Source: a virus (taxonomy: Duplodnaviria; Caudoviricetes). From it: a stretch of 64,000 nucleotides of DNA. The notes under the pieces were generated by a model. That model ran no database searches. It was given only the letters and a program-made list of their open reading frames with translations, and was not told where the DNA came from. This document shows positions 1-64,000 of the stretch, in pieces. The position numbers and the translations under genes were made by a program. Positions within the stretch are counted from its first letter, which is position 1. The number at the start of each line of letters is the position of its first letter. The stretch is from the IMG/VR virus record IMGVR_UViG_3300020157_000005, positions 1,769 through 65,768 of that record; one strand, given 5' to 3'.

Positions 1-38
1 ACTCATGTTATATGATTAGGTTCACAGACCTCTCTTTA

Positions 39-63
39 CAAAGGTAGTGAACTTAGTTAGATT
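39..63 (-). promoter_or_regulatory. Bacteroidota sigma-A-type -7 element (TACCTTTG) with upstream CTAACTAAGT box, driving the gene that runs off the left edge
   Basis: Minus strand reads AATCTAACTAAGTTCACTACCTTTG; same layout at 32050-32074 (-) and 38658-38682 (+); a minus-strand ATG lies at position 6. Confidence 0.6.
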
Positions 64-100
64 GTATATATAGATTACTGGAAATTCCTCACCAGATTAG

Positions 101-3100
101 TTAGCTCTTCCTTTTCTTCTTTTTCTTAGTATCTGCTCCACCTATACCGAAGTAGCTAGGACCTCTCATAGCCATCTGACCACCTCCGAATCCACCCATT
201 CCACCACCTGCCATCATCTTACCTCCGTAGTAGTTATTACCATCATCCTTAGTTACTTTTTTCCAGGTCTCTCCGGTTTTTGGATCTTTCCATGACTTTG
301 TTTCTGTAGTTGATTTATCATTAGCTAGTGAACTGATACCATATGGACCATCGTGTGCATATTCGTGATCTGGTGCTATCCTGTGGTAGTTACCATCTTT
401 GTCTTGTATGATATACCCTGTAGCCTTTTCATCAGCACCTAACATCCAGTTCTGAGCCCTTCTCTGTGCCTCTTTACTGGATACAGATTGTGCTGCTCCG
501 AATATACGTTCATTGTGTGCTTCTTTAGCAGCGGCTTGTCTATCCAGTTTCTGTGAGTCCAGTTGTAGGTTCATCGCATCTCTCCTATCCAGTCTTTCTA
601 TATTACGACCCCTTATACCACCTTGGTTTTGTTGGTTGTACTGTAGTTCCTGGGCATCTACCTGTTTCAGTTTCTCTGCCATTTCTCCGGCTATTGCAGC
701 TTGTGCTCCTGGGTTATTAGCAGCGGCTTTCATAGCAGGTCCGTATGCCTGTTGTATATCGTTCTTCTGATTCTGAAATGATATAGAGTAGGTATCTTCG
801 AGGTTAGTACGTGCCTGTAGACTCTGTACAGGGTCTATCTGATCGAATGCACTCATGATCTCCGGTAGGTAGTCAGTTATTCCAGCCCTATTCCGTATTC
901 CCTTATGGGTAGTTGGTCTCTGTGCTGGAGTGTACTTGTTGAGTTCTGCATTAGGAACCTTCATCATACTACCATCTGGACCAGGTTGTGTATTGAGTTT
1001 TTCTCTCTTATTCCAGTCTACTTCAGGTACTGTAATATGTGGGTTGTCATCACCTACTGGTACTATATACGGAGGATATGCTACACTCATGTAGTCAGGA
1101 GGATTAGGTGTCTGTGTATATTTTCCTGCATGTTCTTTTACATTCCTATACCCAGGTCCCCATAGTGCCAGTTTACCTTCTCCTGGTAACTTAGCATTCT
1201 TTCTACCCTGCCCATAGTCTTCAGTGAACATCTCTGGGTTGCTCTTCCTAAGATCTTCAAATTCTGCTATATCCTGAGCTGTTAGTGGTGTATTGTCACG
1301 TTGTGCTGCAGGAACCTTAGCTCCTTTAGCAGCAAATATCATATCACCGGGTACTGTAGTAGGGCTCTTGGTTATATATGACCGTGGTTTACCACCAGCA
1401 CTACCGTCATTGGCCCAGTCCTTTCTCATTGTCATAGGTGCTATATCGTATACAGGTGTTATCTGGCTGTGTTGTGTTGGCATTGCCGGTGTGATCTGTA
1501 GTGGTTGATATAATGACCCTCCTGTCCGATATACTTCTTCTGATGTTTGAGGAGATTGTACATCAGTAAATTGAGGTTTAGTTGCGATGTTATACTCTCT
1601 AGGATATTGAGGAGTTAGAGTTCGAGGATTTATAGGATAACTGGAAGGTTCGCTATAGTGTAAACCTTCTAAAGCACGTATACTCTCACCTCTATCATCA
1701 AGTCCTTGTTCATCATCTTTTGTCCATGGAGTAAACCTCTTCAGTAAAGTTGGGTACTTCACCTGTTCAACATACTCTTGTCTACTTTGAGGTGCTACCA
1801 TTGAAAGTTTGTCATTCATAGGGCCCCCTGCAGCCATCTTGACTCCATACTTTGCTGATAGCTTCTGTGCATCCTTCATGTAGTTACCTACTTTCTTAGG
1901 GTCCATACCCATCTTCTCAGCTATATCATTCTGCATATTCATATCGTCCATTACTAGCTGTTTGGCTGTATCTGTCTTCACTTTATTCTGAGCATATATA
2001 TCTGCCAGCACTTTACCACTGTTAAATGAGGGACCTTGATAGTTAGCTCCAGGTTGGTTGGTGTTGAGTAGGTAGTTCACCTTGGTCTGCATTTTATCAT
2101 TCTTCATCTCTGCCTTGGCTATTATCTCACCCACTTCCTTGTGTTTCATGTTGTTACCTACCTTCACTCCCATTTCAGCTAACTTCATAGCAGTCTCAGG
2201 TAGTGTACGTAGATTACCCAGTACATGCGGTGTACCTGTACGTGGTTCATTGGCTAGTATCTCCCCACCTTCAGCTTCTACATGTGTACCATTAGCATAT
2301 ATCTTTTGCCCGGTTTCTCCATTAGCATCTTCTTCACTGTGCCTATTGCCTAATAACTTGATAGAGTCCGTTGACTGATACTTTGCAGGACCTTGTACAT
2401 GTATTGGTGTATTACTGAAGCCACCTGCATCCATCTTCATGTATCCCCCATTGGCATATTGTTCAGTAGCTCTCATCATAGGGGCTACATACTTATAATG
2501 TTCTGCAAAATACTCTGCATCTGCCTCATTATTGAACTTCATAGCCTCTTTATCCTTTGAACTCGCTTTACTATTATATTGCAGTCCTTTACCCTTCTGC
2601 TGTATGAGAGGTACTGCATATTTGCCCATAGATGCCATGTAATGGGTACCTATACTACCTGCTGGTGGCATCTCCTCATTACTCCAGCTTGGTGCCTGTT
2701 CTTTACCTGTGAATGTATATGACTGTGGATAGTTCTGTACCATCCTGTGAGCTGCTGTATTACCCATAGCATCCGCAGTTGCCATTTTAGACTTCATCAT
2801 ACCTGTTCTCCAGTCATCATCCATCGGTCCACCATCTGCCATGTGTATACTCTTCACAGGATCATCAAAGTAGGTGTTCCTCTTACCTCTGTTGATACTA
2901 TCCGGGAACATCTTAGTACCTGTATATGCCTCTTCACTGGCACCTGATCTAACTGCATCTACAGAGTAACTAGGAGCCGGTGTACCTGTTGATGGTATTT
3001 TCTTACCTCTGGCCTTTGCCTTAGCTTCCTCTAATGTAGGGAACCCTGTAGCTTTCAGCCCTTGTGCTTGAGATACTGTAGATGCCTGTGGGCTATTGAA

Positions 3101-4192
3101 CCCTGTTCTCTCTGGCATATCTACAACAGGGTCCTTAGTAGGATACTGTGGTGATACCTTCTGACTACTATGTGCCCTATCAGTGAATGCTCCTACCTGG
3201 TTAGCTGCTAATGGGTGTGTACCATGCTCTTCAGTATAGTATGGAGTACCCTGTGCATTAACCTGTACATCAGTGTACTTCATCTTACTATATCCTGTTG
3301 TCTTCTTTCCTACCTTACCTTCATTAGCAGATGGTCCGAACTCCTTCTTCACTGTAGGGTCATTGGCACCTTCCTGTTGATACCTGATGATATCACTCTG
3401 TGGTATAGCCTGTGTAGGGTTATTCTGATTCCATTGATCTAGTGCTGCATTATTGAAGTTACCATGGTTGAGTGCGTCTGTACCGTACTGTGGATTGTTC
3501 TGATATTGGTTAGCGTGAAATGCGTTCCACCTATCCCAGTCAAGTGGCTGTTGTGGTTGAAACTGGTTAACATACGGCATCTGTATACCATCTGCTGCTT
3601 TCTTTCCTTTCTTCATCTTACCACCATTAGCATATGCAGCATGACTACCAGTACCCATTGGGTTACTATTGATAGCCATTTGGTATGGGTTAATGTTCTG
3701 ACGTACTGGAGTAGGTGGAGTTAGTACATTAGCTAACTGTGCACCAGCAGCCCACATATCACCAGCATTCCTACCAGCCCATTCACCAAACTGTTGAGCT
3801 CTCTGTCCAAACTTTGATGGGTTTTTTTGTATAGGTTGTACTGCAATATTCTCTGCCGGATTTATGGGAGGGATTGTACCTGGAGGGTTGCCTGGATTCT
3901 TCTTACTACCATTTATATCAGTTTGATCTGTTTCAGGAGCAAACCGTAAATCTCTATGAATATCAGGTGTCATGTATTCACTAGGCCGTTTACGGAGTAG
4001 AGGTTTGTTATTGTTGCTAGACTGATCATTTTTTTCAGTTGTGTCTGGGAGTAATGGCGTACCACTATTTGCTAATGCATACCCATACCTAGCCATTGGG
4101 TGAGCCTTGAAGAAGTGCTCCTCAGTTGGGAACTTCTTGTAGAATGCTGCCTCTGACTTAACCTTAGCTAACTTCATGAATTTGTGTGTCAT
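101..4192 (-). CDS. Large modular virion cargo/ejection protein (crAss-like), 1363 aa
   Basis: Downstream of the muzzle gene, where crAss-like phages encode ejected cargo; VEAEGGE motif, Q/A-rich helical C-terminal region, recurrent xAxGG motifs. Confidence 0.6.
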   Translation of the reverse strand: MTHKFMKLAKVKSEAAFYKKFPTEEHFFKAHPMARYGYALANSGTPLLPDTTEKNDQSSNNNKPLLRKRPSEYMTPDIHRDLRFAPETDQTDINGSKKNPGNPPGTIPPINPAENIAVQPIQKNPSKFGQRAQQFGEWAGRNAGDMWAAGAQLANVLTPPTPVRQNINPYQMAINSNPMGTGSHAAYANGGKMKKGKKAADGIQMPYVNQFQPQQPLDWDRWNAFHANQYQNNPQYGTDALNHGNFNNAALDQWNQNNPTQAIPQSDIIRYQQEGANDPTVKKEFGPSANEGKVGKKTTGYSKMKYTDVQVNAQGTPYYTEEHGTHPLAANQVGAFTDRAHSSQKVSPQYPTKDPVVDMPERTGFNSPQASTVSQAQGLKATGFPTLEEAKAKARGKKIPSTGTPAPSYSVDAVRSGASEEAYTGTKMFPDSINRGKRNTYFDDPVKSIHMADGGPMDDDWRTGMMKSKMATADAMGNTAAHRMVQNYPQSYTFTGKEQAPSWSNEEMPPAGSIGTHYMASMGKYAVPLIQQKGKGLQYNSKASSKDKEAMKFNNEADAEYFAEHYKYVAPMMRATEQYANGGYMKMDAGGFSNTPIHVQGPAKYQSTDSIKLLGNRHSEEDANGETGQKIYANGTHVEAEGGEILANEPRTGTPHVLGNLRTLPETAMKLAEMGVKVGNNMKHKEVGEIIAKAEMKNDKMQTKVNYLLNTNQPGANYQGPSFNSGKVLADIYAQNKVKTDTAKQLVMDDMNMQNDIAEKMGMDPKKVGNYMKDAQKLSAKYGVKMAAGGPMNDKLSMVAPQSRQEYVEQVKYPTLLKRFTPWTKDDEQGLDDRGESIRALEGLHYSEPSSYPINPRTLTPQYPREYNIATKPQFTDVQSPQTSEEVYRTGGSLYQPLQITPAMPTQHSQITPVYDIAPMTMRKDWANDGSAGGKPRSYITKSPTTVPGDMIFAAKGAKVPAAQRDNTPLTAQDIAEFEDLRKSNPEMFTEDYGQGRKNAKLPGEGKLALWGPGYRNVKEHAGKYTQTPNPPDYMSVAYPPYIVPVGDDNPHITVPEVDWNKREKLNTQPGPDGSMMKVPNAELNKYTPAQRPTTHKGIRNRAGITDYLPEIMSAFDQIDPVQSLQARTNLEDTYSISFQNQKNDIQQAYGPAMKAAANNPGAQAAIAGEMAEKLKQVDAQELQYNQQNQGGIRGRNIERLDRRDAMNLQLDSQKLDRQAAAKEAHNERIFGAAQSVSSKEAQRRAQNWMLGADEKATGYIIQDKDGNYHRIAPDHEYAHDGPYGISSLANDKSTTETKSWKDPKTGETWKKVTKDDGNNYYGGKMMAGGGMGGFGGGQMAMRGPSYFGIGGADTKKKKKRKS

Positions 4193-4195
4193 AGT

Positions 4196-7105
4196 CTAAT
4201 ATTTTGATAACCACTTCTTGTTAATTGCTCCACCGTATTGTTTCTTAACTGGATTTGCCGATGGTATAATACCTGTATTTTTGTAAAAACTATTAACCTT
4301 GTTTATTAAACTGCTCTGTTTTTTCTCATCTTCTATCCTCTTTTGTCCAGATTTTGAGTACTTCCTAAAAGGGTGTTCGTTATCTTCTCCGCTTCCAGAT
4401 GTAATGTAACCATTCTTATAGAGACCATATGCACCAATAACCCCTAAAGCCCCTGCTTGTACTTTAGCAAGATTCACTAAAGTCTTTCTCATCGCATGTG
4501 CCCGTGCTATTCTTTGAGAGAGTTTATACTGTTCATCTTCAAGAGCATATCTCTTATTCATTGATTCATCGTATGCTTTTCTTTCAGATACAGTATATTT
4601 TTCAACTTTACCTTTTCTTATTGCATATTGAGCATTCAGTTGACTTTTAACATCTAATAGCCGTTTATTCATAATTTCATCTGCGCCATTAAGAATATTT
4701 GTGTACTCCTTAAACTTACCCACACTCATAGTTTTAAGGTCAGAGGTTGAACGCATTGTTTGATGCATTGCCTGTCTCCTTTGTAGTAATGATTTAGTGG
4801 AGGGCATATCCTTACTTAAAGCATATAATAAAGCATCTACTCTATCATCAAAATTACCTAATGTAGATGCGTAGGATGAATTTCCATATGTACCATTTGT
4901 TACAACTCTAATACCCGTTGCTTTAGATACTTCATCAAGTACAGCCTTAGCTTGAGGTTTATTTGCAAGGTGTTCTATGAGTGTTCCTGGACTTCTTACA
5001 TTTGCCAAACCCCATTCAACTCCATGGTCTTCCATTATATTCGCTACCTTTGTCGCCTCATCTGCAGTAAACTTTATTTTCCCATCAGTGGCTTTTCTTA
5101 TACTTAATGTATAGGAGAGAGGGTCTTCTTTATTTAAAAGATTATTTATACTAACTTGTTTATGACTGTATACAGCCATACCATGCTGTGAGTCACCGAG
5201 GAGAACGTGATTTAATCCAGCCCCCATATTCTGTCCTCCCTTACCTGGTGCCCAATTCTTTAATGCCTCCTCTATATTATTATCGTTATTAACACTTCTA
5301 CTCAGTGTAGTTTGGTTCATAAAAAAGTCATTCAATACAAGTTGCATCCTCTTAGGATCTGCTGCAATATGTTCATTGTTTCCAATGAAGTTCATTGAGT
5401 TAAGTATTTTATGATTATTTTCAACATCAGATAATTGAGCTGGATCAAATTGGTGACCAATGTTCCCCTTGGAACCAACTAGTTTCTGCATATATTGTTT
5501 CTGTGCCTCCAATACTTTATCAGGGTCTGCAAGATGTATATACTGATCAATCTTTGTTATATGCTTATTTTTAGTACTTTCATAAGCATCCATTATAGTC
5601 TTGATTGTAGGATCCGTCTTTGCAATAAGTTCATCAGCTGTATACGGAATGTGTAGCGGTTTGTCTGTCTTAATACTATTCCTTGCTGCTTCTGCAAACT
5701 CATCTGGAGCAAATTGATGGAATAACTCACTAGCCCTGTCTCCTGTCGCATAACCATTCTCATCTTGTTCAATTACATTGAAGTCAATTTCTCCAGCTTT
5801 ACCTAACTTAGAATCTATTGTATGTGTTTGTGCCAGACCCGTATTCTGAATAAATGGTAACTTATCCTTTACATTCTTATCATAGTTTGTTTTGGATATA
5901 AGTACATCATAATCTCCAACCACATGAGGGAGGTCTGCACTGGCTACACCTTTGGCAGATCCAAACACCTTTCCCCCGGTCAAATTCTCAATGTGATCTA
6001 CATTACTCTTTACTGTGTTATGATAGTTATTTTCAATACTTACAGCAGAAATACTCTTATTTTCTGTAGTTACCTCTTTTCCTTTATTTGTAAACTCAGT
6101 TACAGTTGAAGGCAGTTCTATTTTAGGAGTTACTACTTCTCCTGTCTTGAAGTTTATAATAGGTGTCCCAGTAGTTGGTTTACCAAAAGTTTCATTTGCA
6201 AATGCTATCTTCCCATCATCAGTTATACTTGCTGCCTCTTTAATGGTACTTGCATTACTTATAGCCTTCTCCTTAGCATAAATACTATTATAAAGTGGAT
6301 TTATACTGTTGCGATTATCTGAAAGCTGGTTAAGCATACCATCCAGCTTATTTTCCTTTATATTTAATGCATATCGAGCTTTATTTATTTCATCAACTGC
6401 TTCCCTATGTTTTTGATACAGGTTCTCAAAGTCCTTATCTAAACCACTTATCTTGTATGGAGTAGCCGCATCTTTTACAGATTGAGGTATTGCATCAATA
6501 GTTTTTTCCCCATATTTTTTTAACCAGTTTGGTAAAAATGAAGATTTCGCTACCTGAGTACCTTCAGGAAGATATGATGCAGTTTTTGCAGCAATAGCCG
6601 CATTTGCTTTTATATAACCTTTTGCTGCAGTTTTTCCTAAATTGTATAACCCTTCAGCACCTTCAGCAGCAGTACCTGCATCAATTATCTTTTCTATAAA
6701 TTCATCAGCTCTTTGACCTTTGTTGTCTTCTTTTGCCCATTTGGTGTATCCTATAGGATTACCTTGATCATCTCTTCCTGCATCCCTGTTCATCTCATGC
6801 AATCTTTGTGCATGTTCTTCTTGTCCATATGGTGTATATACCGGTGCTGGTCCCATATGCTGAGACATAATATATTCTTGTTGTTTCTGTATATCAGCTT
6901 GTACAGCTTCATCATCAGCTCTTTTCTGAGTATACTTCAATAATGCATCAACTTGTTTCTGGGACATCTTTTGACCAGGTACATTAGCAGTAGTTGTTCC
7001 TACAGATATACCTCGTATTGGTTGTGTAGGTACAATAGCAGTTTGGTCAGGACTCCATTGGAGCTTGTCACCATCTTTAGCATACTTTGTTAACCACTTT
7101 GCCAT
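4196..7105 (-). CDS. Putative cargo protein with a Pol-beta-superfamily nucleotidyltransferase-like domain, 969 aa
   Basis: VFGS-x14-DYDVLI followed by EIDFNV; coiled-coil flanks; short hydrophobic stretch near the C-terminus; KWLTKY/KWLSKY at the termini. Confidence 0.55.
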   Translation of the reverse strand: MAKWLTKYAKDGDKLQWSPDQTAIVPTQPIRGISVGTTTANVPGQKMSQKQVDALLKYTQKRADDEAVQADIQKQQEYIMSQHMGPAPVYTPYGQEEHAQRLHEMNRDAGRDDQGNPIGYTKWAKEDNKGQRADEFIEKIIDAGTAAEGAEGLYNLGKTAAKGYIKANAAIAAKTASYLPEGTQVAKSSFLPNWLKKYGEKTIDAIPQSVKDAATPYKISGLDKDFENLYQKHREAVDEINKARYALNIKENKLDGMLNQLSDNRNSINPLYNSIYAKEKAISNASTIKEAASITDDGKIAFANETFGKPTTGTPIINFKTGEVVTPKIELPSTVTEFTNKGKEVTTENKSISAVSIENNYHNTVKSNVDHIENLTGGKVFGSAKGVASADLPHVVGDYDVLISKTNYDKNVKDKLPFIQNTGLAQTHTIDSKLGKAGEIDFNVIEQDENGYATGDRASELFHQFAPDEFAEAARNSIKTDKPLHIPYTADELIAKTDPTIKTIMDAYESTKNKHITKIDQYIHLADPDKVLEAQKQYMQKLVGSKGNIGHQFDPAQLSDVENNHKILNSMNFIGNNEHIAADPKRMQLVLNDFFMNQTTLSRSVNNDNNIEEALKNWAPGKGGQNMGAGLNHVLLGDSQHGMAVYSHKQVSINNLLNKEDPLSYTLSIRKATDGKIKFTADEATKVANIMEDHGVEWGLANVRSPGTLIEHLANKPQAKAVLDEVSKATGIRVVTNGTYGNSSYASTLGNFDDRVDALLYALSKDMPSTKSLLQRRQAMHQTMRSTSDLKTMSVGKFKEYTNILNGADEIMNKRLLDVKSQLNAQYAIRKGKVEKYTVSERKAYDESMNKRYALEDEQYKLSQRIARAHAMRKTLVNLAKVQAGALGVIGAYGLYKNGYITSGSGEDNEHPFRKYSKSGQKRIEDEKKQSSLINKVNSFYKNTGIIPSANPVKKQYGGAINKKWLSKY

Positions 7106-7121
7106 AGTACGAAGTTACATA

Positions 7122-10100
7122 TTATTTACTATCCTGAGTTTGAGTTATTGTGAACCGGCTCAGGAACTTCAGTGAATTGTTGTTATCTAACACTCTCCTC
7201 AACTTCATATCCTTGGCCCTTAGCTGGTACTTCCTAAATGATCGTACACCGTAGTCCAGGTTATTATCTACTAGTACTTTACGACCTTGTGTTGGGTCAC
7301 ATGTAGTCTCCCATATAGGTTGGTTAGTGTCCTTCACCTTGTCCCAATACATGTTAGTGTTATATATATGGTCTACCTTCTCTACTAATATAGCAGTGTT
7401 AGTGGGATTGTATATAGGGTACTGCCGGTATGTGTATAGGTTATTCTCGTCTTTTGGTACTACTACACAGGTACCGGTATTCTGTTGGTTGTTGTATGCT
7501 ACTATCTTGTTGAAGTAGACACACCCATCTAACTCATTGTACAGTGTTGGTGAGGTGTACTTCAGCACTGTGAGGTAGTCCTGTATACCCTGGAATATCT
7601 GGTCATCGTACTTGTATATGAATGGTGCCTCCAGTATATACGGATACTCTACTCCTCTGAATGTCTGATACAGTACGAATGTGCTGTTGTGATCCCATAC
7701 ATCCGGTGTACCGCTATTATATCCTGCCTGGAAGTAGTTGGTATGTTCTACATAGTAGTTGGGTATATAGGAGTGCCAGCTAATCCATGAGTTACTGATG
7801 AAGGAGAATGACATTGTTAATGACTTGTTACAGAAGTACTCAGGATCTCCGAGTTGTATTATTATCTTCTCAGTGCTAGTATTTGTAACAGTAGGTGTGG
7901 GGCACACAAAGGGTGGTACAATGTCATCCGTTCTTGGATTCCAACAGATTGTATCTATTGGTTTCACTCTAACGTACTCATAACCTTCAGGACAACATGT
8001 AGCAGTACCTGATATACCGGAGTTAACACCACATGATATTGGTAGTATAGCGTCACCTCCTTCATTTGGGTAACATCCTATATACTGTGGAGGGAAATCA
8101 GCAGGTGCTAATGTGTAATAATCAGGGCAGCATGTTACTACAGGTATACCCGGTGTTGGTGCTGGTGTTGTTTTTGATAATGTGTTATTAATGTAGAAGT
8201 TAGTACCATCGTATTGTAACCCTGTACCCGGTAGTATACTGTAGTCTATCTTAGTGATTAGCAACCTCTTATAGAAGTTATCGTAAGTACCATGTATACC
8301 TATACCATTGAAGTTGTTATCAATAGGGTAGTTAGGAAATGTGTTCAGTATCTGGAATGGTAAGTTATCCTGGAAGTACTTAGAGTTCAGGTATTTAGGT
8401 CCTGATAGTTCCTCTACACTGGTTCCTCTCATTAATACTATCTTCCCACGTAATACATCAGCCCATACATGCCCTTGTTCAGTATTGAGTAGGAATTTAT
8501 TCTGTGTACCCAGGAACCCTATATCCGTCTTATTGATCTGTACAGGTTGTGAGCCAGAGAATAATGCACCGGTACCGAGTACTGCAGTAATAGATGAGGT
8601 ATCTACAGTAGCCAGAGCATTGTACATTTCGAAGTCATTCTGATATCGTACTAGTACTGTCCTACCTTCTAATGTATCTAATGCCTGTAATGTTCCGAAC
8701 TTCTTAGGGAAATCGAATAGATTACCCGGTCTATATACCAGGTAGTTGTTCTTCGTCTCTTCCAGTGAACTTTTATCACTCCATATAGCCCTGTTGTTGT
8801 AGTCTATATAACATACCTGATCTGGTGCCCAATCTGGACGTAATGTAGTGAATGCTGTCTGCTTATTCTGCCCTGAGTACGTCTTATTGTATGTGTAGGT
8901 ATTATCGAATGCTATAGGTACATTGGTTTCCTGTAGCCACTCATCTGGTATACCGGTACCAACATTGGGCCAGAAGTTACCTTCCCTGATATTATATGCC
9001 TGTCTCATGGATACATTCACCTCACTCTCACAATAATAATTAATGACTCCATATGCATATAGGTACGCCATACCACGTTCATATAGATCAACAGTGCCAT
9101 AGTTGTTACACTCCAGGTTGGTTATCTTCAGTCCGAATGACTGGAAGAATACTGACCCGAATAGTTCAGCTACTAACTGCAACATAACCGCCACAAGTGC
9201 CAAACCTCCTGTGAGTATGAGTAGTGCTATATGACCTGGAGTATTGAACAAGCTACTAAGGTTGGTTAGTCCAGGCCCGAAGGGGTTATCTCCTGCCAGT
9301 GTCTCATTATCAGTACTATAGTAGTATATTGGATATCCTATATTCCCGGTATTGGTATGTGAGAATGCATCCTGGTTATAGTTGATATCGTATCCATCTG
9401 GTCTGTTGACAGTGCTCTTCAGATAGAATGCCTGTTTGATCTTCAGTGCGAATTGGTTAATGAAGCAATCACCCCCATATACTATAGGTATACTGGTATC
9501 GGTTAACCTACCCTGAGTACCTGTATCTACAGGTTGATATGAGAATATCTCTCCATATTGATCATCTAACTGCCTCTTCAGTGAGCAATAGTATGAAGAC
9601 ACCTCACGAGTGAATGGGTTGGACTGGTTACATACTCCAGCTTCTCCTGCAGTTGTACGTGATGTATCCTGTGGTATACCCAGTAATAGTCCGGATGTAT
9701 TAACCTGTTGATGGGTATATGGCAATACACTGTTAACGGATATATATACTGACGACTCTCTATCCGTATTATTCAACTGGAATGTATCTCCGAATGTGCT
9801 ATTGATGCCAGAGTTAACATACCCACCATGTTGTATGTACCGTATTTTATTACCTACATCATCAGGTATTACTGTGTAGTTATTGTACTGACCCAGACCG
9901 TTGTATTGCCATCCATAGTTGAAGTATGGTACCAACTTAGTGAGTACCTCCAACATAGCATTGTAGGTGGGTATGAAATTCTGTATATCCAACTTAGGCT
10001 GGAAGTGAGTGTTAGTAGTAGTAAGATCCTCAGTACCTGTAGTAGTTGAGTTGTTATTCTGTAACTCTATACTAATAGTAGACAAACAAGCAACTGCAAA

Positions 10101-12104
10101 TGATATACCGAGCACTTCCTTGGTTATTATTTTCTCACCCGCATTATCCTTCACAGGTACGAAGTGGGCAGTACAGTTACCATACTCAGCCGTTTCCAAC
10201 TTCAGGAAAGAACCCTGTATACCTGCAGATTGATAGAAGTGTGTATCAGGTGAATGGAATGTGAACCGGTTACGTTGGAAATCATTCAACCTATTAGCAG
10301 CATTGTCACCTGACTTATCCTCTACAGGTTGTGATGATATGAATGGATCAGGGCGCACATCATTGAATGGGTAATTGGCATAGAAGTAATCCGCACCTTC
10401 CTTCTGGTAATGACCACAGTTGAATAACAACCCCTTAGCTATTATAGACCGGTTAGCACCTCTATCACCTCTCATTATCTTGAACCCTACTATAGCATTC
10501 TTCTGTGCCTGTGTAAGGGATGAAGTCGCTATAGCATTCTTCAATGAGTCAATATCTACTAGGAACCCTATTGGATATACATTACCTACAGCATCATGTA
10601 TGTGTGTTACAGTACTATCTGGGAACTTATGGTGTCGTATAGGTTGATTAGCTAATGGTCCCCATATATTAGTATTAGCAGGGTATACATCAGTGCTCTC
10701 CCAATAGGACATGGTACCATGTTCCCACGGCTTAATACCAGTACATGGATCAGTAGCACCGGGTAAATGGCCTGTGGGTGTTCCTGTGTTATATACCTTC
10801 CATCTAGGGAGTACCGGAGATGGGCATGTGCCTTCCTCTATAGCTACTACATCCTGGTTATATACTACAGGTACTAGATCAGAAGGTATAGCTGCTCTAC
10901 CTGGTATATGACACCTTGTAGATTGTTTCCCGTTATTGAATAGTAGACATAACTCAAGTGGATACACTTCATCCCTGAAGTACCCTTCATAGTTAGCGCA
11001 TACTACTCCATTAGAGTACCCTATCTCCTGTTGTCCATATGCACCTGCAGGTACTTGTGACGTACCCCATCCTACTACTATCTGTGATGCTATCTGTTGA
11101 TAACTGATATCCTCTTCCTTCACCAGATCACCCCATACTAGCACATCATCCACCTGACACAATGTACCAGCTATATCATAGTATTCGAACTGTTCCATAA
11201 CTTCTGTCATAGTTATAGGAGTATTCACATTACTCTGTTCCAGTCCGGTATATGTATGGGTATATGTGCTGGTCTGTATATGATAGGTACCTACATATTC
11301 TGGTGTAGTTACAGAGTTGATTGTCTTGATCACTACCAGGTTGAAATAGCTATATAACCCTGATGTATCCAGATTACTGATATCTACTTCTATAGCATGA
11401 TTGGTTAGCAGGTTAGTATCCAATGATGTCTTCCCTTCCAGGAATATGCGAACAGGGTTAGTGACACTATAGAATCGTGTTAGGCCATTACTACGTACAT
11501 CAGCATACTGTATACAGAACTGGTAGTCGCCTTCTATAATATTACCTCCTACAGCTATTCTATTGGTTTTTATATTCGGTATAAGGAATGTAGGTTGTAC
11601 ATTCATCATATTGGTATCTACAGCAGTAGTGCCAGGGTAGAATGGCAGGTTATTGAGATCAATATACCTACGCACATTATACCTATCTGTGAAGTAGAGT
11701 TGTGTACTACAATTAGTGGTCTTTACTTCCGTCTTGAGTATAGGATGTTGTATAGACCAACCGATAACATCAGAACCAGCAACAGTGTCATCTATTAATA
11801 TATTGAATGTGCATTGTGTATTAACCACATATCCGAACATACTATACCCTGTAGTAGGGTTAGTGAGATAGTAGTAGGTGTTGTTGAGTTGTACTATATT
11901 ACGTACACCTATTGCCTTATAACCGGTAGGCAAGGTAATACATGCTATAGACCCCTCTTCATTCTGATAGGTTACCTGTTGTCCATCTATAGCACTATTA
12001 ATAGCGTTGAGTGCTTCGGTAATATACCCCGCACCTATCTCATCAATAACACTATCAGTGTTAAGTCCTGCACGACATTGTATAGGAGTATTGTTAATAG
12101 CCAT
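7122..12104 (-). CDS. Tail stabilization/muzzle protein (P22 gp10-like, crAss-like), 1660 aa
   Basis: Size, N-terminal GLNTD...ALNA...QNEEG signature, C-terminal WISWHSYIP motif, position after ring and IHF genes. Confidence 0.8.
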   Translation of the reverse strand: MAINNTPIQCRAGLNTDSVIDEIGAGYITEALNAINSAIDGQQVTYQNEEGSIACITLPTGYKAIGVRNIVQLNNTYYYLTNPTTGYSMFGYVVNTQCTFNILIDDTVAGSDVIGWSIQHPILKTEVKTTNCSTQLYFTDRYNVRRYIDLNNLPFYPGTTAVDTNMMNVQPTFLIPNIKTNRIAVGGNIIEGDYQFCIQYADVRSNGLTRFYSVTNPVRIFLEGKTSLDTNLLTNHAIEVDISNLDTSGLYSYFNLVVIKTINSVTTPEYVGTYHIQTSTYTHTYTGLEQSNVNTPITMTEVMEQFEYYDIAGTLCQVDDVLVWGDLVKEEDISYQQIASQIVVGWGTSQVPAGAYGQQEIGYSNGVVCANYEGYFRDEVYPLELCLLFNNGKQSTRCHIPGRAAIPSDLVPVVYNQDVVAIEEGTCPSPVLPRWKVYNTGTPTGHLPGATDPCTGIKPWEHGTMSYWESTDVYPANTNIWGPLANQPIRHHKFPDSTVTHIHDAVGNVYPIGFLVDIDSLKNAIATSSLTQAQKNAIVGFKIMRGDRGANRSIIAKGLLFNCGHYQKEGADYFYANYPFNDVRPDPFISSQPVEDKSGDNAANRLNDFQRNRFTFHSPDTHFYQSAGIQGSFLKLETAEYGNCTAHFVPVKDNAGEKIITKEVLGISFAVACLSTISIELQNNNSTTTGTEDLTTTNTHFQPKLDIQNFIPTYNAMLEVLTKLVPYFNYGWQYNGLGQYNNYTVIPDDVGNKIRYIQHGGYVNSGINSTFGDTFQLNNTDRESSVYISVNSVLPYTHQQVNTSGLLLGIPQDTSRTTAGEAGVCNQSNPFTREVSSYYCSLKRQLDDQYGEIFSYQPVDTGTQGRLTDTSIPIVYGGDCFINQFALKIKQAFYLKSTVNRPDGYDINYNQDAFSHTNTGNIGYPIYYYSTDNETLAGDNPFGPGLTNLSSLFNTPGHIALLILTGGLALVAVMLQLVAELFGSVFFQSFGLKITNLECNNYGTVDLYERGMAYLYAYGVINYYCESEVNVSMRQAYNIREGNFWPNVGTGIPDEWLQETNVPIAFDNTYTYNKTYSGQNKQTAFTTLRPDWAPDQVCYIDYNNRAIWSDKSSLEETKNNYLVYRPGNLFDFPKKFGTLQALDTLEGRTVLVRYQNDFEMYNALATVDTSSITAVLGTGALFSGSQPVQINKTDIGFLGTQNKFLLNTEQGHVWADVLRGKIVLMRGTSVEELSGPKYLNSKYFQDNLPFQILNTFPNYPIDNNFNGIGIHGTYDNFYKRLLITKIDYSILPGTGLQYDGTNFYINNTLSKTTPAPTPGIPVVTCCPDYYTLAPADFPPQYIGCYPNEGGDAILPISCGVNSGISGTATCCPEGYEYVRVKPIDTICWNPRTDDIVPPFVCPTPTVTNTSTEKIIIQLGDPEYFCNKSLTMSFSFISNSWISWHSYIPNYYVEHTNYFQAGYNSGTPDVWDHNSTFVLYQTFRGVEYPYILEAPFIYKYDDQIFQGIQDYLTVLKYTSPTLYNELDGCVYFNKIVAYNNQQNTGTCVVVPKDENNLYTYRQYPIYNPTNTAILVEKVDHIYNTNMYWDKVKDTNQPIWETTCDPTQGRKVLVDNNLDYGVRSFRKYQLRAKDMKLRRVLDNNNSLKFLSRFTITQTQDSK

Positions 12105-13051
12105 TACCGGTATCTACCTCTTTGTACCCGTGTTGTTGGTCCAACCAACAGGAACCTATTGTTACGGTTATATGATCGTATTATGCTCTTTTGAAACTCA
12201 TAACTATCTCCAGCTATTGCATAGTTCTTAGCATTGATGTATGCTGTATCCATTCTACTCTCTGCATCATCCCTCTTAGCTCTTATCTGGTTGAATGTTT
12301 CATCAGTGGACTGGTTGAATAACTGCTGATATACCATGAACCGGAGATACTGATACAGGTACTTCTGAAATGGGTCATTATCAGGTATCATATAGTAACC
12401 AGTCTCAGGGTCAACTGCTCTTGTAGCATAGTATGCCATGTAGATAGTACCAGACTGAAATGAAGTCATCATATGATTACCTATTATATCAAATGTATCT
12501 AATGCACTGCTGGATATATTAGGGCAATCTGCATGACAACTACCCATTGTTGCGAAGTTACCTGGCTTCAATAGACAACTAACAGAGAATGTAAATGACA
12601 GTTGGCTCATTACCTTGTTGGTGACTATATAGTTATCAGGTACTCCGCATAGTGAAGGGAGATTAACCGGCTGCTGTATATGTGTAGAACATGGATACCC
12701 GGGAGTACAACTATTACACTTCTCTACTTCATATGGTGCTACTCTGCAATCAGTCTGATAGTAGAATACATGTGGTGATATGATAGGACCTTTACTATAG
12801 GTTGCACACATCCACACCTCTCGTACCTGATAGAAGTCACAAGGTAGATCACAGCGACCATTCCACATATCCATAACACATGGTTGTATAGGACGGTACG
12901 TGTTCTCCATCTTATCAAGGCAATCTGCAGTCCATATTGGGAATAGAAGGTCATCAATCGAGCCTGTGTTGAAATAGTCCCGCATCTCTTCCTTTACCCT
13001 GGAATAGATAGCCTCTGGTGATATATATCGTGTAGGACTTCCGTTTGTCAT
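12104..13051 (-). CDS. Tail ring/tubular protein (P22 gp4-like) with Cys-rich insert
   Basis: Immediately precedes the muzzle gene; YISPEAIYSRVKEE N-terminus and GxxMIPD motif as in crAss-like ring proteins. Confidence 0.6.
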   Translation of the reverse strand: MTNGSPTRYISPEAIYSRVKEEMRDYFNTGSIDDLLFPIWTADCLDKMENTYRPIQPCVMDMWNGRCDLPCDFYQVREVWMCATYSKGPIISPHVFYYQTDCRVAPYEVEKCNSCTPGYPCSTHIQQPVNLPSLCGVPDNYIVTNKVMSQLSFTFSVSCLLKPGNFATMGSCHADCPNISSSALDTFDIIGNHMMTSFQSGTIYMAYYATRAVDPETGYYMIPDNDPFQKYLYQYLRFMVYQQLFNQSTDETFNQIRAKRDDAESRMDTAYINAKNYAIAGDSYEFQKSIIRSYNRNNRFLLVGPTTRVQRGRYR

Positions 13052-13569
13052 TTCTTTCTTTTTGCGAATGGTATATACAACTGCTTATACAACTCTCTGT
13101 ATGGTTCATTATCACTTAGTATATGTTCACTCAGTAACTTTCTATTAGCCTTCATCATGTCCAGTCTCCATATAGCCTTATGCTTTATCTTGGACATACT
13201 CTTTATCCATTTGAAGTTATATCGCCTACCTTCAGTGTGGTGGTTAGTCCAGTATACCAGGTTGCCTTGTGCCATTGACTCCTTCCAATTAACACCCATT
13301 CCCTTTCTGAATGCCACCCCTCTCTTATCTCCATTGGTCTTTACACACAATTTGCCTAGTCCATGAGGTAATGTAACCATGTGCCCCGTCTTCAGTATGT
13401 GGTCAACATAGTGTGCATTGAGATCTATTATACACTGGTTATATTGAACGTATGTTAGTTTCACTCCAGGATTACGTTCCATGAATAGTGCATAACAGTC
13501 CTTAGAACCGGTTAGTATATCTCTCTTTGGTCTACCTCCATGGTACTGTCCAGCGAAGTTGAATGCCAT
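13048..13569 (-). CDS. HU/IHF-like DNA-binding protein
   Basis: Basic protein with ILKTGHMVTLPHGLGKLCVK HU-like beta-arm; conserved crAss-like position in the tail module. Confidence 0.6.
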   Translation of the reverse strand: MAFNFAGQYHGGRPKRDILTGSKDCYALFMERNPGVKLTYVQYNQCIIDLNAHYVDHILKTGHMVTLPHGLGKLCVKTNGDKRGVAFRKGMGVNWKESMAQGNLVYWTNHHTEGRRYNFKWIKSMSKIKHKAIWRLDMMKANRKLLSEHILSDNEPYRELYKQLYIPFAKRKK

Positions 13570-13573
13570 ATAT

Positions 13574-14332
13574 TTATTTCGTATTATCTTTTCCTAATGG
13601 TGCATTATCATTATCTGCTGACCTCTTGTACCTATTAGACAATTTCTCTGCCACCGCCTTTATTACAGGATCTATTAGGTATCCAGGGCATTTAAATTCC
13701 TGATCATAAGGGTTAGGGGGACAGCATAGGTTCATATCATTTATAGATACTTCATCAGATGCAGAACAACAACCTATTGCTAATGGGCTATTACAGTAAC
13801 CTGGATACCACTGTAGGGACTCTGGTACATCCTCTTCGAAGTATGCTGATATCTTCACCTTCTGTATACTATCACTACCTATGTAGAGGAACCTATTCTG
13901 TATCCAGAAGTGTATCTGATTTGTTTTCAACCCTAGTGACAATGAGTTAACGAACCTATCCGGAGTACTCTCTATAAACCTTCTGGATATTAGGTCAATA
14001 GAATATACCCCTTGTATGAGCATCCCAAAGTTGTTACCTTCGGCTATCTTAGGAAGTTGTACTACAGAGCGTGATATGATGTAATCTGACCGATATCCAC
14101 AGCACTCTGCTATTGATACCTGCTTCATCTTCAGACAAGGTAGTACAGTGAATATGTTAGGGGAGTTCCATAGCTTCCTTCTATCAGTGACCTGACGTAC
14201 ATATGCAATGGCTGTAGACTGTAACTCGGATAGAATGAATCTATCTGATATATTCTGGGTAGTTGCAGAAGACTGGAGTTTAAACTCTCCACGAACAGTA
14301 GCTATTGCCTCTTTGTTACTCCTCTTGACCAT
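13574..14332 (-). CDS. Tail ring/structural protein
   Basis: ISDRFI N-terminal motif, LPCLKM..V...ECC, YDQEFKCPGYL; synteny with crAss-like ring genes. Confidence 0.55.
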   Translation of the reverse strand: MVKRSNKEAIATVRGEFKLQSSATTQNISDRFILSELQSTAIAYVRQVTDRRKLWNSPNIFTVLPCLKMKQVSIAECCGYRSDYIISRSVVQLPKIAEGNNFGMLIQGVYSIDLISRRFIESTPDRFVNSLSLGLKTNQIHFWIQNRFLYIGSDSIQKVKISAYFEEDVPESLQWYPGYCNSPLAIGCCSASDEVSINDMNLCCPPNPYDQEFKCPGYLIDPVIKAVAEKLSNRYKRSADNDNAPLGKDNTK

Positions 14333-14403
14333 ATAGCAAAGTTATTACAGATTGATATAAGTTGGTTAGGTTATTGGTAGTTTCCCTAACTCATCAGGTT
14401 AGG

Positions 14404-16248
14404 TTAACTTATTATTATACCAGTTAATGTGCACCATACCTCCAGTTGATAGTCCGAATATAACATTACTCCATTAATAAGGGTACCGTATCTCCAGTTA
14501 ACATAGTATGTGTCTGCAGATTGAGATGCAAATGTTGCCTGTGGATTCAATCCTGTAGCTGTCTGATTATCTACTAGTATATCATCACTGTCAAATAGTT
14601 GGTACTCGATAGTATCTATAGTAACTAATGAAGGTTGACTGACAGATATAACACCCGCTACAACTACTGCTGTAAGTGTCTGACAGTTATACCGGATAGC
14701 CTCGTATATATTACTATTAGCAACATCGCCTGAACATACACTATCTATCTGAAACTGGTATACTGTATTATTATCTAGGCTACCTACAGATGTAGTAGTA
14801 GCTGCAGTTAGTAATGGGTTAGGTGGTGTGAAGTTAACACCAGTTATCCATTCTGTGAATCCTCTCTGACGGTATTTAGCTATCTGATAAGAAGCTGTAC
14901 CACTAGGTACCCAGGAAAGATCGAATGACCCCATCCCTAATACTACCAGTAGATCAGATATATTATCACATAGACAACCAGTGCAAAGTTCCTTCAATGC
15001 GCAGAACTGTGCTAATAGATCAGGGTCACTGCTGATATATGAGAATAGGTTAGTAATAAATGAAGTAGGATCAGTTACATTCGGTATAAGCTGTAATTGA
15101 CTATTATCCGGTGTAGGTGTTGATGTAATAGATATACCCCAGTCTCCAGACATTGATGGTATCTTAGCCTCCAGGTAACCTGCAGTAGTATCTGATGCAT
15201 TCACCTTCACCTTATTATCTACAGGAGTAGTGACGGTCATGTTCAACTTATTACCGGTGATAGCCATAGTTATACTACTATCAAGGCTCTCTACCTTCTG
15301 ATCCAGGAAGTCAGCATCAGCAGTAGTATCACCAGATGATAGCATCACTTTGTATAACCCATCCCATGTATCATCTATAGCTACTGATACACCAGCACAA
15401 CCACCTATAGCTGCTGTAGTAAGCCCTGTACCAGCAGCAGTAATATAATTAGTATGGACTGCTGAAGCTGATGTAATAAGAGCCTGTATAGTATCCTGTA
15501 GATCAGATTGAGGTATAATACATCCCCATGTTATAGCACCTGTATCAAATGTTGGTAATGTTGTGCATATGTATGTAGTAATATACCCTACAGTAGTAGC
15601 TATAGTATCAGTAGCACCACCACCTACAGTAGCCAGACAGTTTCCACTGTTGTCGAATGTTCCTATAGCTGCCTGTTTCCCAGATACTGTAGTAGTTAGG
15701 CTACCTAAGTAACTGATAAGTGCATTGAATGCATTCAATATGTTAGTTGGTGTACTAATAGACAGTGACCCCCATGTGTTACCAGGAGCTGCCAATAGGT
15801 TGAGTATACTACCCACTCCAGTATAAGTAGCAGTAAGTACCTGGTTACGGGTCATTCCACTTGTAATAACTATAGAACCACCACCTGCAGTTACTGAGTA
15901 TGTAAGAGCCGGTGTCTGTAATGCAGATATAGCAGCTCCTAATACTACTACATCACCTGCATAGGTAACATTAATGAAGTTGTCCAGGTTGTACTGATCA
16001 ATGTCAACTATCTTGGAAATACCCTCCACAAACTCCTGTATAGTACTAGGTACACCTCCAGTAGTCGTAGTTACTGTATATCCATTATAGGGGCCATAGT
16101 TAAACCCACTGAAGTTAGGAGATGGGTTCAGGTTATTAACAGCAGTGTTGATCTCCCCCAGTATCACATCCAGTGTCTGGTTAGGTGTTACCCCAATGTA
16201 TGGAAGTGCTAGGCCGGTATATATTACTGTAGAGGCATTAGTAGGCAT
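14404..16248 (-). CDS. Tail fibre/structural protein with C-terminal fibronectin type III-like domain
   Basis: T/G-rich; KVKVNASDTTAGYL repeat-type motif; LSWVP...YRQRG...LDNNTVYQFQIDSVC FN3 pattern. Confidence 0.6.
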   Translation of the reverse strand: MPTNASTVIYTGLALPYIGVTPNQTLDVILGEINTAVNNLNPSPNFSGFNYGPYNGYTVTTTTGGVPSTIQEFVEGISKIVDIDQYNLDNFINVTYAGDVVVLGAAISALQTPALTYSVTAGGGSIVITSGMTRNQVLTATYTGVGSILNLLAAPGNTWGSLSISTPTNILNAFNALISYLGSLTTTVSGKQAAIGTFDNSGNCLATVGGGATDTIATTVGYITTYICTTLPTFDTGAITWGCIIPQSDLQDTIQALITSASAVHTNYITAAGTGLTTAAIGGCAGVSVAIDDTWDGLYKVMLSSGDTTADADFLDQKVESLDSSITMAITGNKLNMTVTTPVDNKVKVNASDTTAGYLEAKIPSMSGDWGISITSTPTPDNSQLQLIPNVTDPTSFITNLFSYISSDPDLLAQFCALKELCTGCLCDNISDLLVVLGMGSFDLSWVPSGTASYQIAKYRQRGFTEWITGVNFTPPNPLLTAATTTSVGSLDNNTVYQFQIDSVCSGDVANSNIYEAIRYNCQTLTAVVVAGVISVSQPSLVTIDTIEYQLFDSDDILVDNQTATGLNPQATFASQSADTYYVNWRYGTLINGVMLYSDYQLEVWCTLTGIIIS

Positions 16249-16249
16249 A

Positions 16250-16855
16250 TTACATGTAGTTTAGTAGTAGTAACTTGAATGTTGTATTAGGGTCAGCATA
16301 TTGTATTGGCATGAATGTAATCATATTGCATGGTGGAGTTATTGGTGTATCCTCACAACAGTCAGTACATTGTCGTTTAGTGAAATCGTAAGAGAATGAT
16401 ATAGGTATTCCATCACTCGTACATGTACCACATTCGAATATTGCAGGTTCCACACAGTTACAATCCAAACAAGGTATAGTAGGCTCATCCCTCTTAGTAG
16501 TTGGACTAGAACATAGTCCTGTGAGTGTAACATATTGATACCCTGGAGGACAGCATAAACAGGTTACAGTATCTACAGGAGCATCTGGTAATATGCCCCA
16601 ATTACTATTAACTACTGATACACATTGTCCTATGAATGGTGTTATATCAGGGTTGCCTAATGTCAATATAACTCCACCATATCCTACAAATTGACCAGCT
16701 CCATTGATGAATGTGTAACCAACAGGGCAACATTCTGAAGTAGGACAGGGTATAGCATCTACCTGCTCTCGAATAGAACAACCTGTCTGTGGAGATGGGC
16801 AGCATTTCCCACTTCCTACATACTGATAACCTTCTGGACAACATGTATTAGCCAT
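16250..16855 (-). CDS. Cys-rich structural protein with three CCPxGY modules
   Basis: TCCPEGYQY, ECCPVGYTF, LCCPPGYQY; in-strand within the tail operon. Confidence 0.6.
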   Translation of the reverse strand: MANTCCPEGYQYVGSGKCCPSPQTGCSIREQVDAIPCPTSECCPVGYTFINGAGQFVGYGGVILTLGNPDITPFIGQCVSVVNSNWGILPDAPVDTVTCLCCPPGYQYVTLTGLCSSPTTKRDEPTIPCLDCNCVEPAIFECGTCTSDGIPISFSYDFTKRQCTDCCEDTPITPPCNMITFMPIQYADPNTTFKLLLLNYM

Positions 16856-16857
16856 AG

Positions 16858-18081
16858 TTAGAACATTCGTTGAATATATAATACCCCTGTAGAGGGTTGC
16901 ATGTTATTATGTGATCCATTACCACCACTGGCATATGCTCCTGTTAGTGTGATGCCTGTAGTGCTCCTGGATATGTATGCAGTGACATCCGAAGGTGTCT
17001 TGGCTACAAATGGTGCTACTCCCCCTGTGTTATTACCAGATACTCCCGGAACTAATGCCCCTGTAGCATCCATCGCATTATTAACTGAACTACCGTTCCT
17101 ATCCACATGCTGCTGTCTATTGAAGAAGAATGCATGATCATGGCCTTGATCATTCAATGTACCTCCTAATGGCAATGATGGTATCTCAGCCTGTAACAAC
17201 GTATGACGAGGTTCACCAACCTGTTGACCAGTAACGGTGACAGATAACCCAGTAGCATTAGATGGTAATGAACCACCCATACCAATATCAGTACGTCCTA
17301 CAGGTACCTGGCCCATCATATTCACAGTACCATTCTGGCCGTTAGCTATATTCCATCCACACATAGGAGTACCGGATATACCGACTCCTCCAGAGAAATT
17401 AGTCACAGGTCCTGCATAAGGGATGATAGCACCCACAGGTACAAAGCCATTGAAGGTAAATTGAGTGGATGCTCCTGTACCTGTACGTGTAACACTGGGA
17501 CCGGATATACCAGAGCATGAGGTTATAGCAGTTGCCAAAAAGTTACCTATAGTAGTATCAATACCGGTAGTGAATGATGTAACCGTACTATCCAATATAT
17601 TGAATGCTGACAACAGAGAGCAGAACTCTGTTATAAGTTGTTGTAGTACTAGATTAATGAGTGATGAACTATTGACACCGGTTAGACACGCTGTATTATA
17701 TCCACTGAGTATAGGACCTATCTCGTCCTTTATAGTACTGACATCATCATAGAGTGTACATATAGCTGTCCTATAACATTCCAGTAGGCATGGTAGATCA
17801 GTACAAGTACCACAGCAAGAGATGCAATCAGCAAAAAGTGGAGCACAAGAGCCAGTAGTAAGGTTAACAGTAGGCAGTCCTGTAACAGGATCTGTCATAG
17901 ATATTCCAATTCCATGAGCATAATCAAATATCTTCTGTAGTATAACAGCATCAACTTCAGACAGATAATCACCAGTACATATACCCAATGCAGGTATAGC
18001 AGGTCCAGTGTACTTTACACCAGTATCGGGTATTTGTTTTTCGAAGTAGTTACTACAGCTACTATTACATGCATGTCCCAT
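16858..18081 (-). CDS. Tail fibre protein with phage tail-collar domain
   Basis: VPVGAIIPYAG...GWNIANGQNGTVNMMGQVPVG...GEPRHTL...HNNMQP tail-collar signature. Confidence 0.8.
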   Translation of the reverse strand: MGHACNSSCSNYFEKQIPDTGVKYTGPAIPALGICTGDYLSEVDAVILQKIFDYAHGIGISMTDPVTGLPTVNLTTGSCAPLFADCISCCGTCTDLPCLLECYRTAICTLYDDVSTIKDEIGPILSGYNTACLTGVNSSSLINLVLQQLITEFCSLLSAFNILDSTVTSFTTGIDTTIGNFLATAITSCSGISGPSVTRTGTGASTQFTFNGFVPVGAIIPYAGPVTNFSGGVGISGTPMCGWNIANGQNGTVNMMGQVPVGRTDIGMGGSLPSNATGLSVTVTGQQVGEPRHTLLQAEIPSLPLGGTLNDQGHDHAFFFNRQQHVDRNGSSVNNAMDATGALVPGVSGNNTGGVAPFVAKTPSDVTAYISRSTTGITLTGAYASGGNGSHNNMQPSTGVLYIQRMF

Positions 18082-18353
18082 TAGCAGGTTATTTTCTTTA
18101 TCTTATTAATAATATATAGTATGTACTCATTATCCAGGCAATTACATCCCATCAACTTATCTACCAGTATCTCCCTATAGATACACAGTACATCATACTG
18201 TGTCATATCTACATAGTTCTGGAACCCATACACCTGGTTAGTATATTGCATCTCAGATAGATATAGAATAGTACGGTCAATATCCAGTATCAACTCATTG
18301 TACCCTTCATTATCTAGCCGGTTGTCTGTTAGTATTGGGTTGATTAGATACAT
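18081..18353 (-). CDS. Small structural protein (tail hub-associated?)
   Basis: In-strand, overlaps the next start codon; position only. Confidence 0.5.
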   Translation of the reverse strand: MYLINPILTDNRLDNEGYNELILDIDRTILYLSEMQYTNQVYGFQNYVDMTQYDVLCIYREILVDKLMGCNCLDNEYILYIINKIKKITC

Positions 18354-18474
18354 TGATCGGTTGTCTTAGTTTCTCGTTATGGTTCTTATTGCAGTCTGGA
18401 CATCTACCCTGTGTCAATTGGCACTTTGGTAATGTTCTTGGACAGTCATTGCACTTAGTAGCTCCGCATCCCAT
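18310..18474 (-). CDS. 54-aa Cys-rich (CxxC...CxxC) miniprotein not in the ORF track
   Basis: Hand translation MGCGATKCNDCPRTLPKCQLTQGRCPDCNKNHNEKLRQPINVSNQPNTNRQPAR*; fills the gap between two in-strand genes. Confidence 0.6.
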   Translation of the reverse strand: MGCGATKCNDCPRTLPKCQLTQGRCPDCNKNHNEKLRQPINVSNQPNTNRQPAR

Positions 18475-18484
18475 CGTATATAGT

Positions 18485-19084
18485 TTAGCATATGTTACAT
18501 CCCAGTGGTGCTTTAGGCCATTGGAACCCTTTGAACTTCTTTCCTATACCATTCAACATAGTATCAGCTCTCTTATATAGTTGCTCTGATAGTGCATAGT
18601 TACTATCATTACATGCTGCTACTGAACCATCTATGAATAACTTGATCATTCTGAGTTCACCCATATATGTATTCCAATTATGATCATGACATACACATTC
18701 GAGGTCTATCTTCAGGAATGCGTGTTGGTACTTGCACTTTATGTGGTCTATCTTAATGAACTTCTGGTTGATAGTAGTAGCTGTGAATGTCTGACCAGGT
18801 GCCGGTGATACTGTGTATACTACAGCATATATACCATCTGGTAGTGGTGTGCAATCCGTATCTCCACAGGTTAACCCAAGATCGGCACATTGGTATACAT
18901 TCACCTGTCCGGGTGTAAATGCTACTGACAATGTAGGATAACTAGGAGGAGTGATCTGCATGTTATAATTAGGAGCTACCGGCAGTGTTGTATAGGTACT
19001 GACATCACTAATAGCAATTATCGAACTACTACGTAAGTCGATAAGTGACAGCAAGAGGTTAGGAAGTTGTAGTACGTATCCCAT
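18485..19084 (-). CDS. Structural protein, crAss-like tail hub type
   Basis: LPDGIYAVVYTV motif followed by a helical C-terminus; position after the auxiliary capsid gene. Confidence 0.55.
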   Translation of the reverse strand: MGYVLQLPNLLLSLIDLRSSSIIAISDVSTYTTLPVAPNYNMQITPPSYPTLSVAFTPGQVNVYQCADLGLTCGDTDCTPLPDGIYAVVYTVSPAPGQTFTATTINQKFIKIDHIKCKYQHAFLKIDLECVCHDHNWNTYMGELRMIKLFIDGSVAACNDSNYALSEQLYKRADTMLNGIGKKFKGFQWPKAPLGCNIC

Positions 19085-19085
19085 A

Positions 19086-19688
19086 TTAGTTAGTTAATGC
19101 GGTGTATATATCTGCAGTATGTTGTATTCTCTCACTAAGTCCTAGTTCCCCTCCGTTAACATGATGAGTTACTATAGTAACAGTAGCCACATCAACTCCC
19201 TTATCACAGAAATGCCATAGGTTATTATGTTGGAAAAAGAATGCCCCAGATGCTAATTGATAATCAGTAGCTACCAGATCAGGGTTATTCAACAGATCAA
19301 CCCCAATGTATTCTCCCAATGCCTTATAGTTATCATGCCCTGTAAGTTGTAGAGCTCCTCTGCCTCGATACTTCCAACCATCACCACTTACTTCATCTCC
19401 ATTACCCATCCTATTGGCGTATATCCTATTAGCTATACGTTCAGGTTGTCTATGATATGAATGAGCATCATTGATATCAGCAAAGTGCTTATGAAACAAT
19501 GACCATAGAGCGTCACCAGAGTAGTTAAGGTTCTCTATGAACCTAGTCCAGTTAGCACATTCATGCTGACATTGTCCTAGTAGATGTGATAACCGAAGTG
19601 GGCCATCTATATCAAATGGTTCCAATATTCCAACTATCTGGTCATATATACTATCTGGTACTACTCCTTGAAGGTTCTCTATATTCAT
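19086..19688 (-). CDS. Glycoside hydrolase family 19 endolysin
   Basis: [54 protein letters not shown]. Confidence 0.92.
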
Positions 19689-19704
19689 ATTGGTTGTTAA
19701 TATT

Positions 19705-19740
19705 AAGAGGGGATAAGGAGTTGTTACCCTATCCCCTCTT
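19705..19740 (-). terminator. Stem-loop between the auxiliary capsid and lysin genes
   Basis: AAGAGGGGATA...TATCCCCTCTT inverted repeat; weak U-tract. Confidence 0.5.
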
Positions 19741-19764
19741 GGGTTATCCTATGACAGTGGCGTA

Positions 19765-20916
19765 CTATGGTGTAACCTCTGTAGTCGTTGTAGTAGTCGT
19801 ACTCGATGTAGTGAACGTACTGGATGTTGTAGGTGTTACTACCTCATTATCCGGTGTACCTAAGAAGGCTGTCAGAATAGCCAGTGTACCTGCTTCTGAT
19901 GCATCCCCTGCAGGTATAGCCATACATACAGTCTCATCGTTCCTCATTACTCCTATATCAGCACCATTCCATTGTGGTTGCAGGAACTTGATATAGTACA
20001 GATCATAAGCCAGTGCACTGTCAATGTAAGTCATGTACTCACCATTGAAGTTCACATTGCTGAATATGTGCTTGTATTCAGACTGATAGCTGAAGAAGTC
20101 AAATTCCAACTGCCTAATCTCTGCTGGTGTATTGATAGGATATGAAGCCCTCTGGATAATGTTGGTAGTTGCTACTACATTACAGGCATCATCAACTTCA
20201 TAGTCTGTAGTCAGTTCCGGACCACTGCGAACATATGTCCAGAAGAACATACGATCAAACTGGTAAGGGAAGTTGGTAAGGTCAACCGATGTACCCTGCC
20301 CATAAACCTGTAGTGTATTACCAACGATCAATATCACTGTAGAGCTACCAGTACCATCAGTGCCCGCAGTTACGTACTGAGAGAGTATTACATCATCATT
20401 GATATTCTGAGCCAACTGTTGCATTACTGCCTGGTATGCTGCTCCTGAGATATCATCACAAGGGTTACTACCACAGTTACAACATGGTGTTGTTACCAGT
20501 ACAGAACGTGTCAAACTATTGGCATATGCTGCTCTAATGTAGAAACTATCCAGACGGAGAGTGATCGACACATCTTGGTTACATCCTACATTGAGGTTAG
20601 ATATCTGAGTGATCTGTACATTAGCTGACAGGTTACCGGGAACCTTATACCACTCCAGTACATTACGTGGATATATATCATCACTCCTACGTGTACCTTC
20701 ATCAGGTGAATATATGTTACGTGCCTGACACAGGTAGATGTACTTAGCATTACCCACATTAGCCACTGTAGCAGGGGTATTATCCGGAAGGAATATACCA
20801 AATTGTCCTGTGGTAGTACCTCCAGAGGCATACGTTGTCAGATTCTGTGTAGAACCTGTTGTAGGTAATGTGTTGTTCGTAGGTACAATGAACAAGGTGG
20901 TCAGATTGTTATCCAT
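19765..20916 (-). CDS. Putative auxiliary capsid/structural protein with Thr-rich tail
   Basis: Third gene downstream of MCP, as in crAss-like gene order; beta-rich; C-terminal TPTTSSTFTTSSTTTTTTT. Confidence 0.55.
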   Translation of the reverse strand: MDNNLTTLFIVPTNNTLPTTGSTQNLTTYASGGTTTGQFGIFLPDNTPATVANVGNAKYIYLCQARNIYSPDEGTRRSDDIYPRNVLEWYKVPGNLSANVQITQISNLNVGCNQDVSITLRLDSFYIRAAYANSLTRSVLVTTPCCNCGSNPCDDISGAAYQAVMQQLAQNINDDVILSQYVTAGTDGTGSSTVILIVGNTLQVYGQGTSVDLTNFPYQFDRMFFWTYVRSGPELTTDYEVDDACNVVATTNIIQRASYPINTPAEIRQLEFDFFSYQSEYKHIFSNVNFNGEYMTYIDSALAYDLYYIKFLQPQWNGADIGVMRNDETVCMAIPAGDASEAGTLAILTAFLGTPDNEVVTPTTSSTFTTSSTTTTTTTEVTP

Positions 20917-20948
20917 ATCTATGGTTTTATGTTGTTGTTATTTATTGG

Positions 20949-21677
20949 TTATTCTGCTTCTTTAGTTCTCATTCTGCTACTCTGTGACTGTTCCTGATTA
21001 CCTGTAGCATCTGCTATTTCCTCTACAGCTAATTCAATCAGCTCATTCTCTAAGTATGCTTCCAGTTCACAATCTACAGTAGTAGACGCTGTGTTATCCA
21101 GATGTATATAACCTGCTATATCCATATTTACAGGGTATCGTAGGTAACTTAGGAACAGGTTAGTGATGTTGAATGTATCTTCATCATCTCCATACACATA
21201 CAGGGTATCTGCTGATATGGAACCTATTGTCTCCTGGTACTGGAAGTAGGGTGTGTAATGTGGTGAATTCAGTTTCACCCGAACATCCTCATGTTTTACT
21301 ATCTCAATAACATCCAGTATATGCTGTTTGCAATTTCCTTTATTTGCTATACAGTAACTCTGTATCGGTACTATCATCCTATATTGGAGTGATGATAATG
21401 GTACTTTGTAACTATGTAGCAGATCTCCGGGAACCTTAGTGAGCCCTACTTCTTCATTAGGTACTACCAATATCTGTAGATCCTGGTATCTCTTAGTGAA
21501 GGCATCGAACCCTAACTGGTAGTTATTGTTAGTATCCAACTTCTTGAGTACCAACTTAGTCTGCGCTATATTAAGAACTTCGATCTTCGTATCATTAGGT
21601 ATATACTGCCCTCTCAGGTTACTGTTCCTGTTGAGCTTCATATCTATGTCATTCAACAGTTTTATTATTGGAATCAT
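20949..21677 (-). CDS. Head-tail ring protein (crAss-like conserved gene)
   Basis: LNIAQ..., GFD..KRYQDL, YLRYP, DCEL....ELIELAV motifs; synteny. Confidence 0.65.
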   Translation of the reverse strand: MIPIIKLLNDIDMKLNRNSNLRGQYIPNDTKIEVLNIAQTKLVLKKLDTNNNYQLGFDAFTKRYQDLQILVVPNEEVGLTKVPGDLLHSYKVPLSSLQYRMIVPIQSYCIANKGNCKQHILDVIEIVKHEDVRVKLNSPHYTPYFQYQETIGSISADTLYVYGDDEDTFNITNLFLSYLRYPVNMDIAGYIHLDNTASTTVDCELEAYLENELIELAVEEIADATGNQEQSQSSRMRTKEAE

Positions 21678-21692
21678 ATATACCTTACTCTA

Positions 21693-22826
21693 CTATTCTG
21701 TTTCTAACTCTGCTTCTCTTTTAGCCTTTTTAGCATCTCTTGCTTTCTTCAGTGCATCTGGCTTTTCTTCTGTAACTACTGGTTCATCTTCAGGTTCGTA
21801 AGATACTTCAGGGTTTATGAACCCTTGTATAGTACCTTTCATCTTTTTCTTATCAGCCACCTTGATCTCCAGAGCTCTTAACTCCATTGTCATACTGGGT
21901 AGTGATAATTTACTTACCATCTCATCCTGGCTGTTGTATATGAGTTGTTCCCCTTCATATATGAACCCTGACCTCTGTATGTACACTCTGAGTATCAATG
22001 CCTCTTTTACAAGGGTCTTAATATGTAATGTATCTGCAGATAATGCTGCTATACTGTTGAACAGTGTAACTGCTCTTTGTCCTTGGAACTCTCCGAATGT
22101 TACCTGACCACTTCTTATGAAGTTATCCAGCGCATTGTAGACAATCTGTTCCCGATCATTATCCCCTATAGGTAACCCGATCAACTTAGCAACTTTCTTC
22201 CTCTTTTCCAGTGACATCTTACTCATTTCGATCACAGCATTATTGGCTGCTCTCTTCTCACTGTAAATAGCTTCTGCTTCTGCTTCTGGATTATCTACAT
22301 AGAACTGTACAGTTGGTTTACACCGTCCTGCTTTCCAGTCCTCTATAGATGATGCTATCATACCTGTGTGTTGTATAGCATACCAGTATTCTACCTCTTT
22401 AAATGGTGAACCGAAGTTGAACACATTAGCACCATCTATTAACTTAATACGTGATGCCACTTCATGTGTATTCATCTTGCCGGTATCAAAGACTCCTGAA
22501 TAATATGGAGCCCGAGGACCGAGTCCTGTATACTCCCTGTTATTAGGATCTGAGAACAACCCTGTGGCTTTTTCTAATCTATCTCGTCTTGCTTTAACAA
22601 CATCCCTTTCTTGTTCCCGAAGTGCTGGTGAAGGTATCCTCATTATATAATCAGCATTTTCATCGAGTCCTGTAAGGTACTTTCCATTCATTCCACGTAT
22701 AGGTGGAAATCCTGCTCCGGTTCCTGGGTGTCTCATGCTACCTCTTTCTGCGAGTGCATTTTGCATTGACTTCTCTCCCTGCTTTGGTACTATGGGTAGA
22801 GGTAAGATTTTAGCTATCTTTGCCAT
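21693..22826 (-). CDS. Conserved protein immediately downstream of MCP
   Basis: GKYLTGLDENA motif; position next to MCP. Confidence 0.55.
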   Translation of the reverse strand: MAKIAKILPLPIVPKQGEKSMQNALAERGSMRHPGTGAGFPPIRGMNGKYLTGLDENADYIMRIPSPALREQERDVVKARRDRLEKATGLFSDPNNREYTGLGPRAPYYSGVFDTGKMNTHEVASRIKLIDGANVFNFGSPFKEVEYWYAIQHTGMIASSIEDWKAGRCKPTVQFYVDNPEAEAEAIYSEKRAANNAVIEMSKMSLEKRKKVAKLIGLPIGDNDREQIVYNALDNFIRSGQVTFGEFQGQRAVTLFNSIAALSADTLHIKTLVKEALILRVYIQRSGFIYEGEQLIYNSQDEMVSKLSLPSMTMELRALEIKVADKKKMKGTIQGFINPEVSYEPEDEPVVTEEKPDALKKARDAKKAKREAELETE

Positions 22827-22853
22827 ATAGTTACAATATGTAGTTGTATTGGT

Positions 22854-22879
22854 GGAGGGAGACTTAGGGTGCTCCCTCC
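22854..22879 (-). terminator. GC-rich hairpin after MCP
   Basis: GGAGGGAG/CTCCCTCC 8-bp stem; no U-tract on the coding strand, so possibly a stabiliser or attenuator. Confidence 0.5.
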
Positions 22880-22893
22880 TTTACCCTTTATCG

Positions 22894-24450
22894 TTAGAAC
22901 TGTGGAACCTGTTCGATCAACACTGTCCTTGTAATATCTTCGATGAATACATCATAACGGTCCTTGAACCACATCTTGTATCCTGGGAACATGTTAGCAG
23001 AACTCATACCTTGAGATGCTGCATGACCCATGTGATGGTAAGTACCATCAATATAACCCCATGTCATGGATGCTGCACCTTTAGGACGTACCTCACGCAC
23101 ATTGTCAGATGCCATTCCACCTTCCTTAGCAGATACATCGAATACCATGAATACCGGTGTGCTCTTCTTATTCCTACCGAACTCTGAGTTAGTCTGTGGT
23201 AGATCAAGTTCCATCAGGTGACATACTTCAATACGGCCTGTATCCATAGTCACCATAGAATCGAATGCCCAGTTGATAGTCATATGCTGACCACGACCTT
23301 CTATGAAACGCTCATCAGCTATGATAGTTAGACCTGCCTTCAGTAGATCATCTTTAGCTGCAGTACGGAATACTTCGATACCTGCTTCATTGGTGTACAT
23401 CTTAACCCTACGGTTCTTCATGTCTTCCCTACGATAGAACAGGTCACCGAACACATTACGTATAATGTTCACACTGAATTGTCCGTCATTATACTGCTCC
23501 AGGTTACCAAACTGACGCATCTGTGGATATACACCCATTGAGTGCTTGATCAGTTCCTGTGTATTACGATCACGAGATGTACCACCCTGTGACCATATCA
23601 TCTTGTTAACCTTCATTTCGAGCATCCTCTTACGAAGTTCCATCTCGATGAACGGCTCCCATGCTGTTACATATTTCTTCTCACCGTTCTCATTACGTAT
23701 TGCCTTAGAGTACATGATCAGATCAAGTGGATTACCATCCTTATCTGAGCCCATACCGTTAGCAACCTTAGTATCTGCCCATCCTGTAACACTATGTTCA
23801 ACACCGTTACCAGAGCTAAGTGACTGATACAGAGTGATCTCATCACCTAGTGAACCCAGACCGGAGAACTTCTCAGTGAATTCACCAGATGCATTATACA
23901 TGAACTGGAACTCACGACCTTCTACTATCCATGTAGGATCTACAGTAGTATAGAGAGGGTTGGTAGTTATCAGTACGAATGTATACAACCATGCTCGTCC
24001 ATAAGGTAATGGATCTTCCACCACCTTGAACTGCTGGCCATACATACGGTTGGCTGTTATCACATCGTTAATGAAGAACTCCTTCTTGTCGAATACAAGT
24101 TGGAATGTATGCCCATCTATACCTACATTAGTCTGAGCTGTTGTAGAATCTGGTATTTCAACCAGTGTTGGGAACTGGTAAGGTACAGATACCTTCCATT
24201 GCCAGTAGTCAGTAGCCCTATCTATGAAGTATGGCTTGGACTTCTGTATCATCTGCAGGAAGTCATTGCTATACAAGGACATCTGAGTGTAGAGGCTTAT
24301 AATCTTCTTATCATACATTGCTGGCTCTTTCGAGTGCAACATCTGAATGTGATTACTGTCGGTGAACTTACCGAGTGCTCGTTTGTTCATTGAACTGTAT
24401 CTGGTTGCAATGAACCCTGAATTCTGGCCAGGTATCTGTTGTAATGCCAT
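22894..24450 (-). CDS. Major capsid protein (HK97 fold, crAss-like)
   Basis: 518 aa; FTDSNH N-terminal motif, YWQWKV, GEFTE, KMYTNEAG; terL-portal-scaffold-MCP order. Confidence 0.85.
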   Translation of the reverse strand: MALQQIPGQNSGFIATRYSSMNKRALGKFTDSNHIQMLHSKEPAMYDKKIISLYTQMSLYSNDFLQMIQKSKPYFIDRATDYWQWKVSVPYQFPTLVEIPDSTTAQTNVGIDGHTFQLVFDKKEFFINDVITANRMYGQQFKVVEDPLPYGRAWLYTFVLITTNPLYTTVDPTWIVEGREFQFMYNASGEFTEKFSGLGSLGDEITLYQSLSSGNGVEHSVTGWADTKVANGMGSDKDGNPLDLIMYSKAIRNENGEKKYVTAWEPFIEMELRKRMLEMKVNKMIWSQGGTSRDRNTQELIKHSMGVYPQMRQFGNLEQYNDGQFSVNIIRNVFGDLFYRREDMKNRRVKMYTNEAGIEVFRTAAKDDLLKAGLTIIADERFIEGRGQHMTINWAFDSMVTMDTGRIEVCHLMELDLPQTNSEFGRNKKSTPVFMVFDVSAKEGGMASDNVREVRPKGAASMTWGYIDGTYHHMGHAASQGMSSANMFPGYKMWFKDRYDVFIEDITRTVLIEQVPQF

Positions 24451-24492
24451 TTCTTATGTTTTATAGTTTGTAACTATTATATTATGTATTCT

Positions 24493-25737
24493 CTATTCTA
24501 CGCTTTTCCAGAAGTCTGTGTCCTCATCTGCAGTTGCTTTAGTTCCTTTGGAGGACTTAGCACTCTTGCTCTTCACCCAGTTGAACACTTCATTACTCTC
24601 TTTTGACACTGCTTTCTTTCCTATTGGTCCGAAGTCTAACTTCAGTGGTTTACCTGGTTGCCAGTCATCTCCCATAGATCTCCGTATCAGTGCAGCCAAC
24701 TTCAGCTTCTCTGTATGGTTACCTGGACGGTTGAGTTCTAGTAGTGCACATTCGTAATCTGTTATCAAATTACCATCTTGCATCTTCCAGGTCTTCTTTT
24801 CTACAGTGTCAATGATCTTCGGTATATCTTCCCGGGTTACTGGTATCCCATCCAGTTCTTGTTTCTTCAGAGCTTCCGTCATTATATTACGAATGTTCTG
24901 TGCCTCTTGTTGAACCTGTACTTTCTTTTGTTCGTTCCTAACCTTAGTCTCTTCCTGCATCCGACTTAGTTTCTGTTCTTCAGTCTTTACCAGTGCTTTG
25001 TGGTACCTTGTTGCAGTTGTCTCCAGATCGCTATTTAGTTCGAGTTTCTTTAGTTCTTCCTTTATGTCTGAGTCATCCCATCCCTGATTCTTCAGTGATG
25101 TCTGGATCACTCTCTTCTGGTTGTCCTCATCTGTTATGTCCATATCCTTGAATGTGGATACTTCCATGTACTTAAAGAGATACTCCCTGGGGTCTACCCC
25201 ATCTACAAATATGGCATTGAATGCATCCCGAAAGTCTTCGCCATGTCTACCGGCAAAGTTATATACCAGTTCTTCAGCTACTCTTCGTTTCTCATCATTG
25301 AACTTCTCGATGAACTCATCAGTAGTTTCAGGTGCTTCCTCTTCATCATCGTACTTATTAAATATTCCTACTTTATATAAGTCCTGTGCGAGTTGGGTTA
25401 TACCATCCACTTCCTCTGTATCTTCTGCTTCCTGATCTGTTGCCTTAGAGTCCTTTGTAGGTTTCTTACCCTCTTCACCTTCTATGAATGCTTTATGTTC
25501 TTCCTCTTCTTTCAACCTTGCTTCTTCAGCTATTCGTTGTGCTTCTGCCTTTTTATCAGCATCTGTTGACCGGTTATCATCTGCTGCTTTATCTGCAGGT
25601 GTAGCTGGTTTAATATCTTTAGCCGGAGGTGGGGTCTTAGAGACTGGCTCATCATTCATGTAGGATTCGAACTCCTTAACATCTGTTTCAGTATCTGTTG
25701 CGAAGATATCTTCGTCATCAAAGAAATTGTCTGCCAT
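24493..25737 (-). CDS. Acidic scaffold-like protein
   Basis: Very D/E-rich, helical, located between portal and MCP. Confidence 0.6.
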   Translation of the reverse strand: MADNFFDDEDIFATDTETDVKEFESYMNDEPVSKTPPPAKDIKPATPADKAADDNRSTDADKKAEAQRIAEEARLKEEEEHKAFIEGEEGKKPTKDSKATDQEAEDTEEVDGITQLAQDLYKVGIFNKYDDEEEAPETTDEFIEKFNDEKRRVAEELVYNFAGRHGEDFRDAFNAIFVDGVDPREYLFKYMEVSTFKDMDITDEDNQKRVIQTSLKNQGWDDSDIKEELKKLELNSDLETTATRYHKALVKTEEQKLSRMQEETKVRNEQKKVQVQQEAQNIRNIMTEALKKQELDGIPVTREDIPKIIDTVEKKTWKMQDGNLITDYECALLELNRPGNHTEKLKLAALIRRSMGDDWQPGKPLKLDFGPIGKKAVSKESNEVFNWVKSKSAKSSKGTKATADEDTDFWKSVE

Positions 25738-25842
25738 ATGTAGTTGTATTGTTCTTGTTGTAAAGTTATTTAACCTTTTTGATTCTACAACTTAGTTAGT
25801 TAGATATAGAATGCGGTTTAGGTCATTACGTTATATATCTAA

Positions 25843-28509
25843 CTACTTTGATGTTGCTTTCTTCTTCTGTTCCTTGATCTGCTCCCTTGTTATTTTATTG
25901 CGATCTTCTTCAAGGTCTAGCTTCCTATCTTTCCTATTACCATCCTGTTCCTGGTTAGCTTGAGCCATTTCCATTTTCTTCTTTTCCATCTGCATACGTA
26001 TCTGCTCTATATCCCGTTTGTATATGGATTCTTGTTGCTTTTGTTGATTAGCCAATATGTCCAGCATATCAGGCTGATCAGTACTCTGAGAGTCTTTTGC
26101 TATTTGTATACGCTCTTTCATCTGAGCCACAGTTATTTCTGTATTAGCCTGTGTGTCTATTTTGTATACCTGTATTTGTATATCATCCTGATGGTGTTGT
26201 TCCTCCTGTGCCAGTTCTTTTTCTTTCTGCTGTTGTTCAGCTTGTTGAGCTTGTTGCTGCATCTGCTGATTTTGTTGAGCCATCTGATCCTGTTTCTCTT
26301 TGAGTTTCTTTAGCATGTCCATTTTCTTTCGTACAGATGTAGTCTCTAACATCTGTGCCACTTCATAGAATGATACTCCATTTTGTAATGCAGCCTGTGT
26401 TAGTTCTTCTACTTTGTTGTAGAACCTTTGATCCTCAGCTCTGTTACTCATAAACAACTTGATGTCTCGATTCTTCAATGCACTAGCTGTCTGTATCTTA
26501 CAGAATACATTACCTCCAGAACTGTCTATGAAACTGAGGGTGCTCTCTGGTTTCCTACATTCTATGTACTGTGCTATATCCAGTATGCACTGTAGCTCCA
26601 TATTCTCCAAGTACTCCTGTTGTACAAAGTATGGCTCAGTCTGGGCATAACTCTGTGATACTGCAGTGTTAGTACCTGTAGCTGTTTCTGATGCCTGTAT
26701 ACTACCTAGTCTCTGCTTTGTTAACCCTATAAGCTCCCAACATTCTGCCTTGATCCATGCCATCAGTTCCATGCGCATTCTCATCTGATCTGAGAGTGTC
26801 ATATCCACTACAGTCCAGTTGTTGAATGATGATGGCTTCTTCAGGTTATCAGGACTATCATCTACCCATATAACACCTTCTTCAATGAACTGATCCATCC
26901 ACATCTGTTGAGAGTCTGCATAGTCTCCACCTTTCTGTAATGGTACATGCCTACGAGATGCTAGGAACCCTTTACCTTTCTCCTTCTCTAGTAATCTGTA
27001 GAGTTGGTTAGCACACACATTATACAGTGTCTGCAGTGGTTTCATAAGGTCTACTAACGATACTGATATAGTGTTCTCTATCTCATGTATAACACCTACT
27101 ATAGGACAGTAGTCTATAATCTCCAGAGGGTTAACATAGTAGATGTCATCCCCTATCTTTAAACCCTTATACCATTGATTTTCCCATTTCCATTCTATTG
27201 ACAGTTCTTGGGGATGCATACCGTCTTTATAATTATCATCTACCATGACAGACTGCTCTGTACCGTCTTTATCAATATAGGTTAACAGCCCCACTTTCCT
27301 TTTGCTTTTCCAGTATGATGTAGTTACTACAAACCTATTACCAAATGTACCTACAGATGGTGCAGCATTACCGAGTAAGCCGTTGATATCCTGCCGATTT
27401 TCATTACCCATTTCAGCCTCCATACGGTTCCTTTCATTGAGCACTAACTGATCATAGGGATTGTATTTTATACTCTCTATACCCGTATCATTAGTATACA
27501 GGTTACTGAGTCTGGAGTATGGGAAGAAGGCCATCATAGCATACTTCCTGAGATGCTCTATCTCATCTTCTGTAAGATCATACTTATCTATAATCTCTGA
27601 TAGCTCCATGATCTCTATAATACCTGCAGCATATGCATCTTTGATGTACTTCTTATCCGGTGTAGTAAGCCACCATACATTCTTTGGATTTACTTTTTCT
27701 GCCTTGAACCCTGTCTTGTCTTTGGTCTCATAGTTGTGAAAGAACTCCCGATTACAGATAAGTAGGTCACGGAACCCATTCTCAAACATCTCTTTGGTAT
27801 TAAACTCTACCTTCAGAGCATGTATCATGTTAGCTGCCCATAACTCACCTTGTGATGAATAGGTACTCATGTACTCTTTCATCTTCTCTTGGGTCATCTG
27901 TTCTACCTGCTGTTGCATCTGTTCTGGAGGTATCTGTTGTCCCTTTTCCTTCAGATCAGCCATTACCTGCTGGTTCACTTCCTGGAATACATACTGCAGG
28001 TACAGTTTAGTATAAAATGACTGTTCCTCCCCTTGTGATTCAGCATCTACGGCTTTGGGTCTGGATACATCAGGTCTTTTACTTTTCTCTCCTACCATAG
28101 AGTTGATAGGAGGATTGAGTATAGGATAGTGTTGTACATAAGAGGGGAGTTCAACGTCTTTCATTAGTTCATCCATGAATGACATTATAGGACCTTCAGC
28201 ATAGAAGTCTGCTGGAGTCAATCGCCCTTTTATCAATTCATAGTTGCGAACTATCTTACTTACCTGGTTATTGTATTGTGAGAGAGCTACAGTGTAGAAG
28301 TAGTCCATATTCACCTTCATCCACCCTTCTGACTTCTTAGTGTTCTTACTCACATGTTGTCTAGGCATCGGTAATACATTTCCCTCCTGGTCTACTACAT
28401 TACCTGTCTTATTAACAGGGAACCCTTCTTCAATAAATTGATCGGGGTATACGTTGAGCATTACTTCATAAGGGGCATTGTAATCGACAATATCACGTAT
28501 TATTGGCAT
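25843..28509 (-). CDS. Portal protein
   Basis: 888 aa after TerL; HYPILNPPINSMVGE, SLVDLMKPLQ, GLTKQRLG; Q-rich coiled-coil C-terminus. Confidence 0.9.
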   Translation of the reverse strand: MPIIRDIVDYNAPYEVMLNVYPDQFIEEGFPVNKTGNVVDQEGNVLPMPRQHVSKNTKKSEGWMKVNMDYFYTVALSQYNNQVSKIVRNYELIKGRLTPADFYAEGPIMSFMDELMKDVELPSYVQHYPILNPPINSMVGEKSKRPDVSRPKAVDAESQGEEQSFYTKLYLQYVFQEVNQQVMADLKEKGQQIPPEQMQQQVEQMTQEKMKEYMSTYSSQGELWAANMIHALKVEFNTKEMFENGFRDLLICNREFFHNYETKDKTGFKAEKVNPKNVWWLTTPDKKYIKDAYAAGIIEIMELSEIIDKYDLTEDEIEHLRKYAMMAFFPYSRLSNLYTNDTGIESIKYNPYDQLVLNERNRMEAEMGNENRQDINGLLGNAAPSVGTFGNRFVVTTSYWKSKRKVGLLTYIDKDGTEQSVMVDDNYKDGMHPQELSIEWKWENQWYKGLKIGDDIYYVNPLEIIDYCPIVGVIHEIENTISVSLVDLMKPLQTLYNVCANQLYRLLEKEKGKGFLASRRHVPLQKGGDYADSQQMWMDQFIEEGVIWVDDSPDNLKKPSSFNNWTVVDMTLSDQMRMRMELMAWIKAECWELIGLTKQRLGSIQASETATGTNTAVSQSYAQTEPYFVQQEYLENMELQCILDIAQYIECRKPESTLSFIDSSGGNVFCKIQTASALKNRDIKLFMSNRAEDQRFYNKVEELTQAALQNGVSFYEVAQMLETTSVRKKMDMLKKLKEKQDQMAQQNQQMQQQAQQAEQQQKEKELAQEEQHHQDDIQIQVYKIDTQANTEITVAQMKERIQIAKDSQSTDQPDMLDILANQQKQQESIYKRDIEQIRMQMEKKKMEMAQANQEQDGNRKDRKLDLEEDRNKITREQIKEQKKKATSK

Positions 28510-28524
28510 GTTAATATCTTTTAG

Positions 28525-30594
28525 TTACTTTAACAATCTGTGTATAGATAATTTACCTGGAGTATAGTGACCGACTTCCCTCAACATACTATTGCTCCTT
28601 CTTTTATTTCTATCAGGTACTTTGAACCTAGGGTCTTCCTCTTCTACAATCACTTGTATCTGTGCGGCATCCATCTTCCTTGCACATGTTATTGCCAGAG
28701 AGTAGGCTATTATTCTATCGAAGTTACCATCTTTATTCCACTTGATAACTTCCTCTAGTAACATCGGGTCATATATCTTGGATACCCCTAGTATATTTCT
28801 CTTTTCCTCTCCTGCAGCATTAACAGCAACTGCGAAGAACTCCTCCATGTATTGTTTCAGGTTACCGAATGCCATCTCACGTATCTTCAGATTGGCCATA
28901 CTCATACCCTTTGGTCTCAGCAATGTACTGGATGTAGGAGCTACTTCACGTAACCAGTCTGGAGTATCCATCATCCTGTGACTATCCCCCTTGGCTATCA
29001 TGTACTCTATGAATCCGTATTCATCATTTTCACAGAGACATTGAGCATTGTAGTATCGTATTAGTTTCCTTGCAGTTTCATTCCATTGTGTCTTGGTATC
29101 TGGTCTGGCTGTATACCATGCTACCGGCATATCCTGGAAGCTATCAGCTAATACATCATACATCCTTTTGAATATAACTACAGAACCATTGGAGTCTGAA
29201 TTCTCTGTAGGTTTCTCATGTCTGAACGGGTCAGCTCCTGATACATATAATCCATATGGAGGATCTGGTATAGGGTGTTCTATAATGACTACCGGTGCGT
29301 CTCTACTCTCATTCGGTTTACCTGGGAATGTTGATATAGGTAGCTTGGTGGATGTCTTGCTAATTACTTTATCACCCTCATACTCCAAGTCAACATACAT
29401 ACCAATACGTAACCCAGGGAACTGTACCTCTAGTCTATCTTTTTGTTGTCTGGCTATTTCTGTATTGAAGAAGTTATCAGCAGATGATAGGAAACATTCC
29501 TGTGGAGTTAATGGGAAATACATGATCTCCTTCAGATACTCTGTCTGATCGGGGTCTAATGCCTTCAGTGCTCTATCTGCTTTTATCTTGTCGAGAGCCT
29601 TCAACTTATCAGCTACCTGCATAGGAACCTTGCGTAGTTCCGGGTACTCTCCTTCAGGTATCTTACCTTCTGCTATTAGGTAGTCTGCAAGGTTGCTATC
29701 CACCTTACAGTCGTACCTGTATATACCTGATATGAATAGACAGGTTCTCTTTCCGGTATCTTGATCTGTAAATGCTAGGAAGTTATTACCATCAGGGTTA
29801 TAGAAGAACCTTTCAGCATCTGCTCCTTTCTCAAATGCTCCACCGGTACCTACTATTATCGGAATAGCCCTCCATCCGAACTCTGACATGAATGCCGGTT
29901 TAGCAGCAGCAAATGCTTGACCGAATGGAAACTTACCGCACTCATCAATTATGAACGACTTGGCTGTTACACCTGCAGGTCCCTCTGTGTTCTGTCCACC
30001 GGCTACATTCCTTATTACCAGGAATGACCATACTTCATCATCGTTATCCTTTGCTTTGTACCCTAATCGTACCATGGACTTTCTCCAGTCCTTGTCTAAC
30101 CTAGGTATCTTGATAATATCATGAAGTTCCCTAATACCGAAGTCGATCTTTTCCTTGATCAAAGTAAGGTCATCATCATTACCACCTACTATAACATTCT
30201 GAGAGTTCTTGAACATTGTTCCATTGTAACCAATAGTAGATGCTTCAAACTCACTCTTTCCTCCCTGTCTTCCACCTATCTCCATGTACCCCTTCTTCTG
30301 ACGTTTACACTCCTCGAATGCATCAGCTCTCACCCATTCGTTATCCCGGAGATGAGGCAACTGTTCCTGACGTACTATATTCTTATACTCATCTACATAG
30401 TTGGTACGTATTTTCCAGTGGTTCAGATGCCAGTATAACCAACCGGATATATATACCCCATCAACAGTTATACCTCCCAGGCACCGGTTACGTTCTCTAT
30501 CTCGTAGAGTCTTACGTTCTGGTGTTCCTTTGGGAGGTATTTGATCAGGTGTTATGTTCCTGAACCAGTCCTTGTATTTTACTTCTTCTATCAT
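28525..30594 (-). CDS. terL: Terminase large subunit
   Basis: GRQGGKS Walker A, IIDECG Walker B, GTGG motif III, RNase H-like YVSGADP and NFDR. Confidence 0.93.
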   Translation of the reverse strand: MIEEVKYKDWFRNITPDQIPPKGTPERKTLRDRERNRCLGGITVDGVYISGWLYWHLNHWKIRTNYVDEYKNIVRQEQLPHLRDNEWVRADAFEECKRQKKGYMEIGGRQGGKSEFEASTIGYNGTMFKNSQNVIVGGNDDDLTLIKEKIDFGIRELHDIIKIPRLDKDWRKSMVRLGYKAKDNDDEVWSFLVIRNVAGGQNTEGPAGVTAKSFIIDECGKFPFGQAFAAAKPAFMSEFGWRAIPIIVGTGGAFEKGADAERFFYNPDGNNFLAFTDQDTGKRTCLFISGIYRYDCKVDSNLADYLIAEGKIPEGEYPELRKVPMQVADKLKALDKIKADRALKALDPDQTEYLKEIMYFPLTPQECFLSSADNFFNTEIARQQKDRLEVQFPGLRIGMYVDLEYEGDKVISKTSTKLPISTFPGKPNESRDAPVVIIEHPIPDPPYGLYVSGADPFRHEKPTENSDSNGSVVIFKRMYDVLADSFQDMPVAWYTARPDTKTQWNETARKLIRYYNAQCLCENDEYGFIEYMIAKGDSHRMMDTPDWLREVAPTSSTLLRPKGMSMANLKIREMAFGNLKQYMEEFFAVAVNAAGEEKRNILGVSKIYDPMLLEEVIKWNKDGNFDRIIAYSLAITCARKMDAAQIQVIVEEEDPRFKVPDRNKRRSNSMLREVGHYTPGKLSIHRLLK

Positions 30595-30914
30595 TAGTCT
30601 GACATTGCTTCAGGTATTTCCATTCCTCCTTTCACTGACTTCTTCTTGATCTCGTCTGCAGCTCTTAGTCTTTCAACTACTTCAGCCATTGCCAGGTACT
30701 CCTTTAGTGTGTCCCGGTGTGCTTTCTGAATAGCCTCTTTAGTCTGCACTGTTGTCATAAATGAACCACCAGTCTTCTTATTCATCTGCATCTCTTTACG
30801 ATCTACTATAGTCTCGTATGGATTACTAATTAGCCAGTTCTTCCAAGATGCCAGTTGCTGTTCTGCAAACTCCAACTCTGCTGTAATGTATATGTTTTTC
30901 TTTGCTACTGCCAT
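30594..30914 (-). CDS. Hypothetical protein, candidate terminase small subunit
   Basis: Small helical protein translationally coupled upstream of terL. Confidence 0.4.
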   Translation of the reverse strand: MAVAKKNIYITAELEFAEQQLASWKNWLISNPYETIVDRKEMQMNKKTGGSFMTTVQTKEAIQKAHRDTLKEYLAMAEVVERLRAADEIKKKSVKGGMEIPEAMSD

Positions 30915-30915
30915 A

Positions 30916-31290
30916 TTACTCTGCTTGGTTGTTCATTAATTTTCTTTTATACTCATCCATATCCTTCTTCAGTTCCGGTGTGAGTTCTACCTCTCCAGAT
31001 ATCTTATTATCTGCTATTGCTACCCATTGAGGTTTCTCATATGGGAAATGGCTGTCCTTTCCACCCAATGGGCAGGATGCAGATAATGCTCTGGTCTTTA
31101 GGTACATGTTACAACCACAGTCCGTACAGAATTTGTCTTTTCTTGTTACCTTCAGATTGGTTACATTGGGAGAGTAGTGTGAGCATATATTACAATGTGC
31201 TATTCTCTCTGCAGCTATTTTCTCTACCTCTTCCTTAACCCATATAGAGTTGCCTATTCCTTCTATTAACCCTTTGATATCTAATATCAT
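30916..31290 (-). CDS. Zn-ribbon protein
   Basis: CNIC, CTDCGC, KTR...SCP. Confidence 0.6.
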   Translation of the reverse strand: MILDIKGLIEGIGNSIWVKEEVEKIAAERIAHCNICSHYSPNVTNLKVTRKDKFCTDCGCNMYLKTRALSASCPLGGKDSHFPYEKPQWVAIADNKISGEVELTPELKKDMDEYKRKLMNNQAE

Positions 31291-31296
31291 ATGTAG

Positions 31297-31677
31297 TTAC
31301 ATTTTACTGTTATAGAATGCTATTCTAGCATCTTCCTGTTTCATACTCCGTTCTAATGCTGCTCTCTTTTGACTGCTCATTGTATCTCTACTGTTATTCC
31401 ATATGTACTCTAACAGTTTCTTACGATCTATTGCTGCTGCCAATAACTTGAATACTGCAGTCTTTACTACCTTGAATACACAGAACTTGGTAACCTCTAT
31501 AGTGCATTTACTTTCCAGTCCATCATACACTACTTTCCATTGGTGACTATGTATCTTATCTACTATATCAATGTGCACCCCATTCTTTTTGGATACCGCT
31601 TTAACTGCAGCATCGCCTATCTTATCTACAGGTATACATACTAGTTGGTTGTGGTCGTAATTGGGTCTATAAGACAT
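31297..31677 (-). CDS. HU/IHF-like protein
   Basis: Helices followed by TIEVTKFCVFKV beta-arm; upstream of terL as in crAss-like phages. Confidence 0.45.
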   Translation of the reverse strand: MSYRPNYDHNQLVCIPVDKIGDAAVKAVSKKNGVHIDIVDKIHSHQWKVVYDGLESKCTIEVTKFCVFKVVKTAVFKLLAAAIDRKKLLEYIWNNSRDTMSSQKRAALERSMKQEDARIAFYNSKM

Positions 31678-32039
31678 TTGAATGAGAATATGAATGTGTC
31701 TGAATTGTTGAAGTCTGGGACCTTAGCCTTTGGATTGATACGTACCTTACCTTCTACCTTAGTGAGCATACCTTTCTTCTTCAACTTACCTATAGTGTTA
31801 TCCATACTAGCCATAGAACCACCATATCTGGTTAGGTAATCCTTCTTACTCCTTTCTGATGCCACTCCTCCATATATAGATATGTGTGCTAGTAGATTGA
31901 GTTCGCCATTGGTCAGAGGTATCTTAGGATGAAAGGCTGCAAGTAGTGCGTAGTATGCCTTTGCTATATCTCTCCTATCTGTATAAGTTCTCTTATACGG
32001 ACTGATGGATGCTTCTCCAGTATGTAGTTCCTTATCCAT
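31641..32039 (-). CDS. Winged-helix DNA-binding protein
   Basis: LTNGELNLL...SMDNTIGKLKKKGMLTK...RINP wHTH pattern. Confidence 0.55.
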   Translation of the reverse strand: MDKELHTGEASISPYKRTYTDRRDIAKAYYALLAAFHPKIPLTNGELNLLAHISIYGGVASERSKKDYLTRYGGSMASMDNTIGKLKKKGMLTKVEGKVRINPKAKVPDFNNSDTFIFSFKCLIDPITTTTN

Positions 32040-32049
32040 GATATTGTAA

Positions 32050-32074
32050 CAAAGGTATACAACTTAGTTAGATT
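32050..32074 (-). promoter_or_regulatory. CTAACTAAGT box plus TACCTTTG promoter for the packaging/head operon
   Basis: AATCTAACTAAGTTGTATACCTTTG; same spacing as the site at 39-63. Confidence 0.65.
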
Positions 32075-32116
32075 ACACAACCTTATATTGACAATTTCCT
32101 AACCAAATTAGTTAGG

Positions 32117-32353
32117 CTAATCGGGTTGGTTAGCTGTGTATGTTCTAGTCATGTTATCCATATCATCCACATATTGATCTGAATAACTCTCCCCTTCCTG
32201 TAATTGAGGGTACACTTCAGTTAGTGTTATTATACCTACCATTTGTAATTCCTCTTCAGTAGCTAATCTAGCCCAATTAGATGGGTAACTAAAATCATTC
32301 CATCTAAATTGATTATTAGTGACATCTGTGTAGTCCGGTAATAGATATATCAT
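32117..32353 (-). CDS. Small tail-fibre-associated protein
   Basis: YPSNWARLATEEELQMVGI motif; follows fibre genes. Confidence 0.5.
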   Translation of the reverse strand: MIYLLPDYTDVTNNQFRWNDFSYPSNWARLATEEELQMVGIITLTEVYPQLQEGESYSDQYVDDMDNMTRTYTANQPD

Positions 32354-32359
32354 ATAAAA

Positions 32360-33022
32360 TTATTTAAAGGTTGCAATACTAGTACCTGCCGCCCCATTTA
32401 TAGTCCAACTCCAGGTAGGGTTACTAGCTGCGGCACCACTTTGTATTAAATATGCCATAGCTACGAATATATGATTACCAGCTAAGTTGGTTACATTATC
32501 TGTAATAGTAAATCCAGAGTTAATAGATAAACCAACAGATACACTACTAAGAGACAGGCCACATACAAGAACTTCCCTACCTACAGAAGGTGTTACACTA
32601 CCGGTAGCTATTGATCCTGCACCTGCACTATTAGCTCCATTTTGCTTATCCAGTGGACTGCTAATGGCTCCTCCGAATGCGGCTACACACATAGAAGGGT
32701 AATTACCTGTTCTAACATATGTGAATGTATGACCGGTACCAACAGTGGGATTACTACAATAATAGAGACTATTAGAAACCGTAGTTGTAGATGAGTCTTT
32801 TCTAATTAGTGTCCATGTATTACTTTTGTTATCTGTTAAAGTACCAGATGTACCGCTAAGATTTCCCGCATTAACAACTATAAGCGTTGCCCCTGTAGTA
32901 TCTATCGCAGCTGTGGTTACTGTACTACCACCAACAGCACCCTGTCCTGTATGTGCAAGCAACGTTATGGTAGGATTACCACCACTACCGTTTAACAAAG
33001 GTGTATATCCTAATACCGACAT
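32360..33022 (-). CDS. Beta-rich tail fibre/receptor-binding accessory protein
   Basis: S/T/G-rich; TLTDNKSNTWT motif; coupled to the long fibre gene. Confidence 0.55.
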   Translation of the reverse strand: MSVLGYTPLLNGSGGNPTITLLAHTGQGAVGGSTVTTAAIDTTGATLIVVNAGNLSGTSGTLTDNKSNTWTLIRKDSSTTTVSNSLYYCSNPTVGTGHTFTYVRTGNYPSMCVAAFGGAISSPLDKQNGANSAGAGSIATGSVTPSVGREVLVCGLSLSSVSVGLSINSGFTITDNVTNLAGNHIFVAMAYLIQSGAAASNPTWSWTINGAAGTSIATFK

Positions 33023-35730
33023 TATGCTATAGCTAATAGTGAACTGATGAGTATTGATATAGATGCTCCAGTTAGATTACCTGATATACCAGAGGTGGTA
33101 ACGAATGTTGCTGTTCCCAGATTAGCCAGTGTTGTTGATATCTTGAATGAGTTAGCGTCTACTACAGTAACCCAATATGTTGTATTCAGAGCCGGTGTAG
33201 TTGTAGTACCTGCAGAGAACTGTATACGATCTCCAGTATCCATACCATGTGCTGTCCAGGTGAATACTCCCGGTGTTGCATTGGTACCTGTTATAGTAGA
33301 AGATGTCAGATAGATATTAATTATATACGGTAACTCATCCTTCGCTCCCTTAGTGGTAGTGAGTGTTGGTACAGTTCCTCCTGCGAATTCATAGCACCAA
33401 CTATATGCCAATGTACGTGATCCTGTTATATCCTGCTTCACCAGGAACACTCCAGACTGTCCAGCCACCAGGTTAGTAGGTACTCCGAGTGTTCTGTTAC
33501 CTCCAAGTATCACCTTGAAATTATTGGATAGTGAAGCGTCTACAGCAATAGTACTGGCATCTGTGAGTGCATAGAATGATCCCTTCTGTGCCTTGGTCCA
33601 TGTGTTGGAGTTAGCCAGGTTAATAGAAAGCGTACCCGTAGTGGTTATAGTACCGCCACTCAATGTACTATCAGTCGCTACAGATGTTACAGTACCTCCA
33701 GATCCTGCAGCAGTTAATGTAGTACCAGTAAGTGTAAGTCCTGTACCTATAGTAATCTCCTGTACGGGTGTGGTAGTAGATGATGACCCTAGTAACTTTG
33801 ACGTGGTTGATACCGCTTGCATCTTGGCATAGGTAACCGCATTGTTAGCTATAGCAGCTGCTACTGATCCTGGACCTGATGCTGTTACATCACCTGTAAG
33901 AGCAGTAATATAGTTACCAGATGCTTGTTTGCTATTAAAAGTAGTCCAATCACTTGATGATAATGCACCTCTATTAGTGGCAGATGCAGTTGGTAAGTCA
34001 AAAGTATGTGTAGTGCCAGTAGAAGATATTGCAAAATCTGTACCTGCTGTACCGGTAACCATTGTTTGTACTGCACCTGTAAGACTATTGATTGCAGTAA
34101 TACCGGTGCCAGCCATGATACCTGACTGTTGAGTAACGGTTAATATAATTGATGGTACTGATGGAGCAGGAGATACTGCCGAATAAGCAGGTATAGTTAC
34201 ATCTGTATGGTTAGTTGTACTCCACATTAATTGATAATACTCTCCAGCAACTACACTTAAAACAAAGTTCCAAGAAGCTACTGTATGATAAGGATCTGCA
34301 GGACCTTTTCTTTGAGCCAAACCAACTAAAGTACCTGTTGCAGGTAAATCAACTCCATTCTTACGTAACCATATCGTTACATCTTCAGTTGCTGTAGATA
34401 AATTTTGTAACTGAGCAGAAAATTGTATATTATAAATACCTGTATTTGCAAATGTTATTCTTGTGAGATTAGTTCCATCGGTAACAACTGTAACTCCATT
34501 AGAAAGATCTACAGTTCTGTAAATCATTGCATAAGCTGTATTATTAACAGCAGCAGTTTGTGTAACATTATCTTGCCATGCACCGTAATAACCTAATGGC
34601 GTAGCAGCAGTGTTACTTCCCCATTTTAAACCTATTGTAGTTGTACTGTCAGCTATAAGAATTTGCGTATCAAGTCCTACAGATAATCTTGTGTTTGTTG
34701 TACTGTATGTATATAAATCCCCTTTAGTTGTAAGAGGGGATGTGCCTGAAGCACTAAGTGTACCACTAGAAAGAGTAAGACCGGTACCTACAGTTATTTC
34801 TTCCATTATACCAGTACCTGCAGTACTTCTACCTACTAGTTTATTAGTAGCCATAGAAGTAGTGATAGTACCTGTAGTAGTAATAGTACCACCTGATATA
34901 AGTCCTGCAGTAGCTACAGATGTTACTGTACCTGTATATGCATCTGCACTGGAAATAGTAAAATTTGGATAAGTGCCGGTTATTGTGGTAGTCCCTCCTT
35001 GTGTTAATGATACTACCTGATCTGGTGCGGTGTTAGTTATAGTAATGGTACCTGAAGTGGTAATAGGATTAGTACCAGATAAAGATATACCAGTGCCATT
35101 GGCTAAAGTTACTGAAGTTACTGTACCAGTACCTGTTGATATTGCAATATTACCCGCACTATCTGCTGTAGTACCATTAACAGAGATTGGTATAGTATAA
35201 TTAGTGGAAGCAGTTGCATTTGGAAATTCTAATGCAACACCCGTATGTGTTACGTTAGTATTGTATAGATAACTTTCAACTACACCATTGTTTAATCCTA
35301 AATATCCAGAAGAATCTAAGTAAGCATATGTTCCCGTAGCAGCATTTTCTGTACCTACTGCAGAGTTTAGTACTTGACTAAATAACCCTGATAAAGAACC
35401 TACAGTAATTGTATTGGTTGTAATAGCCCCTATATCAGTTACTTGTTGGAGATTTTGGGAACCGCCTCCTGAACCATTAGCTGCTAATGTTATTCTCCCA
35501 TATGCATCTACAGTGAGGTTGGTGTTGGTATATACACCGGGAGTTAGTGTGCCTATAACTGGCAATGATACTACCACATTGCCGGTAGTGGGAGCTACTG
35601 TAACTGTACCATCCGCATTACTGACAGAGTGCACAGTACCTACAGGTATCTCAGATGGTAATGAATACTGTCGTACACCGCTGCTGTTAGTAGTTAATAT
35701 GCTATTAGGTAAGGGAGTCGCACTGGGCAT
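33022..35730 (-). CDS. Long mosaic tail fibre protein
   Basis: Repeated GTVTSV motifs, [23 protein letters not shown] fibre modules; central C1q/BclA-like jelly-roll ([10 protein letters not shown]...IWLRKNG). Confidence 0.8.
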
Positions 35731-35739
35731 AGTGCAAAG

Positions 35740-36498
35740 TTATGGAATCTTATAATACTGTGTGTTATCAGCTGTAGGTGTTAATATACCATTGCCCATA
35801 TCCCTGGATACCCTGCTATGTGCTATGAAGTTGTTCTGGTTATCCTGCCCGCTGCCTGACATCTTATATATGTTGTAGTCTCCTTCAGGTGAGCCATTGT
35901 CCCCCCAGTTATAGATGAGTGTACCTATGCCGGTAGGATCAATGAATAACCGGTTACTCTCCAACAATGGGTTCAACCAGTGTTGATGATAACTAACTGA
36001 TACCGGTGCATAACCCTGTTGTAACAGATAGTCAGCATCTACGAATATAGAAGGTTCCAGAGTATTCTCAGCAGGAATTACTACCAAGTTACCATGACCA
36101 TCCCGATATCTGTAGTAGCTCTTCTGTGGCTTGTATGCTACTGCAAGATGTTGTGATAATCCTCTGATGTATCCATTGTACCCCTCTGTGAGGTGAGTAG
36201 GTAGGAAGATATCATCATCGTCACTATGGCAGACTACAGTACAGTCTGGATACAACTTCATAGCCAACTTGATAGCGTGGTTGTACTTCTCACCTACTGA
36301 CTGGAAGTTCATGAGACTGCAGTTGTCTATATACACCCTCTGGTTAGGACGTAACTCTACATCAGCTAACTTCAGAGGCTTCCCTGAGTTGCATATGAAC
36401 ATCACGGACTCTTCCTTCGTGTCCTGATCCAGGTAACAACGTAGGTTCCTCTGTAGGCATTTGAAACGACCATGGGTACATGTAAGCCATAACAACAT
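35740..36498 (-). CDS. GT-A fold (GT2-like) glycosyltransferase
   Basis: LTCTHGR N-terminus, YLDQD, VGEKYN, HSDDDDIFLPTHL DxD motif. Confidence 0.8.
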   Translation of the reverse strand: MLLWLTCTHGRFKCLQRNLRCYLDQDTKEESVMFICNSGKPLKLADVELRPNQRVYIDNCSLMNFQSVGEKYNHAIKLAMKLYPDCTVVCHSDDDDIFLPTHLTEGYNGYIRGLSQHLAVAYKPQKSYYRYRDGHGNLVVIPAENTLEPSIFVDADYLLQQGYAPVSVSYHQHWLNPLLESNRLFIDPTGIGTLIYNWGDNGSPEGDYNIYKMSGSGQDNQNNFIAHSRVSRDMGNGILTPTADNTQYYKIP

Positions 36499-36499
36499 A

Positions 36500-37177
36500 T
36501 TAGTTATTTTTTATTAATTTAAGGTAGGATAACAGTCTGTGCAATCTGTTCATTTTCGGTACATATGGAGGGATTATAGATTCTACTGTATCTGACAATA
36601 GCTCATCATCCTCTTCCGGGAATGTACTCCACAACTGCTCATCTTCCATTTCTTCATAAGGGGTACGCGATTCCTCTCGTATTGACCAACCTTTCGTCTG
36701 TAGTTCTTTTTTCTTATCTTCTGTGAGGAGATTATATTCAGTACCATTAGCTTCTGTGAACTCCTTTGAATTACTATGAACATAGCTTCCCCAACTTAAT
36801 GGACATAGTGTTATGAAGTTATTGACCCAATCTACTATATTGACACTATCTATATCACAAGACTTTGAGAATACAACAGATTGCCCATTGGCATTATGGT
36901 ATCTTTTTGATAATCTGATAGTATCTTCTATTACTGAAATCTTTATAGTTTTCACATCTTTGACTATAGATACAGCTATCAATTCATCTACAGTCTTTCT
37001 ATTGAGTTCTGTTTTTTCTACTCTTTCTTGTTTTCTTTTATCTTCAGCTTCTTTAGTAATATCTACATATGCTATGTGTATAGTATCTCCTACCTCAGTT
37101 ATCCGTATAGATGTACTATATACCCCTTTATTGGTATCCGTAATAGACGGCAGCACTATTTGTAAGTTAGTATTCAT
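36500..37177 (-). CDS. Hypothetical protein
   Basis: 225-aa in-strand ORF, no recognisable motif. Confidence 0.55.
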   Translation of the reverse strand: MNTNLQIVLPSITDTNKGVYSTSIRITEVGDTIHIAYVDITKEAEDKRKQERVEKTELNRKTVDELIAVSIVKDVKTIKISVIEDTIRLSKRYHNANGQSVVFSKSCDIDSVNIVDWVNNFITLCPLSWGSYVHSNSKEFTEANGTEYNLLTEDKKKELQTKGWSIREESRTPYEEMEDEQLWSTFPEEDDELLSDTVESIIPPYVPKMNRLHRLLSYLKLIKNN

Positions 37178-37365
37178 AGTAGTCGTTTCTTATTAGGTCG
37201 TAGATATAGTTCCTTCACCTGTGTACTGGGTATTCCATATACCTTCAGCAGGTCAACATGTATACAGTCACGCACCTTGGAGAGTCTACTGCTCTTTCCC
37301 TTGTAGTGCATGTGTACCTGTCTGCCATCATGTAGATTGGCTATGAACTCAAATGTATGTGTCAT
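37174..37365 (-). CDS. Hypothetical protein
   Basis: In-strand, 4-nt overlaps with neighbours. Confidence 0.5.
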   Translation of the reverse strand: MTHTFEFIANLHDGRQVHMHYKGKSSRLSKVRDCIHVDLLKVYGIPSTQVKELYLRPNKKRLL

Positions 37366-37574
37366 CTGTGTAGTTTGTAGAACAGTTTATATGGCTTAGT
37401 ATACTGCCAGTTAGATTGTGTGCAGATACCTATAACTAATCCAAATATAGAGAATCTAATGAACTGATCTCCTTTTCCGATATGACGTAACCGTACCTTG
37501 AAGGAGGGCATCCATTCTACTCCACCATCAATATTATTAGCATTGAGTCCGTATATTATCTGAAATCGTGTCAT
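37362..37574 (-). CDS. Hypothetical protein
   Basis: In-strand, tightly packed. Confidence 0.45.
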   Translation of the reverse strand: MTRFQIIYGLNANNIDGGVEWMPSFKVRLRHIGKGDQFIRFSIFGLVIGICTQSNWQYTKPYKLFYKLHR

Positions 37575-37575
37575 A

Positions 37576-37968
37576 TTAGATGTCCTTAGCTACTATTGCC
37601 TTCTCCTTGTATATCGTATACTCTACACCATCTACCATCATCTTAGCATCGAATGTATTAGGGAAGCACCATACAGTGTCGCCCTCATTATAGAGGTTGC
37701 CTATCATAGCCGATGATGTTGTAGATAGTTGACCTACACTCATTACCAGGCCCTGTACCAGCTTCTGTGGTTCCTGTGCCTTGAGTTGATCCAGTGACTT
37801 CTTCACACTATCCGGTAGCAGTATATCCGATCCCTTCTTCTTGTATACTGCTGTACCATCAGCGAGTTGCTCTATGTCATCCTCACCCATCTCATGGATC
37901 AGCAGTACCATAACTCTGTCTCCCATTACCTGTACCGGGAACTTCTTCTTAGGCTCTTCCTTCTTCAT
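37576..37968 (-). CDS. groES: Co-chaperonin GroES (Cpn10)-like
   Basis: QVMGDRVMV, ILLPDS, GLVMSVG, EGDTVW, VDGVEYTIYKEKAIVAK. Confidence 0.85.
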   Translation of the reverse strand: MKKEEPKKKFPVQVMGDRVMVLLIHEMGEDDIEQLADGTAVYKKKGSDILLPDSVKKSLDQLKAQEPQKLVQGLVMSVGQLSTTSSAMIGNLYNEGDTVWCFPNTFDAKMMVDGVEYTIYKEKAIVAKDI

Positions 37969-37983
37969 ATATTGTTAGTTGAT

Positions 37984-38271
37984 TTATCTGTACACTTTAT
38001 TGTTATGAGTTGGGTATATTGCGAACTTGTTAGAATGCTTTACATGAATAGTACCTTGTGATGTAACTAGCCTATCGAATGGTACTATTTCATCACTGAT
38101 TATGAATTTATCATCAGCTACTATAGTGAGCCCTGAGTCTTTATATTCAGCCATTATAGCTCTACGAAGTCTCTCCATACTGGCCTCCGGAACTTCTATA
38201 GTTATATCTTCTCTTTCCTTTTCTGTAAGACAAAGATCATCAATGAGGTTTCTAATAAATTGCATGTCCAT
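37984..38271 (-). CDS. Hypothetical protein
   Basis: In-strand ORF. Confidence 0.5.
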   Translation of the reverse strand: MDMQFIRNLIDDLCLTEKEREDITIEVPEASMERLRRAIMAEYKDSGLTIVADDKFIISDEIVPFDRLVTSQGTIHVKHSNKFAIYPTHNNKVYR

Positions 38272-38283
38272 ATTGTTAGTTGT

Positions 38284-38568
38284 TTAGTCCATTGTGTGCT
38301 CTATCTCCAACTTCTTCTTTTCTTCTGCTATTTCAGCTCTTCTATCTATATTATGAAACATACCATGAAGGTCTTCCCATAATAGATATTCCTCTTCAGA
38401 AAGTTCCTTCCAATTGAATAATTCTTCATAGTACGTTGGGTTCTCATCAGCTTCTTTTCTCTTTACAGTATAGGTAATAAATGGATGCTCACGTTGTACT
38501 ATTTGCACCCAGAATATAGCCCTAGTCTCTTTATGTCTGTGTAGCACTTGCACCCAGTAGTACTTCAT
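38284..38568 (-). CDS. Hypothetical protein (start MKYYW)
   Basis: ATG preceded by the ATACAACTACAT leader shared with other late genes. Confidence 0.5.
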   Translation of the reverse strand: MKYYWVQVLHRHKETRAIFWVQIVQREHPFITYTVKRKEADENPTYYEELFNWKELSEEEYLLWEDLHGMFHNIDRRAEIAEEKKKLEIEHTMD

Positions 38569-38657
38569 ATGTAGTTGTATTATGAGTGCAAGGTACACAC
38601 AGTTTGGTTAGGTTGTATGTCCTACACCTATATTAATGTTATTGTAATAGCTTGTAT

Positions 38658-38682
38658 AACCTAACTATATTGGTTAGCTTTG
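38658..38682 (+). promoter_or_regulatory. CTAACTA box plus TAGCTTTG promoter, probably leaderless
   Basis: AACCTAACTATATTGGTTAGCTTTG followed by 4 nt and the ATG at 38687. Confidence 0.65.
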
Positions 38683-38686
38683 CAAT

Positions 38687-39394
38687 ATGGTTGCAATAGT
38701 CATTATAATAGTAGCAGGGTTCGTGATATGGGTATCGAGTAACAGTACTCATGATCACCATGTATATACCCCACCGGTTGCTAAGAAGCCACTATCAGTA
38801 GATGAATGGAATAAGTCCGTGATAAAGGCGGGTATGGGTCATCTGGTGTACAGAGGTCCTGGTGCTGCTGATATACCATTGAACCCTACACCTCAGTTAA
38901 TTCCTGTAATCCCTTCTACTGATCCCGACAAAGGAGTATGGTATACTAATGGTATGAAGGGAACAGTGCCTGCAGTATGTATAGCTCAATATGATCTACA
39001 GACAGGTAATATGATGACAAAGAAAGAAGCACTGGAATGGTATATAGACCCATTGATAGCTGGTAACCCGATATCATCTGCAGAGCAGTTAGTGTCAGAT
39101 GCTCTCAATGAATTCCCGGTAGAATGGTTTCGTGAGGTATCCTTCATGGGTATGCCACTACCATCAGGTAAGCATGGTCGAGTTGACTTCTATATACCAT
39201 CACTGTCATTGGTAATAGAGTATGATGGGGAAGGGTGGCATAATACTGCAGAGCAATTAACCAGAGATAGAATGAAAGACACCTTCTGCAGTCAATGGGG
39301 TCTCACTATGATCAGACTGAATCGGAAGCACTACTATCATATGCCCTACACTATATCAGGTATACTGAGTAAGTACGGTATCAGGCGCAGGTAA
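38687..39394 (+). CDS. Membrane-anchored DUF559/Vsr-like PD-(D/E)xK endonuclease
   Basis: N-terminal TM helix; SSAEQ, RVDFYIP, LVIEYDG..WH, RDRMKD, MIRL. Confidence 0.8.
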   Translation: MVAIVIIIVAGFVIWVSSNSTHDHHVYTPPVAKKPLSVDEWNKSVIKAGMGHLVYRGPGAADIPLNPTPQLIPVIPSTDPDKGVWYTNGMKGTVPAVCIAQYDLQTGNMMTKKEALEWYIDPLIAGNPISSAEQLVSDALNEFPVEWFREVSFMGMPLPSGKHGRVDFYIPSLSLVIEYDGEGWHNTAEQLTRDRMKDTFCSQWGLTMIRLNRKHYYHMPYTISGILSKYGIRRR

Positions 39395-39453
39395 TAGTAC
39401 CACATCATTAGTATCTGTGTATATTAGTACCGGTATGGGTGTTGGGGAGTTCA

Positions 39454-39672
39454 TTAGTTGTTGACGTGTGGAGTGTTCAGTGGAGTAGCTACGAATATGT
39501 GCTCTGTTACAGTAGCATCCTCATGTCCATAGAACGGGTGTCCCCCAACATACTCATCAGCAAGTTCCTGTGTATCAAACTGCCGAGCACAGTGAGGGTC
39601 AAGTGTCCAGCCGATACCATCCCACCAAGCATGGGTATCTGTATGTTCGATCATATACGCAATCCTATCCAT
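39454..39672 (-). CDS. Hypothetical protein (start MDRIAY)
   Basis: TACCTTTG lies 4 nt upstream of this ATG. Confidence 0.5.
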   Translation of the reverse strand: MDRIAYMIEHTDTHAWWDGIGWTLDPHCARQFDTQELADEYVGGHPFYGHEDATVTEHIFVATPLNTPHVNN

Positions 39673-39857
39673 AGCACAAAGGTAATACAATATTCCAGAT
39701 ACACAAACACCCCCTGCAGTAAGATACATATAGGTGTTAAACAACCTACAGGTACTTCCATATAACTATCCCCCTGGTATAGAGACTGCATAAGAAACCC
39801 CGGGTACCTATTTATATATTGAATTGCATTATACTCTATCCTATTTTATACTGGGTA

Positions 39858-39973
39858 CTTATACGTGTGTTATATGGGTAACCTGTATATCGGAAATCTT
39901 ATACGTGTGTTAGTAAGGTAACCAGTCTAGTTAAACCACCCCGCCTTCACATTTGATATGCCTATACCCCGCC
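39858..39973. repeat. Direct repeats at the strand-switch region
   Basis: CTTATACGTGTGTTA-N4-GGTAACC at 39858 and 39898 (40-bp period); ACCCCGCC at 39938 and 39966. Confidence 0.75.
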
Positions 39974-40013
39974 AGTGGTAATAGGAATTCTTAATCTCAA
40001 AAAAATATATAAC

Positions 40014-40340
40014 ATGGCACAAGTAACAATTAATGCGCAGGTAATGACAGTAAGGGCTCACAGCTTCGGTGACTCATGCGATTGGTCACTGAACAACTAC
40101 GCCATCATGGGTAGTAATGGTATGACAGAGCAGCAGATATGTGCTCACTTGGAAACACATGGCTACCTGATTACTAAGTCAGGTAAGGCGGTGTTCCTTA
40201 ATGACCCGAATTGGAAACCTATCAATGCACCTACAGCTGAAGATGCAAATGCAGTAGCCGTTGCAGCTAAACCTAAGACAGCTGTAACAATACGGCCAAT
40301 TGCAAGGTTGACTGCTGCTGAAATGGAAGCAGCTGCATAA
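40014..40340 (+). CDS. Hypothetical early protein (start MAQVTIN)
   Basis: A-rich leader; followed by an intrinsic terminator. Confidence 0.65.
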   Translation: MAQVTINAQVMTVRAHSFGDSCDWSLNNYAIMGSNGMTEQQICAHLETHGYLITKSGKAVFLNDPNWKPINAPTAEDANAVAVAAKPKTAVTIRPIARLTAAEMEAAA

Positions 40341-40347
40341 CCTGCAC

Positions 40348-40375
40348 AGGGGGACAGAACATCGTCCCCCTTTTT
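40348..40375 (+). terminator. Rho-independent terminator
   Basis: GGGGGAC-loop-GTCCCCC-TTTTT. Confidence 0.85.
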
Positions 40376-40409
40376 CCATCTCTTCTCAGCCATTAGAGTA
40401 GCATCTTAT

Positions 40410-40485
40410 ATACAGTCAGTTGTAGTTCTAGTCCAGATGTGAGCAATCACTAAACAGGTGAAGTCCGAACTACAGTTGGCTGTAT
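40410..40485 (+). ncRNA. Structured RNA candidate A
   Basis: 18-bp outer stem (40411-40428/40467-40484) with 3 G-U pairs, enclosing a GUGA-GCAA-UCAC GNRA hairpin. Confidence 0.55.
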
Positions 40486-40548
40486 TCTTTAATGCATCAT
40501 AACCTGTTATCCGTTAACAACTATTCATCACATCATAATATCAATCAT

Positions 40549-40818
40549 ATGCAGCAGTTCATGTCATGCTCCTGGGATGGAATGTCCCTTATAGCAGAGT
40601 TAAAGGAAGGAGAGTATAAGTGCATCAGCAAGTACTCATCAGGCAACCTGACCCAGATCACTAACAATGGTCAACCTCTTCAATGTCTTCGTAGGGTAGC
40701 CTACCATGACACCATCGAGGAGGCTCAGAACCCAGGTAAGAGGGATCGTATGATAAGAAATGGTCAGATGGAGGACCGTTCCATAATATCAGGCAGACCT
40801 ATGATATATGACTATTGA
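40549..40818 (+). CDS. Hypothetical early protein
   Basis: Plus-strand ORF with protein-like composition. Confidence 0.5.
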   Translation: MQQFMSCSWDGMSLIAELKEGEYKCISKYSSGNLTQITNNGQPLQCLRRVAYHDTIEEAQNPGKRDRMIRNGQMEDRSIISGRPMIYDY

Positions 40819-41330
40819 CCATCATCTACAGTACATTAATAACCAGTGGGTTACAGTTGTAGCTCATTGGTTATCTATTACTGTTCATGTGCAGTTATAC
40901 ATAGTGGTTATTCACCTATCTTCAATGGATAAGGTTTTTCTCCTAGGGTGGAGACAACTTTTTACGTCTGAGAGTATTTTATGCTACCATCTATTAACAA
41001 TAGTTGGTATGTATAACTGATTTTGAGTGGTGTATTGAGGGTTAAGGGTAGAATACTATGTCAGTATCGCTGGATATTCCAACATTATTGACCACATATA
41101 CCAACATATCTGGAAAACCTCGGCCCATCAATATAAGGTCATTGCTGGTTACTGCGTATGTATAGGGTTATAGTAGTAGTGGTATTGGGAGTAGTGTAGG
41201 TGTGAGGAGTTAATGGTTAGTTGTTACTGTCTACAATGGATTATGTGCTGGTTCGATTCCAGTAGTAGGGTATAGTATTGTTGTTTAATTCATTTATATA
41301 GTGTGGGCCTACTACAGTGGCTGTTATGTT

Positions 41331-41510
41331 ATGTCATTTAACGAACTTGGTAAAGAAAAAGGAATAGATGAAAGAAAGTTTGAAATACTTACAGACTTAT
41401 TAGCATCTTTACCTGATGGTTTATTCACAAGCTGTGATGAGCTTGCAGATTATCTTAGGTTTGCTGCAGATGGTATAGAATCTAAAGATAGATATGCAAT
41501 GTCAGCTTAA
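41331..41510 (+). CDS. Small acidic hypothetical protein (start MSFNEL)
   Basis: Preceded by the repeated leader shared with the gene at 43007. Confidence 0.5.
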   Translation: MSFNELGKEKGIDERKFEILTDLLASLPDGLFTSCDELADYLRFAADGIESKDRYAMSA

Positions 41511-41647
41511 TAACATAGTGGTAGGCTTTCGGGCAACCTTAATAGACAGTATCTCTAGCTTGTTATTTTATTTCCAGTTGGTAGACCTGTAAAACTGGTA
41601 TTTTTTATCTCTTTCTAAAGTAAGGCTACTGTACAGCCATTTCATAT

Positions 41648-41851
41648 ATGCAAAAGTATTTACTAATTGATGATAACGGTCAAGGTGTTTGTGTTCTTGA
41701 TGAAGTAATTGCTTCTTCTGAAGAATCTGCAATAGCTCACTTTGATAATAATGGTTGGATGGTAGGTGAAGTAATGACTGAAGTTGACTTTATAACTACC
41801 GGTAAGAATGAAGCTGATCTTAATGGTCTTGAAAGTCAAACTTTTGAGTAA
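41648..41851 (+). CDS. Small acidic hypothetical protein
   Basis: Plus-strand ORF. Confidence 0.55.
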   Translation: MQKYLLIDDNGQGVCVLDEVIASSEESAIAHFDNNGWMVGEVMTEVDFITTGKNEADLNGLESQTFE

Positions 41852-41940
41852 ATTATTATATCTATAGTAGAGAATAGTAATCAGCTCGCTACTGACTATA
41901 GGTGCTATGTATGGTTAGCTCTAATGCGCCAACAGTTATT

Positions 41941-42273
41941 ATGACAAATTCACAGAAGATTGTTGAGATACAGCAGGAAATAGCTGTTATCAAGAGTAAG
42001 ATGCATGAGTATTATCCTGGTGGTTTATCTTCAGAAGACCATGAAGATGTATCTGATCGGTATCAGGAGATGCTGGAATACAATGAGTATTGTGATGAGC
42101 AGAGGGAGATTATCTCGGCTCTACAGGAAGATATAGTGGCTCTACAGTCATTACATCCTTCACATACTTATAATGATCCGGCTATAGAGGAGATAGAGTG
42201 GCCTGTTGTTGATGGTCTCAGGTATGTCTCTGAAGAAGTTGGCTATGTAGACCAGGATGAAGAGTATAGGTAG
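41941..42273 (+). CDS. Acidic coiled-coil hypothetical protein (start MTNSQK)
   Basis: D/E-rich ORF. Confidence 0.55.
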   Translation: MTNSQKIVEIQQEIAVIKSKMHEYYPGGLSSEDHEDVSDRYQEMLEYNEYCDEQREIISALQEDIVALQSLHPSHTYNDPAIEEIEWPVVDGLRYVSEEVGYVDQDEEYR

Positions 42274-42276
42274 AAG

Positions 42277-42399
42277 GTAGTAGTATAGGTAGGTGATGTG
42301 GGTGGGGAAGAACTCGGAGGTCAATAATCAAATCTGTGACGATCAGGTGCTCCCTGTGACTGTTGATCCATTACCACATCATCTACCTGTAGTTACTAC
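42277..42399 (+). ncRNA. Structured RNA candidate B
   Basis: About 25-bp outer stem (42277-42301/42374-42399) with G-U pairs and one bulge; inner stem GGUCAAUAAUCA/UGACUGUUGAUC. Confidence 0.55.
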
Positions 42400-42469
42400 T
42401 CTCTCTCTTCAGGGTAGTTTATAAGTGTTTAAGTTCACAAAGTTTTAAAAGCCAGTTATCTGGAGATGT

Positions 42470-42712
42470 ATGAAAAAGTTAGTAGTTCTGTTGATGATAG
42501 TATACTTACTGCCAGGTTGTTGTAGATATGACTGTGAGGTAGTTAGATGCGTTGTGCAGAAAAAGTATATAGACTCAGGCCCAAAGAGATCTGATGAGTA
42601 TATAATAGTATGTGATACTTCCAAACAGATAAGTATTACATATCAACTATATAACTATCTGAGAGTAGGAGATACAGTATATAGAGATAGTAACTGTCAT
42701 CTAACTCATTAA
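42470..42712 (+). CDS. Small lipoprotein
   Basis: MKK + hydrophobic stretch + LPG^C lipobox; YNYLRVGDTV OB-like tail. Confidence 0.65.
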   Translation: MKKLVVLLMIVYLLPGCCRYDCEVVRCVVQKKYIDSGPKRSDEYIIVCDTSKQISITYQLYNYLRVGDTVYRDSNCHLTH

Positions 42713-42743
42713 GTTCACTTAGGTTACCTTTCAGCCTTGTCTC

Positions 42744-42897
42744 TACAGGAAGTAAGTTTGGTCTACAGCAGGGTAATTCCTCGTCTGTAGATATATGTTA
42801 ATCCTCGATAATGGATGTGTACTTCAGGTATGCTCCATCAGTGAGTTGATAGAGGCTGTCACAGAGTATCGTGATAACCAGTAGCAGCTCTTCTGTA
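42744..42897 (+). ncRNA. Structured RNA candidate C (multi-hairpin)
   Basis: Hairpins at 42762-42791, 42811-42838 and 42851-42891 in an ORF-free gap. Confidence 0.4.
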
Positions 42898-43006
42898 AAT
42901 CGTTAGTACCTTACACCTCTATACAACAGTTGGTTGTGTATGTGTTTTATCTGCAGATTTATTCATTCATATAAGGTGTGTGCCTACCATAAGTGGCTGT
43001 TATAGT

Positions 43007-43462
43007 ATGCAAATATTCAGTAATACAACATACAAGGTTCAACTGCCAGGTACACAGATGGGTAAATATACTCTCGATGACAAGTATCTGGCACTGGATA
43101 ATGAGGAGGGACCATTGATGGTAGTGTTAGCCAGTCATTTCGGTGTTGGTGAGTCTATATCACCTGATGAGCTAGTGATGATACATGATCATAGTGATGA
43201 TCCTATATCTGGGCCATGGAAACTCTACAGTAGTAAACAACTGGATAGCAACGAGTTAGTGGATATACTACAGGAATGTATTGGTATGACCATAGAATGC
43301 AGCCGTAGAGTAGGTATACTGGGCATTACAGTAGCATATGAGCCGCATGAACTAGACAAGGTATATGTGATGGACATGAGCACAGGATATGACCGGTGGG
43401 AGACATATGCTGATGTAGAGAAAGAACCAGGTACATGGGCTATAGAACAAGTAATCAGGTAG
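43007..43462 (+). CDS. Acidic hypothetical protein (start MQIFSN)
   Basis: Plus-strand ORF after the repeated leader. Confidence 0.6.
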   Translation: MQIFSNTTYKVQLPGTQMGKYTLDDKYLALDNEEGPLMVVLASHFGVGESISPDELVMIHDHSDDPISGPWKLYSSKQLDSNELVDILQECIGMTIECSRRVGILGITVAYEPHELDKVYVMDMSTGYDRWETYADVEKEPGTWAIEQVIR

Positions 43463-43475
43463 TAGAGTTAGTTAT

Positions 43476-43607
43476 CTGTAGTACCTGTAGTGTCAGCAGT
43501 GGTGAGTATGGAGAATTGTACCGCTATAGTAGTACTCCATATGTGTGGCCGGTAAGGATGCTATAGTCCTTGCCACACATCTGCTGTTGATACTACAGGT
43601 ACTGTAG
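43476..43607 (+). ncRNA. Structured RNA candidate D (three-way junction)
   Basis: Continuous 27-bp outer stem (43476-43502/43581-43607, 6 G-U pairs); arms UAUGGAG/CUCCAUA and UGUGUGGC/GCCACACA. Confidence 0.65.
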
Positions 43608-43655
43608 TGTAATGTTGTTAGTAATCATTAAGTTCACATTGTAAATCAAACAGTT

Positions 43656-43922
43656 ATGATAGATAATAGCTATTTCAACAGAAGTGAAAAGTATGAAACA
43701 GTCTGCATGTTAGAAAATGGGGAAAAGCGTCTATATGATGCGTGTGTAGGTGAAGTATGGTGGAAAGAAAAGCATCCTACAGAAGATATAAAGACTGCAT
43801 ATACAGCAGAACTGTTCGAATATCTGGGGCGTGGTGTGTTATACAGTGCCAATGGTATAGTACAATCAAATATAACCATGGATAACCCAAGGAATATAGA
43901 CCACTTCTGGGTAAGGAAATAG
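43656..43922 (+). CDS. Hypothetical protein
   Basis: AAGTTCAC motif 26 nt upstream. Confidence 0.6.
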   Translation: MIDNSYFNRSEKYETVCMLENGEKRLYDACVGEVWWKEKHPTEDIKTAYTAELFEYLGRGVLYSANGIVQSNITMDNPRNIDHFWVRK

Positions 43923-44002
43923 GACAGTCAGCAGTATCTAAGTAGCTCGACAGCATTAAAATGCTCTGTTGGGCAACTCTATAGGGTTTACGTTGATCCT
44001 GA

Positions 44003-44188
44003 AGTAAGTGTGTAATGTAGATAGGTGGTGTGGAACAGGTCATTATGAAGTACCTGGAGTCAAACCGGAGCAGAAGTCCTCTCAGTGTGAAATGATATAT
44101 CACTGACAAGGTAAGGTTGTGGGTAATATTGCAATAACGTAATATCCATGGTTCCATTCACATCATCTATCTGCAGTATACACATACT
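44003..44188 (+). ncRNA. Structured RNA candidate E (multibranch)
   Basis: 17-bp stem 44016-44032/44159-44175 extended by GUGUGUA/UAUACAC; inner arms CAGGU/ACCUG, UCAGUG/CACUGA, AUAUUGC/GUAAUAU. Confidence 0.55.
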
Positions 44189-44342
44189 ACTGATGATACA
44201 CATACTGTAGATACATTGTGTGCCCTCTCTATACCCTTTACTGTAGATAGTATGGTTACTGCAGGTTAGTATACTGGCTGTAGATAGGTAGCTAATAAGG
44301 TAAGAAGGAAAACGCTGTAACTCATTGATAATCAATGTGCAT

Positions 44343-44420
44343 TGTTACTGTATCTGTAACAGAGTGTTACTGTTATAGAAACAAATATACGTGCAGATAC
44401 TTGTTACTGTTATGGAAACA
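44343..44420. repeat. Three 19-bp imperfect palindromic boxes upstream of the RepL-like gene
   Basis: TGTTACTGTATCTGTAACA (44343), TGTTACTGTTATAGAAACA (44365), TGTTACTGTTATGGAAACA (44402). Confidence 0.8.
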
Positions 44421-44453
44421 ATGTACCTTCGTGTGGTAACAAATGCTACAGAT

Positions 44454-44987
44454 ATGGAAACAAATACAACCAAATCAGGACCAAAGATATCAGAATATGA
44501 TGCAAGTAGTGAGTCACCATATACTGTACAACTACAGAGTAAGTATGTACAGCCAAATAGTGAACACAGTGCAGTAGAGATAGATGGTGTTCTACATGGT
44601 ATATATCCAATAGGAAAGGGTAAGACAATACTCTCGGACAATGCTATATACAGCAAACTGTTCCGGGGTAATACAGAGGTATTGATGGGGCTCTCAGAAC
44701 CTGCAGCCAAGATGTTCTACTACATATCGGAGTTCATAGGAGCCAACAAAGATGAGGTGTGCATACTACAAGAAGATTACTTACAATTCGCAGGATACAA
44801 GGCCAAGAGTAGGCTCACATACTATCGAGGTGTAGAGGGACTACTAAAGGCCAATATCATAGCCAGGAAAACAGGTAGTCAGTCATGCTACTGGATCAAT
44901 CCCAATGTACTATACAATGGAGATAGAACCAAGTTGAAGAATACAGTAGTACAGCCACCAAAAGATAAACCATTCAATGGATTCTGA
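44454..44987 (+). CDS. RepL-like winged-helix replication protein (start METNTT)
   Basis: LSEPAAKMFYYI...TYYRGVEGLLKANIIA...YWINPNVLYNGDR; TACCTTCG element at 44424-44431. Confidence 0.75.
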   Translation: METNTTKSGPKISEYDASSESPYTVQLQSKYVQPNSEHSAVEIDGVLHGIYPIGKGKTILSDNAIYSKLFRGNTEVLMGLSEPAAKMFYYISEFIGANKDEVCILQEDYLQFAGYKAKSRLTYYRGVEGLLKANIIARKTGSQSCYWINPNVLYNGDRTKLKNTVVQPPKDKPFNGF

Positions 44988-45007
44988 AACACTCAAACAA
45001 CATAGAT

Positions 45008-45622
45008 ATGATAGTAAGTAAAATAGAGTTCCCGCAGTTCACAGGTATCAAGTGTACAATGATGCCATTCATACAAGGAGACAGCAAATCTCTACCAGAT
45101 ATATACCAGCCATATGCTGATATCATAGATAATATGTATCTCGAGAATGGTGATATAGGCTATCTGACTATAGATGAATCATATGTACTGGCTAATAGCT
45201 CACAAAGAGGTTACAATAGTATAGGTATAGACCGTAATGTACATATAGAAGTAGGTATACATCAGGATATATATGCATGGGGAGGGGGAGGTACCAGTAC
45301 AGGTTGGGGTAGAAGTAGGAAAACTCTACTGAATAAGAACACCAAAGTATTGATAGCCAATAGTATATCCAATACATGTAGGTTATGGGATAAGCTACAC
45401 ATGAAGCCGACCAATGATGGCGATCTATCTGAGTATATAACAGAATACCCAATACATGAAGGATTACTGATGAAAGCTGGAGAGGTAGCTAATATTAGTA
45501 TATTCACACCACATGAATGTGTTAATCAACTAATATCAGGTAATAGACAATTCATCAGAATAGTGGGAAACGGTGTAACAGGCAGAGAAGAGTACTTCAC
45601 AGTCAATCCATTACTACAATAG
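45008..45622 (+). CDS. 2OG-Fe(II) dioxygenase-like (DSBH) protein
   Basis: YLTIDES...QRG...VHIE, FTPHEC, RQFIRI fit the HxD/E...H...R pattern. Confidence 0.65.
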   Translation: MIVSKIEFPQFTGIKCTMMPFIQGDSKSLPDIYQPYADIIDNMYLENGDIGYLTIDESYVLANSSQRGYNSIGIDRNVHIEVGIHQDIYAWGGGGTSTGWGRSRKTLLNKNTKVLIANSISNTCRLWDKLHMKPTNDGDLSEYITEYPIHEGLLMKAGEVANISIFTPHECVNQLISGNRQFIRIVGNGVTGREEYFTVNPLLQ

Positions 45623-45787
45623 ACAAAGTGTTCAATGGATTCGGCAAAGAGTAGTGTAGTAGTTAGTTGTTATTAGTTATTGTTCACACAGTCAAGGTGA
45701 AGCACTATAACACGATCCATCTACAGATGTATTGCTAAAGGTTAGGGTAAATGTAAACCAATTGTTAACAACATCAATCAAAATAAT

Positions 45788-46120
45788 ATGAAGAATAGCA
45801 TAAATGCAGAAGAGCGATTGAAGGTGTATGAAAAGGCACTGAAGATATACGAAAACAGATCATGGCCACAAGGATGGTTAGAAGACGTATATAAAGTCGG
45901 CACATACAGTCCGGGGTTATGTCAGTCATTACGGTGTGTATATACAGGACATGAATGTCTATCAGATGCACACACATTCCCTGATGAAACAAGATGGGAG
46001 TTCGAGAGTACACCAAGCTACTTCCCAGAGTTCCGAAAACACTTCCCGATGTATAAGAGCCTGGAACATGAAGAAAGGATAGAAGTACTGAAGAAGTGTA
46101 TAGCTGACCTAAAAGCATAA
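45788..46120 (+). CDS. Hypothetical protein
   Basis: GLC...FPE...ERIEVLKKCI pattern; in-strand. Confidence 0.6.
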   Translation: MKNSINAEERLKVYEKALKIYENRSWPQGWLEDVYKVGTYSPGLCQSLRCVYTGHECLSDAHTFPDETRWEFESTPSYFPEFRKHFPMYKSLEHEERIEVLKKCIADLKA

Positions 46121-46359
46121 CATTATGGAAAACACTGAACCGGTAAAGAAACTGGAAAAGAAGGACAGGATAGTGAAGGTAATACAAGATGCCAGACAGT
46201 TACTGGATATAGAGTTCAATGACCGGTTGTACCAGGTCAACAGTAACCGGTACCACGATCATCCAGGTATGTATAAGACAATGGATAAGGAATAACCAAC
46301 AGATACAAAGAAGTAAGTACATTGCAAATAAAGTTCACATAATCAAAATCAACCAGAGT

Positions 46360-46560
46360 ATGGAAAACATATCAAAGCAAGTAAGCTACCAGTACAAAGA
46401 CAGAGAAGGCCACATGTTCAACACAAAGGCTGATAAGGAGGCATATCAGGAACTGCAGATGGAACAAAAGCAACTACAGCAGGAAGAGCAGTATAGGGAC
46501 AATATGGATAAAACACCATCATGGCTGTTCCCTAGTGAAAATGGTGGGTGGGAATGCTAA
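46360..46560 (+). CDS. Hypothetical protein (start MENISK)
   Basis: AAGTTCAC 29 nt upstream supports this start. Confidence 0.55.
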   Translation: MENISKQVSYQYKDREGHMFNTKADKEAYQELQMEQKQLQQEEQYRDNMDKTPSWLFPSENGGWEC

Positions 46561-46680
46561 AAGACAATCAGATAAGCAGGAACAGTGGTAGTAAACAGCT
46601 ATGTGACCAAGTGCACCTCGAAATGTCAATGTTCTGGTATCCAATCCAGACTGTTCCTGCACATCTACAAACAAATACTA

Positions 46681-47019
46681 ATGAACATCAGCAAGAAACA
46701 GCCCATACAACAGAAGGCAGCTACCGGTAGATCATATAAGTCTCCGGTAGTTGTCGATTGGACTACATATGAGCTCGATGTATCAGCAACTATCCCGTAT
46801 GGTAAGAATATCGGTAAGACACTGGGATGGCTCATACAACATGATACCAGCTACTATGAGTGGTTAGAGAAGGAACAGTTGTTCGGTTCCTGGGGCCTGG
46901 TTAAACAGAAGCAACAACAAGTAAAGACACTACATACAGAAGTAGGTGATAGATGGATAGAGTTGGTTGAATACAACATACCAACAGCATCGGCTCCTAG
47001 TTCTTGGTTATATGAATGA
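46681..47019 (+). CDS. DUF3820/ExoX C-terminal-like small protein
   Basis: IPYGKNIGKTL...DTSYYEWL resembles the PFGKxKG...YxxWL motif. Confidence 0.55.
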   Translation: MNISKKQPIQQKAATGRSYKSPVVVDWTTYELDVSATIPYGKNIGKTLGWLIQHDTSYYEWLEKEQLFGSWGLVKQKQQQVKTLHTEVGDRWIELVEYNIPTASAPSSWLYE

Positions 47020-47046
47020 GTTCACACAAATAACAAATCAACCAAT

Positions 47047-48018
47047 ATGGAAAAGACATACAAGAAGAGGAAAATAGAAGCTCTCCGACAACTCATAGAA
47101 ACAGATAATATCACAGCTGATGAACTATTCCCTGCTGCTGTACCAGTACCAGTAGAACCTACATGGGTAATCGAGTCATTCACCTGTACAGATGGTAATG
47201 CTACGAAATTCAGTAGAGATATAGATGGTGAATATGCATCTACATGGACACAGGAACAGATGTTGGGTAAAAAAGTGGCACATGGTATAGCTAGAACAGT
47301 AGCCGATGGTTCACTACAGATATACAGTATCAAAGCTACTCCGGATGCACCGGTTATATCCATATCAGACTGGGTAATAGCAGAGTGTACACATATGGGC
47401 AATACACCAATACAGGTAGAAAGGTTCATGGTCAATGATAAGAACAACCTGTTGATAAAGACCAAGCAGTTCCGTACACATGGTGTGGGTATAGAAAACT
47501 GTAAGAAAGTGGGTGCTCCTACAGAGAAGAAACTGCTGTTCGTAACAGAGGATGATATAAATGTATACAGAAAGCAACATCCAATACTGTACTGGTTAGA
47601 AACGAGTACTGGAGGCACAGGATCTGATGATCCTGATAGTCTGTACAATCCGAATACAATAAACTACAAATACTGGGCATCTACAAAAAAGAGACAACAG
47701 TATATAAGTAGCAGTAAGAAGAAAGCTCCGTTATTCGTGACCGAGGATGGTGTAGAGATATACAATGAACACCAGATAACATGGGCTGTATCAGATGTAT
47801 GGAATACACCGGGAAACAGACAGATAAGTGAACCAGCACCTCATAAATACAGCAGACAATGGGAGCTCAATAAACCACCTGTATGGCATCTGTTCAGTAC
47901 CAAGACAAAAGCTCAGGAGTATATGGATAGTAAGAAGAGCCCAGAAAAACCAGCACCACTAATGCAGGTATTGTTGACACAGAAAGAGATAAACAAGCTC
48001 AAAGAGCTATTAAAGTAA
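47047..48018 (+). CDS. Hypothetical protein with internal LFVTED repeats
   Basis: LLFVTEDDINVY and PLFVTEDGVEIY, each followed by (A/F)ST....Q.Y. Confidence 0.7.
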   Translation: MEKTYKKRKIEALRQLIETDNITADELFPAAVPVPVEPTWVIESFTCTDGNATKFSRDIDGEYASTWTQEQMLGKKVAHGIARTVADGSLQIYSIKATPDAPVISISDWVIAECTHMGNTPIQVERFMVNDKNNLLIKTKQFRTHGVGIENCKKVGAPTEKKLLFVTEDDINVYRKQHPILYWLETSTGGTGSDDPDSLYNPNTINYKYWASTKKRQQYISSSKKKAPLFVTEDGVEIYNEHQITWAVSDVWNTPGNRQISEPAPHKYSRQWELNKPPVWHLFSTKTKAQEYMDSKKSPEKPAPLMQVLLTQKEINKLKELLK

Positions 48019-48047
48019 CACGTATGGTTGATATGTGTGTGAACTGA

Positions 48048-48094
48048 GGAATCATAGGATAGCCGGTGGTAATAAGCCGGTTATCTGTGGTTCT
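48048..48094 (+). other. Long intergenic hairpin
   Basis: About 18-bp stem with G-U pairs and one bulge. Confidence 0.5.
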
Positions 48095-48140
48095 GATGTA
48101 GATACAGGTAGATACCAGGTAAACAAACAAACTACAGACA

Positions 48141-48344
48141 ATGGAACGACCCACCATATCAACAGGTGAACTGCATGTATCAGGTACAGGTAGAAAGACA
48201 AAGAAAGCAGAACAACAGGAGCTGTTAGATACAGCCAATGAACTACTACTGCAGGTAAATGCACAGATGGGTAAGAAAGGAAAGGTATCATGGGATACAT
48301 ACGATAGGATACAACAGTATCTAAACCAACACAAACTGATATGA
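48141..48344 (+). CDS. Hypothetical protein
   Basis: A-rich leader; overlaps the next gene. Confidence 0.55.
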   Translation: MERPTISTGELHVSGTGRKTKKAEQQELLDTANELLLQVNAQMGKKGKVSWDTYDRIQQYLNQHKLI

Positions 48345-48658
48345 TACACATAGCATTGATAGTAACAATAGTAAATACAATACTGATAACAGTGCTTACC
48401 TATAGAGTACTACTACAGAGAAATAATATAGGCAAGTTAGAGAAACGAGTTGAAGAACAGCAGAAAGGGTACGAGGAACTGTATAAGTGGACAGACACAC
48501 TGTTCAATGATGAGGATATGAGACGGATAGCAGATGCTGCGTACATTGCAGGTATGAGAAGAGATGAAACATGGGATGCAGAGAAGTGGATAGCAGAGAC
48601 GTTCAGTGATCCTACACCGGCAGAATATCCACATACAGGAGAGAAGGACAATTACTAG
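48341..48658 (+). CDS. Membrane protein (N-terminal TM + coiled coil)
   Basis: Hydrophobic N-terminus. Confidence 0.6.
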   Translation: MIHIALIVTIVNTILITVLTYRVLLQRNNIGKLEKRVEEQQKGYEELYKWTDTLFNDEDMRRIADAAYIAGMRRDETWDAEKWIAETFSDPTPAEYPHTGEKDNY

Positions 48659-48680
48659 AACCAATAAATACACAACAGAT

Positions 48681-48911
48681 ATGAACACACAAACAGCAAT
48701 AACACTGATAGCAATAGCCATATGTGCTACAGTGACAATCATCTATGCCCTCTACAGGATGTGGGACTGGAAGCATCCGTATGTAGATGAGATAATAGAA
48801 AAAGGGAACTATATAAACGATAGGAGTTCAACGCCTTCAGGTAGCTGGTATGAAGTAAAACGTACATACAAAAATGGAACAATCACCTATAAAAACATCA
48901 AACTGAAATGA
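48681..48911 (+). CDS. Membrane protein (start MNTQTA)
   Basis: N-terminal TM helix. Confidence 0.55.
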   Translation: MNTQTAITLIAIAICATVTIIYALYRMWDWKHPYVDEIIEKGNYINDRSSTPSGSWYEVKRTYKNGTITYKNIKLK

Positions 48912-49312
48912 TACACACAGTACAGATATCGAACACAACAGCACTAGTATATACAGTCATAGCAATACTCACAGTAGTATCAGCATATGTATATGGATGT
49001 AGTAGGACACGAAGGAAATCAGAGCAAGAAAGAAATGCTCTCCAGGAAATGATAGTGCAACATGGTCAATTGATACGGGACTGGCAAAGAAGATATGAAG
49101 AGGCCAAAAAAGCATGGGTAGATACATTCAGCAAGTACACAGCTCTCCAGCAAGAAATAGAATGTCACATACATGAAGTACATGAAGAAGCAGAAAAACC
49201 GCATGTAGTAACTACAGAAGGATACTGGGATAAGGAGAGTGAGTTCCTCAATGACGTATACAAGAAACCGACAGACGATACAGATCAAAGGATACCCGGG
49301 ACAGGGTGTTAG
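48908..49312 (+). CDS. Membrane protein (N-terminal TM + coiled coil)
   Basis: Hydrophobic N-terminus, heptad region. Confidence 0.6.
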   Translation: MIHTVQISNTTALVYTVIAILTVVSAYVYGCSRTRRKSEQERNALQEMIVQHGQLIRDWQRRYEEAKKAWVDTFSKYTALQQEIECHIHEVHEEAEKPHVVTTEGYWDKESEFLNDVYKKPTDDTDQRIPGTGC

Positions 49313-49350
49313 TAATACAATATAAGTTCACATAATAAATATCAACCAAA

Positions 49351-49797
49351 ATGAAGAAGTCAATCACAATGGGTGCAGTGCTATGTATAGCCGGAAGTAC
49401 CCTGGACATGTCAACAATACAGTCCGTTACACCAACAACACACAAGAAACCATCTGCAGAGGTAGTAAGTAACTACATAGCGGCAAGGTTCTATAACCCT
49501 CAAAAGAGCCAAAAGGACTGGGATAGGTCAGAAGCCAGGAAGCAGGAGATCATGTCCAATATCAGGTCAATAAGGTGCCAGATAAGGCATAAAGCAAACC
49601 TGTTACAGAGAGACCAGACAGCACACAAACTGTTGGAGACCATAGCATGTACCATGGAGAATAAGACCAGAAACAGGGACCATCAGTTACGTACAAAAAG
49701 GGCAAAGGAACTGCATGTACCAGCAAAGTATATAGCAGTAGATGTGCTCAGAACAAGGAAAGGAATGCCGGTAATAGATATGTCAACAATAATATAA
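49351..49797 (+). CDS. Basic hypothetical protein
   Basis: AAGTTCAC 27 nt upstream. Confidence 0.6.
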   Translation: MKKSITMGAVLCIAGSTLDMSTIQSVTPTTHKKPSAEVVSNYIAARFYNPQKSQKDWDRSEARKQEIMSNIRSIRCQIRHKANLLQRDQTAHKLLETIACTMENKTRNRDHQLRTKRAKELHVPAKYIAVDVLRTRKGMPVIDMSTII

Positions 49798-49852
49798 TTC
49801 ATAACCCAACCATATTCAGAGTACCAGGTACAGTTATCTGGTCTCTGTATGT

Positions 49853-50095
49853 ATGGTTATAAAAGTAACAAATAATATGAAACACGTTTGGATAAGGAAT
49901 GGCAAGTTGCAGTTAGTGTTAGTACCTACAGATACTGTAGAGATATCACTATTCGAGGAACTATCACAAGCACCTGTAGATATGACCCATCACAGAACAC
50001 TGCAGGTAGGGTTAGAAGCGGTAAATGACTGTGTAGTAATCACACATATACCGGTACAGAAAACAACAATAGACAAACAACCAGAACAGCAATAG
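49853..50095 (+). CDS. Hypothetical protein
   Basis: In-strand ORF; the start may be the downstream MKHVW. Confidence 0.5.
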   Translation: MVIKVTNNMKHVWIRNGKLQLVLVPTDTVEISLFEELSQAPVDMTHHRTLQVGLEAVNDCVVITHIPVQKTTIDKQPEQQ

Positions 50096-50099
50096 AGAT

Positions 50100-51425
50100 A
50101 TGGAAAATACAACAGGTAAGCAGTGGTTACTCATAGAAAACAAGGGTGAGATCGATATCAATGCATTGATACTGATGGGAGGTAGTACTAAAAGAGATAG
50201 CGCATCAGCTATAGGGTACTTCGGATCAGGTAACAAGTATACAATAGCATTGTTCATGAAGTCCGGTATAGGGTTCCGAATATACAGTGGTGGCCTGGAA
50301 CTAGTTGTAAGTACAAAAGATGTAAAGTTCCGGGATAAAGAGTTCCAACAAATACTGATCAATGGTCAGGAAACATCACTCACTACAGATATGGGTCCAC
50401 AGTGGGATACATGGATGGGTATACGGGAATGGGTTAGTAATAGTATAGATGAAGGTGAGAGTAATATAGTATCGTGTACAGAAAATCTGCAGACAAGAGA
50501 AGGTTACACCCGCATCTATGTAGAACATCATGAAGAGATAGAAAGTGTTATACAGAACTGGGATAAGTACTTTGCATTCGATAGGTGTGATGATATAGTA
50601 AACATACCACAGGGCAAAGTGTTCCCACAAATGGATACACAGAAGGAATCGTTACTACTCTACAGGAAAGGTATACAGTGCTACCATATGTCAGCACAGA
50701 AGGCACTATATAGCTACGATCTCCCTGCATATAAGATAAATGAATCCAGAGTAGTGTCAGACTCCTATGGAGCTAAAGATGATACATGTAAGTTCCTGTG
50801 TAAATATGCTACAGAGGATATAGCAGAGAGTATACTGTCAAATGCCTTTGCTGGTGATAACAAATACTGGGAAGGTGGGATGGAGTGGTACTACTATGGT
50901 AGTAACAGACTGTCACAGGAATGGAGAAAAGCTATAGGTGATCGGATAATAGTAAACAATGATGCATCAGGGTTCTACATGAAGGAAATGTCAGAACATA
51001 AGTACTACAGAGTCTCCCGAGAAATGGCAAAAGCTATCAAAGGATCATTCGAAGATGTAACAGTCTATGGTATAGGTCAGGATAGTAGCGGAGGGTTGAA
51101 CTGGAGAAATGTAGAGGAGACCCCAAAGATGCAATATATGTTGAAGAGGGCTAAAGGTTTCTGTGAAGAAACACAATACGCAGTCAACTATCCCATACAA
51201 GTAGTAGAGTTCGATAAGAATGATACACTGGGATGTGCTCATGACAATACCATATACATAGCAGCTAAAACATTCGATAAAGGAATGAAAGAGGTTGTAA
51301 TGACAATAATGGAAGAGAATGAGCACCTACGTACAGGTTATGAAGATGAGAGTAGATCATTGCAGACACATCTGTTCCAATGCTGGTTAACGGAAAAAGA
51401 AGAGCGTTATGGGGTGTTCCTATAA
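50100..51425 (+). CDS. GHKL (HATPase/Hsp90-like) ATPase-family protein
   Basis: IENKG, GGSTKR, IGYFGSGNKY G-boxes; IREWVSNSIDE N-box-like motif; C-terminal degenerate zincin-like EENEH. Confidence 0.7.
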   Translation: MENTTGKQWLLIENKGEIDINALILMGGSTKRDSASAIGYFGSGNKYTIALFMKSGIGFRIYSGGLELVVSTKDVKFRDKEFQQILINGQETSLTTDMGPQWDTWMGIREWVSNSIDEGESNIVSCTENLQTREGYTRIYVEHHEEIESVIQNWDKYFAFDRCDDIVNIPQGKVFPQMDTQKESLLLYRKGIQCYHMSAQKALYSYDLPAYKINESRVVSDSYGAKDDTCKFLCKYATEDIAESILSNAFAGDNKYWEGGMEWYYYGSNRLSQEWRKAIGDRIIVNNDASGFYMKEMSEHKYYRVSREMAKAIKGSFEDVTVYGIGQDSSGGLNWRNVEETPKMQYMLKRAKGFCEETQYAVNYPIQVVEFDKNDTLGCAHDNTIYIAAKTFDKGMKEVVMTIMEENEHLRTGYEDESRSLQTHLFQCWLTEKEERYGVFL

Positions 51426-51455
51426 CAATAACAAAAGAGAGGAGGAATAAAAGGT

Positions 51456-53423
51456 ATGGTATGCACAATAGGCTATGATGACAATGAATATGAACAAGTT
51501 ACTGTAATCACCTGTCTGGAGTACTTCGAAGATCATGAATGGATAGAACTGGATACTGAAACCACAGGACTCTCGTTCATCAATAATGATCTGAAGTGCT
51601 TCCAGTTAGGTGATGCAAAGAATCAATATGTAATCCATCCAAGACTCCTACAGCAATTCAAGCAGTTGTTAGAGACAAAGGGGCTGATAGCGCATAATAT
51701 GAAGTTCGATGTGAAGTTCCTGTATAAGGCTGGCATCTACCCTATTCGTGTATACGATACCTATATAGCAGAATGTGTGCTGAACTGTGGTAATAAATTC
51801 CATAGAAAAGCACTAAATGTTGTAGCTAAGAAACGGTTAGATGTAGATCTCGATAAATCTATACGAAAAGGTATAGAGAAGAAGGAAATGCAGGGTGAGG
51901 TGATACAGTATGCAGCAGATGATGTAAGGTATCTACACGATATCCGGGAACACCAGTTGAAGGAAGCTAAGGAAAAAGATCTCATAAGATGCATCAATCT
52001 GGAGAATGACTATGTATTGATACTAGCATATATAGAGTTCTGTGGTATCAAGCTGGATGTAGGTAAGTGGAAACAGAAGATGGAGAGTGATAAGAAACTG
52101 CTATCAGATGCCAGGAAGGTGATGGACCAGTTGATATTCTCACAGGATATGAAAAAGTATATCAACTACCAGATGGATATGTTCAATCCAGAGCTTACTA
52201 CAAGGATCAATTGGGACTCTCCAGCACAGGTTATCAAGCTCTTCACAGAGTTGGGTATAGATTGTTGGGAAACAGTAAAAGGAGTCAAGAAGCAATCCGC
52301 AAGTGCTAAAAGCATAGAGAAGTACCAAGATAAGTTCCCGTTCATCAAAGACTACCTACACTATAAGGAACTGCAGAAGGTAGATGGTACATATGGGCAG
52401 AGTTTCCTGAATCAGGTGCACCCAGTTACCGGTAGGATATATACACAGTTCACCCAAATAATGGACACTGGTAGAACAAGCTGTGGAGGAAAGAATAAGG
52501 AAACCGGTGAAGAGTACATCAATCTGCAGAATCTACCAAACAATCAGCAGACCCGAAACTGTTTCGTATCAGATATAGGTAACAGTATAGTAGATGCTGA
52601 CTACAGTAGTATGGAAATAGTAGTGCTCACGAATAAGTCATTGGAACCAGGTCTGTTAGAGTTCTTCGATAATGGGTTCACAGACTTCCACAGCTATAAT
52701 GCACTGAAGATATATCCGGAATTGAAAGGAAAAACACCAGATGATGTAAAGAAGAACCACAATGATCTCCGGCAGAATGCAAAAGTAGGAGGGTTCACAG
52801 TATCCTTCGGTGGGGTAGGCAAGACAGTAGCAGACAACCTGAAGATACCATTAGAAGAAGGTGATAGGTTCTATAAACTCTACTTCGAAGCATTTACAGG
52901 GCTCAAAGCACATTACAAGAAGTGTGAGGACCAGGCACTTAGAGATGGATATATACTGATAGATGAAAGGAATAAGAGGAAGTCATACATCCACAATCAT
53001 GCCAGGTATAAGGAATTGAGTAAAGAGATAGATAAGAACTTTTGGGAAAAGTATCGAATGATGAAAGAGGTAGATCCAGGGGATTACCACTTCCTCTTGA
53101 TGAAGGAGAAAGTTCGTGAGTACTTCAGTATCAAAGGAGAAATCAGTAGGAAGTCATTCAACTTCCCAATACAGGGCCAAGCAAGTTCAATCTCTAAAAT
53201 AGCTGGAATATATATAATGAAATGGATAAGGGATAATCAATTACTTGGTAAAGTGTTGATAATCAATTTTGTACATGATCAGTATTTGATAGAATGCCCT
53301 GAAGAGATGGAACAGGTAGTGAAAGTAGCACTGGTGAAAGCTATGGAAGATGCAGGAGCTCTCTATCATACACGGGTTCCATTGAGAGCATCTGCAGAGT
53401 TAGGAAAATGTTGGTCGCATTAA
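51456..53423 (+). CDS. polA: Family A DNA polymerase with 3'-5' exonuclease
   Basis: ExoI LDTETTG, ExoII HNMKFD, ExoIII YAADD; motif A DADYSSME, motif B RQNAK...F, NFPIQG, motif C VHDQ. Confidence 0.95.
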   Translation: MVCTIGYDDNEYEQVTVITCLEYFEDHEWIELDTETTGLSFINNDLKCFQLGDAKNQYVIHPRLLQQFKQLLETKGLIAHNMKFDVKFLYKAGIYPIRVYDTYIAECVLNCGNKFHRKALNVVAKKRLDVDLDKSIRKGIEKKEMQGEVIQYAADDVRYLHDIREHQLKEAKEKDLIRCINLENDYVLILAYIEFCGIKLDVGKWKQKMESDKKLLSDARKVMDQLIFSQDMKKYINYQMDMFNPELTTRINWDSPAQVIKLFTELGIDCWETVKGVKKQSASAKSIEKYQDKFPFIKDYLHYKELQKVDGTYGQSFLNQVHPVTGRIYTQFTQIMDTGRTSCGGKNKETGEEYINLQNLPNNQQTRNCFVSDIGNSIVDADYSSMEIVVLTNKSLEPGLLEFFDNGFTDFHSYNALKIYPELKGKTPDDVKKNHNDLRQNAKVGGFTVSFGGVGKTVADNLKIPLEEGDRFYKLYFEAFTGLKAHYKKCEDQALRDGYILIDERNKRKSYIHNHARYKELSKEIDKNFWEKYRMMKEVDPGDYHFLLMKEKVREYFSIKGEISRKSFNFPIQGQASSISKIAGIYIMKWIRDNQLLGKVLIINFVHDQYLIECPEEMEQVVKVALVKAMEDAGALYHTRVPLRASAELGKCWSH

Positions 53424-53453
53424 ACAAATTGATAACAAATAAACAACAAAGTT

Positions 53454-54203
53454 ATGGCAAAGGTGTTAGTACAATTTACAAAGAACTACGATATGTTCGA
53501 ACTAATGGAAGACAATCGTGATGTAAAAGATGAAAGGCATATAAGAGAATTAATGGGATCTATGGAACGTAATGGATTCCTACAGAGTAAGGCAATATCA
53601 GTAAAAAATAATGGAAGCAAATATATAGTACTAGACGGTCAACATAGGTTAGAGGCAGCTAAGAGGTTGGAAATAGCTGTATGGTACAATATAGATGATG
53701 ATATACCGGAAGCAGCCCTACCTGATCTGCAGATAGCTAAAAAGTGGTTACCGAAGGACTATCTAAAGCACTTTGTAGTAAATGGTGTGAAGAATTATAT
53801 AAAGTTACAGGAGATAGCAGAGGTATGCCCTAAAGTGAGTATGACAACTATTGCATTGTTGTTGGAAGGGTCTTCACAAGGTGATGGTACAAATATTCGG
53901 TTCCGTACAGGTACACTGAAGATCACACACTTGGAAAAAGCGATGAAGACATTACAGTATGCTAATGAGATATACAGCCTATATAAGTATGAATGGTTAT
54001 ATGGTAGAACATTCCTATGTGCATTCATGAAGATCATATATACAGACGGGTATAAACAAAAAACACTGCTAGAAAAACTGAAGTACCGCAGTGAAGAGTT
54101 CCGACAAATGCTAACTAAAGAAGGGTATGTAAAGTTGTTCAATGATATATACAACTACAAGACACAAGTACATAACCGGGTGAAATTCGAGTACGGAGAA
54201 TAA
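53454..54203 (+). CDS. ParB/Srx-like N-terminal domain protein
   Basis: DNRDV...LMGSM...VLDGQHRLEAAKRL. Confidence 0.8.
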   Translation: MAKVLVQFTKNYDMFELMEDNRDVKDERHIRELMGSMERNGFLQSKAISVKNNGSKYIVLDGQHRLEAAKRLEIAVWYNIDDDIPEAALPDLQIAKKWLPKDYLKHFVVNGVKNYIKLQEIAEVCPKVSMTTIALLLEGSSQGDGTNIRFRTGTLKITHLEKAMKTLQYANEIYSLYKYEWLYGRTFLCAFMKIIYTDGYKQKTLLEKLKYRSEEFRQMLTKEGYVKLFNDIYNYKTQVHNRVKFEYGE

Positions 54204-54224
54204 CAACAGAATAACAGAGAGGAA

Positions 54225-54259
54225 CTTGTAGGGTATGGCTAAATGTTGTACCTTACAAG
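54225..54259 (+). other. Long intergenic hairpin
   Basis: 15-bp stem CUUGUAGGGUAUGGC/GUUGUACCUUACAAG with G-U pairs. Confidence 0.55.
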
Positions 54260-54282
54260 CCCTCCCGATAAATCAACAGAAA

Positions 54283-54612
54283 ATGGAAGTACTATGCAAC
54301 AATGGAGTATTCTCTCCACAGCAGATGGAACTGTTTAATAGATATGGAATACAGGTACCGGTAGAGAACAATATATACAACATACGTGATGTAATCAAAC
54401 CAAGTGGAAAAGCTGGTACAGGGTTGTTGCTGGAAGAGTTAGTTAATCCATTGATACCTCTAATGCACCCAATACTAGGTAAAAAAGTGCCAATGGAGCC
54501 TAACTGGAAAATCGAGAGGTTCAGCACACTATCAGAAGAACCACTCAGCAGAGAAGATATAGAGAGCATCAAGCAAGAAACCACAGTAAAACAGATAGAG
54601 CCATGCAAGTAA
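54283..54612 (+). CDS. Hypothetical protein (start MEVLCN)
   Basis: GLLLEELVNP...EP.W..ERF motif; in-strand. Confidence 0.6.
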   Translation: MEVLCNNGVFSPQQMELFNRYGIQVPVENNIYNIRDVIKPSGKAGTGLLLEELVNPLIPLMHPILGKKVPMEPNWKIERFSTLSEEPLSREDIESIKQETTVKQIEPCK

Positions 54613-55145
54613 CATCAAAAGAATGGCAGGATGTAATGACTTATATCCAAAAGAAACTGCTGGATCAAATAGGTAACGGTGATAGTATTTCACGTATTAC
54701 GGTTATAGGAGTACTGCAGGATATTACAGCAGAACAATACTCAGCAGATACAAATGTAGTACGTGGAAAAAGGAAACCAGTACAAATAGATAATGAATAT
54801 GACCAGAGCTGGAGACTCTTTTGGAACACATGGCCAAGTACAAAATCAGTTCCGGGTACTCAGTATAGAAGTGGTGCCAAGATGAAGGGAAACGAGCAAG
54901 GAATGTACAAGAAGTGGTTAGCTGCTGTAGTATCAGATATATCGGTAGAGAGAATGCAATATGCAGCAGAATGTTATCTACAGTGGGCATATACAGAAAG
55001 TATTAGTAAAGGCAGAAATGAGCTCGAATATAGAAATGCAATGGAACCTTGGCTGAATCAGTCATTGTACCTGAACTATGCAGATGTACCTATGCCTCCA
55101 GTAACAAAGCAACAAATACAATACCAGAATTCCACAGATCAATGA
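54603..55145 (+). CDS. Replication initiator/helicase-loader-like protein
   Basis: FWNTWP...WLNQ pattern of phage replisome-organizer C-termini; overlaps the helicase start. Confidence 0.5.
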   Translation: MQVTSKEWQDVMTYIQKKLLDQIGNGDSISRITVIGVLQDITAEQYSADTNVVRGKRKPVQIDNEYDQSWRLFWNTWPSTKSVPGTQYRSGAKMKGNEQGMYKKWLAAVVSDISVERMQYAAECYLQWAYTESISKGRNELEYRNAMEPWLNQSLYLNYADVPMPPVTKQQIQYQNSTDQ

Positions 55146-56305
55146 GTAGCAACTACAAGAAACTGAAAGCAGAGGTAGAGAAAGGTATCACAGGTAAGAA
55201 CCAAGGTATACCACTATCACTGAAGAAGATGGGTAAGTATCTCTCTATCAGACAGGCTGTGTACACGCTATTGGGGGGTAACTCAGGTACCGGTAAAACT
55301 GCATATGCTGATAGTGTGTATGTACTGGAACCTTATATGTGGTATCTGCAGAACAAGGATAATACACATCTTAATGTAGAGTGGGTATATAGATCAATGG
55401 AAAGACCCTTACTACAGAAGTTAGCCAAGTGGTCGTGCTACAAGATATGGAGAGATGATGGTATACTGATAACACCTGCAAAGTTAATGGGTTGGACAGA
55501 AGACAAGCTCACAGAACAAGAAAAGTACCTGTTTGATAAATGTGAGGAGTTCTTCGAGACTATGCAGGATAGCAAGATCATCACAATCATAGAAGGACAG
55601 GATAACCCACGAGGTATCTGGAAGCAGTTAGAGGAATATGCATTAGCCAGGGGAAAATACGAACAGAAAAGTGAGTATGAGAAAATATATCACCCAAACA
55701 ATCCAGATCTGATAGTAGTACCGGTTATAGACCATGCTGGTAAATGCAAGATGGAGACTGTAGATGGTATCAAGAGCAGAAAAGGAACTACAGATAAGTT
55801 GAGCGAGTACATGTCTATATGCAGAGATCTGTTTAAGATGAGTCCTGTAGTTATTAGTCAATTTAACAGATCTATCAAATCAGAGATATTCAGTAAACAA
55901 TCAGATCCGGAACCTACCATGGATTCGTTCAAAGAGACAGGTAATTTGTATGAAGATTGTGATGTAGCTCTCAGTCTGTTTAACCCATACAAGTTCAAAG
56001 TAATGGATCATATGGGATATGACATACCAAAGATGGTAGATAACAAGACAGGTGCCAACTACTTCCGTTCACTGAAGATGATCAAGAACCAGGGAGAAGA
56101 TGACATAAGATGGGCATTAGCATTCAATGGGGCTATTGGCCAATGGATCGATTTACCTAGAGCTAGTGAAATTAACGAAAATGTATATGACAAGGTAAAA
56201 AGCCTAGAATGGTTCATGATAGATAAACCTGAATTTCAAAAGTCTTTTGCAGGTTTTGGTAGGACACATATAGATGAACAAATCAAACAAGCAGTAACAG
56301 AATGA
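55142..56305 (+). CDS. dnaB: DnaB-like (SF4) replicative helicase (start MSSNYK)
   Basis: GGNSGTGKT, SME, VIDH, ISQFNR, FKETGNLYEDCD, IKN. Confidence 0.85.
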   Translation: MSSNYKKLKAEVEKGITGKNQGIPLSLKKMGKYLSIRQAVYTLLGGNSGTGKTAYADSVYVLEPYMWYLQNKDNTHLNVEWVYRSMERPLLQKLAKWSCYKIWRDDGILITPAKLMGWTEDKLTEQEKYLFDKCEEFFETMQDSKIITIIEGQDNPRGIWKQLEEYALARGKYEQKSEYEKIYHPNNPDLIVVPVIDHAGKCKMETVDGIKSRKGTTDKLSEYMSICRDLFKMSPVVISQFNRSIKSEIFSKQSDPEPTMDSFKETGNLYEDCDVALSLFNPYKFKVMDHMGYDIPKMVDNKTGANYFRSLKMIKNQGEDDIRWALAFNGAIGQWIDLPRASEINENVYDKVKSLEWFMIDKPEFQKSFAGFGRTHIDEQIKQAVTE

Positions 56306-56565
56306 CAGCAGAAATAGATAGTGTATGGAACTTCATAGAGAAATATTACCCAGATTACTCCAGTAGCAATGAAATAGCAACAGCTAATGATATAGATCAG
56401 ATACTGACAGAACCAGATAATGAATGGAGTGAAGGGGCAACTCGGATATGGGAAGGATATGAGAGTGATCTGGCAGCAATTGCAATACTGCAGGATGAAG
56501 TGATGTGCTGTGTATACAAGAAAGCTATACAAGGATACATAGACAGTAAAACAGAGCAGATATGA
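56302..56565 (+). CDS. Hypothetical protein
   Basis: Coupled in-strand ORF. Confidence 0.55.
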   Translation: MTAEIDSVWNFIEKYYPDYSSSNEIATANDIDQILTEPDNEWSEGATRIWEGYESDLAAIAILQDEVMCCVYKKAIQGYIDSKTEQI

Positions 56566-56768
56566 CAGAACAAGAAATAGAAGCAGCCTGTTGGGCTCAT
56601 ATACAGCAAGCAGAGAACTGGATGACTCCCGAACTCTCTGATGGGTACAACGAGAATGAGGTATATAGAGCATGGAAAGCCGGATACAAAGCTGCACAGG
56701 AAGAGTATGAGCTAGATGCAGAACGATGGAAAACATTCATAGCCATTACAGACAAGAAGAACAAGTAA
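56562..56768 (+). CDS. Hypothetical protein
   Basis: Coupled in-strand ORF. Confidence 0.55.
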   Translation: MTEQEIEAACWAHIQQAENWMTPELSDGYNENEVYRAWKAGYKAAQEEYELDAERWKTFIAITDKKNK

Positions 56769-56785
56769 CCAATAGAACACAACAT

Positions 56786-57619
56786 ATGGAAGAAGACAAG
56801 AAGAAAGGTATAGTGTTACCTACAGCACCAAGGAAAGCAACTGCAGTGAATGCAAGGTCAATGACCCTATATGGGAAGAGTAAAGTAGGGAAGACCACTG
56901 CATTGTCAGCTCTCCAGAATTGCCTTATTATTGACACAGAAAATGGAAGTGCCTTCATCAACGGTATAGTGATGCAGGTACCAGAGACACTAGGACCAGT
57001 AGGAAGGTTCAAGTGGTTGAAAGAACTGGCAGCAGAGATCAAAGCACAGGGTAGGCCATATGACTATGTAGCCATAGATACATTCAGCCAGTTGGACATA
57101 GACAGCGAATGGGTAGGTACCTGGAACTACATGAACAGTGTAGCCGGTAAGAACTTCAACCGAGTATGTGATGCAGATGGGAAAGTGATCAAAGATCCCA
57201 TCACACAGAAGACCACAATGCTGAAACCTACAGATCAGGAGTATGAAAGTGTATTGACCCTTGGGCAGGGTTACGGCTACAGGTATTCTAGGGATGCCAT
57301 CATGGATATATTCAACACACTGAAGGATCTAGGCAAGATATGTACGATATTCGTGTGCCATGTAGCAGATAAAATGATAGCAGAGAAGAATGGTGAACAG
57401 GTAATGATCAAAGATCTCGCCCTCACAGGAAAAGTCAGGGACATGATCCCTAGGCTCTGTGATGCCATAGGTAATGTGTGGAATGAGAACGGGAAGATGA
57501 TGGTGTCATTCGTAGGTAATAGTGACAAGATAGGTGGTATGAGAGCTACTCATCTGTTAGGATATACAGGAGAATTAGACTGGAGCAAGGTGTTCATTAA
57601 AGAAGAAACAAATAAATAA
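56786..57619 (+). CDS. AAA_24/Sak4-like P-loop ATPase (start MEEDKK)
   Basis: LYGKSKVGKTT, IIDTENG, VAIDT, GYGY, CDAIG. Confidence 0.8.
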   Translation: MEEDKKKGIVLPTAPRKATAVNARSMTLYGKSKVGKTTALSALQNCLIIDTENGSAFINGIVMQVPETLGPVGRFKWLKELAAEIKAQGRPYDYVAIDTFSQLDIDSEWVGTWNYMNSVAGKNFNRVCDADGKVIKDPITQKTTMLKPTDQEYESVLTLGQGYGYRYSRDAIMDIFNTLKDLGKICTIFVCHVADKMIAEKNGEQVMIKDLALTGKVRDMIPRLCDAIGNVWNENGKMMVSFVGNSDKIGGMRATHLLGYTGELDWSKVFIKEETNK

Positions 57620-57646
57620 CAACTAAACAAATAAAAAACAACGACA

Positions 57647-58603
57647 ATGGTCATTAAGCCGAGTGAAAGAAAACCAGGTACAGGTACATCAGAGAAATTG
57701 ATAGGTATCTTCAAAGGAGAGTTAGTGAAGGTGAATCCGACACTACAGGAAAAGAAAGAAATGTATGGATGGGCTGATAAAGCCGATGAAAAAGAAATCG
57801 CATACACTGGGGAAAAGGATGGTAAAGACTGGTCCCGTCTCTGCTTCGTGTTCTTAGATGAAATAACGAAAAAGTATGTGGAATATGGGTTGTTCATCAG
57901 TGATGAGTTGGCAGAGTTCGAGAAAGATGGTATAACAAAAAAATGGTATGTGAACCAATGGGGCCAGACACAACTGGTGGATGATGAAAAGAACCTGTTC
58001 AAGTCGTTCACCCATATACAGAAACAGAATGAAGATACAAAGGAGTGGGAAGATGTGATCGGAGAGAATGGAGAACCGGTGAAACTGATATATCGTCAGG
58101 CACATAAAGGTGAGACAGCGTTATACAGTCTGTTGAGGAACCTGGTAACACAGTCATGGTTCGAAGCAGATGCTGATACATCGTTATTCATTAAGCCTCA
58201 GCATTTAATGAGAGGTGCTGTTAAGGATATCACATCACTGATAGGTACAGACAGTTTCCAACCGGTAGTAGGTATGGTGTATGTAGAAGCCAAGGATACA
58301 GACAATGGTGTGCAGTATACAAACAACTGTGTAGATGGTGCATGGATGCCAGGATGGAAGATCAAGGATGCTAATATCAACAGTGCAAGTAACAGTTGGA
58401 GTAAGTTCGAGATAGCTCCTAAAGGTAAAGGTAGCTATAAACTGAAGGATATGTACAACTATTATCAATCGGTAAAGCGTTGTAAATATATGTGGGAACT
58501 ACAACCACTACATGTGTTCCAAGCTGACAAGTTCCAAGCCGCAGGTAACCAAACATTCGTACCAGCAGAGAATACAACAGAAGTAACTAACCTCGACTAC
58601 TAA
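57647..58603 (+). CDS. Putative single-stranded DNA-binding protein
   Basis: Follows the AAA/Sak4-like gene as in crAss-like phages; VNPT and YVNQWGQT motifs; acidic-aromatic C-terminus. Confidence 0.5.
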   Translation: MVIKPSERKPGTGTSEKLIGIFKGELVKVNPTLQEKKEMYGWADKADEKEIAYTGEKDGKDWSRLCFVFLDEITKKYVEYGLFISDELAEFEKDGITKKWYVNQWGQTQLVDDEKNLFKSFTHIQKQNEDTKEWEDVIGENGEPVKLIYRQAHKGETALYSLLRNLVTQSWFEADADTSLFIKPQHLMRGAVKDITSLIGTDSFQPVVGMVYVEAKDTDNGVQYTNNCVDGAWMPGWKIKDANINSASNSWSKFEIAPKGKGSYKLKDMYNYYQSVKRCKYMWELQPLHVFQADKFQAAGNQTFVPAENTTEVTNLDY

Positions 58604-58627
58604 ACAAATAAAACAACAGATAGAAAT

Positions 58628-59248
58628 ATGCGCAATAAAATAGAGTATGTAGGTTACAGTAAGAATGTGATAGATAATGTGACCAGTAATGTAGTACTGC
58701 ATGGTGATGATATCAATGAAGAAGTATTACAAAAAGTTTGTAATCTCTGGAGTACTGGTAAAGAATTGAAAGTGATAGTGAGCTACCTGGACCGAGAGAA
58801 CAAGTGTACTGGTGAGGAGGGTGAATATATAGTAGAGCAGTTAGAGGTGTATGAGAAGAGCCTGAAAGATGCACCAATGACAAAGACGGAAGTAGCAGAG
58901 ACACTCACAGCAATGGTAAATAGTGCACCTGTAATACGTGAAGTACCTAGTACAAACATAGCAGCTATTCTACCAGGGTTTGCAACAGAACCTGGTACAC
59001 CTGCACCTATAGAGAAAAAAGGTAGAAAACAAACACCTGCAGTAAGAACAACAGGTAAGGTAGATGCAAAGTCTCTGATAGAGAAAATGCAGGAACAGAT
59101 AGAGTTGATCCGGTACATAGACAGTACAGTGGATATGGATAATGAACCAGGGCAGTTATCGAAGGCTGCTAGGGATATACTCATCCAGTATCGGAAAGAT
59201 GTAGACAAAGCCAAGGAAACAGCAGTACAATCAATACAACAGCTATGA
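58628..59248 (+). CDS. Hypothetical protein
   Basis: 206-aa in-strand ORF. Confidence 0.6.
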   Translation: MRNKIEYVGYSKNVIDNVTSNVVLHGDDINEEVLQKVCNLWSTGKELKVIVSYLDRENKCTGEEGEYIVEQLEVYEKSLKDAPMTKTEVAETLTAMVNSAPVIREVPSTNIAAILPGFATEPGTPAPIEKKGRKQTPAVRTTGKVDAKSLIEKMQEQIELIRYIDSTVDMDNEPGQLSKAARDILIQYRKDVDKAKETAVQSIQQL

Positions 59249-59451
59249 AAATAGAAACCAAGTACAATATCGGAGATACCGTATGGTTCATGGATGGAAG
59301 TAAGCCAATATCAGATACAGTGACAAACTGGGCCATAGAAGGTAACCACGGTGGGAAAGTGCTAGAATACTACTATATGCCAAAATCATTCAATTCAGTG
59401 CCTGTAGATAAGTTATACAGTACAAAGGAACAGCTAATACAAGCACTATGA
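59245..59451 (+). CDS. Small SH3-like hypothetical protein
   Basis: MKIETKYNIGDTVW...LYSTKEQL. Confidence 0.65.
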   Translation: MKIETKYNIGDTVWFMDGSKPISDTVTNWAIEGNHGGKVLEYYYMPKSFNSVPVDKLYSTKEQLIQAL

Positions 59452-59642
59452 CAGACAAAGCATTGATAGTGTTCGGCAATATCACATTCGAGGAGAATCC
59501 GAATAGGGCACTGATACATGAAGTAGAACAAACACTGATAGTATCTAGGTACATAGCGGCAAAGGTGGCAGATGATCTGTGCAATGAATGGGCTGGATGG
59601 ATAATACCCTCACAGTACACCGGAGAAATAGTGTGGGAATAG
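59448..59642 (+). CDS. Hypothetical protein
   Basis: Coupled ORF. Confidence 0.5.
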   Translation: MTDKALIVFGNITFEENPNRALIHEVEQTLIVSRYIAAKVADDLCNEWAGWIIPSQYTGEIVWE

Positions 59643-59654
59643 GTAACAACACAA

Positions 59655-59719
59655 CCAGACAAGATACAGGAATGGGTAACAGGGCTATAGGCTCTCTACT
59701 CGTTTCTGTAGGTGTCTGG
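59655..59719 (+). other. Long intergenic hairpin
   Basis: 14-bp stem UACAGGAAUGGGUA/UACUCGUUUCUGUA plus CCAGAC/GUCUGG. Confidence 0.55.
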
Positions 59720-59739
59720 ATAACAAAACAACAGATAGA

Positions 59740-60042
59740 ATGGAACAAGGAAACGAATGGATGGAAATAGATGTACAAGGGTTATCTCAATTGTTGGCTA
59801 AAGATGCATGGGAAACCGAAACAAGGCTCAAACCGGATGAAGACCTCTACAACATAAACAGTGTAAGAGACCCGATAACAGGTGAACTAACAGTAGTGAA
59901 AGAGGTAAATGACCATTGGAGCAGCCAATACTGGGGGTTAGTAGAGCAGTATCGGTTACTAATAGTTCAACACGCAAAACCTACAGAAGATGGTAATCAA
60001 GCCCAAACAACCGCAGATAGACCTGAAGGAATTAATCAGTAA
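59740..60042 (+). CDS. Hypothetical protein
   Basis: In-strand ORF. Confidence 0.55.
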   Translation: MEQGNEWMEIDVQGLSQLLAKDAWETETRLKPDEDLYNINSVRDPITGELTVVKEVNDHWSSQYWGLVEQYRLLIVQHAKPTEDGNQAQTTADRPEGINQ

Positions 60043-60994
60043 TAGGTTAAGTGAGTATGACATATATAGGCAAATAATCGGCAATGAGTTCCGCATGAAT
60101 ATGTCCATGAAGAGTCCGTTACCAGGTCATAAGCATGGTGATAGGTCAGGGTCATTCTCTATAGGTGCATCTACATCAGGTAGGTTGATATGGAGGGACT
60201 ACAGCCTGGATATGAAGGGTGGGGCTATAGACCTGGTACAAGCTATATATGGGCTCACATATCCGGAGGCTCTACAGAAGGTGTGCAGTGACTTTGGGTT
60301 GTTGGTAAGTGATGGTATACAGTATAAGAAGATCATCAGCAGCTATGTACAACCGGTTATAGAGAAACATGACACCATCATCCATGTAAAGGCTGGTAAG
60401 TGGACCAAGAAGGCACTATCATACTGGGAAGCATATGGTATAGATCAGCAGCAGTTACAACAGGAGGAGATATACAATGTGGATGAATGGTACCTGAACC
60501 GTATGAGGATAGAAAGGAGGGATGGTGAAAATGTGTTCGCATACAGGTTCCCAGGTGATCTGTTCAAGATATATATGCCGGATAGAACCAGAGATGAAGG
60601 TAGATGGAAGACGAATGTACCATGTGCTACTGTAGAAGGGTTAGATAGATTGAATGGGGACAAGAAGGTGTTGATAACTAAGTCACGAAAAGATAGGATA
60701 TGTCTACAGCAGATAGTGCCATATACAGTGTTAAACGTGCAAAACGAAGGGTCTAGCTGTTTTACAGAAGAGTTTAGAAAGCAACTAGAACATAGAGAAA
60801 TTATCGTTATGTATGACAACGATCCACCGGGAGTTACCAACTGCAAGAAAATATGTGATGCATATGGGTATCAGTATGTAAATGTTCCCAGACATCTACT
60901 ACAGGAAGGCGTGAAAGATGCAGCAGATTGGGTAGCCAGTACAGGTAGCTATGAGCAGTTACAGGAGTTCATGAAAAGCAAACAGATAATATAG
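59990..60994 (+). CDS. dnaG: DNA primase (DnaG-like TOPRIM, crAss-like)
   Basis: KSPL...DRSGSF degenerate Zn-binding domain, ITKSRKD, QNEG, YDNDPPG, KDAAD. Confidence 0.88.
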   Translation: MVIKPKQPQIDLKELISNRLSEYDIYRQIIGNEFRMNMSMKSPLPGHKHGDRSGSFSIGASTSGRLIWRDYSLDMKGGAIDLVQAIYGLTYPEALQKVCSDFGLLVSDGIQYKKIISSYVQPVIEKHDTIIHVKAGKWTKKALSYWEAYGIDQQQLQQEEIYNVDEWYLNRMRIERRDGENVFAYRFPGDLFKIYMPDRTRDEGRWKTNVPCATVEGLDRLNGDKKVLITKSRKDRICLQQIVPYTVLNVQNEGSSCFTEEFRKQLEHREIIVMYDNDPPGVTNCKKICDAYGYQYVNVPRHLLQEGVKDAADWVASTGSYEQLQEFMKSKQII

Positions 60995-61001
60995 ATACAC
61001 A

Positions 61002-61187
61002 ATGAAAGAGACAAAGACTTACTACATCGGTTGGAACAGGTATGAAGGAAAAGCAATATCATACAGCACACAGGAACATGCAGAAAAATCTGGTAACTAC
61101 TGGAAACAGATAAACAGTACCAGTTACAGGGAAGCGAAAGAACAGTTCCTGGAGGATGTTCGGGAGAATCACAGTGAAATGGAATAG
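61002..61187 (+). CDS. Hypothetical protein
   Basis: In-strand ORF. Confidence 0.5.
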   Translation: MKETKTYYIGWNRYEGKAISYSTQEHAEKSGNYWKQINSTSYREAKEQFLEDVRENHSEME

Positions 61188-61190
61188 TAT

Positions 61191-61376
61191 ATGGAAAAGA
61201 CAATATGGGTATGTGGCATGTGTGGTAGCCAGAATGTAGAAGAGCGAGTATGGGTCAATATGAACACCGGTGATTGCAATATAGGAGAAGCAGAGTTCGA
61301 AGATACATGGTGTGTAGATTGTGACAAGAATACAAATGTAGAAGATATCAATGACTACAAAACTACAGAGAAATGA
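61191..61376 (+). CDS. Zn-ribbon protein
   Basis: CGMCGS...WCVDC. Confidence 0.65.
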   Translation: MEKTIWVCGMCGSQNVEERVWVNMNTGDCNIGEAEFEDTWCVDCDKNTNVEDINDYKTTEK

Positions 61377-61627
61377 TACAAGCAACTATAGCAGATATAA
61401 TGCGAGTACTGGATATACAGAGATCAGCAATTACTACAGGGCTCCTGTACAAGCTGAGGGGCAACTGCACATACCAGGACACAGAAGGGGTAGAAGATAT
61501 GTACAGTATATCAGTAGAAGAGAGAATAGGAGCACAACTAGATGAGTATGAGCAGAAAGAGTTGTCGGAGATACTGGGGCTATGTGATATACATATGTGC
61601 AGCTACTTCAGGATCACTGATATATAA
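61373..61627 (+). CDS. Hypothetical protein
   Basis: Coupled ORF. Confidence 0.5.
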   Translation: MIQATIADIMRVLDIQRSAITTGLLYKLRGNCTYQDTEGVEDMYSISVEERIGAQLDEYEQKELSEILGLCDIHMCSYFRITDI

Positions 61628-61649
61628 CCAAACAAAATAGTAAAGAATC

Positions 61650-62597
61650 ATGGAACAACATACAGTAATAGAGAGTGGAGAAATGAATACAGTGGAGTAC
61701 ACCAGTATACAGGAAAAGGTGTTCGAGCTGCTATACAATGGGAAACTGGCATGGTCAGTCAACAAGGAGCAGTTGTACACAGAAGATGGTACAATAGCAC
61801 CTACAGCATTTGCAACTAGAAGGAGTGACAATGGTGATGTGTTAGGTATAGTGGGTGGTAGGTATGCGATACTGCAGAATCAGCAGTTAGCACAGGAGTT
61901 TATACAAGCTAGTGAAGGGTTCGGGTTGACAGAGATAGCAGGTACATCAGTGAATGGTGGCAGGAAGGTGGTTATACGGGCCAAGATAGGCAGTATACAG
62001 ATAGGTACAGATACAGTACACAGGTATATCACAGTATCGAATACACATGATGGCACTGGTCAAGTTCGTTTGGGGATGTACAATAAGGTATTAGTCTGCA
62101 GTAATGGCCTAATGAGGGAGATTAGCAGCAATGAACTAGCCAAGGTGAAGCACACTACCAATGCCAGTGAGAAGATGAACTGGTACATTAGGAACATACC
62201 ACAGGTGCTAGAAGCAGAAAGGCAGATGATGGAGAACTACAAGTTACTATCTGAAGTAAAGGTAAACCAGAAGCATATACAGGCCCTGATAGATCATGTG
62301 TATCAGGTAGATAGTTCACTACCTACAGATGAGATATCAACTAGGAAACAGAATCAGGTAAAGGAGTTCGACAAAGCTCTGACCACCAATGGGTTGAATG
62401 TACATGGCAACACTCTATGGGGCGCATTACAAGCTATGACTTTTATTCAAAGTCGTGATATGAAGACAGGTAGGTTGTCAGATGACAAGGTGATGACGGG
62501 TAGTGGCCAAGAGAAGTCGAATCTTACGTATGAATTACTGATGAAGATGATCGGTAATCCTGCATATGAGCTGACAGAAGAACTCGAACTAGCATAG
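61650..62597 (+). CDS. DUF932/DUF945-family phage/plasmid protein
   Basis: RRSDNGDVLGIVGGRYAILQN, NGGRKV, NTHDGT, VCSNG, KHT, GNTLWGALQAMT. Confidence 0.85.
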   Translation: MEQHTVIESGEMNTVEYTSIQEKVFELLYNGKLAWSVNKEQLYTEDGTIAPTAFATRRSDNGDVLGIVGGRYAILQNQQLAQEFIQASEGFGLTEIAGTSVNGGRKVVIRAKIGSIQIGTDTVHRYITVSNTHDGTGQVRLGMYNKVLVCSNGLMREISSNELAKVKHTTNASEKMNWYIRNIPQVLEAERQMMENYKLLSEVKVNQKHIQALIDHVYQVDSSLPTDEISTRKQNQVKEFDKALTTNGLNVHGNTLWGALQAMTFIQSRDMKTGRLSDDKVMTGSGQEKSNLTYELLMKMIGNPAYELTEELELA

Positions 62598-62734
62598 TGC
62601 CAATACATAGAGAGAGATACTACAACCTATCTGTAGTAGTAGGAAATACAGAAGATGCCCATGGTCGAGAAGTACAAGTGAAGATATCAGTGACAGCAGA
62701 CCAGGATGAATGGGATGAAATCGATGAAGACTAG
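62597..62734 (+). CDS. Possible 45-aa acidic protein (GTG start)
   Basis: Hand translation ending VTADQDEWDEIDED*; start overlaps the previous stop. Confidence 0.3.
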   Translation: MPIHRERYYNLSVVVGNTEDAHGREVQVKISVTADQDEWDEIDED

Positions 62735-62918
62735 GATATAACCCCATCAAATACACAACTACTCCAACACAGGGTACACAACCAACACTACAGAGAGAAA
62801 AGACCAGATAACTATACATATACAGACATTGGGGAATGCTACTGTATGATGGAATAGGCCGGTATATATCCCTGTAGTGTTGGAGTACTCTGGGAGGAGG
62901 GTAAAAACTAGAGAAGAT

Positions 62919-63278
62919 ATGACAGAGAAACAGAAAGACATACTGCTAGTAGCAGAATACATGGGTGGACGAGAATATATACACAAGGCTCACTATCCAC
63001 ACTACATGCAGGTAGAAGCAGAGTTACTGGATGGGAATGATCTCAGGTTCGACACATCATATGACTGGCTCATACCAGTAGTGAAGAAAGCAATGTTCGA
63101 GATACGTATGGAGATATCAGAAGACCCACTAGCAATATTGGGAGGGGATGATGAGAGGAAAAAAGAACTGAGACGCACCAGAGACAAACTAGAAAATACA
63201 CTGCTGACATGTGATATAGAGAAATTACATCCAATAGTAGTACAGGCAATTAAATTGATCACAGGTAAAAAGCATTAG
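62919..63278 (+). CDS. Hypothetical protein (start MTEKQK)
   Basis: VAEYMG...LRFDTSYDWLIPVV motif. Confidence 0.6.
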   Translation: MTEKQKDILLVAEYMGGREYIHKAHYPHYMQVEAELLDGNDLRFDTSYDWLIPVVKKAMFEIRMEISEDPLAILGGDDERKKELRRTRDKLENTLLTCDIEKLHPIVVQAIKLITGKKH

Positions 63279-63342
63279 AAGTATTACGAGGAATATTACT
63301 AGAACTAAAAACACTAAAAGAGAATAGCAAAAACAAATAGAC

Positions 63343-63915
63343 ATGATAGCAGCAGCAAAGAAAATAGTACCATCAATATCAACATTATCTGTTAATTTGA
63401 AAGTGATACAGATAAACAATAAGCAGATGACATTTGGGGTATTCAGGCAACTCTACGAAGGAGTAATATACGATAGTGAAAACAACCTGATGCATGAACT
63501 CTGGGGTAAAGTGAACTATAAAGATGAAACCTGGATAGTCTATCAAGTAGGTGATGTACTGATGAAAATGAGTATAGACAAAATAGACAGAGGAGTACAT
63601 ACATTTGCTGGATATCTACAGTATGAAAAGATTACAGAGAGATTCCACAGTTTGAAGTATTTGATTGGATATAAAAGCAGTGGACTCTACTATGAGAAAA
63701 GTTCAGTGAGTAGATCATATGATAGGTGGGCGTGTTGTGGAGAGAAAAGAGAAGTTTGTGGTCCAGTATTAGAAGAATTATTTAGAAGAGATGTATCACC
63801 AGATATAGTGAAGGAAATAGAACAGGAGTGGTATCGGGTAAAGCAAATAAGTGAAAAAGGTAAAAAACTGTATGAGAAGTGTGAAGCACTTGATCAATTA
63901 TTCATAGCAGTATAA
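63343..63915 (+). CDS. Hypothetical protein
   Basis: KQMTFGVFRQL...WGKVNY...LDQLFIAV. Confidence 0.6.
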   Translation: MIAAAKKIVPSISTLSVNLKVIQINNKQMTFGVFRQLYEGVIYDSENNLMHELWGKVNYKDETWIVYQVGDVLMKMSIDKIDRGVHTFAGYLQYEKITERFHSLKYLIGYKSSGLYYEKSSVSRSYDRWACCGEKREVCGPVLEELFRRDVSPDIVKEIEQEWYRVKQISEKGKKLYEKCEALDQLFIAV

Positions 63916-64000
63916 TAACACCTAAATAACATCATAGTAGTAGGTTTTGCAGTACATTTACAGTGCAGCTAATACCAGTACCATGACATTCAATAACCAC

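Follow-up and report, generated by a model that had tools for sequence, protein, structure and literature searches.

A Gly-Gly junction peptide recurs at the module borders of a mosaic protein encoded in the cargo position of a crAss-like phage

A short peptide, in which an aromatic residue or methionine is followed by two residues and Gly-Gly ([YMFWH]-x-x-G-G), is strongly enriched in P0001, a long protein encoded in the cargo position of a crAss-like phage, and its copies coincide with the borders of domains, of indels and of homology blocks. The window analyzed is a stretch of 64,000 nucleotides taken from an IMG/VR virus record (IMGVR_UViG_3300020157_000005); its relevant features are collected in Table 1. 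We read P0001 as a mosaic virion protein whose modules are joined by this peptide, acting as a hinge or junction, and can be swapped between relatives, the protein being packaged uncut, and we assign to this reading a probability of roughly 0.55.

Table 1. Features of the cargo locus and of protein P0001, in window coordinates
Feature	Residues of P0001	Window positions	Strand	Remarks
Ring 2		13574-14332	-	Pfam CrAss_Ring_2, E 3e-13
Ring 1		12104-13051	-	Pfam CrAss_Ring_1, E 1.7e-9
Muzzle-type protein, 1660 aa		7122..12104	-	directly upstream in transcription; phrog_37948, E 2e-103
P0002		4196..7105	-	969 aa; W-L-x-K-Y at both ends
P0001		101..4192	-	1363-aa ORF; mosaic protein; 9 junction-motif copies; cargo/ejection position
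N-terminal ~40 aa, conserved across the P0001 family		4073..4192	-	near-invariant in three-way alignment
YANGG	187-191	3620-3634	-	missing there from P0004 and P0005
MADGG	451-455	2828-2842	-	left edge of module A; pLDDT <50
Module A (P0020)	456-577	2462..2827	-	122 aa; mobile domain
YANGG and MDAGG	579-583; 587-591	2444-2458; 2420-2434	-	between module A and domain B; pLDDT ~48-58
Domain B	595-774	1871..2410	-	beta strands then helices; AF2 pLDDT 60-88
MAAGG	786-790	1823-1837	-	left edge of cassette C
Cassette C	791-887	1532..1822	-	absent from P0004; predicted disordered, pLDDT ~30
YRTGG	888-892	1517-1531	-	right edge of cassette C
Helical C-terminal domain	1104-1259	416..883	-	AF2 helices, pLDDT 68-89
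Glycine-rich stretch with 3-4 motif copies, then lysine-rich tail	1320-1363	104..235	-	
YYGG and MMAGG/MAGGG	1320-1331	203-235	-	
FGIGG	1348-1352		-	

The genomic position of P0001 was first considered. The order of genes is ring 2, ring 1, muzzle, then P0002 and P0001, and the muzzle-type protein has 26-27% identity over about 90% of its length to gp043 of Cellulophaga phage phi17:2 and to the csAssE-Sib protein described in its record note as "Muzzle protein". The window stops short of the downstream genes, and these are seen in an 89%-identical relative, locus L001, where the muzzle gene is followed by a 900-aa gene, the P0001 homologue, a 931-aa gene and a gene similar to gp47, the virion RNA polymerase gene (E 3e-12). 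P0001 belongs to the block bounded by the muzzle and gp47-like genes, which bears out the cargo position proposed in an earlier, sequence-only reading of this DNA. The same arrangement (muzzle-like, ~740-900 aa, motif-rich, ~930-970 aa, gp47-like) is shared by L001 and phi17:2. The motif-rich protein of phi17:2, gp041, contains 5 copies vs 0.8 expected (0 of 1000 shuffles), and a 946-aa protein of csAssE-Sib contains 5 vs 0.64 expected (0 of 400 shuffles). The muzzle protein of csAssE-Sib also bears the motif (5 copies vs 1.9 expected, reached by 13 of 400 shuffles), which is therefore not exclusive to cargo proteins, and no enrichment was observed at this locus in FpV4 and Lbo-JY46. P0001 is probably carried in the phage particle. 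Neither a Pfam nor a PHROG family (0 of either) nor a recognisable enzyme domain was found in it, and phmmer searches of PDB sequences with P0001, P0002 and the muzzle-type protein returned nothing significant. The sequence-only reading had suggested a string of effector domains that would act before the expression of any phage gene; such effectors are hypothetical for P0001.

All the motif copies that the sequence-only reading had listed in P0001 were recovered, together with two that it had not listed, YRTGG and FGIGG. AADG (aa 199-202) and AAKG (aa 954-957) also occur as variants, and in a three-way alignment with relatives P0004 (89% identity) and P0005 (75%) the FAAKG of P0001 corresponds to FAAGG in P0005. 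A glycine- and methionine-rich protein could yield such pentapeptides by accident. The tail region of P0001 is indeed rich in glycine, and the excess of bare GG is mild (16 vs 10.1 expected, with 177 of 5000 shuffles giving as many). However, none of 5000 shuffles reached the observed count for any of three forms of the motif: [YMFWH]-x-x-G-G (9 observed vs 1.45 expected), the strict form [YM][AD][ANDG]GG (6 vs 0.04) and the motif with a hydrophobic residue at +2 (6 vs 0.36). The motif is thus more frequent in P0001 than its composition predicts, and because of these shuffles we reject chance, to which we attach almost no credence. The flanks, the density and the breakpoints (see below) also run contrary to it. 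Y, M, F, W or H occupies position -3 in 9 of the 16 GG sites of P0001, for a background of 0.144 (binomial P 1e-4), and the density of the motif is 6.6 per 1000 aa in P0001 compared to 0.54 in 37 other ORFs of the window (8 copies in 14,823 aa), i.e. about 12 times higher; this comparison set was restricted to ORFs of at least 150 aa, 42 being listed and four antisense ORFs overlapping larger ones being excluded. A logo built from 234 GG sites in 17 proteins of the family displays M, H, Y and F at -3 (3-5x) and M, I, L and V at +2 (2.5-4x).

P0001 can be divided into four parts or more, namely module A, domain B, cassette C and the helical domain. The ~125-aa block between MADGG and YANGG, noticed earlier as a globular-looking unit, is a domain: module A has a confident AF2 fold (pLDDT >90 at model residues 31-130, the three flanking motifs ranging from <50 to 58) and homologues elsewhere. 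These homologues amount to 385 protein cluster representatives (E<=1e-3), in proteins of 120-2507 aa and at all positions within them. The motif is found on the C-side of module A in 106 of 128 cases and on the N-side in 83 of 141, for a background of 9% of the other 37-aa windows of the same proteins (1622/17,871), and 150 module-A proteins contain 580 copies vs 120 +/- 12 in shuffles. Elsewhere, module A co-occurs with ART-PolyVal (2/45), lysozyme, SLT, YkuD and PG_binding domains. No structural match was found with Foldseek at E<=0.001 in PDB and BFVD, the ESM Atlas gave no usable match, and neither tblastn of P0001 and module A against GenBank phages (50,697 records for module A) nor megablast of the region produced a match. 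Domain B is bounded by MDAGG and MAAGG, and its family profile obtains matches at E 1e-30 to 1e-90. The helical C-terminal domain is common to the whole P0001 family, with invariant alignment columns, and the conserved N-terminal start is also present, as judged by eye, in P0007, P0008, P0009, P0012 and P0019.

Comparison with close relatives places the breakpoints of the mosaic in the motif. The two largest indels among P0001, P0004 and P0005 (158 and 108 alignment columns) have both ends within motif copies; P0005 lacks module A, and P0004 has an unrelated block in its place. At the DNA level, the window gene and the L001 gene are homologous in blocks whose borders are at aa 455, 578, 792 and 890, each at most 2 codons from MADGG, YANGG, MAAGG or YRTGG. 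Over 176 proteins, 436 of 3149 internal BLASTP block ends lie within 5 aa of a motif vs 153 +/- 12 at random, 86% of the block ends in this comparison being away from any motif. Single copies also come and go: one at aa 40-45 is present only in P0004 and P0005, and that at aa 187-191 only in P0001. The proposal that the motif delimits discrete modules is supported by its place in the low-confidence flanks of a domain with a confident predicted fold, at both ends of the large indels and behind 106/128 module-A homologues.

The earlier reading had also suggested that the motif may be a recombination joint. This is supported in a weaker sense: breakpoints are located in the motif, whose codons vary from copy to copy, and there is no conserved DNA site, at most a G-rich microhomology. 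In its strong form, this explanation would make the coding sequence a recombinase site or hotspot and the peptide a by-product; all four borders of the two cassette events are within 2 codons of the motif, as such a signal would have it, and at one junction the two motif copies of the window gene can each be aligned with a single 15-nt piece of the L001 gene. Synonymous codons nevertheless differ at nearly all copies (the glycines are encoded by GGT GGT, GGT GGA, GGG GGA, GGT GGC, GGG GGC or GGA GGG), the residues at its variable positions are not constant, the peptide is conserved across proteins less than 50% identical, and in-frame survival is explicable without a DNA-level repeat. Since the glycine codons vary between copies the constraint is on the peptide, and for the same reason we rejected the DNA-level recombination site, which appears very improbable.

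In the reading that we favor, P0001 would be a string of independently evolving modules, folded or disordered, and selection would act on the junction peptide, not on DNA. This peptide would consist of an aromatic residue or methionine, two variable residues, Gly-Gly, one variable residue and an aliphatic residue or methionine, and would serve both as flexible hinge and as standard connector. Any two junctions would be compatible in frame and structure, and recombination could therefore delete, insert or swap whole modules with their neighbours unharmed. P0001 would be packaged uncut, and the hinges may permit segment-by-segment threading through portal and tail. Hinge function, packaging and ejection of P0001 are inferred. 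Several observations count against this reading. Cassette C and other inter-motif stretches are predicted to be disordered rather than folded, and a passive hinge leaves the frequent placement of the motif at extreme protein ends unexplained; the block ends away from any motif, the copies in the csAssE-Sib muzzle protein, and the lack of enrichment in FpV4, in Lbo-JY46 and, for the strict form, in gp45 of crAss001 weigh in the same direction.

The sequence-only reading had considered the motif as a possible maturation-protease site. More generally, P0001 could be a polyprotein cut after GG by a phage, host or in-protein peptidase, with its modules freed inside the head or once ejected. A GG with a hydrophobic residue behind it resembles what several GG-specific proteases of viruses and bacteria cut, the motif is present on both sides of modules and at protein ends, as if cassettes carried their own sites, and P0013, which shares module A, carries a SET domain and DUF6782, a putative metallopeptidase. 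However, the hydrophobic position of the motif is five residues before the putative cut, vs four in the adenovirus protease consensus, and copies are lost in close relatives. A protease family was recognized in 0 of 26 ORFs of the window; Peptidase_S78, C48, ClpP and C39, the families to which the search was directed, were each found in 0 of 2 records, namely the record of the window (G000) and a complete 111.4-kb relative (G001). Evidence from cargo protein 1 (C1, gp45) of crAss001 points the same way. According to its structural description (PMC10172136), density was modelled in virions for aa 425-552 of gp45, a segment which includes two GG copies (aa 427-428 and 434-435), and a single chain is proposed to span tail and capsid; the words protease, cleav* and proteoly* are absent from this text. 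Literature on proteolysis or mass spectrometry of Crassvirales cargo proteins yielded nothing past the 2023 atlas. With no protease recognized in the ORFs and families covered and two GG copies within one modelled segment, the maturation site is not supported, and cleavage at GG in general seems to us quite unlikely.

The ends of the proteins bring in another explanation. P0002 had been thought to share the motif, starting with YAKDG and ending with KKQYGG. Both strings exist (YAKDG at aa 8-12), but YAKDG lacks GG, KKQYGG is followed by AINKKWLSKY, and P0002 contains 0 copies of [YMFWH]..GG vs 0.51 expected. Its W-L-x-K-Y is located at aa 4-8 (window 7082-7096) and, after YGG, at aa 965-969 (aa 956-969 covering 4199-4240). 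Among nine relatives of P0002 (the 900-aa ORF of L001 and eight others), M..W-L-x-x-Y-x-x-GG or something close to it begins 7, and all 9 have [YL]GG in their last 15 residues, followed by a short tail; W-L-x-x-Y is present in seven of the nine tails and in that of P0002. Such ends would be expected if the motif, especially in its end forms (W-L-x-K-Y beside GG, or GG and a short tail), were a packaging or docking tag binding the procapsid interior, portal or scaffold and loading the attached module, on a principle similar to that of the capsid-targeting sequence in T4 internal proteins and of the cargo-loading peptides of encapsulins. Of 150 module-A proteins, 59 have GG among their final 12 aa, vs 8.8% of internal windows, and 22 have the motif among their initial 20 aa, vs 6.4%; this excess fits the head-targeting tag put forward in the earlier reading. 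In some stand-alone module-A proteins the motif comes 5-10 aa after the start and has no preceding part to connect, and the short tails past the last GG form a few recurring classes, which suggests a function of the peptide itself. The ordered portal-bound segment of gp45 opens with GG-W-L-...-GG (aa 425-435; PMC10172136). On the other hand, the majority of copies are internal and numerous per protein, single copies are gained or lost between close relatives (those at aa 187-191 and aa 40-45), and several stand-alone module-A proteins end without GG. We regard the tag as rather unlikely. A related proposal, likewise rather unlikely in our view, is that the Gly-Gly junction and the W-L-x-K-Y end forms constitute an address label of the crassvirus particle: the modules that they flank would be docked at the portal or the capsid interior, loaded, and possibly freed later by an unrecognised peptidase. 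If true, this label would amount to plug-and-play packaging of variable effector sets, in phages and in hundreds of metagenomic protein clusters, and could be used to bring foreign proteins into the heads of phages.

crAss-like phages are very abundant viruses, and few of their proteins are as large and as poorly annotated as those for cargo and ejection. The simple and statistically strong rule aromatic/Met-x-x-G-G-x-aliphatic would allow them to be split into units for separate clustering, folding and testing, and would account for the rapid change of content between close relatives. Module A itself has a confident fold and no structural neighbour in PDB or BFVD, and is present in 385 protein clusters. 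The motif also poses a testable question, namely how proteins are chosen for packaging and pass through the tail.

Among the closest known systems is gp45 of crAss001 (PDB 7QOG and related entries; PF25725, crAss_CARG1). Like P0001, gp45 is a long and mostly unannotated mosaic, its gene sits between the muzzle gene and the gp47-like gene, a block comparable to that of P0001, and its end is basic, as is that of the csAssE-Sib 946-aa protein. Three modules are common to gp45 and module-A proteins (phmmer, E 7e-27, 1e-17 and 3.5e-10); an iterated jackhmmer search from gp45 wandered from module to module, and of it we kept only the first round, run again with phmmer. With segment ranges taken from PMC10172136 (Pfam crAss_CARG1 being at aa 424-555), GG copies of gp45 lie just before the tail-bound helix, in the first residues of the portal-bound domain and just past this domain. 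gp45 differs from P0001 in its size (842 aa vs 1363 aa) and in gene order, the window having a 969-aa gene between the muzzle gene and P0001, and the strict motif is not enriched in it (3 vs 1.44 expected, reached by 87 of 500 shuffles). Direct similarity is not significant (BLASTP best E 0.23), and crAss_CARG1 matches 0 of 13 members of the P0001 family at E<=1. Profile comparison with hhalign against a CARG1-like set gave a probability of 62.9% for domain B (E 7e-5, 69 columns) and of 10.8% for the whole-family alignment (E 0.0028). With the mid-domain profile, neither gp45 nor P0145 was recovered at E<=0.01, Foldseek of the domain B model against PDB gave nothing at E<=0.001 and did not recover 7QOG, and profiles of the C-terminal part, the N-terminal part and aa 120-300 of P0001 had no match in crAss001 or phi17:2 proteins. 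Complex prediction of domain B with the portal (residues 150-800) obtained a score of 0.00 (mark 0.32) and counts neither way. Domain B may be distantly related to the portal-binding domain of C1; P0001 resembles C1 in layout, its homology to C1 being putative.

Two further counterparts are annotated as virion structural or structural proteins. One is phi17:2 gp041, which is motif-rich and in the same position and in which neither phmmer nor the C-terminal family profile revealed any similarity to P0001; the other is the 946-aa protein of csAssE-Sib, likened to P0001 by its position and its motif content. Outside of crassviruses, viral polyproteins and precursors cut at Gly-Gly are those of the adenovirus protease, ASFV pS273R, Ulp1-like and C39 peptidases. 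They share with P0001 the recurrence of GG and nearby hydrophobic residues between functional units; the spacing of the hydrophobic residue is different, no C48 (Ulp1-like) or C39 peptidase was found in G000 or G001, and two copies lie uncut within a modelled segment of gp45. A full-text literature search with the motif strings matched no phage paper, as judged by title. The polyvalent proteins of phages and conjugative elements contain many unrelated domains, are shuffled fast and are thought to be delivered together with DNA (Iyer et al. 2017, PMC5512222). The words linker, glycine and crAss are absent from the full text of this work, and the junction motif is therefore outside the published description of polyvalent proteins. 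Unlike these, P0001 has no recognised effector, conflict or peptidase domain, such domains being present only in other module-A proteins. It is nevertheless polyvalent-like in that its one chain contains several units, and P0001, P0004 and P0005 differ by the gain, loss or swapping of such units.

The window is a portion of a crAss-like phage genome (table). The 1660-aa muzzle-type protein is 26-27% identical to gp043 of Cellulophaga phi17:2 across ~90% of its length, and equally similar to a csAssE-Sib protein noted "Muzzle protein" in its record. The source record is a 65.8-kb fragment (completeness estimate 59%). In L001, an 89%-identical relative of 111.4 kb with terminal repeats, the homologue of P0001, the 1363-aa protein, is followed by a 931-aa gene and then by a gene related to crAss001 gp47 (E 3e-12), a putative RNA polymerase subunit. 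The same order is found in phi17:2 (gp043, gp042, gp041, gp040, gp039). Because of this conservation, P0001 and its neighbour P0002 can be assigned to the place of the crAss001 cargo proteins gp45 (C1) and gp46 (C2), as laid out in the excerpted text of PMC10172136; the cargo-locus position proposed in the sequence-only reading is thus borne out.

Features of the window
Feature	Position	Strand	Evidence or placement
P0001, 1363 aa	101-4192	-	ORF after P0002
P0002, 969 aa	4196-7105	-	ORF after muzzle-type gene
Muzzle-type gene, 1660 aa	7122-12104		phrog_37948, E 2e-103; downstream of ring genes
CrAss_Ring_1	12104-13051	-	Pfam
CrAss_Ring_2	13574-14332	-	Pfam
200-aa protein	19086-19688	-	Glyco_hydro_19 (chitinase class I / lysozyme-like), E 1.8e-10
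Crass_capsid	22894-24450	-	Pfam
P22-like portal	25843-28509	-	Pfam
902-aa protein	33022-35730	-	DUF5907 repeat, E 1.8e-12
235-aa protein	38687-39394	+	Weak DUF2726 and REase_MTES_1575 matches (nuclease-like fold)

The Glyco_hydro_19 protein, encoded within the structural block, is likely a cell-wall hydrolase; the DUF5907 protein probably forms part of a tail fibre or spike. The 235-aa gene sits where minus-strand structural genes give way to plus-strand replication genes; the sign of the GC skew flips near 40 kb.

Every motif copy previously listed in P0001 was found at the coordinates given for it. The junction motif, [YMFWH]-x-x-G-G, is commoner than chance in this protein: nine copies are present versus 1.45 in shuffled sequences, a count reached in 0 of 5000 shuffles. 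A stricter form, [YM][AD][ANDG]GG, occurs six times versus 0.04 expected, and bare GG is mildly increased (16 versus 10.1). Elsewhere in the window, 8 copies are spread over 14,823 aa in 37 other ORFs, four antisense ORFs being excluded. A logo of 234 GG sites from 17 family proteins shows M/H/Y/F at position -3 and M/I/L/V at +2.

Four lines of evidence support the motif as a marker of module borders. In the alignment of P0001 with its close relatives P0004 and P0005, both largest differences begin and finish within motif copies: aa 452-580 are missing from P0005 and replaced by an unrelated block in P0004, and aa 789-890 are missing from P0004. DNA homology of the window gene with its L001 counterpart stops or resumes at aa 455, 578, 792 and 890, in all cases at most 2 codons from a motif. 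In an AF2 model (30-sequence alignment), the core of module A (aa 456-577) has pLDDT >90, and the three flanking motifs lie in segments of pLDDT from <50 up to 58. Finally, 436 of 3149 clustered internal ends of BLASTP blocks (176 proteins) fall within 5 aa of a motif, versus 153 +/- 12 under random placement.

The block between MADGG and YANGG, module A, is a domain, which agrees with the ~125-aa globular-looking unit first suspected there. A phmmer search of 1.84 billion representatives gave 385 matches at E<=1e-3 (230 at E<=1e-10), in proteins of 120-2507 aa where module A occupies any position. Module A (2462-2827, minus strand) has no Pfam family, its model has no Foldseek neighbour in PDB or BFVD, and tblastn found no match in 50,697 GenBank phage records, versus 385 metagenome cluster representatives. 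Among the best 150 of the 385 matches, a motif is present at the C-end (-12 to +25 aa) in 106/128 cases and near the N-end in 83/141, domains not covering query positions 15 to 112 or with i-E >1e-5 being excluded; elsewhere in these proteins, the background per window is 9%. Domain B (aa 595-774) is placed between MDAGG and MAAGG, and cassette C (aa 791-887) with much of aa 775-1103 is predicted disordered, in a second AF2 model of mean pLDDT only 52.

Glycine codons and the variable positions of the motif differ between copies, which indicates selection on the peptide; single copies are gained and lost among close relatives, so that no individual copy is essential. We infer that P0001 is packaged and ejected, and that the motif would be a standard hinge or connector joining its modules. 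Such a hinge would keep each module structurally independent, and recombination between any two junctions would yield a viable product, which would explain the clean loss and replacement of cassettes.

The evidence does not support cleavage at GG by a maturation protease, as initially proposed; the protein may still be cut once it has been ejected, or by a peptidase of unrecognised type. No protease family was detected in 26 window ORFs, and searches for Peptidase_S78, C48, ClpP and C39 found none in the window's record or the complete relative; the S77 search was uninformative because its control gave no match. Moreover, two GG copies lie within a stretch of gp45 for which the excerpted text of PMC10172136 reports modelled density in virions, and a term search of this atlas paper returned no "protease", "cleav*" or "proteoly*".

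A serious rival to the hinge is that the motif peptide itself acts as a label for docking or loading. Protein ends show a strong excess of the motif: GG occurs within the last 12 aa of 59/150 module-A proteins, versus 8.8% of internal windows, and the tails that follow belong to recurring types. The P0002 family, with its W-L-x-K-Y ends, favours this reading as well. Of the 150 module-A proteins (P0021-P0170), 13 finish in GG plus a six-residue tail of the form C-[TVA]-[IV]-V-K-L; others end in W-L-D-K-Y-N/K or short basic tails. In P0002, the literal strings YAKDG and KKQYGG reported earlier are present, but the motif count found no [YMFWH]-x-x-G-G. P0002 and its relatives start with M-A-K-W-L-x-K/R-Y, mostly followed by x-x-G-G, and finish with [YL]-G-G ahead of a short tail that usually includes W-L-x-K-Y; the full unit GG-W-L-x-x-Y-x-x-GG is repeated internally in some relatives. 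W-L-x-K-Y occupies both extremities of P0002 (aa 4-8 and 965-969). One relative, P0175, contains a YkuD L,D-transpeptidase domain.

Direct similarity between P0001 and gp45 was not detected by BLASTP; Pfam crAss_CARG1 matches 0/13 members of the P0001 family, and Foldseek of the P0001 model did not recover 7QOG. A domain-level profile-profile comparison with a CARG1-like set gave a probability of 62.9% (E 7e-5). In gp45 the strict motif shows no enrichment (3 versus 1.44 expected), nor was enrichment found in FpV4 and Lbo-JY46; two positional counterparts, phi17:2 gp041 (5 versus 0.8) and the csAssE-Sib 946-aa protein (5 versus 0.64), do show it. The csAssE-Sib muzzle protein (L005 11959-18732) also carries 5 copies versus 1.9 expected (13/400 shuffles as high), and the motif is therefore not strictly limited to cargo-locus proteins.

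In gp45, one GG copy (aa 206-210) immediately precedes the tail-barrel-bound helix 214-245 and others (aa 425-435) form the opening residues of the portal-bound domain 425-552, both ranges being those of the excerpted text of PMC10172136; crAss_CARG1 spans 424-555. A copy at aa 559-563 immediately follows this domain, another stands ahead of the basic C-terminal tail, and further copies lie at aa 260-264, 329-333 and 370-374. Three separate modules of gp45 are shared with module-A proteins: P0101 (E 7e-27), P0145 (E 1e-17) and P0023 (E 3.5e-10). A small module (gp45 aa 375-424; L003 11988-14516), running from I-K-x-K-x-x-N-K-G-K-F-T to K-R-A-x-F-A-Q-N-A, is common to P0006, P0007, P0010, P0011 and P0023 (P0001-family and module-A proteins), with GG copies on either side in every case.

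A term search of the polyvalent protein paper PMC5512222 returned no "linker", "glycine" or "crAss", and nothing relevant on motif strings or proteolysis of Crassvirales cargo was found in the literature searched; within that scope the junction grammar is therefore apparently unpublished. P0001-type proteins match the polyvalent protein concept (PMC5512222), and ART-PolyVal, lysozyme, SLT, YkuD and SET domains, as well as a putative metallopeptidase, occur among the proteins that share module A. P0001 itself has no recognised effector domain.

What the first reader, a model, noticed from the sequence alone, without database searches (positions are those of the whole stretch)
40410..44188. Series of long-stem-closed, branched RNAs interleaved with early genes
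Seen: at least four intergenic elements (40410-40485, 42277-42399, 43476-43607, 44003-44188) plus a hairpin cluster (42744-42897) share one architecture. Each has a 17-27-bp closing helix whose deviations are almost all G-U pairs on the plus strand, enclosing a different branched interior. G-U tolerance points to selection on plus-strand RNA rather than DNA cruciforms. They lack U-tracts and are too large for terminators. Known: T7 early mRNA is cut by RNase III at intergenic stems. Inference: the helices are processing sites that also release a panel of distinct small RNAs early in infection, such as decoys or inhibitors of CRISPR, toxin-antitoxin or other defences, or new ribozymes. I could not match any to a known family by eye.
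Basis: partly seen in the sequence, partly recalled or inferred. Interest (0 to 1): 0.8.

Follow-up and report, generated by a model that had tools for sequence, protein, structure and literature searches.

The report
Long RNA stems between phage early genes
A crAss-like phage places unusually long RNA double helices right after several of its small early genes; the helices themselves, not the sequences they enclose, look like the selected feature, and they sit where gene cassettes have been swapped between related phages.

Summary
The long helices are real. E1 (40410-40485), E2 (42272-42404), E3 (43472-43612) and E4 (44003-44188) close with 19, 29, 31 and 30 pairs. Together they hold 19 G-U pairs and no A-C mismatch. 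An extra element, EX, lies at 40879-41032. These are the five strongest plus-strand helices in the 64-kb window. As Watson-Crick DNA repeats none reaches the threshold, so selection acts on a single strand, most simply the plus-sense RNA.

The "panel of small RNAs" reading is weak. Six of 8 interiors fold no better than shuffles. Interiors are replaced between relatives while arms persist. Rfam finds nothing.

The arms behave as a conserved module. E2 and E4 arms are paralogous. An unrelated viral contig carries E2-type arms around a different interior. In the closest relative, homology breaks at or within the 5' arm of all four elements.

Best reading, confidence 0.45: these are cis-acting intercistronic dsRNA stems, probably host RNase III or stability sites as in T7 early mRNA, and their arms double as recombination linkers, as T4 PeSLs do. 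No RNA data were available, so cleavage is untested. I rate it a new variant of a known kind, of moderate interest.

The parts
40348..40376 (+). Canonical intrinsic terminator (GC-rich 8-bp stem plus T-tract) after ORF 39975-40340, about 35 nt upstream of E1
   Evidence: terminator scan. It is conserved in G1 within a 98.8% identical block. Analogous terminators precede the E1-site hairpins in L067 and G2.
40410..40485 (+). E1: 19-bp closing helix (16 WC, 3 GU) around a 38-nt interior
   Evidence: Interior z +0.08. The same site holds a hairpin of different sequence in G1 (z -5.9), in L067 (13 bp, z -5.4) and weakly in G2 (z -1.25).
40839..40874 (+). 16-bp hairpin just upstream of EX
   Evidence: z -6.8. 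The G2-clade copy has z -6.7 and differs by two one-sided changes read by eye from alignment A4: C-G to U-G and G-U to A-U. G1 has a diverged, weaker hairpin (z -2.0).
40879..41032 (+). EX: element with a 9-bp outer and 11-12-bp inner helix inside a ~480-nt non-coding stretch. A 19-nt core at 40954-40972 is invariant.
   Evidence: The core is identical in 6 of 6 sequences. The inner helix is perfect in window and G1. In the G2 clade it loses two pairs and gains outer ones (read by eye).
42272..42404 (+). E2: 29-pair closing helix that starts inside the stop codon of ORF 41902-42273, around a 72-nt interior
   Evidence: Arms recur in L093 (94% and 88%) around an unrelated interior. G1 keeps only the 5' arm.
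42429..42438 (+). TTAAGTTCAC motif, copy 1 of 3 exact copies (others at 42709-42718 and 43628-43637). Copies follow E2 and E3 by about 15-25 nt and precede the next start codon.
   Evidence: the only 3 exact copies in 64 kb, all on the plus strand within 1.2 kb. Its function is unknown. A promoter or protein-binding site is my inference.
42744..42897 (+). Cluster of three separate hairpins with no closing helix
   Evidence: z -3.2. It is 189 of 193 identical to G1, inside a 99% block, so it carries no covariation information.
43472..43612 (+). E3: 31-pair closing helix (7 GU) around a 78-nt interior of two hairpins
   Evidence: Interior z -3.1. The G1 copy has 24 of 24 identical 5'-arm bases, a different 58-nt interior, 2 compensatory double changes, 4 one-sided pairing-preserving changes and 2 disruptions.
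44003..44188 (+). E4: 30-pair closing helix (5 GU) around a 113-nt interior. Its arms are paralogous to E2's.
   Evidence: It is absent from G1, where homology stops 13 nt into the 5' arm.
54225..54259 (+). 15-bp hairpin after ORF 53454-54203. It shows that U-tract-less intergenic hairpins also occur outside the early block.
   Evidence: z -5.5.
59655..59718 (+). Hairpin of about 27 pairs after ORF 59448-59642, without a U-tract
   Evidence: z -5.0.

Best explanation
E1-E4 are cis-acting double-stranded RNA stems that punctuate the plus-sense early transcript of a crAss-like phage. Each is placed at or shortly after the stop codon of a small early ORF. The helix is the selected feature and the enclosed sequence is largely spacer.

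Most likely they are substrates of the host's RNase III, or at least determinants of mRNA processing and stability. They would cut or insulate the polycistronic early RNA into gene-sized units, as the five RNase III signals do in T7 early mRNA.

Because the arms are conserved while genes and interiors are not, the same arms also serve as short homologous linkers at which early-gene cassettes are exchanged between phages.

Shown: the helices, their strand asymmetry, their position, the conservation of arms over interiors, and the coincidence with mosaic junctions. Inferred: transcription as one RNA, cleavage by RNase III, and the recombination role.
For: (1) Strand-specific pairing. There are 19 G-U and 0 A-C among the deviations in 109 pairs. 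No Watson-Crick-only helix scores >= 13, and the best minus-RNA helix scores 16 against 27, 24, 19, 18, 18 on the plus strand. Minus-strand folds are weaker in 5 of 5 cases.

(2) Position. The stems start 0, 10, 70 and 81 nt after stop codons of plus-strand ORFs.

(3) Length. The 19-31 pairs equal or exceed the helix lengths of known RNase III substrates. The review PMC3867540 (passages) describes cellular substrates as generally under about 20 bp and says longer dsRNA is also degraded. It also cites five processing signals in the T7 polycistronic early precursor.

(4) Pairing is kept through change.
- E2, L093 and E4 arms: 50 of 51 cells paired, 2 pairs with double changes, 2 with one-sided changes.
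- E3 window versus G1: 2 double changes, 4 one-sided pairing-preserving changes and one added pair, against 2 disruptions.
- E1 site: four phages carry four unrelated hairpin sequences, and 3 of 4 have z <= -3.9.

(5) Interiors are dispensable. Six of 8 have z between -0.8 and +1.0. Interiors are replaced in G1 E3 and in L093.

(6) Junctions. Window-versus-G1 homology blocks end at 40411, 42301, 43477/43500 and 44015, that is at or inside the 5' arm of 4 of 4 elements. Neighbouring blocks have 78%, 99% or no identity. With 26 block ends in about 7.1 kb, my hand estimate for 4 of 4 by chance is about 2e-4.

(7) L093 shares only the E2 arms with the window. tblastx finds no other similarity.
Against: No transcript or cleavage data exist: no RNA run was listed.

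The host is unknown. The closest cultured relative by terminase (37% identity) infects a cyanobacterium. The phage itself encodes no RNase III or dsRBD domain (0 of 3 genomes).

The number of relatives is tiny, 2-6 sequences per element. The formal shuffle control for the E2-family arms is therefore not significant: 50 of 500 shuffles reach the observed value.

E1-site hairpins in L067 (13 bp) and G2 (about 11 bp, z -1.25) are short for RNase III.

Unlike T7 sites, these helices are near-perfect. Cleavage of both strands would leave no protective 3' hairpin on the upstream mRNA.

The architecture is not general. I found no comparable cluster in the first 12 kb of phi14:2 or the first 50 kb of Lbo-JY46. 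G2 has fewer such helices.

G-T wobble would also be tolerated in plus-strand single-stranded DNA.

The plus strand here is G-rich (GC skew +0.12 to +0.22), which raises the G-U background. In 20 shuffles the best helix scored 15-22.
Confidence: 0.45

Rival explanations
1. The stems are uncleaved structural hairpins. They could be barriers to 3'-5' exonucleases, 5'-end stabilisers of the next transcript, or pause or termination signals for the phage's own RNA polymerase, whose signals are unknown. RNase III would not be involved.
For: E1 lies about 35 nt after a canonical terminator, so it could be the 5' stem-loop of a new transcript. E1-site hairpins in relatives are only 11-13 bp. Long U-tract-less hairpins also follow ORFs at 54225-54259 and 59655-59718. 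The TTAAGTTCAC motif after E2 and E3 would fit a stem-then-promoter layout. The phi14:2 preprint (10.1101/2020.03.07.982082, passages) reports that early transcripts made by the virion polymerase share no detectable upstream motif, so its signals are open.
Against: Helices of 29-31 pairs are far longer than a stabiliser or terminator needs. The phage uses ordinary terminators where it wants termination. Enclosing 38-113 nt of spacer is unnecessary for a barrier.
Confidence: 0.2
2. The elements are primarily DNA-level entities: mobile or recombinogenic inverted-repeat modules, MITE-like or PeSL-like linkers. On this reading the RNA pairing is a by-product.
For: Presence or absence between genomes with 96-99% identical flanks. 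A half element in G1. E2-type arms in an otherwise unrelated viral contig. Paralogous arms in E2 and E4. Four of 4 elements sit at mosaic junctions. PeSLs in T4-type phages are stem-loop plus promoter cassettes at indel junctions (abstracts of PMC2839356 and PMC4122927).
Against: A DNA inverted repeat should decay symmetrically, but the count is 19 G-T against 0 A-C, and no Watson-Crick-only helix scores >= 13. Copy number is very low: 2 in the window, 1 half copy in G1, 1 in G004, 0 in G2 and G005. A 21-mer of the arm has 0 matches in the genome collection. By eye I saw no target-site duplication. Sigma-70-like promoters are not enriched (29 found against 42.4 expected).
Confidence: 0.15
3. 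One reading: the helices release a panel of distinct functional small RNAs (decoys, anti-defence RNAs or ribozymes) carried in the interiors.
For: E3's interior is structured (z -3.1). EX has a 19-nt core invariant in 6 of 6 sequences. In phi14:2, two long early intergenic regions are transcribed abundantly and stably, with unknown function (passages of 10.1101/2020.03.07.982082).
Against: Six of 8 interiors fold like shuffles. Interiors are not alignable between window and G1 (E3) or between window and L093 (E2). E4 is absent and E2 truncated in G1. There is no Rfam family or ribozyme match at E <= 5 apart from 4 chance-level hits. ARAGORN finds no tRNA. The early region of phi14:2 lacks such helices.
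Confidence: 0.1
4. Chance pairing in a G+T-rich strand, with no function.
For: Block shuffles occasionally give helices scoring up to 22. The sliding z-scan shows only modest regional enrichment.
Against: Scores of 27 and 24 exceed all 20 shuffles. Five of the 6 helices scoring >= 17 fall in 6% of the window, all between genes. Arms are conserved in G1 and L093.
Confidence: 0.03

Closest known systems
RNase III processing signals of the phage T7 early polycistronic mRNA (R0.3-R1.3)
   Same: Intercistronic stems in a phage early transcript, placed after early genes, with no U-tract and a helix about two turns long. The review PMC3867540 (passage) cites five such signals in the ~7000-nt T7 precursor.
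   Different: T7 signals are simple hairpins with an internal loop that directs single-strand cleavage (recalled, not from a call). Here the helices are near-perfect, 19-31 pairs long, rich in G-U, and enclose 38-113 nt of variable sequence. The phage is crAss-like with an unknown host, and cleavage is untested.
PeSL (promoter-early stem-loop) cassettes of T4-type phages
   Same: Stem-loops between small ORFan genes in a hyperplastic early region. Insertion, deletion and replacement junctions between close relatives fall at the motifs (abstracts of PMC2839356 and PMC4122927; compare).
   Different: PeSLs pair a strong sigma-70-like promoter with a short terminator stem-loop. Here I found no enriched sigma-70-like promoter. 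The stems are much longer, lack U-tracts and enclose variable interiors. I looked for no mini-circle evidence.
Correia repeat enclosed elements (Neisseria) and similar transcribed MITE-like repeats
   Same: Inverted-repeat arms around a core, sitting in transcribed intergenic DNA and forming RNA hairpins that RNase III can bind and either cleave or protect (abstract of PMC2649163 as shown in the listing).
   Different: Correia elements are high-copy chromosomal repeats with a conserved core. Here copy number is 1-2 per genome, the interior is not conserved, I saw no target duplication, and no copy was found in the bacterial genome collection.
Abundant early non-coding RNAs of crAss-like phage phi14:2 (g004-g005 and g005-g006 junctions)
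   Same: Non-coding stretches among the early genes of a crAss-like phage, transcribed in the sense direction, with unknown function (passages of 10.1101/2020.03.07.982082).
   Different: There is no sequence similarity, and I found no long closing helices in the first 12 kb of phi14:2 (best plus-strand score 17, inside or next to coding sequence).

Membership tests
T7-type RNase III processing signal | Double helix of about two turns located between cistrons of a polycistronic early transcript | tested here: met
   19, 29, 31 and 30 pairs, starting 0-81 nt after stop codons of plus-strand ORFs. That they are transcribed as one RNA is inferred, not shown.
T7-type RNase III processing signal | Site-specific cleavage by RNase III leaving 2-nt 3' overhangs | not testable with these tools
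   No RNA run was listed. This needs an in vitro assay or end mapping.
T7-type RNase III processing signal | RNase III available in the infected cell | tested here: inconclusive
   The phage genomes G000, G001 and G002 encode none: 0 of 3 for PF14622 and 0 of 3 for PF00035. The host is unknown. The control genomes of those calls show the domains in 8 and 9 of 14 bacteria.
PeSL regulatory cassette | Lies in a hyperplastic region of small ORFan genes, and indel or replacement junctions coincide with it | tested here: met
   Nine of 10 early ORFs have no Pfam or PHROG family at E <= 0.001. Homology blocks end at the 5' arms of 4 of 4 elements.
PeSL regulatory cassette | Strong sigma-70-like early promoter joined to the stem-loop | tested here: not met
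   29 promoter-like sites against 42.4 expected in 37-48 kb, and none placed consistently at the elements. The TTAAGTTCAC motif after E2 and E3 is of unknown nature.
PeSL regulatory cassette | Stem-loop acts as an intrinsic terminator (stem plus U-tract) | tested here: not met
   E1-E4 are not followed by T-runs. The scan lists only a sub-hairpin of E3's 3' arm with a weak tail.
MITE / Correia-like element | Terminal inverted repeats | tested here: met
   Arms of 19-31 nt, but imperfect as DNA: no Watson-Crick helix scores >= 13.
MITE / Correia-like element | Many dispersed copies with a conserved core | tested here: not met
   The E2/E4 arm motif occurs in 2 full elements in the window, 1 half element in G1, 1 in G004, and 0 in G2 and G005. 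A 21-mer has 0 matches in genome contigs. Interiors are unrelated.
MITE / Correia-like element | Target-site duplication at the ends | tested here: inconclusive
   I saw none by eye. Element ends are not sharply defined.
Any Rfam family (ribozymes, riboswitches, sRNAs, tRNA-like) | Covariance-model match at or near the gathering score | tested here: not met
   0 matches at gathering score for the whole window. At E <= 5 there are 2 chance-level hits in 39.7-44.5 kb, 0 in L093 and 2 in L005. ARAGORN finds 0 genes.

The most novel reading that the evidence does not exclude
The conserved arms are a portable 'clamp' module that moves between unrelated phages and can enclose arbitrary cargo. Transcribed early and cut by RNase III in the clamp, each element would release its cargo as a discrete small RNA. 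The phage would then carry an exchangeable cassette system for small RNAs (for example anti-defence decoys) that turns over as fast as its ORFan genes. The evidence that does not exclude this: the same arms with three unrelated interiors (window E2, window E4, L093); the structured interior of E3; the invariant EX core; and the abundant stable early non-coding RNAs reported for phi14:2.
Probability: 0.1. Interest if true: 0.8.

Novelty: new variant of a known kind. Interest (0 to 1): 0.45.

Why it matters
Early regions of crAss-like phages are almost wholly uncharacterised. The promoter, terminator and processing signals of their virion RNA polymerase transcripts are unknown.

These stems are a concrete, testable set of candidate post-transcriptional punctuation marks for that early RNA. 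The 4-of-4 coincidence with mosaic junctions links RNA-level signals to the way early ORFan cassettes are shuffled. That link has so far been described mainly for T4-type PeSLs.

If RNase III cleavage is shown, it extends the T7 paradigm to a very different phage order. If the interiors prove to be released RNAs, it would be a new kind of exchangeable small-RNA cassette.

Tried and rejected
Rfam at gathering score and at E <= 5 gave nothing usable. ARAGORN found no tRNA.

The look-up of sequencing runs, kind rna: no RNA holder was listed.

GenBank phages, blastn distant, with 40000-45000 gave no match.

Relatives. The search for related loci with ORF 42980-43462 gave no relative. With ORFs 45008-45622 and 38687-39394 it gave 5 loci, of which only L005 is close. 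The 16-mer scan returned 52 stretches, of which only 1 (the G1 record) aligned with the window by blastn. Of the loci, L087-L092 gave no real homology or only a 22-nt match.

Genome-contig scans for the E2 arm and for the T-loop-like hairpin both returned 0.

A phage-encoded RNase III or dsRBD was rejected: 0 of 3 genomes.

A hairpin-promoter idea (N4-like, on the template strand) was rejected by inference, because the G-T wobbles lie on the non-template strand.

Invertible-segment and attC-like ideas were considered and set aside because of the 19:0 strand asymmetry and the lack of a recombinase nearby. They were not tested further.

A tRNA or attP reading of the T-loop-like hairpin at 41246-41266 gained no support.

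I looked for the same architecture in phi14:2 (first 12 kb) and in Lbo-JY46 (first 50 kb only; the remaining 75 kb was not examined). Neither showed a comparable cluster.

Searches for printed descriptions of such stems in crAss-like phages turned up only the phi14:2 preprint. I read matching passages of it, not the whole text. Its supplementary files could list transcript ends but were not available.

I saw only the abstracts of PMC2839356 and PMC4122927, only the listing abstract of PMC2649163, and passages of PMC3867540.

Full report
CONTEXT. The window is most of a 65.8-kb IMG/VR viral contig, estimated 59% complete. It is crAss-like. The major capsid protein matches Pfam Crass_capsid at 1.4e-25. 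Terminase and portal match PHROGs, and a family-A DNA polymerase is present.

Structural genes occupy the minus strand up to about 37 kb. From about 38.6 kb, small ORFs run on the plus strand. Nine of the 10 ORFs tested there have no family at E <= 0.001. The first, 38687-39394, carries a nuclease-like domain.

The closest cultured relative by terminase is Leptolyngbya phage Lbo-JY46 at 37% identity. Cellulophaga, Flavobacterium and Bacteroides crAss-like phages follow at about 28%. The host is therefore unknown.

THE OBSERVATION. Folding confirms long closing helices at the stated places:

| Element | Coordinates | Pairs | WC | GU | Other deviations |
|---|---|---|---|---|---|
| E1 | 40410-40485 | 19 | 16 | 3 | none |
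| E2 | 42272-42404 | 29 | 25 | 4 | one 1x1 mismatch, one bulge |
| E3 | 43472-43612 | 31 | 24 | 7 | one bulge |
| E4 | 44003-44188 | 30 | 25 | 5 | two 1x1 mismatches |

Across the four there are 19 G-U pairs, three 1x1 mismatches and two bulges. None of the mismatches is A-C. Plus-strand z-scores are -3.9, -5.1, -7.4 and -4.3. The complementary strand is weaker in every case.

I wrote an ungapped helix scan and ran it over the whole 64 kb.
- With G-U allowed on the plus RNA, the five best helices (scores 27, 24, 19, 18, 18) all fall in 40.4-44.2 kb.
- With G-U allowed on the minus RNA, the best score is 16.
- With Watson-Crick pairs alone, nothing reaches 13.

In 20 block shuffles the best score ranged from 15 to 22. 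Scores 27 and 24 are therefore outliers on their own. The others are notable through clustering and intergenic position.

Two parts of the observation do not hold.
- The hairpin cluster 42744-42897 is three independent hairpins without a closing helix.
- The 'branched interiors' are not more structured than chance. Folded alone, interiors gave z +0.08 (E1), +0.99 (E2), -3.1 (E3) and +0.06 (E4). The relatives' interiors gave -0.8, +0.3 and -0.2, and EX gave -1.9.

A generic sliding z-scan of the plus strand (a coarse scan with 15 shuffles per window) shows only modest enrichment. Mean z is -0.92 against -0.19, and windows at z <= -3 number 3 of 48 against 8 of 283. It also shows that other long U-tract-less hairpins follow ORFs at 54225-54259 and 59655-59718.

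RELATIVES. Only a few could be found.
- G1 is a complete 111.4-kb contig with terminal repeats (loci L005, L021, L070). It is the one close relative.
- A second clade (G2, 108 kb; L067, L068, L069, L086) shares only EX and a few short blocks.
- L093 (record G004, 39 kb) shares only the E2 arms.

WHAT IS CONSERVED. Window and G1 are a mosaic. Blocks of 78-100% identity alternate with unrelated sequence, and neighbouring blocks differ sharply: 78% next to 99%. Block ends fall at 40411 (E1's helix starts at 40410), 42301 (the inner end of E2's 5' arm), 43477 and 43500 (the two ends of E3's 5' arm) and 44015 (13 nt into E4's 5' arm). So all four elements sit on junctions. With 26 block ends in about 7.1 kb, I estimate by hand roughly 2e-4 for that coincidence.

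Element by element:
- **E3.** Its 5' arm is 24 of 24 identical in G1. The interior is a different 58 nt and the 3' arm has diverged. The changes comprise 2 compensatory double changes, 4 one-sided pairing-preserving changes, one added pair and 2 disruptions.
- **E2.** G1 keeps the 5' arm only.
- **E4.** It is absent from G1.
- **E1 site.** Downstream of a conserved terminator, four phages carry four unrelated hairpins: window 19 bp (z -3.9), G1 18+ bp (z -5.9), L067 13 bp (z -5.4) and G2 about 11 bp (z -1.25).
- **E2 and E4 arms.** They are paralogous. L093 has E2-type arms at 94% and 88% identity around an unrelated 72-nt interior (z -4.9 plus strand, -3.6 minus strand), although tblastx finds no other similarity to the window.
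- **Formal count on the E2-type arms.** On the 17 inner pairs of these three copies, 50 of 51 cells pair, 2 pairs show double changes and 2 show one-sided changes. With three sequences the shuffle control is not significant: 50 of 500 shuffles reach the observed value.
- **EX.** It behaves differently. A 19-nt core is invariant in 6 of 6 sequences, while its helix shifts register between clades.

INTERPRETATION. The 19:0 asymmetry and the absence of Watson-Crick-only helices argue for selection on one strand, most simply the plus-sense RNA. Plus-strand single-stranded DNA cannot be excluded.

The helix, not the interior, is what persists. Its position after stop codons, its length of 19-31 pairs and the lack of U-tracts resemble the RNase III signals that cut the T7 early precursor (PMC3867540, passage). 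A canonical terminator is used separately at 40348-40371.

Conserved arms at mosaic junctions, including arms shared with an unrelated phage, resemble the role of PeSL cassettes in T4-type phages (abstracts). Transcribed inverted-repeat elements that bind RNase III, such as Correia elements (listing abstract), are another parallel. However, copy number here is 1-2 per genome and none was found in bacterial genomes.

I therefore favour cis-acting intercistronic dsRNA stems whose arms double as recombination linkers. I hold RNase III cleavage as probable but unshown.

AGAINST. There are no expression data. The phage encodes no RNase III or dsRBD domain. Very few relatives are available. The equivalent hairpins in distant relatives are short. 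I found no comparable cluster in phi14:2 (first 12 kb) or in Lbo-JY46 (first 50 kb).

The small-RNA panel idea survives only for E3's interior and the EX core. It draws some encouragement from the abundant, stable early non-coding RNAs reported for phi14:2 (passages).

NOVELTY. Searches of the paper library found no description of such stems in crAss-like phages. Each ingredient has a precedent, so I rate this a new variant of a known kind, of moderate interest.

Noticed in passing
whole window: The hexamer CTGTAG and its complement occur 154 times against 57 expected. CTGTAGATA occurs 15 times against 1.8 expected. Twelve of those 15 are on the sense strand of the local genes, and most lie inside ORFs. 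The cause is unknown. The motif also recurs in the stems.
   Followed up: partly
window 44205-44463: Between E4 and ORF 44391-44987 there are three CTGTAGATA copies spaced 36-37 nt (44205, 44241, 44278). They are followed by three 20-nt iteron-like repeats (44365, 44402, 44444; 80-95% identical). The ORF has a weak RepL-like match (E 0.006). This may be an origin or operator region.
   Followed up: partly
window 40954-40972 (within EX): A 19-nt core is identical in 6 of 6 sequences from two diverged phage clades, while the flanks vary. It sits in a ~480-nt non-coding stretch (40819-41300). Its function is unknown.
   Followed up: partly
window 41246-41266: A hairpin with a tRNA T-loop-like sequence is conserved in G1 with two pairing-preserving changes. 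ARAGORN finds no tRNA, the surrounding fold is unremarkable, and there is no match in genome contigs. The interior of the L093 element also has a T-loop-like hairpin (seen by eye).
   Followed up: partly
window 42429, 42709, 43628: TTAAGTTCAC occurs exactly three times in 64 kb, all on the plus strand within 1.2 kb. Two copies follow E2 and E3, and one overlaps the stop codon of ORF 42470-42712. The copy after E2 is conserved in G1.
   Followed up: no
window 39858-39929: Two 32-nt direct repeats (81% identical) lie upstream of ORF 39975-40340. They have partial matches in L067 and L069. They may be promoter or operator repeats at the head of the early block.
   Followed up: no
window 41227-41569 vs L005 4188-4654: Cassette replacement. 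Unrelated ORFs (window 41301-41510, G1 4291-4593) sit between conserved flanks that are 91% and 94% identical.
   Followed up: partly
L085 6554-6720 (G2 106554-106720), minus strand: A long helix (scan score 26, z -5.7) lies inside a 344-aa ORF of the more distant relative G2. It is unexplained.
   Followed up: partly
L093 5960-6056, 6800-6886, 7200-7290: In the unrelated contig that carries E2-type arms, a block of about 80 nt recurs before each small ORF, except the ORF that follows the E2-type element (seen by eye). It looks like a repeated promoter or leader cassette.
   Followed up: no
window 38687-39394: The first ORF of the plus-strand block has a nuclease-like C-terminal domain (Pfam DUF2726 at 1.9e-6; PHROG HNH or homing endonuclease at 1.3e-12). 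It lies next to the hyperplastic region.
   Followed up: no
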